From a virus (taxonomy: Duplodnaviria > Caudoviricetes): a DNA stretch of 35,808 bases. The DNA is taken from positions 1 through 35,808 of the IMG/VR virus record IMGVR_UViG_3300046786_000603, one strand, 5' to 3'. The notes under the pieces were generated by a model. The model searched no databases and had not been told where the DNA came from. It saw only the letters and a list, made by a program, of their open reading frames with translations. The position numbers were made by a program, and so were the translations under genes. Numbering within the stretch: the stretch's first letter is position 1; each line of letters begins with the position of its first letter. Shown here piece by piece: positions 1-35,808 of the stretch.

Positions 1-131
1 CGGTGGAGATCGTATTGTCGGAGAAGCAAATGAAAAATTGCTTCAGTCTCAAATTGACGCACAATCTAAAGTCGCAACTCTTATTGCAGAAAAAAAGAAA
101 AAAGGAGAAGACACTTCAAAGCTTGTCGCTC
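1..131. repeat. Terminal direct repeat copy 1 (circular overlap)
   Basis: Identical to 35678-35808 except C127 vs T35804. Confidence 0.97.
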
Positions 132-3100
132 AACTTCAGAAAATGAAAGTTGGTGATGGAATTGTTTTTACAAACGACACAACTGACACTGCTCCGGTTG
201 GTAAAGCAGGAAACTTCTTGAATAAAACTGGTGCGAATATGAAAACAATTGCAGGGATCACTCCGGAGAATCAAAGCTTCGTGGAAAAGCTTTTTGAAGG
301 TGCAGGATCTTCAGCAACATATTTTATTCCTGCAGTTGGAGTTGCTCGTGGGGCGAAAGCTCTATCATATATATCTCCAAAACTTGCAATGATGTTCGGT
401 GGATCAGCTTCAGCAACTCTTGAAGCTATGTCTGAAGCAGGACAAGTTTTTGATCAAGTGAAAAAAGAACAAGGACTCGACAAAGCAAAAGAAGCTTCAA
501 CGAAAACATTTTGGGCGAATGCAATTCTTCTTGCTCTAACTGAAAGACTTGGTGTGTTCAATCCTAATATCACAAGCACATTGAAGAAAGCATTGATCTC
601 AATGCCGGTGGAAGGTTTTCAAGAATCAGCACAACAACTTATCTCGAATGTGAACACAGGACGTCCAACTTGGGAAGGAGTAGGAGAATCAGCAGTCATC
701 GGATCAATTCTCGGTGGAGTGATGGGTGGAACTGTGGACTTTGCGACAGGTGGAAATAAGCCGGTGCAACTTCCCCCTAATGAGCCAAAAGCAAATATCA
801 ATTCACCTGAAAAGGTGGAAACAGGATCAGCGTATGAAAAGTTCTTGAAGGAAGGTGGCAAACCTAGTCAGGATCTTGCTAAACCATCGCTAGAGCTTCA
901 GAAAGAGCTTGAGACGACAACTGTATCCCCTGCTCCCCTATCGACGCAGGAGAAGGCAAAAACAAGCGAAATCGCTCCTGTGAAAGGGAAGGGGAGTGAT
1001 ACTTTTGCCGATCTTAAAGTTCCTGAATCTAAATATAAAACAACATATAATCTTCAAGACAAGGACGATCTTGCATATCTAAAGAGAGTGTTTAGTGAAG
1101 ATCGAATACAAGAATTTTTGAAAGGAAATTTTACTGATTTTCGTGGAAATACAAAATCATATTTTGAAGATATTGTCAGGGGTGTTATTGTATCTGAAAC
1201 TCCACAAACCATTGATCAAAAACTTGAAGGAAAAGTCAAAGATTTTCAAATAAAAGACAGGACTATTTATCACGGAACTTCTGCTGAAAATACTTCAAAG
1301 ATTATTGAGCAAGGATTCAAAGAAGGAAGCAAATTGCCAAAAGACGCATTTCGAAGTGGTGGATATGGTGCTATGCAAAACAGCGTCAGTTTTTCTACTG
1401 ATCCTAATATTGCTTCAAACTTTACTGGAACAAAAAGCAAAGGAGTAGTTTTCAAAACAAAAATCAAAGACAATGCAAAAATTGTTCAAATAGATGGTAT
1501 CACTCACGCAGAAGATCTTAATGAATTTATCCCTGCTCTTAAAAAGAAAAAAATTGACGCAGTTTATATCAAAGATGAAAAAGAAATTGTTGTTATAAAT
1601 AAAAAAGCTTTGGAAAAAGTTTCAGACTATAAAGAATTTGATGTATCAAAAAAGAAAGAACAACTAAAAGATTTTATAAAAAAACCTAAAGCTTCAAAAA
1701 TTCCAAAATCAGGAATGGTTGGGTCTTCTATTGGTCGCTTCAGAGAAGAAGGTGATATCAAGCTCGGACAATTTGATCAGATCAAACCGATTGAGTTCCC
1801 TGAACTTCTTGAGTTTGCAAAAGAACTTTCAGGATCAGATGTCTTTGTGAAAAAATTTCGCACAGCAAATGGAAAATTTTATGGCAAGAATGCAAGTATT
1901 GGATTGAATACTGATCTCTTCAAAAAAGACAATCTTCAACAACTTCAAAAGACAATGGCTCACGAGATGGGTCACTTGATCGACTATCTTCCTGAAGGAA
2001 CTCTCGCTCGTGGAAACACTCTCGGAAGACTTGCAGTCTTGAAAGGATTCCACAAAGATTTCTTTGCCGGAGCAGGAGCAACTCGCACAAATAAAGAAGT
2101 GACTGATCAGCTTTGGAAACTTTCTCAATATTGGAAACCGATTGATATTGAAACAGCACCAAAAGCTTTTCTACAATACCGAAAAAGTTCTCCTGAAATA
2201 TACGCAGACTTTATTTCTGTGCTTTTCAACAATCCAAAACTAGCAGGAGAGATAGCACCAACTGCATACAATGTTTTCTTCGAACAGCTCGACAAAAAAC
2301 CTGATGTCAAAAAAGCATACTTTGAACTTCAAGACTTCCTTCGCAATGGCGAGAAAGTTGTTGAAGCTCGAAGAGACAAAGTGCAGAATATGTTCACAGT
2401 TGCAGATCAGACAGCGAAAGAAAGACAGAACCAACTCGAACTCGAAGCAGAGCAGAAAAAGAAAAGCTTGTGGTTCTTGTTCAAGTTTCAGAATGTGTCT
2501 CGCTTCGAAGCTATTCGTGAGCGTGTAAAAGAAAAAGAAAAGAAAGGTGAGTATGTAAACCCTGATGAGAATCCGGTGTATTTTCTTGAAGAGTCAAATT
2601 ATCTTGGGGGAAAAATAAAAGCGACTATTGATCAGCGTTTCAATAGTATTTATTCAGAGCTTCAGAATAATGGTATGTCTTGGGACGATCTAGGAGAGAT
2701 TGCGTTCTATGAACGTATTTTGAAGGGAGATCGTGGAGAAGTTGCAAACCCTGAAGGAATGCAAATCGACTTCGTGCAAGAACTTTATGATGGCTTTGAA
2801 GGTGTTCAACCTGATCCTACAAATTCAGAGCGTGGAACAAAATCAATGCGATCACAACTTGGAGAAGAAAAGTTTGCTCGATTGCAAACACTTGCACAGC
2901 AATATCGTGACGCAATAAAAGATCTTTATATCGACGCACACAAAGAAGGAATCATCTCTGATCAGTCAATCAAGATGATCAAAGAAAGTGACTACTATGT
3001 GCCATTCAAACCGATTAAGTATGCCGGAAACAAAACAAGCTACACAATCAAAAACAAAAAAGGAACTCTTCAACCTATTGAAAATCCGGCGAATACAGGT

Positions 3101-5104
3101 ATCGAAAAAGTTGTGTCATTGATTCGTGCAATGGAAAGAAACAAAGTGAATCAAAAGACAATCAAATTTCTTGAAAAGAACTTCCCTTCTGATCTTCAAG
3201 AAGCAAAATATGCTTTCAATGGAAAGCAAAGAATTGCTCTTGAACCTTTGGACAAAAATATGCGTCTCGTTTCTTATATGGAAGGTGGAAAGATGAAGTC
3301 ATACTATGTTGATCAATACATCGGAGAAGCAATGCGAAAGACAACAGTTGGGGGAAACAATATGATGATCGAAGGACTTCGATTCTTGAACTCTGGTCTC
3401 TTTCGTCCGATGTTCATCACTTTCAACTTGGGATTCCAAAGCTTCAACTTGATTCGTGATATGACTCGTTTTTGGAAAAACATTCCAAATATGTCATTGC
3501 TGAAGACAATGCGTCTCTATGCAAAATCTGCACGTGGTGCGAAGATTAGAGCTTTCGGACTTCCAAAGAATCCTTCGAAGGCAGACAAAGAAGCATACGA
3601 TCTCATCAATAAACTTGAAGAAGATCGCATTCTTGCTCTCACATACAATGACATCATCAAAGGTGAAGACATTGAAGATCGTCAAATTGATAAAATACTT
3701 CGTGAAGTTGGAGTTCGAGAAACTAAAGCAACAAAACTTGGAACTCTTGGATCTACTTTCGGTCTAACAAAAAAATCTCCTATCATCAAACAAGTTCTTG
3801 GAATAATGGACTTTATTGAAAGCACAGGAAATTTGATTGAAACAATGCCAAAGATTGCAGGATACTATGCTCTTGATGGCAAAATGGAAGCGAGAGAAAT
3901 GAGATCTTTTATTCGAAGAAAGGTTGGATCTCCTGACTTCCTAGATGGTGGAAAATTCAAGCCGGTGATCAATGAAGTGTTTCTATTCTCGAACGCAATC
4001 TTTCAAGGTATTCGTGCAGACTTCGAAGTCGCAACAGATCCAAAGACTCGCTCCGGCTATTGGTGGAAGACAACTCAAGCGACTCTCCTTCCAAAACTTT
4101 TGATGGCTCTTGCAACAGCAGGACTCTTCGGAGAATATCTGAAGGAACTTTTTGGAAAGGTTTCAGAATACGACAAAACAAACTATACAATAATCCCTTT
4201 GGGTAAAGATGAGAATGGCAAAGCAATCTACTTCAGACTGCCACAGGACGAGACAGGAAGACTTATAGGAGGTATTTTGTGGAAGTTGGCAGGTATTACT
4301 CAAGATCCTTCAAAACTTGGCAATCTCGACACATATACGAACCTTCTCTCATACGCAGGGGGACAAGTTCCTTCAGTCACTCCATCGATCACAACTCTTT
4401 ACAACGTGAGCTCATTCATATCAGGACAAAATCCTTATGACTTCTTCAGAGCTCGTCCGGTGCTTACAGATGATCAAATGTTAGCAGGTGGTTGGGAGAA
4501 GACAAAACCATTCCTTGCTTATATGTTTGAGAATCTTGGGGGATCTCTATTTATGAAGCTCTACTACAATGAGACAGTTCCAAAGAATCCTTCTTTGAGT
4601 GAGAGAATAGTTTCACTTCCGATCGCTTCGAATGTCGCAGGTCGTTTCGTGAAAGTTTCTGACTATGGTGAAAAAGAAAAGATCAAAGAGATCACAACTG
4701 AAATCAGATCAGAGAATGCAAAAGAACAAATAAAAAATCGCAGAAAAATATTTGAGTATGTTCAACAAGCTCAAGATCTTCCACCAAACGAAATCAATAA
4801 ACTTAAAAAAGAAATGGTGAAAGATCTCTTTGGTGGAGAAATTCCAAAGACAAAAGAAGACAGACAGAAAGCACAGAGCTATGAGAAAAGATTCGACACC
4901 TTGCGTGTTCGTGGAACAGCAGACGCAAGAATCGATTCACTGATGATTGCACAATCGAATGAAGAAAAGGTCGCTCTCTTGATGGAGTTCTCTCAATCAA
5001 TGAAGAAAGAAGATTTTGATGAGTTGAGAAAATTTATCATCAAGAATCGTGTGGTATCCGGTGAAGCATTTAGAAGTTTTCTACAAGCTAACAAACCAAA
5101 CTAA
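2..5104 (+). CDS. Large polyvalent virion/ejection protein, C-terminal part (true start 35355 across junction, 1808 aa total); ART-like, zincin and LPD38-like regions
   Basis: Open frame continuous across the overlap; IYHGTS..GF..VSFSTD..EKE (about 1265-1590); AHEMGH (HEMGH at 1961-1975); YFRLP..GQNPYDFF C-terminal region; last gene of the virion block. Confidence 0.75.
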   Translation, partial: GGDRIVGEANEKLLQSQIDAQSKVATLIAEKKKKGEDTSKLVAQLQKMKVGDGIVFTNDTTDTAPVGKAGNFLNKTGANMKTIAGITPENQSFVEKLFEGAGSSATYFIPAVGVARGAKALSYISPKLAMMFGGSASATLEAMSEAGQVFDQVKKEQGLDKAKEASTKTFWANAILLALTERLGVFNPNITSTLKKALISMPVEGFQESAQQLISNVNTGRPTWEGVGESAVIGSILGGVMGGTVDFATGGNKPVQLPPNEPKANINSPEKVETGSAYEKFLKEGGKPSQDLAKPSLELQKELETTTVSPAPLSTQEKAKTSEIAPVKGKGSDTFADLKVPESKYKTTYNLQDKDDLAYLKRVFSEDRIQEFLKGNFTDFRGNTKSYFEDIVRGVIVSETPQTIDQKLEGKVKDFQIKDRTIYHGTSAENTSKIIEQGFKEGSKLPKDAFRSGGYGAMQNSVSFSTDPNIASNFTGTKSKGVVFKTKIKDNAKIVQIDGITHAEDLNEFIPALKKKKIDAVYIKDEKEIVVINKKALEKVSDYKEFDVSKKKEQLKDFIKKPKASKIPKSGMVGSSIGRFREEGDIKLGQFDQIKPIEFPELLEFAKELSGSDVFVKKFRTANGKFYGKNASIGLNTDLFKKDNLQQLQKTMAHEMGHLIDYLPEGTLARGNTLGRLAVLKGFHKDFFAGAGATRTNKEVTDQLWKLSQYWKPIDIETAPKAFLQYRKSSPEIYADFISVLFNNPKLAGEIAPTAYNVFFEQLDKKPDVKKAYFELQDFLRNGEKVVEARRDKVQNMFTVADQTAKERQNQLELEAEQKKKSLWFLFKFQNVSRFEAIRERVKEKEKKGEYVNPDENPVYFLEESNYLGGKIKATIDQRFNSIYSELQNNGMSWDDLGEIAFYERILKGDRGEVANPEGMQIDFVQELYDGFEGVQPDPTNSERGTKSMRSQLGEEKFARLQTLAQQYRDAIKDLYIDAHKEGIISDQSIKMIKESDYYVPFKPIKYAGNKTSYTIKNKKGTLQPIENPANTGIEKVVSLIRAMERNKVNQKTIKFLEKNFPSDLQEAKYAFNGKQRIALEPLDKNMRLVSYMEGGKMKSYYVDQYIGEAMRKTTVGGNNMMIEGLRFLNSGLFRPMFITFNLGFQSFNLIRDMTRFWKNIPNMSLLKTMRLYAKSARGAKIRAFGLPKNPSKADKEAYDLINKLEEDRILALTYNDIIKGEDIEDRQIDKILREVGVRETKATKLGTLGSTFGLTKKSPIIKQVLGIMDFIESTGNLIETMPKIAGYYALDGKMEAREMRSFIRRKVGSPDFLDGGKFKPVINEVFLFSNAIFQGIRADFEVATDPKTRSGYWWKTTQATLLPKLLMALATAGLFGEYLKELFGKVSEYDKTNYTIIPLGKDENGKAIYFRLPQDETGRLIGGILWKLAGITQDPSKLGNLDTYTNLLSYAGGQVPSVTPSITTLYNVSSFISGQNPYDFFRARPVLTDDQMLAGGWEKTKPFLAYMFENLGGSLFMKLYYNETVPKNPSLSERIVSLPIASNVAGRFVKVSDYGEKEKIKEITTEIRSENAKEQIKNRRKIFEYVQQAQDLPPNEINKLKKEMVKDLFGGEIPKTKEDRQKAQSYEKRFDTLRVRGTADARIDSLMIAQSNEEKVALLMEFSQSMKKEDFDELRKFIIKNRVVSGEAFRSFLQANKPN

Positions 5105-5117
5105 TGAAAAAATATAG

Positions 5118-5123
5118 TATAAT
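5118..5123 (+). promoter_or_regulatory. -10 box of a probable leaderless transcript
   Basis: TATAAT 7 nt before ATG 5131. Confidence 0.55.
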
Positions 5124-5130
5124 ACAAATA

Positions 5131-5232
5131 ATGAAAGAGATCGTTCAACTTTGTTTTTGGATTATTATTTTTCTTTCAATTTTTATTCCTAACTCCCTGT
5201 CATTCTGGTTGAATGAAGGGTTCGTAAAATAA
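5131..5232 (+). CDS. 33-aa hydrophobic small protein (not in ORF track)
   Basis: MKEIVQLCFWIIIFLSIFIPNSLSFWLNEGFVK*; fills the gap after a -10 box. Confidence 0.55.
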   Translation: MKEIVQLCFWIIIFLSIFIPNSLSFWLNEGFVK

Positions 5233-5240
5233 TTTTGTGA

Positions 5241-5636
5241 ATGGAAATCTTAACAACTAGCAATATAATGTTTGCAATCGGTATCATTACTCTGCTTTTT
5301 TCTGTCTGGAATAAAATCAAAATTCCACAGGAAGAGCTCGAAACTAAACAAGCTTTGTCAGAAAAAGAGATGGATAGTAAAGCAACTATTCTTGCTCAAA
5401 AAGAAGTGGAGAGCAAAGCACTCGTTTTGGAAAAGCAGTTTCAGTGGTATATGGAAGCTAATGAAAAGAAATTTGCTGATCTTGGAAGACGTCTTGATGA
5501 AGCATTCACACTGGCAACAAACCACACTCACACAGTTGACGTCAAAGTTGATAAACTCATTGAGACTGCGAACATTGTTGCGATCAATATCGCAAAATTG
5601 GAGACGACAATCAATGAGAGAATTCCAAAGAAATAA
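5241..5636 (+). CDS. N-terminal TM plus coiled-coil membrane protein (holin/spanin-like lysis accessory)
   Basis: IMFAIGIITLLFSVW followed by a helical E/K-rich region; adjacent to holin. Confidence 0.55.
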   Translation: MEILTTSNIMFAIGIITLLFSVWNKIKIPQEELETKQALSEKEMDSKATILAQKEVESKALVLEKQFQWYMEANEKKFADLGRRLDEAFTLATNHTHTVDVKVDKLIETANIVAINIAKLETTINERIPKK

Positions 5637-5657
5637 ACTGGTCGAATTTATAAGATT

Positions 5658-5666
5658 TGATATAAT
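5658..5666 (+). promoter_or_regulatory. Extended -10 promoter, leaderless
   Basis: TGATATAAT 7 nt before ATG 5674. Confidence 0.6.
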
Positions 5667-5673
5667 ATATACA

Positions 5674-5907
5674 ATGGACATAAACGCATTTTTGGGAATC
5701 GCAATCGTTGGAGTAGCACTTTCAGGAGTTGTTCAATTGGCGAAGTTGAAGTTTGGCACAAGTGGTTGGCAAACTAAAGTTCTCACAGTTGTTCTTGCTC
5801 TTATAGTAGCCGGTGGCTATGTGTGGATCAAAGACACTCCATATTTTGAAACTGTTATTCTTGTGCTTACTACTGCTTCAGCAGTGTATGCCTTTATAAA
5901 GAAATAG
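5674..5907 (+). CDS. Putative holin (77 aa, 3 TM)
   Basis: Three hydrophobic segments and a KK C-terminus; start moved from 5272 to ATG 5674. Confidence 0.65.
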   Translation: MDINAFLGIAIVGVALSGVVQLAKLKFGTSGWQTKVLTVVLALIVAGGYVWIKDTPYFETVILVLTTASAVYAFIKK

Positions 5908-5914
5908 AGTTCAT

Positions 5915-5942
5915 ATAGGGCAGAGATCTTTCTCTGTCTTAT
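5915..5942 (+). other. Intergenic 12-bp stem-loop
   Basis: ATAGGGCAGAGA-TCTT-TCTCTGTCTTAT with two G-U pairs. Confidence 0.55.
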
Positions 5943-5990
5943 TATGCACTTTGTGCAGAAGTTATTCGTAAAATCATTCTAAAAATATCG

Positions 5991-6425
5991 TTGGCTACGA
6001 TCATATTGATTCTCTCGTGCATTCTTTATCCACAAAAAACTTCAGAGATTCTTCCTGAAGAAACAGCGACAGTTATTGTTGTGGAAGTGGAAAAAGAAAT
6101 TCCTGTTGTGCCGGTAATTCTTAAAAAAATTGCTTGGTGCGAAAGTCAGAATCGTCAATTTGCAGATGATGGATCTGTGCACAGGGGAATAATCAATCCA
6201 AAAGATACTGGAAAATTTCAGGTAAATGAAAAGTATCATCTCGAAAATTCAAAGAAACTTGGAATTGATATCTATACTCTTGAAGGTAACACAGAGTATG
6301 CTTTGCTCTTGTATTCAAAAAATGGCACTAGAGATTGGAACTGGTCGAAAGGTTGTTGGGGAGATCCGGAGCGTGTTTGGTGGGAGAAAAATGGGGACTA
6401 CTGGTCAACCAACAAAAAGAAATAA
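5991..6425 (+). CDS. Lysozyme-fold/lytic transglycosylase-like protein with N-terminal hydrophobic anchor
   Basis: IAWCES (catalytic Glu), DTGKFQVN, GN..YA..LY..G..DW; TTG start uncertain. Confidence 0.75.
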   Translation: MATIILILSCILYPQKTSEILPEETATVIVVEVEKEIPVVPVILKKIAWCESQNRQFADDGSVHRGIINPKDTGKFQVNEKYHLENSKKLGIDIYTLEGNTEYALLLYSKNGTRDWNWSKGCWGDPERVWWEKNGDYWSTNKKK

Positions 6426-6461
6426 AGCACCTATTTTCAAGGGTGCTTTTGTTTTTTCTTT
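6424..6461 (+). terminator. Intrinsic terminator ending the late/lysis unit
   Basis: AAAGCACC..GGTGCTTT stem followed by TGTTTTTTCTTT. Confidence 0.8.
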
Positions 6462-6464
6462 GAG

Positions 6465-6520
6465 TTGTCCACACAATTCACAGGTCTAATTGTTTGCAAA
6501 AATCTTGTCAGTGATATAAT
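6465..6520 (+). promoter_or_regulatory. DnaA-box pair plus extended -10 promoter of the replication operon
   Basis: TTGTCCACA 6465-6473, CAATTCACA 6474-6482, TGATATAAT 6512-6520. Confidence 0.6.
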
Positions 6521-6527
6521 GTTTCAA

Positions 6528-6608
6528 GCGACAAGTCGTAGTCGCAAATTTACAAACCTTGTCTTCTCCGATCGCTCTCTCCTGACAAGGTGGAGAGTGA
6601 TCAGAGAA
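6528..6608 (+). promoter_or_regulatory. Structured 5' leader of the replication initiator gene
   Basis: Stems 6556-6563/6584-6591 and 6564-6579/6593-6608; hairpin GCGAC..GTCGC 6528-6545. Confidence 0.55.
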
Positions 6609-6619
6609 CAATAAAAAAT

Positions 6620-7297
6620 ATGCAAAACCAAAATTCATATTACGCAATCATTCCGGCAGATGTCCGGTATGATCAAGATCTTCCACCAAATGCAAAACTG
6701 CTATATGGAGAGATCACTGCTTTGTGTAATGAGAAAGGTTTTTGTTGGGCTTCGAATCAACACTTCGCATTGTTGTATTCAGTCAACAAAACAACTGTGA
6801 GTGAATGGGTTTCAAAGTTAGAATCAAAAGGTCACATTCGATGTGTTATGTTGGATAAAACAACTCGACATATTTACATCACAAAGGCTTCGGCAAAAGC
6901 CGAAGGGGGGCTTCGGGAAAAGCCGAAGGGGGCTTCGGGAAAAGCCGAACATAATACTAAAAGTAATAATACAGAGAATACTCTTGTCATATTCGATGAA
7001 TTTTGGAAGGAATATCCAAACAGAAAAAGAGATCGAGAGAAGTGTCTTGAGAAGTTTCAAAGCTTCAAAGAAGATCTTCAGAAAACAATTCTTGAAGATG
7101 TGAAGCTTCGAAAGGTGCGTCATTCCGATTGGGTAAAAAATGATCATCAGTTCGTTCCTGCTCCCCTTGTCTATCTTCGAAATAAAAGATGGGAAGAACC
7201 GATTGACAACAAAGCAAGTGGAATCAAAAATGTTTATCACAACAGCGAGTCGAACGCAGTTTCAAAAATAAGAGAGAAGATGGCTTCTCGAACATAA
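6620..7297 (+). CDS. Phage replication initiator (HTH, lambda O/DnaD-like)
   Basis: YYAIIPADVRYD..AKLLYGEI..GFCWASN N-terminus; FDEFWKEYP..YLRNKRWEE C-terminus; internal iterons. Confidence 0.88.
   Translation: MQNQNSYYAIIPADVRYDQDLPPNAKLLYGEITALCNEKGFCWASNQHFALLYSVNKTTVSEWVSKLESKGHIRCVMLDKTTRHIYITKASAKAEGGLREKPKGASGKAEHNTKSNNTENTLVIFDEFWKEYPNRKRDREKCLEKFQSFKEDLQKTILEDVKLRKVRHSDWVKNDHQFVPAPLVYLRNKRWEEPIDNKASGIKNVYHNSESNAVSKIREKMASRT
6886..6950. repeat. Three palindromic iterons, probable replication origin
   Basis: GGCTTCGG(C/G)AAAAGCCGAA(G/C) at 6886, 6909, 6931, followed by an AT-rich tract. Confidence 0.85.
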
Positions 7298-7299
7298 CT

Positions 7300-7776
7300 A
7301 TGAGATACGATGATGTAGATATAAAAAAAATAGATAAGAAGATTGTTGATCTTATAAAAAAAACCAACAAAGGAATTTTCATCTTTGGAGAAACTGGAAG
7401 GGGAAAAACATATTCTCTCTATGCTATCAAAAAAAGATTCAAAGAACTTGGAATGAAAGCAGAGATTGAGAATTGGGTTGAACTGCTTCTTGATCTTCGA
7501 GAGAAAACTCAATGGCTTCGTGATGAAATAAAAAAGATAATCGAACCGGAGATCTTGATGATAGATGATCTTGGAAGTGAGAGACAAACAGAATGGTCTC
7601 AAGAGATCTTATACACGATCATCAATATGGCGTATCAAAAAGAAAAGAAAGTCTTTATCGCTACGAATCTATCGCTTGAAGAATTTACTGCAAGATATGG
7701 AGACAGAATCTTTTCTCGCTTGATGGAAATGTGTGAACCTTATGAGCTAAAAGGTAAAGATAGACGCATTGAATAA
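7300..7776 (+). CDS. DnaC/IstB-like AAA+ helicase loader
   Basis: Walker A GETGRGKT, Walker B LMIDDLG, ATNL, RIFSRL, GKDRR. Confidence 0.9.
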   Translation: MRYDDVDIKKIDKKIVDLIKKTNKGIFIFGETGRGKTYSLYAIKKRFKELGMKAEIENWVELLLDLREKTQWLRDEIKKIIEPEILMIDDLGSERQTEWSQEILYTIINMAYQKEKKVFIATNLSLEEFTARYGDRIFSRLMEMCEPYELKGKDRRIE

Positions 7777-7781
7777 TCCCC

Positions 7782-7810
7782 TTGATTTTGGCAAGTAGAT
7801 ATGATAATAT
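7782..7810 (+). promoter_or_regulatory. Sigma70-type promoter
   Basis: TTGATT-17 nt-TAATAT with a TG extension. Confidence 0.55.
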
Positions 7811-7857
7811 TTTTGTAGGGAATGAACCTAAAAGCTATACGCTAGAAGGTCGAAAAG

Positions 7858-7905
7858 TTATCCACATTTTAGAAACTTGCAAAAAACTTGCTACTAATAT
7901 ATTAT
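7858..7905 (+). promoter_or_regulatory. DnaA box plus promoter (leaderless for 7912)
   Basis: TTATCCACA 7858-7866; TTGCAA 7877-7882, 17 nt, TATTAT 7900-7905; ATG 6 nt later. Confidence 0.65.
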
Positions 7906-7911
7906 AAAAAT

Positions 7912-8133
7912 ATGGCAAATAAAGAATTAAGTTTATCGGAAAGAAAAGCTCTTGCCAAAAAGTTAGACAATGTAGTCTCATCTGCTCGATCGAAGAAAAT
8001 GTTTCGATTCAGATATGGACTTGATGATGGTATCTCGAAGAGCAATGCTCTTGTTGGTAAAAGATTCAAGGTCAGTCGTGAAGCAGTTAGACAAACAATC
8101 AAAAAGATTGAAGCATTGTTTGAAACAAAGTAG
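7912..8133 (+). CDS. Stand-alone sigma70 region-4-like HTH protein
   Basis: RFRYGLDDG....VGKRFKVSREAVRQ resembles RpoD region 4 (RFGL.DG...VG..F.VTRERIRQ). Confidence 0.8.
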   Translation: MANKELSLSERKALAKKLDNVVSSARSKKMFRFRYGLDDGISKSNALVGKRFKVSREAVRQTIKKIEALFETK

Positions 8134-8184
8134 TCGGGTATATCTCCACCTTACGGAGCGTATAAATGTAATAAAATCAGCAAT

Positions 8185-8418
8185 ATGCAAAAAAATACAA
8201 TTCAAAACATAATACAAAAGTCACTGATCATTTTGGTCGTGGCTTTTGTTGTTGTTGGTTTCGGTTGTCTAACTGTGAAAGCAATAGACAAACAGGAATC
8301 GATTGATTGCTTGAAGTGGCAAAAAGAAGCGACTCAATATCCTTCTTACTTCTTGAAGCAATGGCAGTCTGATCAATGCAAAGCTCACGACATCGTGATC
8401 AATGCAGAGATCAAATAG
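8185..8418 (+). CDS. Small membrane-anchored protein
   Basis: N-terminal TM and a Cys pair. Confidence 0.6.
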   Translation: MQKNTIQNIIQKSLIILVVAFVVVGFGCLTVKAIDKQESIDCLKWQKEATQYPSYFLKQWQSDQCKAHDIVINAEIK

Positions 8419-8469
8419 TTCGAGATGTCGGTCTCGTTCTAATTTATAAAAAAGTAAAAAATAATTATT

Positions 8470-9303
8470 ATGCAAATCGTAAAAACAACAGATCCACAAT
8501 CAAAGCCTTCCATCATTATGATGGTATATGGTGCAGGTGGTGTCGGAAAAACAACTTTCGCTTCAACAGCACCGAAGCCTTTGCTTGTAGATTGTGAGAA
8601 TGGTGCAAAGTATTTCGGTCTTCGTGGAATCAAGATGGACGTTGCGAAGATTGGTTCTTGGTCAGATATGAATGGTCTTTTTGAAATCGCAAAAGAAGAC
8701 ACTTATGAAACAATCATCATCGATCCTATTGGTGAATTGATGGAAAAGCTGAAGAGATTTATGATCTCAAAAGGTGATCGCAAACTTGTTCAATCAGATG
8801 GATCTCCATCGATGGCAGGTTGGGGTTGGCTCAAGGATACAATGAGAGCAACTATCAAAGTGCTTCGTGATTCAGGGAAAAATATTCTTTTGATAGCTCA
8901 CGTTGAAGAAAAGACTGATGAAGAAAAGATGGTGAAGCGTCCGATGATAATGACGAAGATCTCTGAAGAACTTGTGAATATGGTTGATATCGTTGGATAT
9001 ATGACTGTGACTCAAGTTGATGGTGAAGAGAAAAGAATCATCATCGTTGACGCTTCTTCAGATAAATACGTTGCGAAGGATCGCACAGGTCAACTTGGAA
9101 AAATCATTCCACCAAACTTTTCTGAAATCATCGAAGCTTGTCAGGGAACAAAGACATTCGCTTGGTCAAATAAAAATGCTTTGACAGACGCTCCTGAAGA
9201 ATCTCCTGAAGAAGAAGCACCAACTTCAAACAAATCTTCAGCGAATGACAAACTTGCTAAAGCAGGGAAAAAGGTCGCAGGTAAAAAAACAACAAAGAAA
9301 TAA
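8470..9303 (+). CDS. Sak4-like AAA_24 ATPase/single-strand annealing protein
   Basis: YGAGGVGKTT, IIIDP, LIAH, DIVGY, AKDR; upstream of exonuclease and SSB. Confidence 0.85.
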   Translation: MQIVKTTDPQSKPSIIMMVYGAGGVGKTTFASTAPKPLLVDCENGAKYFGLRGIKMDVAKIGSWSDMNGLFEIAKEDTYETIIIDPIGELMEKLKRFMISKGDRKLVQSDGSPSMAGWGWLKDTMRATIKVLRDSGKNILLIAHVEEKTDEEKMVKRPMIMTKISEELVNMVDIVGYMTVTQVDGEEKRIIIVDASSDKYVAKDRTGQLGKIIPPNFSEIIEACQGTKTFAWSNKNALTDAPEESPEEEAPTSNKSSANDKLAKAGKKVAGKKTTKK

Positions 9304-9304
9304 T

Positions 9305-10186
9305 ATGGCAACTAAAAAAGAAGTAAAACCAAAAGATATTCATTCCTTCTATGGTGGAAAAGTGCAGATCGAAGTCAAACCTTGGGGAGACTATTTCAGA
9401 TATATCAAAGTAGGAGAAAAAGGTGGAATGCTTTCTCCTAGTGCGATCACAGACAAGCTTGATAAGAGTCGATCATTGATCCCTTGGGCAGTTGGCTTGG
9501 TATGTTCTCACATCACTTCAACAATCGAAGTGAACAAAGCAGTCACGTTTTCAAAAGAAGAAATCTTTCTTCTAGTTGGTGAAGCAAAATTGAAACCTGA
9601 AGAGAAAAAAGTTGAAGGTGGAAATTCAGGAGATCTTATTCACGACTATGCTCACGAATTTGCGAAAGCAGTTATTTCAAAATCAAAACTTCCGAACCTT
9701 GATCATCTTAATGAGAAGAATGAAACTCACAAGAAAGCTATCAATGGAATAAATGCTTTTCTTGATTGGTATAATTCAAACAAAATTGAATTCATCGCAA
9801 TGGAAGATCCTATTTATTACAATTCATTCTATGCCGGTGAATCAAGAGAAGGTGAACCGGTGATTGAGTTCGCAGGACGAAGAGATCTATTTGCAAAAGT
9901 GAATGGTCAGCTCGAAGTTGTGGACTACAAATCATCGAAGGGAGTATATTCAAGTCAAAGATATCAGGTTGCAGGATACTTGAAAGCTCACAACACGAAT
10001 GCAGATAAAAAGAATCAAGCAAAAGGATATCGCATTCTGAACTTCAGCAAAGACACAGGTGAATTGATCGAGAAGTATGTTCCTGTTGAAGAAGCAGAAC
10101 GAGACTTCAGTGCATTCAAAGGACTTCACGCAGTCGCATTGCGTGAGAAAGAATTGGACGCAGAGTATTATGCAAGTAAAAAATAA
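9305..10186 (+). CDS. PD-(D/E)XK exonuclease
   Basis: G..IH, E.PI, FAGRRD, VVDYKSS, YQVAGY; start moved to ATG 9305. Confidence 0.82.
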   Translation: MATKKEVKPKDIHSFYGGKVQIEVKPWGDYFRYIKVGEKGGMLSPSAITDKLDKSRSLIPWAVGLVCSHITSTIEVNKAVTFSKEEIFLLVGEAKLKPEEKKVEGGNSGDLIHDYAHEFAKAVISKSKLPNLDHLNEKNETHKKAINGINAFLDWYNSNKIEFIAMEDPIYYNSFYAGESREGEPVIEFAGRRDLFAKVNGQLEVVDYKSSKGVYSSQRYQVAGYLKAHNTNADKKNQAKGYRILNFSKDTGELIEKYVPVEEAERDFSAFKGLHAVALREKELDAEYYASKK

Positions 10187-10404
10187 TGAATAACTTTGCA
10201 GAATATATCACTCCGGAAAAAGCAGTAAAGCTTGGAATGCGTGGATTCAGTCTTTCGGAACTCAAAGAAATGGCGAAAGATAATTCTGAATGCGAAGTGT
10301 GTTCCCTTCCGGTGTGGCGACTTGTTGGAACAGGAATGTGCTTCACTTGCACAACAGGTGAAGCAGACGCTAGTGACGATTTTGAACTAATTTTACAAAA
10401 CTAA
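10186..10404 (+). CDS. Small zinc-finger protein
   Basis: CEVC..CFTC; TAATG coupling. Confidence 0.6.
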   Translation: MNNFAEYITPEKAVKLGMRGFSLSELKEMAKDNSECEVCSLPVWRLVGTGMCFTCTTGEADASDDFELILQN

Positions 10405-10416
10405 AAAAACTTATAT

Positions 10417-10959
10417 ATGAATCTAAATAAAACACAAATCATCGGACGTTTGACGAGAGATCCTGAATTGAAAGCCTTACCTTCAGGAATAAAGATTGCT
10501 TCATTTTCTATGGCAACAAATCGTGTATGGAAAAATGAACAAGGAGAAAAGCAAGAAGCAGTGGAGTATCACAACATCATTGCTTTCGGAAGACAGGCAG
10601 AATTGATCGCACAATATGTTGCTAAAGGAGATCTCTTCTTTATCGAAGGTCGCAATCAAACTCGATCTTGGGAAGACAAAGACACAGGGAAGAAATTATA
10701 TCGAACCGAAGTTGTTGTTGAAAATATGCAGTTCGCTCCACGTTCAGGAGAACAAAGGGGTGGAAATGTATATAAACCTGAAGACGAGAATGATCTCGAC
10801 AAAGCATTCCCTGATTCACCTTCAGCTCCAACTAAAGGGAATTATTCAAAAAACAAAAAAGCTCCTTCATATCCAAAGAAGAAGCAGGTCGATTCAAGTA
10901 ATCAAGGAGAAATCGAGTATCCGGAAGAAGACATCAATCCGGAAGACATTCCTTTCTAA
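10417..10959 (+). CDS. ssb: Single-stranded DNA-binding protein
   Basis: MNLNK..IIGRLTRDPE OB fold; acidic EDIPF tail. Confidence 0.97.
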   Translation: MNLNKTQIIGRLTRDPELKALPSGIKIASFSMATNRVWKNEQGEKQEAVEYHNIIAFGRQAELIAQYVAKGDLFFIEGRNQTRSWEDKDTGKKLYRTEVVVENMQFAPRSGEQRGGNVYKPEDENDLDKAFPDSPSAPTKGNYSKNKKAPSYPKKKQVDSSNQGEIEYPEEDINPEDIPF

Positions 10960-10964
10960 ATTTT

Positions 10965-11147
10965 ATGTGGACAATAAATGGAATTTTATGTATGACAGAA
11001 GAAGATGTTCGCAACTACTGTCGAGACTACACAACAAAAGGATTCAAGCAAGACTTTCGTCTCGTATCAGGAGCAAACACTCTTCCGATCGGATCATTGA
11101 TCGAACTGCTTGATCGTCTTGGTCACGATGTTGTGCGAGAAGCTTAA
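10965..11147 (+). CDS. Hypothetical protein
   Basis: Tightly packed in the operon. Confidence 0.6.
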   Translation: MWTINGILCMTEEDVRNYCRDYTTKGFKQDFRLVSGANTLPIGSLIELLDRLGHDVVREA

Positions 11148-11148
11148 T

Positions 11149-11694
11149 ATGAAAAAAGTCAAAAACAATTATTGGAAAATACTTGATGAGAAAGGTCATC
11201 GTGAAAGATTCACAAACGAGAAGCAATATATTCACGAGAATCGCAATGAGATAGGCAGGTGTCCATATTGCAATTCAAACATCAAGGATCGATTCGCTAC
11301 ACTTCACAAGGGACTGATTGACGCATTGTATAAAGTTTATTGTTGGTGTGGCAAAAATCGAAAGCACGAGTTCCACACGAAAGAAGTCAAACATCTTTTC
11401 GGTCACACAGAATATGCTCGTTTCGGTGACTTCGTTCGGTTCGGTGGAATTGTTTATAAACCAAAGGTCGATGGCAAAACTCAAAAAGCTCTCTATGGAT
11501 TGAATATGGCGAGAGCAAAAGAGTTCTTTGCAGGAGAAAGAGAGATCCCTGTTCAGATCACTCTTGATCAAATAACCGGAGAAATTGTTGGAGAAGTTCG
11601 TTGTAGTGTGAAAGACTTCCCTGATATTACAGCTTTGCTGAAATCAGATGGATTGTATGACTACGAAAAACCGATTCAAGAAGTTCTCTTATAG
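11149..11694 (+). CDS. Hypothetical protein with CPYC motif
   Basis: Start at ATG 11149, just after the upstream stop. Confidence 0.65.
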   Translation: MKKVKNNYWKILDEKGHRERFTNEKQYIHENRNEIGRCPYCNSNIKDRFATLHKGLIDALYKVYCWCGKNRKHEFHTKEVKHLFGHTEYARFGDFVRFGGIVYKPKVDGKTQKALYGLNMARAKEFFAGEREIPVQITLDQITGEIVGEVRCSVKDFPDITALLKSDGLYDYEKPIQEVLL

Positions 11695-11700
11695 AAAAAT

Positions 11701-11946
11701 ATGTCGATAAAAATACTCAAAATTGAAGAAGCAAAAGAAGTTGAAAAGCTTTGCAAAAAATATGGAGAAGTGTGCGAAGTTCTATATGGAAAAGCAAAGG
11801 TTGAATACTTCTGTGACAATACCGGTGTCACAATTGAGAAAGGAAGTGAATGTGCAGTTGTGCTCGTTCTTCCTAGCAAGTCTCATCACAACTATCAACA
11901 TCAAAAAGACATAATGAAGGATTATATTGATGAACCACATTCCTAA
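11701..11946 (+). CDS. Hypothetical protein
   Basis: Operon packing; Cys-containing. Confidence 0.6.
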   Translation: MSIKILKIEEAKEVEKLCKKYGEVCEVLYGKAKVEYFCDNTGVTIEKGSECAVVLVLPSKSHHNYQHQKDIMKDYIDEPHS

Positions 11947-12265
11947 AAAGTTGAATGACGAGCTGAATGAAGATCCATATTATAAAAAATGTTGTCTTCA
12001 TTTTCTCGGTGGTTGTGGTGGACGCATAGAAAGACATCACGCTCTGATCTATGGTGGAAAACAATATCAAGCAAAATTCTGTATCCTTCCGGCTTGTCAT
12101 ACTCATCACGATATGGCAAGAAGGAGCGATATCAAAGAACGATTCGATTGGGTTCTACTTAATCGAGCGACAGATGTCGAACTGTCGATGATCAGCAAAG
12201 CGATTCCTTATACTTACGTTCGAGATACTCTCAATGAAAAGTTTGGGATCTATAAAATAAAATGA
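11930..12265 (+). CDS. HNH-like/Ref-like zinc nuclease
   Basis: CC....C.GRIERHH...LPACHTHHD. Confidence 0.65.
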   Translation: MNHIPKKLNDELNEDPYYKKCCLHFLGGCGGRIERHHALIYGGKQYQAKFCILPACHTHHDMARRSDIKERFDWVLLNRATDVELSMISKAIPYTYVRDTLNEKFGIYKIK

Positions 12266-12831
12266 AACTAAAAAAAATATACTTCACAATATTGATCGTC
12301 ATCATTTCTATTCTTGTATCAGTAGGAATTGCGAAGTTGGCTTCAGACAGTCAACCTGTTATTCCTGAAGAACCTGTTCAAATAGATTGTTGCAAGGCTA
12401 AAGATATTGAAGAATTGAAAGAAGAAGTTTTGAAAATTCAAACAAATAAAGGACAGAATGAAAAAAAAGAAGTTCTTGTGGGTTCGAATACACAAGAACC
12501 GGCAGTTCAAAAACCTGCTGAATTACAAAGTAATCAGACACAGACTGAAGTGATAGTTCCAAATCAAACTTTCAATTTTATTATTGAAAAAGATTCTATC
12601 ACTTCACAAGAAGTGCCAACACAAGAAATGGCTAAATCTAAAACAGAACCAACTTATACAGTGACAAAGGAAGGTGAGATAATAAAATCAGATCTTCTCA
12701 TAGGAGATCTTCAGAAGTTTGTTGCTTCTTTGAATACATACCTGACTTGGAAAAAGAAAGCGAATAGTGCTTCGGTCGAAGAACTAACAGAAATGCTTTC
12801 ATCAAATGGCTACAAAATCACTGAAAAATAA
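12262..12831 (+). CDS. Membrane-anchored hypothetical protein
   Basis: N-terminal TM and a Q/E/T-rich linker. Confidence 0.65.
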   Translation: MKLKKIYFTILIVIISILVSVGIAKLASDSQPVIPEEPVQIDCCKAKDIEELKEEVLKIQTNKGQNEKKEVLVGSNTQEPAVQKPAELQSNQTQTEVIVPNQTFNFIIEKDSITSQEVPTQEMAKSKTEPTYTVTKEGEIIKSDLLIGDLQKFVASLNTYLTWKKKANSASVEELTEMLSSNGYKITEK

Positions 12832-13165
12832 AGAATCGGATATTCAGAATTCTATTTGTGAATATCTCGAAGGAAGAGATCGTTGCTTCTTCAGACTGAA
12901 CAACATTCCTGCTTTCAATAAAGGTGCAGGGGGAAAGATCACAATGAGAAGACTTCCGAAATATACTCCAAAAGGATTGCCGGATATCATAGTTGTTGTT
13001 GGTGGTCTCTTCTACGCTCTCGAAGTAAAGAAGCCGAAGACTGAAACTTCAGCAAAAACTTATCAATCAAAAGATCAAAAAGTATTTCAAGCAAGAGTGG
13101 AAGCACACAGTGGAAAATACTTTGTCGTGAGATCTCTCGAAGACGTCAAAGCAATAGGGTTATGA
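12806..13165 (+). CDS. VRR-NUC domain nuclease (Holliday junction resolvase-like)
   Basis: ESDIQ..I..YL, GLPDII, LEVK, S..QK.F, YFVVRS. Confidence 0.88.
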   Translation: MATKSLKNKESDIQNSICEYLEGRDRCFFRLNNIPAFNKGAGGKITMRRLPKYTPKGLPDIIVVVGGLFYALEVKKPKTETSAKTYQSKDQKVFQARVEAHSGKYFVVRSLEDVKAIGL

Positions 13166-13599
13166 AAAAACAAATCGTCACAATCAAATACTCTCGTCCT
13201 TTCTTTTGGAGAATATTGAAAATTTTCTTCCCTGATTATGATCCTGATGGCACAGTAGCAGTTGCATTCGGAAGGATCACATACGCAAATATTGAAATCC
13301 CTGAAGATTATCAAGTTCACGAATCGATTCACTTGAGACAACATTGCTATTCTTATTTCGTTGCAGTCTTTTGGTGGATCTTATATCTCTTCTCGAAGAG
13401 ATTCAGATATTCTCAAGAACTCGAAGCATTCAGAGAACAATATAAATGGATCATCGTGAATCAACCTTTTTGGAGAAGAAAGAAACTTGATGAATACGCT
13501 CATCAACTCTCATCATCTCTTTATGGAAGTATGGTCTCATTCGAAGAAGCAAGAGAAAGGATCAAGGAAAGAAAAGTTGATAACTCTCACATCTTATGA
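13162..13599 (+). CDS. HExxH zincin-like protein
   Basis: VHESIHLRQ...ELEAF. Confidence 0.6.
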   Translation: MKKQIVTIKYSRPFFWRILKIFFPDYDPDGTVAVAFGRITYANIEIPEDYQVHESIHLRQHCYSYFVAVFWWILYLFSKRFRYSQELEAFREQYKWIIVNQPFWRRKKLDEYAHQLSSSLYGSMVSFEEARERIKERKVDNSHIL

Positions 13600-14090
13600 A
13601 AAAGAAAACACTAAAAAAGAAAAAACAAAAACACACAAGAACCAAAAATGAATTCAGAGATAATTTTGTTGTAGAGACAAAAGACTTTGCCGGTGAGATC
13701 GAGAAGGGAGCAGATGGAAAAAACAAGCTGAAGGTGTCATCTCCTATTTTCTATCAACATCAGCTTAATAAATTCAAAGCAGGTGAAAAAGTATCTCTTT
13801 ATATTTCAAGCAAACGTCCAAAAAGAAGTGAACGACAAAATAGATATTATTGGGGAGCGTATCTTCCGATCATTGCTGAAGAGACAGGGGAGCGAAACAT
13901 TCAAAAGCTTCACGAATTATTCTCTGGAATGTTTCTTACTGAAGGAGTTTATAATGTGCTCGGAAGATCTGTTCGTCTGAAGAAGAGCACCACAGAATTG
14001 AACAAGTCAGAGTTCTCTCAATACATTATGGATATTGAAGCAGAGACAGGAATTGAAGCTCCACCGACAGAGAACTATTTTGACAAGTAG
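13596..14090 (+). CDS. NinB/Orf-family recombination protein
   Basis: RSERQNRYYW..LHE..STTELNKSEFSQYI. Confidence 0.75.
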   Translation: MKKKTLKKKKQKHTRTKNEFRDNFVVETKDFAGEIEKGADGKNKLKVSSPIFYQHQLNKFKAGEKVSLYISSKRPKRSERQNRYYWGAYLPIIAEETGERNIQKLHELFSGMFLTEGVYNVLGRSVRLKKSTTELNKSEFSQYIMDIEAETGIEAPPTENYFDK

Positions 14091-14098
14091 AAAGCAAG

Positions 14099-14146
14099 TT
14101 ATCCACACACATCGCTTTTGTTTTGATACTAGAAAAGTGCTAAAAT
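14099..14146 (+). promoter_or_regulatory. DnaA box plus extended -10 promoter
   Basis: TTATCCACA 14099-14107; TTGTTT 14118-14123, 17 nt, (TGC)TAAAAT 14141-14146. Confidence 0.65.
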
Positions 14147-14190
14147 AGATATATTACAAGGTCAATTATAAATAACTTTTACAAAAAATT

Positions 14191-14646
14191 ATGCAAAATA
14201 TATTTCAGTTTCTTACATATATGATTCTCGGTAAACGATGGATCAAATGGGATATGCTTCAGGGCTACAAAATGGCAATCTTCGTGAATGAAGTCGAGAT
14301 TGATATGAACAAAGCGAAACTCGCTGAAGCTCAATCTCGAAAAGAAAAACTTGAGAACGATCTCAAGGAACTCGAAGGAACTCCATTGAAGGAAGCTATC
14401 GAACTTCTTCCGGAAAGCGAGAAGAACGATTCAAAAGCGATCTATGATATGGAGAAAAAGATCAAAGGAGAAAGAGCTGAACAAGTTCAAGTCTTCAAGA
14501 ATCAAATCAAGTCAGCTCACACTGAAGTCGAAATGGCAGATGGTGAACTTGCTCGTGTTTATTCAATCACTTATGGAAACCGAAGGAAGTATGACTTCGT
14601 TCGCAATTATAAAATAAAGGCAACTTATGCCGATCGTAACAAATAA
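14191..14646 (+). CDS. Coiled-coil hypothetical protein
   Basis: E/K-rich helical ORF after a promoter. Confidence 0.65.
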   Translation: MQNIFQFLTYMILGKRWIKWDMLQGYKMAIFVNEVEIDMNKAKLAEAQSRKEKLENDLKELEGTPLKEAIELLPESEKNDSKAIYDMEKKIKGERAEQVQVFKNQIKSAHTEVEMADGELARVYSITYGNRRKYDFVRNYKIKATYADRNK

Positions 14647-14651
14647 AATTT

Positions 14652-15176
14652 ATGCCAAAAACAAAATCAAAAAGTCAGGAAAGGAGAGAAGCAGTTCAAG
14701 GAAAAGAATTGCTTGATCTCGATTCAAGTATAGTCGCAACTTCAATCTTCTTCTTCGAAGCAATGAAGATGGATAAGTTTCTTCAATGGTCAATCAAAAT
14801 GACACTAAAGACTCAACTTCCACAATCATTTCGTGATTATAAAGTGAAGCTTTCATTCAATGAAGAACCTTTACTCGTAAAGATTCAAGATCTTGAAAGA
14901 AAGATGGCAAATGTTGAAAGCGAGAATCAGCTCTTCGAAGGAAACAAGAAGACTCAAATCAAGAATATCAAAGAAGAGATCAGTGAGATCGAACAAGAAC
15001 TGAAGGATTCAAAGAATCAAACTCCGGAGATCGAGTTCGAAGGAACAATCGAGAAGCTAGAATACAAAAATGCTGACACAGTGATCTCTCTTTGGATTCC
15101 TGCTATGGTTGCGAATCAAATCAATGATGTTCGAGACATCTTGAAAACTTATAAGATCGAACTAATAAGAGAATAA
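14652..15176 (+). CDS. Coiled-coil hypothetical protein
   Basis: Operon packing. Confidence 0.65.
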   Translation: MPKTKSKSQERREAVQGKELLDLDSSIVATSIFFFEAMKMDKFLQWSIKMTLKTQLPQSFRDYKVKLSFNEEPLLVKIQDLERKMANVESENQLFEGNKKTQIKNIKEEISEIEQELKDSKNQTPEIEFEGTIEKLEYKNADTVISLWIPAMVANQINDVRDILKTYKIELIRE

Positions 15177-15180
15177 TCCT

Positions 15181-15420
15181 ATGACTAGAAATTACGCAAA
15201 AGAATTGGGAATGAGATTGATGTCTTCTTCAGAGAAGACTCAAAAAGGTCTTCCATACTATGCTTCAAAGAATTGGACTCTTCGAAGGCAGGGAATTCAG
15301 AATCGAATCGCTCGTCAAATCATTCAAACACAAAAAAGAAAGGTCGCTCGTATGGAATACGCTCGAAAGAATGATATTCCTTATTATCAAGTGTCTAATG
15401 CGATGGCAGGTGTCGCTTAA
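15181..15420 (+). CDS. Small basic hypothetical protein
   Basis: R/K-rich; fits the gap exactly. Confidence 0.6.
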   Translation: MTRNYAKELGMRLMSSSEKTQKGLPYYASKNWTLRRQGIQNRIARQIIQTQKRKVARMEYARKNDIPYYQVSNAMAGVA

Positions 15421-15424
15421 AATT

Positions 15425-15757
15425 ATGGATAAAGCAAATCAAGAAAAAGGTCAAGGTTTAGTATCAGGGGCAGTTACACTGGAAAAAAATGTGTATGAGT
15501 TGAAAGACTTCAATGCAGGAGTTCCTTCACAACAAATCTGTTTTTACAGACTGAATCCAGATGGGACTTCTGAAAATGGAACTACTCTCGAAGAGATGTT
15601 GAATGTCTCAATAGAGAGACTCAATCAACTGAACAGAAGATTCCCTTGCAGAGAAAACTCTGTTGCTATTACAAAAATGGAAGAAGCTCTTATGTGGTTG
15701 GATAAGAGAACAAAAGACAGAAAACTTCGTGGAGTTGAAGGAACTCATCAAATATAA
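15425..15757 (+). CDS. Tad1/Acb2-family anti-defence nucleotide-signal sponge
   Basis: NGTT.E.ML.V.I.RL..L...FPCRENSVAITKMEEALMWL.KRT.DR..RGVEGT; start at ATG 15425. Confidence 0.8.
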   Translation: MDKANQEKGQGLVSGAVTLEKNVYELKDFNAGVPSQQICFYRLNPDGTSENGTTLEEMLNVSIERLNQLNRRFPCRENSVAITKMEEALMWLDKRTKDRKLRGVEGTHQI

Positions 15758-15759
15758 TT

Positions 15760-15960
15760 ATGAAACCGGAACAAATACTCGAAAAACTAAAAGGAATCAG
15801 AGAAGAATTATCTTGCAATGGAAATGCGTGTAATGCTTGGTATGTCATCAATGATCTTATTGAAGAAATAGAGAAACCAACAATTGATCCATCTTTATGC
15901 TCGAAGTGTCAAAGTGCTTCAGTATCGGTCGAAGGATCAAGATGTAGTGACTGCATATAA
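15760..15960 (+). CDS. Small zinc-finger protein
   Basis: CSKC..CSDC. Confidence 0.55.
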   Translation: MKPEQILEKLKGIREELSCNGNACNAWYVINDLIEEIEKPTIDPSLCSKCQSASVSVEGSRCSDCI

Positions 15961-15965
15961 ATATT

Positions 15966-16202
15966 ATGGAAAACGATTTTTTGAAAGCATTATCGAAAGC
16001 AATTCAAGATGAACTCAAAGGAGTTGTCGAAGAGAGATATGAGATCCTGAAGAAAGAACTCATTGAAAAGCTAGACAAGGACAAGGATCAAGTTATTGCA
16101 GGAATAGTTCTGAATCTTGAGAAGAGTGTGACAATAGACAGATTTGAAAACAAGTTAGTGATCGAAGTAAAAACTGAATCATTTAAGTCTGAAGTGGTAT
16201 AA
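15966..16202 (+). CDS. Hypothetical protein
   Basis: Operon packing. Confidence 0.6.
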   Translation: MENDFLKALSKAIQDELKGVVEERYEILKKELIEKLDKDKDQVIAGIVLNLEKSVTIDRFENKLVIEVKTESFKSEVV

Positions 16203-16366
16203 TGACATTACAAAGATACGAAGAAGTTCCGGCAGTATGCCAAAACAAAAGTTGTCCTTATTATCGATCCTTCGAACTTGTAGATGTGAACGATGTCAAA
16301 GACGATGAAGAAGGGAATGGATATATAATATGTCCAGAGTGCAAACAAAAAATAAGTATTGAATGA
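16202..16366 (+). CDS. 54-aa zinc-ribbon protein (not in ORF track)
   Basis: CQNKSC..CPEC; TAATG and ATGA overlaps at the two ends. Confidence 0.7.
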   Translation: MTLQRYEEVPAVCQNKSCPYYRSFELVDVNDVKDDEEGNGYIICPECKQKISIE

Positions 16367-16887
16367 AAACAAAAACCAAAACAACTAAAGAGAAGAAACC
16401 AAAGAAACCACCAAAGGTTTCTCCTGATATAGAGAAGGATCTCAAGACATTGAAACCTTCTCATATTCGGTTTGTGTATCTTCTTCTTGGTGGTGAAGAT
16501 GGAAAGTGTTTCAACAATGCAACTCTTGCATACCTTCGAGCATTCGAAATAGAAACAACAACAAGGAAAGTGAAGCAAGATGATGGTTCTGAAGATTATA
16601 CTTCAGCATATAAAAGTGCAAAAACAAATGGATCTAAACTACTGACAAATGCTAACATTCAGAACTTGAAATCAAAGCTCTTATTGGAAGTAGGATTCGA
16701 TCCTGCAACAATCAAGAAACGCTTCGCTGAACTTGCTTATCAAAACAAAAACCTTCCTATTGCTCTCACAGCAACAGATCGAGTTGCGAAGATTGCAGGA
16801 ATCCTTACAGATGACAAGAAGGTTGATATACCACAGCTTGAAGCTTTGGGTAATGCGATCAGAGAGATTCTGACGCCGAAGAAATAA
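16363..16887 (+). CDS. terS: Terminase small subunit
   Basis: F...Y...NATLAY.RAF..SAKTNGSKLL.N.NIQ; ALTA...AKIAG. Confidence 0.75.
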   Translation: MKTKTKTTKEKKPKKPPKVSPDIEKDLKTLKPSHIRFVYLLLGGEDGKCFNNATLAYLRAFEIETTTRKVKQDDGSEDYTSAYKSAKTNGSKLLTNANIQNLKSKLLLEVGFDPATIKKRFAELAYQNKNLPIALTATDRVAKIAGILTDDKKVDIPQLEALGNAIREILTPKK

Positions 16888-16889
16888 AT

Positions 16890-17081
16890 ATGATAACTCA
16901 AAAAGATGTAAAAATTGAAGGTCGTGAATGTTATGCTAAATTCTATTCAGGTGAGAATGAGTTTGAAGGTCAGGTATTCATTCAAGCTGATATGGAATAC
17001 GAAGGAAAAAGATATGGATTCAATCTTGTTCTTGATCAAAAGAAAATCGGTGAACTTAAACAATTTCTAAAAGATAAATAA
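16890..17081 (+). CDS. Hypothetical protein
   Basis: Operon packing. Confidence 0.6.
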   Translation: MITQKDVKIEGRECYAKFYSGENEFEGQVFIQADMEYEGKRYGFNLVLDQKKIGELKQFLKDK

Positions 17082-17084
17082 TAT

Positions 17085-17312
17085 ATGGCAAAAACAAATA
17101 CAAAAAAACATAAGTGCAAAGATTGTGAGAAATCACACACTGAATCAATTGGAACTTATATGGTGAGCACATACACATATCGAAATCACGATGGGAATAT
17201 CTACATTGACGCATTTTCAATCTTCGATATGTTCAACTCAATGGGACTGACTGATCAAGCAAATGCTTTTATGAGATCAATATCAGGTGTTAGAAAGAAA
17301 AAAAGTGAATAA
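17085..17312 (+). CDS. Hypothetical protein
   Basis: Operon packing; CKDC. Confidence 0.6.
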   Translation: MAKTNTKKHKCKDCEKSHTESIGTYMVSTYTYRNHDGNIYIDAFSIFDMFNSMGLTDQANAFMRSISGVRKKKSE

Positions 17313-17313
17313 T

Positions 17314-17457
17314 ATGCAAATACTAAACTGCGAACAATATCATAATCCATTCACGACTCCATACGCTTGTATAACTGTTCTTGATAGCTTGGCTTTCTTT
17401 GGTGCATTCGTATTTGTTGTCTTCTGTATTATTATCTTTAGTTCATCACAGAAATAA
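17314..17457 (+). CDS. 47-aa membrane protein (not in ORF track)
   Basis: MQILNCEQ..AFFGAFVFVVFCIIIF; fills the gap exactly. Confidence 0.6.
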   Translation: MQILNCEQYHNPFTTPYACITVLDSLAFFGAFVFVVFCIIIFSSSQK

Positions 17458-17458
17458 A

Positions 17459-17710
17459 ATGAAAATCGGAAGACTTCACAAAATGGGAGAAGCGATCAAA
17501 CTCAACAAGTGGTATGTTGGGATTGAGATCTTAAAGTGTCCACCGACAATGGTCGGAATCTTTCGTCCTTATTTCTTTTTTATTTGTGTAAAGTTCAAGA
17601 CACTCGGAGAACCATATATGATTGGTGGAAAGAAAGAAGAAAAGATCGGTGGTTGGAAAAGATGGTCGTCTCCGATTGGTATTGTATTTGAAATAATAAG
17701 ATATAAATGA
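17459..17710 (+). CDS. Hypothetical protein
   Basis: Start moved to ATG 17459. Confidence 0.55.
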   Translation: MKIGRLHKMGEAIKLNKWYVGIEILKCPPTMVGIFRPYFFFICVKFKTLGEPYMIGGKKEEKIGGWKRWSSPIGIVFEIIRYK

Positions 17711-17865
17711 TCAGAACAATAAGACAATGGCTTGAATCAAGGGGTGGAAGAACAGAGAATGATCTTCTCTATGATGAAAAGGGTGCATTCGTTTTGATGG
17801 GAAATGGTCGTGGTGCACATCAGAAGGTTCGTGTGCCTGAATATTTATACGATGATAGAAGATAA
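17707..17865 (+). CDS. 52-aa hypothetical protein (not in ORF track)
   Basis: MIRTIRQWLES..; ATGA and TAATG overlaps at the two ends. Confidence 0.65.
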   Translation: MIRTIRQWLESRGGRTENDLLYDEKGAFVLMGNGRGAHQKVRVPEYLYDDRR

Positions 17866-18353
17866 TGCAAATAAAATACGAAAAACAAATAACAAAGAAA
17901 CCATTTCTAAACGAAACAATTTCGCAATGGTATAAGATATCAAAGTTTGACATAAAGATCTGCGAACTCGACTTCCCTATCTTTTGTCTTCGTCTCGCAG
18001 TATGTTTCGGAAGCTATTCTGAATATCAGAAAATGTTAAGGGAATATTATGGAAGAGAATTCGAAGGTGGAATTGATCCTGTTGCTTGTTATACTTGGAT
18101 AGATGATCCGGATACTCACGAGAAAAGAAAGTTTTTATTGATCACAGAGAATGAATGGAGTGCAAAAGATTATGGAACTTTAGCACACGAGATTCATCAC
18201 TTTGTTCACTTGTCTTTGAAAGATATTGGAATTGATTATGGAGAAGGGGGAGAAGAGTTGTTTGCTTACTTTCAAGGATATGTGATGGAGCTAGTAGTAA
18301 AAGCTTTTGTTGAGCTGAAGAAGTCAGACAAGTCAAAGAAAAAAATGATATAA
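17865..18353 (+). CDS. HExxH zincin-like protein
   Basis: TLAHEIHH...EELFAY. Confidence 0.65.
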   Translation: MQIKYEKQITKKPFLNETISQWYKISKFDIKICELDFPIFCLRLAVCFGSYSEYQKMLREYYGREFEGGIDPVACYTWIDDPDTHEKRKFLLITENEWSAKDYGTLAHEIHHFVHLSLKDIGIDYGEGGEELFAYFQGYVMELVVKAFVELKKSDKSKKKMI

Positions 18354-18364
18354 TATATTTATCA

Positions 18365-18544
18365 ATGCCTTACATCTTAAAGAAAAACACAAAGAAGAAA
18401 TCAAAGTGGAAGAAGTGGCTCATCATTCGTGGAGACACAAAGGAAACAGTTGCTTCATCAGACACTAGAGCGAAAGCTTTGAGATCAATAGGATATCGTG
18501 AAGAAGCTCTCAAAGAAGATAAGAAAGTCATCAAAGTTTTATAA
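18365..18544 (+). CDS. 59-aa basic protein (not in ORF track)
   Basis: MPYILKK..; TGATATAAT 18346-18354 upstream; TAATG coupling downstream. Confidence 0.65.
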   Translation: MPYILKKNTKKKSKWKKWLIIRGDTKETVASSDTRAKALRSIGYREEALKEDKKVIKVL

Positions 18545-18645
18545 TGAAAGAAGAACAATACATCACAATTGATAAGAAGAAAGCAAGACGAGTTCTATAC
18601 TCGATCATTATATTTTTATTATTAGCTTTATTCTTCAAACAATAA
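18544..18645 (+). CDS. 33-aa single-TM protein coupled to the amidase (not in ORF track)
   Basis: MKEEQYITIDKKKARRVLYSIIIFLLLALFFKQ*; TAATG overlaps at both ends. Confidence 0.65.
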   Translation: MKEEQYITIDKKKARRVLYSIIIFLLLALFFKQ

Positions 18646-19244
18646 TGAAATGCTCTCAAGGTCAAAATGATATGCTTGGCTTCGCAGGAATAAACATTCC
18701 AAAGTATTTGATTGTTCATCATACCGGTGGAACTGACGCTGATCCTTTAGCTGATACATCGAATCATACCTTCGAGATCGTAGATAACTATCACAAGAGT
18801 CTCGGTTGGGGAAAGATCGGATATCATTATTTCATCGACAAGAAAGGAAAGCTCACACAAGGAAGACTCGACACAGAGATCGGTGCTCATACCATCGGAA
18901 AGAACTCTCAATCACTTGGGATCTGTCTCGCAGGAAACTTTGACGCAACACTTCCAACTGAAGCACAGAGACAAACTCTTGGGATCTTACTGAAGAAGAA
19001 GACTGTCGAATATAAAATCTCACCTGAAGATATCTGTCCACATAGAGAGTTCGCTTCGAAGACTTGCTATGGCAACAAGCTTCACAATATGTGGGCAGAA
19101 GATCTCATTCGTGAAGTTCAAGCTCCTGTCTTCAATATGGAAGTATCAATCAATAAAGTGAAAACATACATCGAGCAACCAAAGAAGAAAGAGTCATTCT
19201 TCGCAGTGTTGCTTCGAATTATTATAAGTTTATTTTCAAAGTAA
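18645..19244 (+). CDS. N-acetylmuramoyl-L-alanine amidase (Amidase_2, T7 lysozyme type) endolysin
   Basis: IVHHT, IGYHY, GAHT, SLGICL.GNF, HRE..KTC. Confidence 0.92.
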   Translation: MKCSQGQNDMLGFAGINIPKYLIVHHTGGTDADPLADTSNHTFEIVDNYHKSLGWGKIGYHYFIDKKGKLTQGRLDTEIGAHTIGKNSQSLGICLAGNFDATLPTEAQRQTLGILLKKKTVEYKISPEDICPHREFASKTCYGNKLHNMWAEDLIREVQAPVFNMEVSINKVKTYIEQPKKKESFFAVLLRIIISLFSK

Positions 19245-19245
19245 T

Positions 19246-19752
19246 ATGCTAATACAAAAACTAAAAAAAGAAGTGAATGATACAGGTGCTCTTTTGATTA
19301 AGGTTGGAGACAATGTTCCATTCAGTATCAATTCAGAAGAGTATGAAGAGAAGCAAGAATGGTTCATCAAAGGTGGATATTCAATCGTGCCATCATTTAC
19401 ACAAAACAATCTGCAACCTAGAACTTTGCTCTGTGCTCGTCTTGAGAAAGATATCACGATCTCAATCAATCGTCCCCTAGTCAATGGAGAAAAGCTTCCT
19501 GCTAATTCTGAAGAAATTGGAAGTAAATTGGAAGTTGAACAACTCGATTCATTGATCAGTGCAGTATTCTTCGACAAGAAGACGCTTGAGATGGCAGGAA
19601 AAGAGATCCGAATCAGAGACATACTCCCATACAGTGAAGCTTGTGTCGAATCATTTAAGAAAAGATTCCCTGATCGTGAAGTTGATCTGAATGATTTTGC
19701 AATAGTGACGATCGATTGGAAGAAAAAGAACATTCAGATTCGTCCGGTGTAG
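19246..19752 (+). CDS. Hypothetical protein
   Basis: Operon packing. Confidence 0.65.
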   Translation: MLIQKLKKEVNDTGALLIKVGDNVPFSINSEEYEEKQEWFIKGGYSIVPSFTQNNLQPRTLLCARLEKDITISINRPLVNGEKLPANSEEIGSKLEVEQLDSLISAVFFDKKTLEMAGKEIRIRDILPYSEACVESFKKRFPDREVDLNDFAIVTIDWKKKNIQIRPV

Positions 19753-19800
19753 TTATCAACACGAGAATCGCTTCCCCTTGCATTATTCTTGCAGTATAAT
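19753..19800 (+). promoter_or_regulatory. DnaA-like box plus -10 of the tRNA promoter
   Basis: TTATCAACA 19753-19761; TATAAT 19795-19800. Confidence 0.55.
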
Positions 19801-19816
19801 AAAAGAGTAAAGTCAT

Positions 19817-19888
19817 AGCAGGGTAGAGAAGTGGTATCTCGCAAGGTTCATTCCCTTGAGGTCGGACGTTCGATTCGTCCCCCTGCAA
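19817..19888 (+). tRNA. Initiator-type tRNA-Met (CAT) with atypical U37-C38 and A29:U41
   Basis: Full cloverleaf: acceptor GCAGGG/CCCTGC with A1xA72 mismatch, D stem GAGA/TCTC (A11:U24), anticodon stem CAAGG/CCTTG with loop TTCATTC, T arm GGACG-TTCGATT-CGTCC, A73; CCA not encoded. Confidence 0.92.
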
Positions 19889-19917
19889 CATTATCAATAA
19901 TTTATTTGAAAAAGATT

Positions 19918-21030
19918 ATGAAAAATACAAATGAAAAGAATCCAAAGTTGATCAGCAATGTTTTACTAGAAGTGAAGCCGAAAGACTTCATTGCAGGATT
20001 CGAATCAGGAGTAGCATTCGAGATCAGAAACGAGTCAGGAGATTGGGAGAAGTATATGTCTATGCCTGAAAAGCAATACAAGGAAGGTATCTTCGACACT
20101 ATGTCTTGCACCAACTTCGACACGCTGAAGATCATTCAAGGTCAAATAAATTTCTTACTCAAAAACAATAAGATCCCTGAAGACAAGAGAGTTCTTATGA
20201 CTGCTCTTGGATATTTCGATGGCGATGGAATGGTGAACTTCTCTGAAGCTTTCAATGCCATCACATCAGGAACGACAGCTCAAGGAAATTATCTTCAGAA
20301 TCCACCTGAAGCAGTTCGCAAATTTGGACTTCTTCCACAGAAGGACTTCATCACACCGGAGAATGTTTCAAACTTCGATGAATGGATCGATCCAAAGAGA
20401 ATCACACCGGAGATGTATGCTAAAGCAAAACGATTCAATGAGATCTTTGATGTCTCATACGAATGGATCTGCACCGGCACACCAAACGATGAAGCTCTTA
20501 TTCGTCACGCAAAACAAGCTCCGATCTCAATTGCGATTGGACTATGTGGAGATTGGTTCAATGCTGATGGCAAGATTGGTCTCTGTGACAATAAAAATCC
20601 ACATCACGCAGTCTCACTCATTGCGATCAACAACACTCTATACAAGCGAATATCTGATCAATACGTGCCATTCCTGAAGACACTCGACACGAAGTATCAC
20701 ATCGCTTGGGCTTTGAAGATCATCGTGACAGTGAAGCAACCGGTCAAACCTTCTCAACCTATCAAGTTTCAATGGACTCGTGGTCTCAAAGCAGGAGATC
20801 GTGGATATGATGTCGTAATGCTTCAGAGAGTTCTTATGCTCGAAGTTCCGACAGTATTCAACATCAAGAATCCGACTGACTTCTTTGGTGCAAGAACATT
20901 CGCAGGAGTCGTCGCTCTTCAAGAGAAGTATGCTTCAGAGATCCTTGCTCCATTCAAGCTGAAGAAAGGCACAGGAGCAATTCCGATGAATGGGACAACT
21001 TATAAATTCTTAAATAAAAAATATGCTTAA
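19918..21030 (+). CDS. Papain-like cysteine peptidase with C-terminal peptidoglycan-binding domain
   Basis: Q....TMSCT, PHHAV, SDQY; LKAGDRG.DV..LQ..L..FFG..T...V..LQEKYASEIL; start moved to ATG 19918. Confidence 0.72.
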   Translation: MKNTNEKNPKLISNVLLEVKPKDFIAGFESGVAFEIRNESGDWEKYMSMPEKQYKEGIFDTMSCTNFDTLKIIQGQINFLLKNNKIPEDKRVLMTALGYFDGDGMVNFSEAFNAITSGTTAQGNYLQNPPEAVRKFGLLPQKDFITPENVSNFDEWIDPKRITPEMYAKAKRFNEIFDVSYEWICTGTPNDEALIRHAKQAPISIAIGLCGDWFNADGKIGLCDNKNPHHAVSLIAINNTLYKRISDQYVPFLKTLDTKYHIAWALKIIVTVKQPVKPSQPIKFQWTRGLKAGDRGYDVVMLQRVLMLEVPTVFNIKNPTDFFGARTFAGVVALQEKYASEILAPFKLKKGTGAIPMNGTTYKFLNKKYA

Positions 21031-21292
21031 AAGAATCATCAACTGGATACTCAAATTGTTTCGACGTGATACCTATGGAATCACTCAAGCTTTCATCGAC
21101 AGGAAGAAAGCGAACACGAAAGATGTTGCACCTTCTAAAAAGGATATGCCAAAGAAGATGGTTGTTCCACGATGGGAGAAACCTTGCAAACATTGTGGAG
21201 ATCCTATGATGGTTTCAATCGGTCAGATTGTTTTCACACATCGGTCTTGTCGAACCGATTATCGAAGACACTTGAGATCTCGATACGCATAA
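21023..21292 (+). CDS. Basic zinc-finger-like protein
   Basis: CKHC..H..C. Confidence 0.55.
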   Translation: MLKRIINWILKLFRRDTYGITQAFIDRKKANTKDVAPSKKDMPKKMVVPRWEKPCKHCGDPMMVSIGQIVFTHRSCRTDYRRHLRSRYA

Positions 21293-21293
21293 T

Positions 21294-21713
21294 ATGAAAG
21301 CTTCAAAATTCCCTAGAGAATATATTGGTTTCGATCTTGGAGAGAACAAGTTTCTTGATGAGAATGCTTTGATGAGTAAAGGGATCACACTCGCACCTGA
21401 TGGACTTCCCTATTTCAATCAGATCCCTTCAAATGACTTCGTGCTTCTTTGGTTCTCCGGACAGAAGGACAAGAACAATCAAAAGATCTATGAAGGTGAT
21501 ATCTGCAAGATGAATGTGCAGAACGAATGGGGATCTTTCATTCAAGCTCTTGGTATTATGAGATGGGTTGAGCACAGTTCTCAATTCATTCTCACGATGG
21601 GGGCACAGGTTGGGAATCAATACTTCCACGTGGTTGATGTTGAGAAGGTTGGGCACGAGTTGACTCACCCTGATCTATTACAAGAGATAAACGATAAAGC
21701 TAAAAAAGTCTAA
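21294..21713 (+). CDS. YopX-family protein
   Basis: SGQKDKN.QKIYEGDI..EKVG....HPDLL. Confidence 0.8.
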   Translation: MKASKFPREYIGFDLGENKFLDENALMSKGITLAPDGLPYFNQIPSNDFVLLWFSGQKDKNNQKIYEGDICKMNVQNEWGSFIQALGIMRWVEHSSQFILTMGAQVGNQYFHVVDVEKVGHELTHPDLLQEINDKAKKV

Positions 21714-21913
21714 TGGATAGAAAAGAAAAAGGATCAGTTGTTGAAGCATTGCCATCACTCAAGTTCAGAGTTGAATTTGCTGATGGGAAAATAATGTTTT
21801 GTTATCTTGCCGGTCGTCTGCACAAGAACTTCATCAGAGTTATTGTTGGCGACAAAGTGGAAGTGGTCATTCCATCTCAAGGCAATATCGGTAGGATAGT
21901 CAAACGATTCTAA
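21713..21913 (+). CDS. infA: Translation initiation factor IF-1 homologue
   Basis: G.VVEALP...FRVE.......YLAGRL.KNFIRV..GDKVEV.......GRIV.R. Confidence 0.93.
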   Translation: MDRKEKGSVVEALPSLKFRVEFADGKIMFCYLAGRLHKNFIRVIVGDKVEVVIPSQGNIGRIVKRF

Positions 21914-21920
21914 AATATGA

Positions 21921-22151
21921 ATGGCACGTGTCACAAAGTCTTTACAAGCACCAGAGCAAGGATATCGTCACAGAGATCATCGCTCTCAAAAAGGTCGGTC
22001 TCAATCAAAGAGTAAATACAAGCGAAAGGTGAGCGTTGCTTTCAAAACAAAGAAACAGACTGAAGCAGAATTGGCAAAGCTCAATGAAGCAGATCTGTAT
22101 GAGATACAAATGATTCCGATTCGTAATCGATGGAGAAATGAAAAATGGTAG
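21921..22151 (+). CDS. Small basic hypothetical protein
   Basis: R/K-rich; overlaps the TerL start. Confidence 0.6.
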   Translation: MARVTKSLQAPEQGYRHRDHRSQKGRSQSKSKYKRKVSVAFKTKKQTEAELAKLNEADLYEIQMIPIRNRWRNEKW

Positions 22152-23617
22152 AAGCAAAATATGACAAACTAAAGATTCGAGATATGGTCGCTTCGATGTA
22201 TAAGAACGAAGATGGAAATCCTATCTATCTCACACCTTCACAGGTGGAGATTTTTGCGTCTATTGCAATGCGTCTTCACCCTAGAATTCACTGTGAGACA
22301 TTCACACGTTTTGGAAAGTCTCGCACCACAGCTCTTGCAGTGTTGACTCGTGCTTCATCATATCCGGAGAAGTGGGCTATTGTGGCAGGAACAAAAGACA
22401 AAGCGAAGATCATTATGAACTATGTGAATGCTCACATCTTTGATAATGAGTTCACAGCTTCTCGCTTTCGTATGGACAAAGGAGACAGTGCAGAAGCAAT
22501 CAGACGTCATCGAAACAAAAACCATATCACCTTCGATGTTGGGAATGGATTGATCGGTGAAATTTTTATATGTTCAGCAAAAGAAGCTCTTGGATTCGGA
22601 GCACAGAATGTTGTTGAAGACGAATCAGCAATCATCAATGATCAAGATCACGCTTTGGTTATGCGTATGCTTGGAGACAATCCACACGACAACTTTCTTT
22701 TTAAGATCGGAAACCCTTTCAATCGAAATCACTTTTTGAAATCTCGTCTTGATCCTGACTATCACAAAATACTTATTGACTGTTATCAAGGAATCCACGA
22801 AGGACGTATCACTCAAGAGACAATCGATGAAGCAAGTAAATATTCTTTTTTCAAAATTTTATATGAATGCAAATTCCCTGAAGCCGATGAGATCGATGAT
22901 AAAGGTTGGAGTTATCTTTTGACTGAAGAAGATATCAAGAGAGCACAAGATCGATGGGCAACAATGACTCCGACAGGTGCAAAGAGACTTGGAAACGACA
23001 TCGCTCGTGGTGGTCGAAACTTCAATGTGTGGTGCTTACGTGGAGACAACTATGCAACATATCTTGAAAAGAATCACGAAAACAATTTGATGAATGTCGC
23101 AGGAAAAAACATCGCTCTATCTCAAGAACATCACGTCTTGAATGGAAATGTATTTCTTGATGATACCGGAGTCGGTGGTGGAGTGACTGATAAGATGTTA
23201 GAAGAAGGATATTCCCCTGTCGCAGTTCAGCTTGGAGCTAAAGCAACAGAACTCGAAACGAGATTCAATCCAAAGTCAGGAAAAGAAGAAGACATTCCTG
23301 CCTATGCGAATATGAGAGCACAGCTCTATGCAGGGAAAAGGGGAGTTCAGTATTGGGTAAAGCATATTGGTGCTCTTGATCCTGATCAGAATTGGGAAGA
23401 GTTGACTCGTATCAGATACAAGAAGAATGGATCAGGAGTTACGATGATTGAATCGAAAGAAGATATGCGAAAGCGTGGAGAAGAATCTCCTGATGACGCT
23501 GACGCTTTTATGCTTACGTTTGCAGACTCAAACTTTGTCGAAAAGAAGGAGTTCAAAATGCCTGATCCGAAAGCAATTCTCGATCAAGGTAATCGACAAG
23601 GTTGGAATCTTTTATAA
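22145..23617 (+). CDS. terL: Terminase large subunit
   Basis: TRFGKS Walker A, VVEDE Walker B, GNP, GNDIARGG, DDTGVGGG, SPDDADA. Confidence 0.95.
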   Translation: MVEAKYDKLKIRDMVASMYKNEDGNPIYLTPSQVEIFASIAMRLHPRIHCETFTRFGKSRTTALAVLTRASSYPEKWAIVAGTKDKAKIIMNYVNAHIFDNEFTASRFRMDKGDSAEAIRRHRNKNHITFDVGNGLIGEIFICSAKEALGFGAQNVVEDESAIINDQDHALVMRMLGDNPHDNFLFKIGNPFNRNHFLKSRLDPDYHKILIDCYQGIHEGRITQETIDEASKYSFFKILYECKFPEADEIDDKGWSYLLTEEDIKRAQDRWATMTPTGAKRLGNDIARGGRNFNVWCLRGDNYATYLEKNHENNLMNVAGKNIALSQEHHVLNGNVFLDDTGVGGGVTDKMLEEGYSPVAVQLGAKATELETRFNPKSGKEEDIPAYANMRAQLYAGKRGVQYWVKHIGALDPDQNWEELTRIRYKKNGSGVTMIESKEDMRKRGEESPDDADAFMLTFADSNFVEKKEFKMPDPKAILDQGNRQGWNLL

Positions 23618-23618
23618 G

Positions 23619-23660
23619 TTATACACAGAACTATCTTGTATAAAAAAATAATGTTATAAT
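23619..23660 (+). promoter_or_regulatory. DnaA box plus extended -10 before portal
   Basis: TTATACACA 23619-23627; TGTTATAAT 23652-23660. Confidence 0.6.
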
Positions 23661-23675
23661 ATATTTATAAATTGA

Positions 23676-25385
23676 ATGGCAGAAACTAAACAACTTGTGA
23701 AAACATACGATGATGAAACTTTGATCGAATCACGTGTTCAGGCGTATCGAGAAGGTGCATACAATCATCAAGAAAGACGTCACTCCGAATGGCGTGAAAC
23801 TTATTCTTTGTATAGAGATCGTGTCTTCGTGAATCGTTTGACTCAAAGACAATCAGTGAATGTTCCTTTGATGAAGGAATCTATTCGAACAATGCTATCG
23901 AAGACAGATGAATTTACTGATCTTTATTTTGAATCACTATCCGGAGATAAACAAAAAGAAATATTCGTGAATGAATATTGGAAGTGGTTTTATAATGAAG
24001 ACAATCTTGAACTAAAAGATATTGTGGACAAGAAGCAAGTCGCTCTTTATGGTCGTTCAATAATGAAATTGAACCTAATGCAAGGACGTCCAACTATTGA
24101 TATTCTTGAACCTTACGATTGGCTTTGTGATAGATATGCAGATCCGGCAGATATCGAGCACACAGCGAACTATCAAGCACACGTGAATATCTTTAAGTCT
24201 ATTTCTGATATTGAAGCAGATGAAACTTTTGATAAAGAAGGAGTTGCAAAACTTCGATTGAAATATGCTGAATCTTTGGGACTCGCTCTTTCTGAAGAGA
24301 ATGTGAAATCACTTCAAGCAAAGAATGAGCGTATGCAAGATATGGGACTTTGGGACATAAACAATCCGTCAGTTGGTCAGACTTATGTTGAATTGAATGA
24401 GCACTATATCAGACTATGGGACGAAGAATCAGAGCGTCTTGTGATCCACCTTCGAATCACAGCAGATGGAATCACTCTATTCAATAAGAAACTTGAAGAT
24501 ATGTTTGGAATCAACTTCTTCCCTTTCATCACTTGGGCAGATGATATCGAGAAAACAGATATTTGGTCAGATGGTATGGGAGATATTATTCGAACACCGA
24601 ATAAGATCTTGAATTCTTGGTTCTCTCAAATGGTAGAGAATAGAGTTCTTCGAAACTTTGGAATGCACTTCTATGACGCAACTGCTTCAGACAAATGGAT
24701 TCCACAAACTTATGATCCTGTTCCTTTCGGTTGGTATCCAACAGCAGGAGATCCAAACAAGGTGACAAAGCAAGTAAACATTCCTGATCTATCTGAATCA
24801 ATGGACGAGATGAACTTCCTTATTGGTATGGTAGAACGTGCCACAGCGTCCACAGCGACAGAGAAAGGAGTTGATGAAGGGAAAGATGTCACTCTTGGTC
24901 AAGTGAAGCTGATGTTGGCAAATAGTAATCAAAGAATCACATCGATCGCAAAGTTCTATCGTCTTGCAAGAATCGAGCTTGGTGAGAAATGGTATAAGTT
25001 CGTGATGGCAAATGAGAAATGGATCGAACCGGTGAAACTATTTAAGAAATCTTATAAAGGAAATTATTATTCTGAAGAAGTGAATGTTGCTGATTGGAAA
25101 GATGAGATCGGATATGCTTGTAAAGTTATGAGCACAGCAGAGCGTGATCAGAAAACTATTGAATCAATTCAGAAGCTTCAAGCTATTTCAGGAATGTTCC
25201 CTGAAAATGTTCCCTTAAAACAAATACTCAAAAAGAAAGCACTTGATATGGTCGAACTATCACCTGAAGAGATTGATGAAGTGATGTCATTCGATGAACA
25301 GAATGGTCTTAATGGAGAAGAAAATGCAGGGCTAGATAAAAGCAAGATATCCACACCAGAAAATCCTGCAATTCCTGTGCAATAA
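23676..25385 (+). CDS. Portal protein (P22-like)
   Basis: 569 aa directly after TerL; portal-like helical and FPF..W..G patterns. Confidence 0.85.
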   Translation: MAETKQLVKTYDDETLIESRVQAYREGAYNHQERRHSEWRETYSLYRDRVFVNRLTQRQSVNVPLMKESIRTMLSKTDEFTDLYFESLSGDKQKEIFVNEYWKWFYNEDNLELKDIVDKKQVALYGRSIMKLNLMQGRPTIDILEPYDWLCDRYADPADIEHTANYQAHVNIFKSISDIEADETFDKEGVAKLRLKYAESLGLALSEENVKSLQAKNERMQDMGLWDINNPSVGQTYVELNEHYIRLWDEESERLVIHLRITADGITLFNKKLEDMFGINFFPFITWADDIEKTDIWSDGMGDIIRTPNKILNSWFSQMVENRVLRNFGMHFYDATASDKWIPQTYDPVPFGWYPTAGDPNKVTKQVNIPDLSESMDEMNFLIGMVERATASTATEKGVDEGKDVTLGQVKLMLANSNQRITSIAKFYRLARIELGEKWYKFVMANEKWIEPVKLFKKSYKGNYYSEEVNVADWKDEIGYACKVMSTAERDQKTIESIQKLQAISGMFPENVPLKQILKKKALDMVELSPEEIDEVMSFDEQNGLNGEENAGLDKSKISTPENPAIPVQ

Positions 25386-25395
25386 ATGTTATAAT
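25347..25395 (+). promoter_or_regulatory. DnaA-like box plus extended -10
   Basis: ATATCCACA 25347-25355; TGTTATAAT 25387-25395. Confidence 0.5.
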
Positions 25396-25405
25396 AAATA
25401 AATCA

Positions 25406-25741
25406 ATGGACGAAATATTCGCAAAATTTGGATTGAAGAGAGAAGATATGAATACTCAAGAGCTTGAGACTCTTGAGCGTTGGGCACAATCACTTTCTCA
25501 ATCACAGGTCACTATTCCTGATCTGAAAAATTATCTCATCGAAATGATCACAGCTCTTGAAAGGGAGTTGTCAGGTCACGATTATCCGAAAGGTTTTGTT
25601 GAGTTGCTATTCAGGAAAAGACGAGAGCGTCACCTGAAGGCACGACTTCACAATTATATTCTCTTGAGAGATTTTCTAATCGCTCCGGAGAAAGCAAGGT
25701 CGTATGTGGAGAAACATTTAAGTAATTTGAAAAAAACATAA
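25406..25741 (+). CDS. Head-region hypothetical protein
   Basis: Between portal and scaffold. Confidence 0.7.
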   Translation: MDEIFAKFGLKREDMNTQELETLERWAQSLSQSQVTIPDLKNYLIEMITALERELSGHDYPKGFVELLFRKRRERHLKARLHNYILLRDFLIAPEKARSYVEKHLSNLKKT

Positions 25742-25890
25742 TGGTAAAGAAAAAAAAAGTTGTGAAGACAAAAAAGGTAGTTGTAAAAAAAGCTCCAAAG
25801 AAATCTTCAAAGAAAGGTGGTAAAATGAAAGCAGATCCAAAAATGGGAATGATGGATAAAAAAATGATGAAAGGTGTGAAAGTTATGTAG
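25741..25890 (+). CDS. 49-aa Lys/Met-rich histone-like protein (not in ORF track)
   Basis: MVKKKKVVKTKKVVVKKAPKKSSKKGGKMKADPKMGMMDKKMMKGVKVM*; TAATG coupling. Confidence 0.7.
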   Translation: MVKKKKVVKTKKVVVKKAPKKSSKKGGKMKADPKMGMMDKKMMKGVKVM

Positions 25891-25940
25891 CACCATCATT
25901 GAGTCGAATATTATAAATAGCTTAATTTAAGAAAATTCAA

Positions 25941-26252
25941 ATGGATACACAATCAAAAGAAATGCTTGAAGCAATTTTAGCAAAAAGTAAAGATTCATTA
26001 TCAACCGAAGAACTTGGTTTCTTGATGGCTCGTCGTTCTTACTTGAATGACGCAGACACAGCAAGATATGCTGATCTGATCAAGAAGCACGAGAAGGGAG
26101 AATTGTTCTCTACTTCTTCAGAAAAAGATCTTGGAGAAATGTCTTTGAAAGAATTGAAAGCAATTGCTAAAGATGAAGAAATTGATATCACTGGTCTAAA
26201 GAAAGAAAGTGATATCATTGACGCTATCAATGAAGCTCGTGGAGAAGAATAA
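25941..26252 (+). CDS. Protein with C-terminal Rho-N/HEH-like nucleic-acid-binding motif
   Basis: L.EMSLKELKAIAK...I..TGLKK.SDIIDAI. Confidence 0.7.
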   Translation: MDTQSKEMLEAILAKSKDSLSTEELGFLMARRSYLNDADTARYADLIKKHEKGELFSTSSEKDLGEMSLKELKAIAKDEEIDITGLKKESDIIDAINEARGEE

Positions 26253-26319
26253 AAATTCTCTAGTCGTATTATTCAAATAACTATGCCAAACCCTTGAAAC
26301 ATAGGACGGCTTGAATCAA

Positions 26320-27147
26320 ATGAACACAAAAAAAGAAAATGATCTAACCCCTGAAAATGGGACGATCGAAGATCCAAAGGAAGATCTTGAAATAATTCCT
26401 GAAGGAGAAGACGTTGAATTGGAAGACAAAGACGTGATTCCTTCCGAAGATGATGATGAAGGCGAAGACGATGGTGCAGAAGATGATCTTGAAGAAGATC
26501 CAACTCCTGAACCTGAACCGACTCCTGAACCACCAAAAAAGGAAGCTCCGGCAGTTGACTTTAAGAAGAAATTCGGAGACTCAACTCGCAGGAATCAAAT
26601 TGTAGAATCTCAACTAAAAGAGCTACAAAAAGTCATCGGAGACATTACACAACAAGAAATACCAACAGACGAGGAAATGAGAATCACCGATCCGGATTGG
26701 GAATATAGATCTGACTTCGAAAAGAATATGGCAGTGAAAACTGTTGTGCTCGAACGAAGACAGAATAAAATTTTCACTACGCTCGGCAATATCACAAAGG
26801 AAACTGAAGACTCATCGAAACTGGTTCAATACATTGAATCAGAACCAAAGTTGAAAGGAAAGGAAGACGACTTCTATGAATTCGCAACCAAACCTTCCAA
26901 CAAAGGTGCTTCAATGGAAGTCTTACTCGGAGCTTTTCTTTACGAAGTAAAAGACGAAGAGATCCCTAGTGATCCGAATCCAGATCCAAAACCGAAGGAA
27001 ACTCCCCCTAGATTATCTAGGGCAACCCCTACCGGTGGAAATCCCCCTTTGAAAAAGAATGTTGCTTACACTCCTGAAGAGATAAAGCACATTCGACTAA
27101 CAGATCACAAGAGATATAATAAACTTGTGCGTGAAGGGAAGATATAA
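26320..27147 (+). CDS. Scaffolding protein
   Basis: Acidic/Pro-rich N-terminus, coiled coil, basic C-terminal helix; precedes the capsid gene; start at ATG 26320. Confidence 0.8.
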   Translation: MNTKKENDLTPENGTIEDPKEDLEIIPEGEDVELEDKDVIPSEDDDEGEDDGAEDDLEEDPTPEPEPTPEPPKKEAPAVDFKKKFGDSTRRNQIVESQLKELQKVIGDITQQEIPTDEEMRITDPDWEYRSDFEKNMAVKTVVLERRQNKIFTTLGNITKETEDSSKLVQYIESEPKLKGKEDDFYEFATKPSNKGASMEVLLGAFLYEVKDEEIPSDPNPDPKPKETPPRLSRATPTGGNPPLKKNVAYTPEEIKHIRLTDHKRYNKLVREGKI

Positions 27148-27178
27148 TCTGAAAGTATTTCTCTAACAAAATATTTGA

Positions 27179-28267
27179 ATGGCTAATTTTGGAACAAATA
27201 CTGGCGAGAAATTCGCTAAAAATTCACTTAAGGTCTTCTTCGAAAGAGCAATAGCTCCTGATATCACAAATCAAGACTATGAAGGAGAAATCAAAGGTGG
27301 TGGTGCAGATCGCTTGAGCGTTCTCACCTTCGAAGCTCTATCTCTTAAAAATTATTCAGGTTCAGCATTGAGCGTGGATACTCCACAAGAGAGTGAAGCA
27401 CAGCTCGTTGTCAATCAAAAGAAAGCTTACTACTTCCAAATCGAAAGTTTTGCGAAGTTCTCTTCTTACGTTGAAGACGAAAGCTCAACACTTATCCAAA
27501 CAGCAGGAAAAACTCTTGCAAGAACTGTGGACAATTTCGTTCTAGGTTTGTATGGAGATGTTGCTTCAGGAAATCGTGTAGGAACTAACTATGTAACCGG
27601 AACAGTGACAGTTGATGTCACTACTGGTGCAGTTACAGGATCAGGAACAACTTTCACATCAGCGATGGTTGGTCTTGGATTCAAAGCTACTGGTCACTCT
27701 GTTTGGTATCGTGTCAAGACTTACACTTCAGCAACAGCAATTGTTATTGAAGACGACAAGGACGATGTGACATCAGCATATACTGGTGGTGCTATCGGTT
27801 CAGGTGCTTCTTATATCATCGAAGCTAACACTGCGATCACAGTTTCAAAGACTACAATCTTTGACTATCTTGTTGATCTAAAGACAATACTTGATGAAGA
27901 TGAGATCCCTGCTGAAGATCGTTGGGCAGTATTGCCACCTGCGATCGCAAACCTTCTTTTGAAATCAGCACAACTTCAAACAGCAGTTTCTACTGCATAC
28001 GAAGATGTGATCAAGAAAGGTATCATCGGATACGTTGCAGGATTTAAGATCTACTCAAACAATCAAGTTGCAGGTAACAATACAACTGGATACTACTGTT
28101 TGGCAGGTCACAAATCTTTCATAACAATGGCTATGGCTTTCACAGAGTCAGGCGTTGAAGACTTTATTGGTGGCTTCGGTCAAAACTTTAAGGGCTTGAA
28201 CTGTTATGGTGCAAAGGTTGCTGACGAACGCAGAAAAGCAGGTGCATATCTATTCGCAAAGGTCTAA
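27179..28267 (+). CDS. Major capsid protein (P22 coat-like) with beta-rich insertion
   Basis: N.DYEGEI..G, L...L.E..IP..DR..V.PP, IG.VAGFKIY.N, G..CYGAKV. Confidence 0.9.
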   Translation: MANFGTNTGEKFAKNSLKVFFERAIAPDITNQDYEGEIKGGGADRLSVLTFEALSLKNYSGSALSVDTPQESEAQLVVNQKKAYYFQIESFAKFSSYVEDESSTLIQTAGKTLARTVDNFVLGLYGDVASGNRVGTNYVTGTVTVDVTTGAVTGSGTTFTSAMVGLGFKATGHSVWYRVKTYTSATAIVIEDDKDDVTSAYTGGAIGSGASYIIEANTAITVSKTTIFDYLVDLKTILDEDEIPAEDRWAVLPPAIANLLLKSAQLQTAVSTAYEDVIKKGIIGYVAGFKIYSNNQVAGNNTTGYYCLAGHKSFITMAMAFTESGVEDFIGGFGQNFKGLNCYGAKVADERRKAGAYLFAKV

Positions 28268-28275
28268 ACCATTGC

Positions 28276-28332
28276 GATCAGATGTGATCTGATCATCTCT
28301 CTCTTTCTCCGGAAGGAGAGAGTTATCAGGTC
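28276..28332 (+). other. Overlapping alternative hairpins after the capsid gene
   Basis: GATCAGAT-GTG-ATCTGATC versus the long stem 28286-28307/28312-28332. Confidence 0.55.
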
Positions 28333-28369
28333 GAATCATTATAAGAAAGCTAACAAAACAAATATTCAA

Positions 28370-28591
28370 ATGAGTAAAACAGACGTAAAAGTATCACGTG
28401 CAGGTTCTAATAGAGCAGAGATCGAAGCTAAACGTGGAATCGTGCGTGATGAAGATGGAAAAATTCTTCGAACTCCTGAATGGAGAAAAGAAAGAATCGC
28501 TCATCTCGAAGCGAAGATTGAAGACTTCAAGACTCGCACAAAGAATGCTCTGAATGAAATCAAGGAGCAAAAGAAAGCTCTTGCAAAGTAA
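28370..28591 (+). CDS. Hypothetical protein (head region)
   Basis: Basic coiled coil. Confidence 0.65.
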   Translation: MSKTDVKVSRAGSNRAEIEAKRGIVRDEDGKILRTPEWRKERIAHLEAKIEDFKTRTKNALNEIKEQKKALAK

Positions 28592-28631
28592 TCGGTCGAA
28601 TTTTTATCAAATCTAATTTATATATATTTCA

Positions 28632-29054
28632 ATGGCAGATGTAATTTACAACAATTTTAAGAAGCTGATTATGAATGGTGGTATCGATCTTGATACTGAC
28701 ACAATCAAAGTTGCTCTTGTCACGAGTTCTTACACTCCTGATCAAGACGCTCACGACTTCTTCGATGATGTCACAAACGAAGTATCCGGAACAGGATATA
28801 CAGCAGGTGGAGCTTCTCTTGCCAACAAGGCAGTGACAGCAGACAACACTGATAATGAAGGCGTCTTTGACGCTGATGATGTAGCTTGGACAACTTCAAC
28901 AATCACAGCTCGTGGAGCAGTGATCTACAAGTCAACAGGAACAGCTTCAACTTCAGCTTTGATTTGTTATCTTGACTTCGGTTCAGATAAAACTTCAACA
29001 GCAGGAACTTTCACTATTGCGTGGAATGCTGAAGGTATTCTAAACCTTAACTAG
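28632..29054 (+). CDS. Virion structural protein
   Basis: IDLDTDTIKVAL..EVSGTGYTAGG..FDADDV.W..LICY.DFG pattern seen in phage structural modules. Confidence 0.7.
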   Translation: MADVIYNNFKKLIMNGGIDLDTDTIKVALVTSSYTPDQDAHDFFDDVTNEVSGTGYTAGGASLANKAVTADNTDNEGVFDADDVAWTTSTITARGAVIYKSTGTASTSALICYLDFGSDKTSTAGTFTIAWNAEGILNLN

Positions 29055-29066
29055 CTCTCTGTTTTG

Positions 29067-29127
29067 TTTGAGCTTTCTTACCGGACATTTCTTTGAAGTG
29101 TTCGGAATAGAGATCTTGAATCTCAAA
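29067..29127 (+). other. Long intergenic stem-loop
   Basis: CCGGACATTTC-TTT-GAAGTGTTCGG closed by TTTGAG/CTCAAA. Confidence 0.5.
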
Positions 29128-29134
29128 TATAAAA

Positions 29135-31039
29135 ATGGCAATACTTAATTTCACAGGTTGGGAACAAGGGAATACACTATCAATTGAAGCCGGAGACGAC
29201 TATCAACCTTTTCAAGGTTCTGGTGGAACTGGACAAGTAACATCTGCTCAAGCTAAACACGGAACATATTCCTTAAACTTTGCAAAAACTTCAACAAATA
29301 CAAAGTGGCAAGACTTCCCTACTGTTAGAGACGCAGATGGAAAAATAAATGGAAATAGTGGAAGCTATGCAGAAATGTATATTGAATTCTATTTTAGATA
29401 TGCAACAAAACCGAGTTCAGCATACGAAATGATAATGGAAGTAATGAGTTCAGGTGGAGATCCTATTGCCTTTCTTGCATTGAATAGTAGTGGAAATATT
29501 GTGGTCTATGATTTCAATAATTACAGCACACCTGTTTTGGTTGCAACTGGATCAACAGCGTTGTCTGCAAATACTTGGTATAAAGTTCAATTCAAAATTG
29601 TTGCCGGTTCAAGTGGAAGTTATCAATTGAAAATTGATGACACGAGTGACGCAAGTGGTTCTCGTTCTTGGGTTATAACAGTGAATACAAGAAAACTTTC
29701 TCTTGGTGTTCGAAGAGATTTCAACTCTCAAGATATTGATTTTTATCTTGATGATCTTGTTGTGAGTGATACTGCCTTTATTCTTACAAGTGGAGAACAC
29801 GCAGTGAAAGTTTTGAAACCAAATGCAAATGGTTCAACTATGCAATGGAATGGTGGAACTGGTGCAAGTGATTATACTCAAGTTGATGAAATTCCTATTG
29901 ATGACGCTGACTATGTGATGTCTCCTACTTCAGGAAGTCAGGTTGCATTGTTTGCTCTTCAAAGTCGTGCAGATGTCACTATCCAAAATGGAAATATTTA
30001 TGCAGTGAAAGCAATCACAATTTCAAGACGAAACTCTTCAAGTGGAACAAGCACGAAAGTTCGTATTCGTTCAGGTTCAACAAATAGTGACAATGCAAGT
30101 GGATTCAGTCATAACACTTTATCTTTAGGACTTGGTAGATTATTAGCGTTAGATCCTGCAACAGGTTCAGCTTGGACTGGTTCTGCTATTGATGCTCTTG
30201 AAATTGGAGAACTTGAAGAAAGTTCAGTAGCCACAAGAATGTTAAGTGCTTTAGCACACATTCTCTATGAAGTTCAAACTTCAGTGAGTGTCACTGTGAA
30301 TGCGACTGTGGTCTCAGCTACTTTTTCAATTCCTTCAAGGACTGTTACAGGTGGTGCAACTGCTTCACCTTCAGCTCAAGTTCTAACAGTTTCAATTCCA
30401 ACTTACACAGTGACAGCGATTCAGCACATAACTGTCTCCCCTTCTGTTTTGACTGCAACTTTTTCTATTCAAAGTGCAACAGAAATTATTGATGATAGTT
30501 ATTCTCCACCACAACCTTTCACTTTGACTTTCTCAATCCCTGCTTATTCAGTAGAAGCAGGAGCTATCACAGCAAATCCTTCTGTTCAAGTTTTGACTTT
30601 TACAATACCAACATACACAGTCAGTGCTATTGCGAATATTTCAATCTCCCCTTCAACTCAATCACTTACTTTTGGAATCCCTGCATATACTGCTTCAGGA
30701 GAACAAAGTGCTTCAGTCAGTGCTTCAGTTCAGATCCTAACTTTCTCAATACCGACATACACTGCGACAGCGACAGCAAATATTTCAACATCTGTCGGAG
30801 TTCAAGCGATGACATTCAGTATTCCTTCTTATGATCCAACTGTGAGCGTGAATATTGCTCCTAGTGTTCAAGTTCTGACATTCGGAATTCCTTCATATAG
30901 CATTGATGTCATTGCAAATATTTCAATATCTCCGGAATCAGCAATTCTCGTGATGAGCATTCCTTCATATACGCCTATTGCTGATTTTTGGCAAGAGAAG
31001 TTCCCTAATATTACAACTAATTGGAATGATAAATACTAA
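29135..31039 (+). CDS. Fibre/receptor-binding-like virion protein: lectin-like N-terminus plus tandem beta repeats
   Basis: LSANTWY.V..YLDDL ConA-like pattern; about ten SPS.Q.LTFSIP.YT repeats in 30280-31000. Confidence 0.65.
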   Translation: MAILNFTGWEQGNTLSIEAGDDYQPFQGSGGTGQVTSAQAKHGTYSLNFAKTSTNTKWQDFPTVRDADGKINGNSGSYAEMYIEFYFRYATKPSSAYEMIMEVMSSGGDPIAFLALNSSGNIVVYDFNNYSTPVLVATGSTALSANTWYKVQFKIVAGSSGSYQLKIDDTSDASGSRSWVITVNTRKLSLGVRRDFNSQDIDFYLDDLVVSDTAFILTSGEHAVKVLKPNANGSTMQWNGGTGASDYTQVDEIPIDDADYVMSPTSGSQVALFALQSRADVTIQNGNIYAVKAITISRRNSSSGTSTKVRIRSGSTNSDNASGFSHNTLSLGLGRLLALDPATGSAWTGSAIDALEIGELEESSVATRMLSALAHILYEVQTSVSVTVNATVVSATFSIPSRTVTGGATASPSAQVLTVSIPTYTVTAIQHITVSPSVLTATFSIQSATEIIDDSYSPPQPFTLTFSIPAYSVEAGAITANPSVQVLTFTIPTYTVSAIANISISPSTQSLTFGIPAYTASGEQSASVSASVQILTFSIPTYTATATANISTSVGVQAMTFSIPSYDPTVSVNIAPSVQVLTFGIPSYSIDVIANISISPESAILVMSIPSYTPIADFWQEKFPNITTNWNDKY

Positions 31040-32970
31040 TGCTTAAACAAGAACTAATAAAACAATATGATGGCTTCGGCAACAAGCGTCCACAAACAAG
31101 GGGAGAGCATTTTCGTTCGATGGGATTTTCTTTGTCTGCAAATGGAATGTCAGCAACTCGATATCAATCTTCTTATTTTGGAAGTTCAGATCTTTCGACT
31201 GCCTTCCCACAGTTCACAATTCTTGGATCGATCTATGCTTTTGCTTTTGGAAAAGCTCGTGGTCTTACTTCAATCACTTCATCAGAAGATAACTCATTCC
31301 TTTTGACAACACAGGGATATATTATGTCTCAAATAAATGGAGTAGCTACTCCCTTATTGCAGTATCCGGCAAATGTAGATCGAACTCACTTTGGAAATAC
31401 TCCAACAGGATTGATTGCTGATCAAAAGAATCGTCTTCTTTATGTTGGAGATCAATATCTTGGAAGGTTTGATCCGGCAGTGTCAGACGCTACGATGACA
31501 ATCTCTGTAACAAATGGATCTGTTGGTGTCACGAAGACAGCAGGGACAGACTTTGATTCAGGTATGGTCAACAAGATGATGAGAATCGTTTCAGGTTCGA
31601 CTTATTATTATCATCGTATTGCTACATATTCGAGTGCGACAAACGTGAATCTTCATAGTTTGATAACTCTTCCAACTGGATCATATACAGCGTATGTTCT
31701 TTCTTCTTGGGACGATCGATGGAAAGACTTTGGATCTTCAGTCACAGGAAATGTCCCAACTGAAACTTATGAAGACACAGTGCTTTTCGGTCGTGGAAAT
31801 AATATCACGACTCTAAACATCACGACTGATACAATCACGACTGACGCTTCCCCTGCTTTCAATCTTCCTTCAGGTTTTTCTATTGAGCATATTCACAAAG
31901 GAACGAATGGAATCCTTATTGGTTGCAACTTCCAAACAAAAGGAGTTGTTATGCTTTGGGACAATTTCTCTGATCGTTCAATCTCTCAATGGATAGATCT
32001 TCCTGATAAGCTTCTGTCTGTTTCAAAGTATGGTGGAAACTGGATCTTGATCACTACACGAGAAATTTTTATCACGAATGGATACTCTTTGACTTCACTC
32101 AAAGACAAATTTTTAGATTCAGATTTGAATCAAATAGCAATGACTGAAATTCCACAAAACTCACTCGTGATTGAAGATGATCTTTACTTCCCTATGAACT
32201 ATTCAGGTCAAGGAAAGCGAAGAGCAGGACTCTATAAAATGAATATAACATCAAAGCTTTTTGAGTTTTATCCACGAACAAATCTTGATCAATATAATCT
32301 TCGAACACATTCAATATATTATGTTGTGAGTCTTGGTCGTTTATATACAGGGTGCACAAACTTTCTTGATATTATTAGTTCAAGCAATCCAACAAATGCA
32401 GTCTTCATCACGAATCCGGTAGGAGAAGGAGAAACAAAAAAAATTGCAAAACAAATCAAAATAAATATTCGAGAAATTCTGACAAACTTTGATGTCGATA
32501 GCACGAAGTCATTTAAGATAATTGCAAAAATATATCCGATGAAAAAGCAAATGCTTCGATACGCTCAAGTAAAAACACTTCAGACTCTTGCAAATAAAAT
32601 TGTTGTTGATGAGACACTATTTCGTCCGGCAGTTGTCGGTGAAGAAGTTGAATTCCTTGAAGACAATAATGCAGGATATTCTCGCAATATCATATCAATC
32701 ACCGGTGGTGGAACTGCAACAGCAACCTATACTCTTGATCGTGATCTTCCTGCTCTTTCAGCTTCGAGTGATAATATAAACATCACATCGTTCGAACTGA
32801 TCAAAGTCAAAACATACACCACATCAGAAGATCTTGAAGAAGTTTTATTTGATATCAAGAATGCAATAAAAGGTCGTCACTTTATGATTAAGATAGAGTT
32901 TGAAGATCTGACAACTCCCCTTGAGCTTCCAACTATGTCTTTTATTTACGATGATCTCGGAATAATATAA
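31039..32970 (+). CDS. Tail nozzle/hub-like beta-rich protein
   Basis: 643 aa, beta-rich; position in a podovirus-type tail block. Confidence 0.55.
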   Translation: MLKQELIKQYDGFGNKRPQTRGEHFRSMGFSLSANGMSATRYQSSYFGSSDLSTAFPQFTILGSIYAFAFGKARGLTSITSSEDNSFLLTTQGYIMSQINGVATPLLQYPANVDRTHFGNTPTGLIADQKNRLLYVGDQYLGRFDPAVSDATMTISVTNGSVGVTKTAGTDFDSGMVNKMMRIVSGSTYYYHRIATYSSATNVNLHSLITLPTGSYTAYVLSSWDDRWKDFGSSVTGNVPTETYEDTVLFGRGNNITTLNITTDTITTDASPAFNLPSGFSIEHIHKGTNGILIGCNFQTKGVVMLWDNFSDRSISQWIDLPDKLLSVSKYGGNWILITTREIFITNGYSLTSLKDKFLDSDLNQIAMTEIPQNSLVIEDDLYFPMNYSGQGKRRAGLYKMNITSKLFEFYPRTNLDQYNLRTHSIYYVVSLGRLYTGCTNFLDIISSSNPTNAVFITNPVGEGETKKIAKQIKINIREILTNFDVDSTKSFKIIAKIYPMKKQMLRYAQVKTLQTLANKIVVDETLFRPAVVGEEVEFLEDNNAGYSRNIISITGGGTATATYTLDRDLPALSASSDNINITSFELIKVKTYTTSEDLEEVLFDIKNAIKGRHFMIKIEFEDLTTPLELPTMSFIYDDLGII

Positions 32971-33251
32971 TGGCAAAAGAAGAAAAAAAAGATCCAAATA
33001 TTCCTGAATTAGTAGAACCTTCTGAAGATCCAACTCCTTCATCGACTCCAAAGAAAGATTTGTTTGAATTCAAACCTGAAGACTACATCTCAATTTTGAA
33101 TGCTTTAAGAAATGTAAAAAAGCATATCACTGTTGCACCGACAGCTACACCGAAAACATTTTTTGATCAGATTCAGTTCTTGGACGATGGAGTTGATTTG
33201 CAAGTTTGGATTTGGGTGAATGGCACTTGGAGATATGTCGATCTCACATAG
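32970..33251 (+). CDS. Small tail-associated protein
   Basis: WIWVNGTWR fibre-type C-terminus; TAATG coupling. Confidence 0.55.
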   Translation: MAKEEKKDPNIPELVEPSEDPTPSSTPKKDLFEFKPEDYISILNALRNVKKHITVAPTATPKTFFDQIQFLDDGVDLQVWIWVNGTWRYVDLT

Positions 33252-33268
33252 CAAAATTATTATTTACT

Positions 33269-33277
33269 TGTTATAAT
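33269..33277 (+). promoter_or_regulatory. Extended -10 promoter
   Basis: TGTTATAAT 10 nt before ATG 33288. Confidence 0.55.
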
Positions 33278-33287
33278 ATAAATATAA

Positions 33288-34016
33288 ATGACATTTTTAG
33301 AAGCAAAAAAATCACTATGCAGAAAGTTAGATATCAACTACGATGATATCGCAAACAATGATCTATTCACAGATGAAGATCTTGGTGAATATATCAATGA
33401 AGCTTCCTATCGAGTATGGGATTTTCGTTCTTGGGATTGGGCAGAGCACGTCAGAACTGCAACTCTACTTGCAGGAGACATCACAAATGGGTATGTTGCA
33501 TATCCGACAGATATTCAACCTTCTTCGATCTTCCTTTTGGTGATCGATGGAAAAGAATATGAGAAGAAAAATTTCAAAAGTTATAAGAGATACTTTGAAA
33601 ACAATTCAAATGCAAATGATAAGTATTGGTCAGAGTTCAAGCGTATGATTTTCTTCAATGTGAATTCAGCTTCAGCAGGTCAAGTCATCGATGTCTATGG
33701 AAAGAAAAATTTTGTTGAGCTATCAGCGACAACAGATCTCCTTCCCTTCTCTCCGGATACTGACGCACAGCAATATTCAGGAAATGTGGCAGTCATCACT
33801 CTTGCATATTCAATGGCTCTTTCAAGTGATAAGAAAAAGAATCCACAACAAGGTCAAATTGAAGAGAAGAGAGCATTCGAAACTCTCGCAGTTTTAGCAA
33901 AACAATTGGAAGATGGTCGTGCTTCCGAACATTCAAAAGATTCTCCTATGTTCGATGTTCCTAATTTCTTCGGAAATAGATATGGAAGCACCGATCGTGG
34001 AAGATTTAGTCTATAA
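33288..34016 (+). CDS. Head-tail adaptor/gatekeeper-like protein
   Basis: MTF.E....L...L..YINEA...W....W pattern. Confidence 0.6.
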   Translation: MTFLEAKKSLCRKLDINYDDIANNDLFTDEDLGEYINEASYRVWDFRSWDWAEHVRTATLLAGDITNGYVAYPTDIQPSSIFLLVIDGKEYEKKNFKSYKRYFENNSNANDKYWSEFKRMIFFNVNSASAGQVIDVYGKKNFVELSATTDLLPFSPDTDAQQYSGNVAVITLAYSMALSSDKKKNPQQGQIEEKRAFETLAVLAKQLEDGRASEHSKDSPMFDVPNFFGNRYGSTDRGRFSL

Positions 34017-34024
34017 AAAATATA

Positions 34025-35338
34025 ATGGCACAAGCACCAACAAATACAATTTCAAATTCAGATGTCGAAGAATACAAAAAGAGAGTAACTGATTTGACTC
34101 TGGACAAAGGGTATCTTCAGTCTTCAGGAGTCAATCCGGCTTCGATCATCAAGACTCCGGTCGTAACACAAAAAGCTCCTATCGTAACACCAACATCGAC
34201 AGTCAATGCCGGTGGATCTTACGCAGTAAAGCAAGGTGATTCTCTTTCGAAGATCGCTTCACAAAATGGAATGACTCTTTCTCAACTTCTTGAATTGAAT
34301 CCAACATACAAAGCGAATCCAAACCTTGTGAAAGTAGGAGCTTCACTCAATGTGAATAAAGCACCTGTTGCTGATCCAACAAAAAACACAGTTGTCGCTG
34401 ATCCAACAAAGGTGACTCAAACTCCGGAACAGATCAAACTTGCTGAAGATACAAAACTTGCTGAAGAAGCAGGGAAGGCAGGTCTTTCTGTTTCTGAATA
34501 TCAAACTGTGATGAATACTCGAAACACTGTTTCGAAAGAAGAGTCTGACGCAATCGCAAAAGAACTTGGGATCACTGCTCTCGAAGGAGAAGTATTTAAG
34601 AAACCTTCGCAGTCATCTCAACAAGTTTATGATTCTGCTTATGCGACAGCAGGACTTGCTGACATCAAAGGAAAAATTGACGCATTGAACACAGAGATCG
34701 CAAAGGATCGTGCGAACCTTGCTGAAGCAGTTGGAACTATTGATGAGAATCCATTCCTGACAGAGAAGTCTCGTGTCGGTCGTGGAAAGCGTGTTCTTGA
34801 TCAAGCTGAAGCGAAGATCAATAATAAAATCGCTCAAGTGAAATCATATACAGATCTTTATACTGCCGGAGTGAATGAGATCAATAATCTTGTGACTCGA
34901 AATCAGAACGACTTCAATATCAATCAAACTGTGGACTCTGCAAAATTGAACTATCTTTTGAAGAAAGCTGAAACACAAGTTTCACAACTTCAAGACAAGA
35001 AAAATATTTCAGCGAATACAACTCTTGGTGCATACTTGAAAGCAAAACAAACAGGAAAAACTCCTGACGTGATCGGAACAAGCGACACAGGATATTTCAA
35101 ATATGATTCAGCGACAGGGAAGTTTGTTCAAGTGATCAAACCTGCTCCGAAATCAACTTCAGGATCTTCAGATACTTGGAAGCCTTCTTCAGGAGACAAA
35201 TCAGTTGTCGGTCAATTTATAAATAGTTCTGTTGGTGCAACTCTAGGATTCACTGACGCAGACAAAGCACGACTTGATACTGATCAGAACTTCTTTTACT
35301 GGGCTTTGAACAAAGCAAAGGAAGAAGGTTTTTACTAA
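34025..35338 (+). CDS. LysM-domain virion/ejection protein
   Basis: YAVKQGDSLSKIA..NG.TL.QLLELNP....NL.KVG.SL followed by a long helical region. Confidence 0.8.
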   Translation: MAQAPTNTISNSDVEEYKKRVTDLTLDKGYLQSSGVNPASIIKTPVVTQKAPIVTPTSTVNAGGSYAVKQGDSLSKIASQNGMTLSQLLELNPTYKANPNLVKVGASLNVNKAPVADPTKNTVVADPTKVTQTPEQIKLAEDTKLAEEAGKAGLSVSEYQTVMNTRNTVSKEESDAIAKELGITALEGEVFKKPSQSSQQVYDSAYATAGLADIKGKIDALNTEIAKDRANLAEAVGTIDENPFLTEKSRVGRGKRVLDQAEAKINNKIAQVKSYTDLYTAGVNEINNLVTRNQNDFNINQTVDSAKLNYLLKKAETQVSQLQDKKNISANTTLGAYLKAKQTGKTPDVIGTSDTGYFKYDSATGKFVQVIKPAPKSTSGSSDTWKPSSGDKSVVGQFINSSVGATLGFTDADKARLDTDQNFFYWALNKAKEEGFY

Positions 35339-35354
35339 CTAAATAAAAAAAGGA

Positions 35355-35808
35355 ATGTCAGCATACGATCAATTTTTGAAAGAAACAAAAAAGACAACAC
35401 CTTCAACAACTCCGAAGATCACTCCCCCTTCTGTTGGAGATTCATCTCAACCGGCAACACCGGCTCTTTCTGCGTATGACAGATTCAAACAAGAAACTTC
35501 AGGAAAGCCTGTTGCTATACCTGAATCAAAAGCAACTACTATAAAAGAAAAGAAAGCTCCTATTCTTGATCGTATAAATGAAAAAGGAGAAAGACTTGGA
35601 GTATCGATGAATGCCGGTATCGTGCAGGGAATCGGTGGACTTTTGAAAGGTCTCAATTGGGTAGGTGATCGTCTATCCGGTGGAGATCGTATTGTCGGAG
35701 AAGCAAATGAAAAATTGCTTCAGTCTCAAATTGACGCACAATCTAAAGTCGCAACTCTTATTGCAGAAAAAAAGAAAAAAGGAGAAGACACTTCAAAGCT
35801 TGTTGCTC
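35355..35808 (+). CDS. N-terminal part of the large polyvalent protein (continues at the window start)
   Basis: MSAYDQFLKE.. open to the end and in frame with 38..5104 through the overlap. Confidence 0.85.
   Translation, partial: MSAYDQFLKETKKTTPSTTPKITPPSVGDSSQPATPALSAYDRFKQETSGKPVAIPESKATTIKEKKAPILDRINEKGERLGVSMNAGIVQGIGGLLKGLNWVGDRLSGGDRIVGEANEKLLQSQIDAQSKVATLIAEKKKKGEDTSKLVA
35678..35808. repeat. Terminal direct repeat copy 2
   Basis: Matches 1-131 with one mismatch. Confidence 0.97.

Follow-up and report, generated by a model that had tools for sequence, protein, structure and literature searches.

A phage initiator-type tRNA with an altered anticodon loop and the matching start contexts of late genes in phages of Shine-Dalgarno-poor hosts

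Why do some phages carry a single initiator tRNA, and why should the anticodon loop of that tRNA differ from the one its host uses? Both questions are raised by the 35,808-nucleotide stretch of phage DNA analysed here (the window), in which ARAGORN finds a single tRNA, Met(CAT), at 19817-19889. The genome is circular, as the initial annotation had proposed, its ends overlapping by 131 nt with one mismatch, and almost all genes lie on the plus strand (Table 1). The host is likely a member of the Patescibacteria, because the named best matches of the phage SSB are Paceibacterota, Nomurabacteria, Pacebacteria and Patescibacteria-group proteins and because one of the three terminase relatives found in genome bins lies in a Patescibacteria bin; the other two, in bins labelled Gammaproteobacteria and Clostridiaceae, are taken as binned phage contigs.

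Table 1. Features of the window discussed in the text, with coordinates in the whole stretch.
Feature	Position	Strand	Remarks
Early/replication block	6620..17457	+	Replication initiator, DnaC-like loader, Sak4, exonuclease, SSB
Small-terminase-like gene within early block	16361..16887	+	GAATG start; overlaps upstream stop; weak PHROG 51 match, E 5e-5
Mixed block	17459..21713	+	Amidase, tRNA, YopX-like; starts 6 A, 4 T at -1
Promoter-like site ahead of tRNA	19753..19800	+	TTATCAACA box, TTG-N8-TTG, TATAAT; putative function
Initiator-type tRNA-Met(CAU), positions 1-73	19817..19888	+	Sequence, fold, ARAGORN
U37-C38, complement of A(-1) and G(-2) in GAAUG starts	19852..19853	+	Host: A37-A38
IF-1 homologue	21713..21913	+	First gene of all-A block
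Late block, part 1	21713..35808	+	Large terminase, portal-position gene, major capsid, virion genes; A(-1) throughout
Portal-position gene GAATG start	23674..23678	+	
Major capsid gene GAATG start	27177..27181	+	
Late block, part 2, round the circle	1..5907	+	End of large gene from 35355; starts 5104, 5241, 5674; A(-1)

Bacterial initiator tRNA-fMet is marked by a CAU anticodon, a 1x72 mismatch, the pairs G2:C71 and C3:G70, A73, A11:U24, three G:C pairs at 29-31:39-41 and a loop with C32 and A37-A38 (standard tRNA numbering is used throughout). The phage tRNA folds as a cloverleaf with a CAU anticodon and has the mismatch (A1xA72), G2:C71, C3:G70, A11:U24 and A73 (position 19888), and its loop reads U32 U33 C34 A35 U36 U37 C38 (UU-CAU-UC), with U37 at 19852 and C38 at 19853. 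Sequence and fold thus bear out the marks and the loop first described for it. Two canonical marks are absent: the anticodon stem, CAAGG/CCUUG, has only two G:C pairs, with A29:U41, and the loop has U32, U37 and C38. We therefore file the molecule as an initiator-type variant and not as a canonical member. The stem is no separator from the host type, since the host initiators L296 and L297 share the same A29:U41 stem. CCA is not encoded. Nor is U37 an assembly error, since the same loop recurs in eight clusters of related terminase loci (at 90% identity). In one sequencing run (X5) the tRNA is covered by a single related contig of 151 nt, for which positions 19861 and 19864 are the only differences listed; the other three of the four runs checked gave no cover of the tRNA region. 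In the relatives L143, L144 and L127 the UU-CAU-UC loop and the 1x72 mismatch are kept and A11:U24 is lost (L143 and L144 have lost G31:C39 as well), and in these three the loop is more conserved than the classic initiator marks.

The starts of the window divide by gene block. On a curated list of starts, and with the block boundaries of the initial annotation, T stands at -1 (TATG) in 21 of the 27 starts from 6620 to 17314, all six exceptions overlapping the upstream gene, while A stands at -1 in 20 of 20 starts from 21713 round the circle to 5674; the stretch between them, 17459-21294, has six A and four T. The early count, the mixed stretch and the six GAATG starts (16363, 21921, 23676, 27179, 35355 and 5241) agree on recounting with what had been reported, as does the late count of A, but the TAATG stop overlaps among late starts number five (21713, 25741, 31039, 32970 and 5104) and not four as then stated; the late start at 22145 also overlaps. 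With overlapping starts removed, the early-versus-late comparison that had been called for becomes TATG in 19/19 versus AATG in 14/14 (Fisher p 1.2e-9). Since the block boundary had been picked by eye, we added a circular scan over all boundaries, the score of which was reached by 0 of 5000 shuffles, and the same early/late split was returned by a gene caller blind to positions -1 and -2. An apparent depletion of U(-2) in late starts was discarded, because the filter itself takes out TAATG overlaps. TATG is kept by the three genes that directly follow the tRNA, and the all-A block begins after them; this order suits a tRNA that is produced before it is needed but is no proof of it. Late genes also favour G at +4 (14/20 vs 6/27 early), as do those of relatives with the tRNA when the second residue is taken as a proxy (49/73 vs 94/286); the G at +4 and the U at -3 of late starts are left unexplained by pairing of 37 with -1 and of 38 with -2.

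Does the late A(-1) go with the tRNA among relatives? Terminase searches yielded 88 clusters at 90% identity, of which 8 have a U37-C38 tRNA, 1 has an A37 initiator, 38 lack an initiator-type Met tRNA across 3.5 kb or more of upstream sequence (an absence that mostly holds for the locus only) and 41, with less than 3.5 kb upstream, are unlabelled; clusters with fewer than five late starts were left uncounted. Late starts have A(-1) in 65/73 cases in seven U37 clusters (GA in 19), compared with 81/286 in 29 clusters in which no Met tRNA was found (T in 169, GA in 4), and the per-cluster difference in late A(-1) is clear (Mann-Whitney p 7.5e-5). Relatives without the tRNA, which had been named as a possible refutation, mostly keep T(-1) in their late genes, and the cluster with the A37 initiator behaves in the same way (A 4 and T 11 of 17). 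Within the U37 clade, T stands at -1 in 67% of the 49 starts that lie beyond 5.5 kb on the upstream side of the terminase, and the portal-position gene starts with GAATG in 10/10 rows of the clade versus 0/12 outgroup rows. The sister L134, whose record is 82% complete and contains no Met tRNA anywhere, has late A in 5/14. The U37 clusters form one clade and require one change on the tree, and this is therefore one evolutionary contrast. Late A-richness also occurs where no tRNA was found: L248, whose record is 54% complete and contains no Met tRNA, has late A in 9/10, and the late starts of L273, L202, L267 and L155 are A-rich too. L248 (G006), L212 and L202 form a separate terminase clade; its late starts are A-rich, and its records, which are incomplete, contain no Met tRNA. 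In three members of the U37 clade an extra gene between terminase and portal starts with GAATG (L127 5591-7942, L143 11560 and L287 11610); inserted late genes therefore also carry this address.

The initial annotation had also asked whether the host initiator shares U37 and whether host genes prefer U at -1. A Met-tRNA arm pattern matched in 215 of 401 Patescibacteria genomes, some of the matches being elongators, and among the matches listed (there are 121 further) the loop is CU-CAU-AA in 150/150, a tally that includes G164, a genome marked unpublished. Hosts thus have A37. A looser search for non-A37 loops in the same 401 genomes gave 17 matches; 12 of these loci were checked, and none proved to be a Met tRNA. 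Host and phage initiators share the 1x72 mismatch, G2:C71, C3:G70, A11:U24, A73 and CAU, and some host copies even have the same CAAGG/CCUUG stem; they differ in that the host has C32, A37 and A38 where the phage has U32, U37 and C38 without an encoded CCA. In cultured phages the loop was CU-CAU-AA in all 3 examined of 20 blastn matches. Among 288 host starts (20 regions from 11 genomes) the base at -1 is T in 143, A in 76, C in 44 and G in 25, GA stands at -2/-1 in 6 (~2%), and an SD-like word precedes 38. The preference for T(-1) had thus been rightly anticipated, and it follows that early phage genes go with the host and that GA-AUG is nearly unused by it. Among five Patescibacteria genomes, a CCA-type enzyme family is present in 5/5 and fmt in 4/5.

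A second lineage came from pattern scans of viral contigs for initiator-type tRNAs with non-A37 loops (~640 stretches estimated). Counted as redundant rows, there are at least 55 with UC at 37/38, 49 with GC, 12 with UA, 10 with GU, 5 with GA and 2 with UG. Thirty-two of the loci belong to one Mu-like group, whose capsid relatives are Winogradskyella, Flavobacterium and Porphyromonas phages and whose hosts are Bacteroidota. A capsid scan, its query built largely on members that carry the tRNA, gave 27 tRNA-bearing clusters and 10 tRNA-less ones among the best 80 of 519 matches. Within these best 80, homologous genes have GA at -2/-1 in 108/353 starts of tRNA-bearing clusters versus 1/77 of tRNA-less ones and A at -1 in 210/353 versus 28/77, and the small-terminase-like gene starts with GAATG in 23/23 tRNA-bearing clusters versus 0/10 others. 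For comparison, GA precedes 43 of 2395 internal in-frame ATGs, and three tRNA-less clusters of equal GC have GA in 1/32. Five tRNA-less Mu-like records, examined whole (43-67% complete), contain no Met tRNA. Since gain or loss of the tRNA takes one to two changes on the Mu-like tree, this is a second evolutionary contrast, in another phylum, and the match between tRNA and late A first seen in the window recurs in it independently, G(-2) included.

The Mu-like GA starts are CGAATG in 26% of cases (-3 is T in 45% and C in 26%), so a stop codon is not required. Position -3 of GAATG starts is a pyrimidine in both lineages. According to the accessible text of PMC9976891, start selection in Bacteroidia takes no account of SD sequences and relies on upstream adenines, A-3 among them; A stands at -3 in 17% of Mu-like GA starts versus 59% in tRNA-less relatives, and the GA starts may on this account be poor host-type starts. 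In the Mu-like phages the tRNA comes first in the protease-capsid operon, and this operon and the terminase operon stand back to back, an arrangement that suggests late transcription of the tRNA. Early genes are less cleanly separated in the Mu-like records, G435 having 3 GA among 13 early genes when read by eye. A TGTAA-N-TTACA-type dyad upstream of the tRNA occurs in 20/27 tRNA-bearing clusters versus 0/10 (for example at ~6790-6865 of L330) and is a candidate regulator site travelling with the tRNA. One Mu-like subgroup has a tandem pair of U37-C38 tRNAs (L402 6765-6920; also L042, L048 and L065).

The early-late pattern is real and strong, and it is repeated in two unrelated phage lineages. 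Does it follow from any altered loop? In a third phage, L004, A stands at -1 in 8/11. In G412 (G37-U38) C(-1) occurs in 10/25 late versus 0/11 other starts, 6 of them ACATG as predicted, and in G422 (U37-A38) A(-1) occurs in 13/20 versus 4/21 other starts; the block boundaries of both were set after viewing, and the G412 capsid start differed between two start calls. G411 and G421, which also have altered 37/38, gave no significant start match. Single loci outside the two groups were pooled (n=31, 20 kb each, with early and late genes mixed and L013, from a giant-virus bin, excluded): SD-poor G37 loci have C(-1) in 19/75 against 22% in A37 controls, SD-poor U37 loci have A(-1) in 42/108 against 26% in controls, SD-rich U37 loci have A(-1) in 4/40, and two high-GC U37-C38 loci gave 1/12 and 0/11. 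Position 38 is altered next to a normal A37 in at least 120 loci (~700 estimated; AC 55, AU 54, AG 11), yet A37-C38 phage tRNAs show no match to G(-2) (1/15 in SD-poor and 17/73 in SD-rich phages), so that they gave a null result as an independent test of the 38/-2 pair, and SD-rich G37-C38 phages show no start adaptation either. A general rule by which any altered 37/38 acquires a matching start context is rejected on the single-locus pools and the altered-38 loci with A37. Altered-38 tRNAs are thus common without matching starts, and loop changes therefore have a further cause that is widespread; the simplest would be escape from a nuclease such as VapC. No C37 was seen in the initiator-type tRNAs of either scan of viral contigs, the counts of which are lower bounds, and this absence agrees with the toxicity of A37C reported for E. 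coli (PMC10018350). We also note that gene-level p values overstate independence, because the tree of either lineage shows roughly one event.

A published base exists for the first of the two pairs. In E. coli, base 37 of tRNA-fMet pairs with mRNA position -1, engineered A37U and A37G tRNAs work with a preference moved to the complementary base, and U at -1 is worth a modest ~23% (Hollerer and Jeschek 2023, PMC10018350, which cites a compensatory-mutation study in algal chloroplasts; position 38 does not appear in its accessible text). The 37/-1 pairing, which the initial annotation had given as proposed, is thus on firmer ground than it was there. Given the early/late match and its recurrence in an unrelated phage group, the phage tRNA likely steers ribosomes toward virion genes. 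The course of events would be as follows. The tRNA would be made from its own promoter-like site, would receive CCA, methionine and the formyl group from host enzymes and would compete with host tRNA-fMet. U37 would favour A at -1, as it does in the engineered E. coli tRNA, and C38, to judge by co-variation, may pair with G(-2), so that GA-AUG would become a near-private address. The host tRNA would then read early genes and the phage tRNA late genes, in a graded hand-over and not by a strict on/off switch, with ribosomes favouring virion mRNAs once the phage tRNA accumulates; the effect should be greatest where no Shine-Dalgarno helix fixes the start. That the phage tRNA biases initiation toward late mRNAs by way of this host-rare address is, in our judgement, probable.

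The same pairing would also arise if escape from a nuclease had come first, the loop having been selected to resist a host anticodon nuclease that cuts near 38/39 and the late starts having adapted secondarily to the surviving initiator. An enteric VapC cuts tRNA-fMet between A38 and C39 (PMC4105405, accessible text), C38 of the phage tRNA sits at that cleavage site, loop changes as a means of escape are a published hypothesis for phage tRNAs (PMC10264068), PIN-domain genes, as candidate nucleases, occur in 2/5 of the Patescibacteria genomes, and the many altered-38 loci with A37 (like the SD-rich G37-C38 phages) show loop change with no start adaptation. On the other hand, escape alone fails to predict either the TATG of 19/19 early starts or the GAATG of 23/23 small-terminase-like genes in a clade that has diverged, a change at 38 alone would suffice for escape and yet 37 is changed too, and no fMet-specific nuclease has been demonstrated in these hosts. 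We regard this order of events as unlikely. Because it shares its pairing with selection on late genes, co-adaptation of tRNA and late starts through pairing is very likely, whichever of the two came first.

Two further explanations dispense with pairing. The late AATG and GAATG contexts could have arisen at the level of the clade by drift or by other selection (A-rich unstructured leaders, stop-start coupling or an in-frame UGA before AUG), and about one origin per lineage, the TGAATG form of 21/23 GA late starts in the Patescibacteria-phage clade, the A-rich late starts of L248 and its kin and the 5/20 stop overlaps among the late starts of the window would all suit such a coincidence. It would nevertheless have had to produce the exact complement, GA, in two unrelated lineages with hosts of different phyla, and in the Mu-like lineage 26% of the GA starts are CGAATG. 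T is kept, moreover, by sister lineages that share the gene set, and overlaps had been excluded; we think such a coincidence quite improbable. Still more improbable, to our mind, is that the late start context is read by a protein of the phage, be it IF-1 or some other factor, with the tRNA as a passenger. The IF-1 homologue does head the all-A block, but it is also present in the tRNA-less outgroups L134, L135, L155 and L227; with IF-1, L134 has its late A in only 5/14, although L155 has 9/12, and no IF-1 match was found in 79 Mu-like loci or in L287, all of which have the GA signature. IF-1 is therefore not needed and is rejected as the partner of the tRNA: the homologue predates the tRNA in the lineage of the window and is not a required part. 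Of the redirected initiation first proposed for this locus, the match between tRNA and late starts has held, in relatives and in the Mu-like lineage, but the role given to the phage IF-1 has not, given those four outgroups with IF-1 and those 79 loci with no IF-1 match. Directly after the IF-1 gene, 21921-22151 encodes a small basic protein with a conserved HRDHR motif and no family match, which occurs in relatives with and without the tRNA.

For initiation biased by the phage tRNA, the nearest known case is that of the engineered tRNAs of Hollerer and Jeschek (2023), which involve the same base pair; their A37U is the very change in the phage tRNA and favours A(-1). Theirs were engineered in E. 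coli, with no phage use described in the accessible text of PMC10018350, whereas in the phage the change arose naturally, takes in U32 and C38 as well and has its counterpart in a single gene class. In the open full-text literature (PubMed Central and bioRxiv, with few subscription journals and no supplements) we found no link between a phage initiator tRNA loop and late-gene start context, and no prior report of natural phage use of 37/-1 pairing. Borges et al. (10.1101/2021.08.26.457843) describe suppressor tRNAs and stop-codon recoding in late and lysis genes; there too a phage tRNA and a late-gene-specific feature are proposed to gate late translation, in several lineages, but stop recoding acts in elongation by all-or-none read-through, whereas the tRNA described here would act at initiation, within the standard code and through start context. 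The late genes of the window are open under table 11 and its sole tRNA reads AUG, so the marks of recoding are absent. Phage bS21, found in Bacteroidetes phages and proposed to give late phage mRNAs an advantage (Chen et al. 2022, PMC9723584), is likewise a translation component in hosts that use few Shine-Dalgarno sites, but it is a ribosomal protein without an identified mRNA address, and the word 'initiator' is absent from the accessible text of that paper; no bS21 Pfam match occurs among the 59 window proteins scanned. Anticodon-loop changes by which phage tRNAs evade host nucleases (van den Berg et al. 2023, PMC10264068) lie at or beside the 38/39 cleavage site, as here, but that model, so far as the accessible text goes, makes no prediction about mRNA, whereas here late starts co-vary with the loop. 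The same text has enterobacterial phages generally avoiding tRNA-fMet genes.

If the tRNA does bias initiation toward late mRNAs, it offers an answer, readable from sequence, to the question of why some phages carry a single initiator tRNA. The co-variation is natural evidence that anticodon pairing at initiation extends beyond the triplet, as far as a putative 38/-2 pair, and it suggests how starts are chosen, and hijacked, in Shine-Dalgarno-poor hosts such as Patescibacteria and Bacteroidota; a start preference shifted by a 74-nt gene would be a simple part for orthogonal translation. A stronger version holds that an orthogonal start code of five letters, GA-AUG, has evolved more than once in phages whose hosts are SD-poor and serves as an early-to-late switch, possibly with host tRNA-fMet depleted in parallel. 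We put this forward tentatively and consider it somewhat doubtful; if true, it would make a natural initiator tRNA a selector of gene class and would be evidence that position 38 reads mRNA -2. A search for a phage nuclease or defence-type gene that removes host tRNA gave no PADLOC match in the 11 window proteins lacking an assignment.

The promoter-like site of the tRNA is similar in several relatives. The TTATCAACA box also stands ahead of the early and late operons and therefore gives no timing for the tRNA, and dating the tRNA from its promoter was given up. A sigma-70 scan was at chance level (37 vs 41.4), and Rfam at gathering thresholds gave no match in the window. A DnaA-box-like element, TTATCCACA, stands before operons of all three kinds (early, tRNA and late), ~30-45 nt upstream of TATAAT-like sites, at 6465, 7858, 14099, 19753, 23619 and 25347 of the window, and is arranged likewise in the relative G001; it is not enriched in host regions (7 vs 5.2 expected) and is possibly a phage promoter element.

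Two other genes of the window deserve mention. A very large virion-region protein (35355-35808 and 1-5104) spans the end overlap and has a weak SprT-like match. Within the early block, a small gene at 15425-15757 has a Pfam Acb2/Tad1 hairpin match barely above cut-off; its true start is apparently 15425 and not 15260, and its product is a possible anti-defence nucleotide sponge in a Patescibacteria phage.
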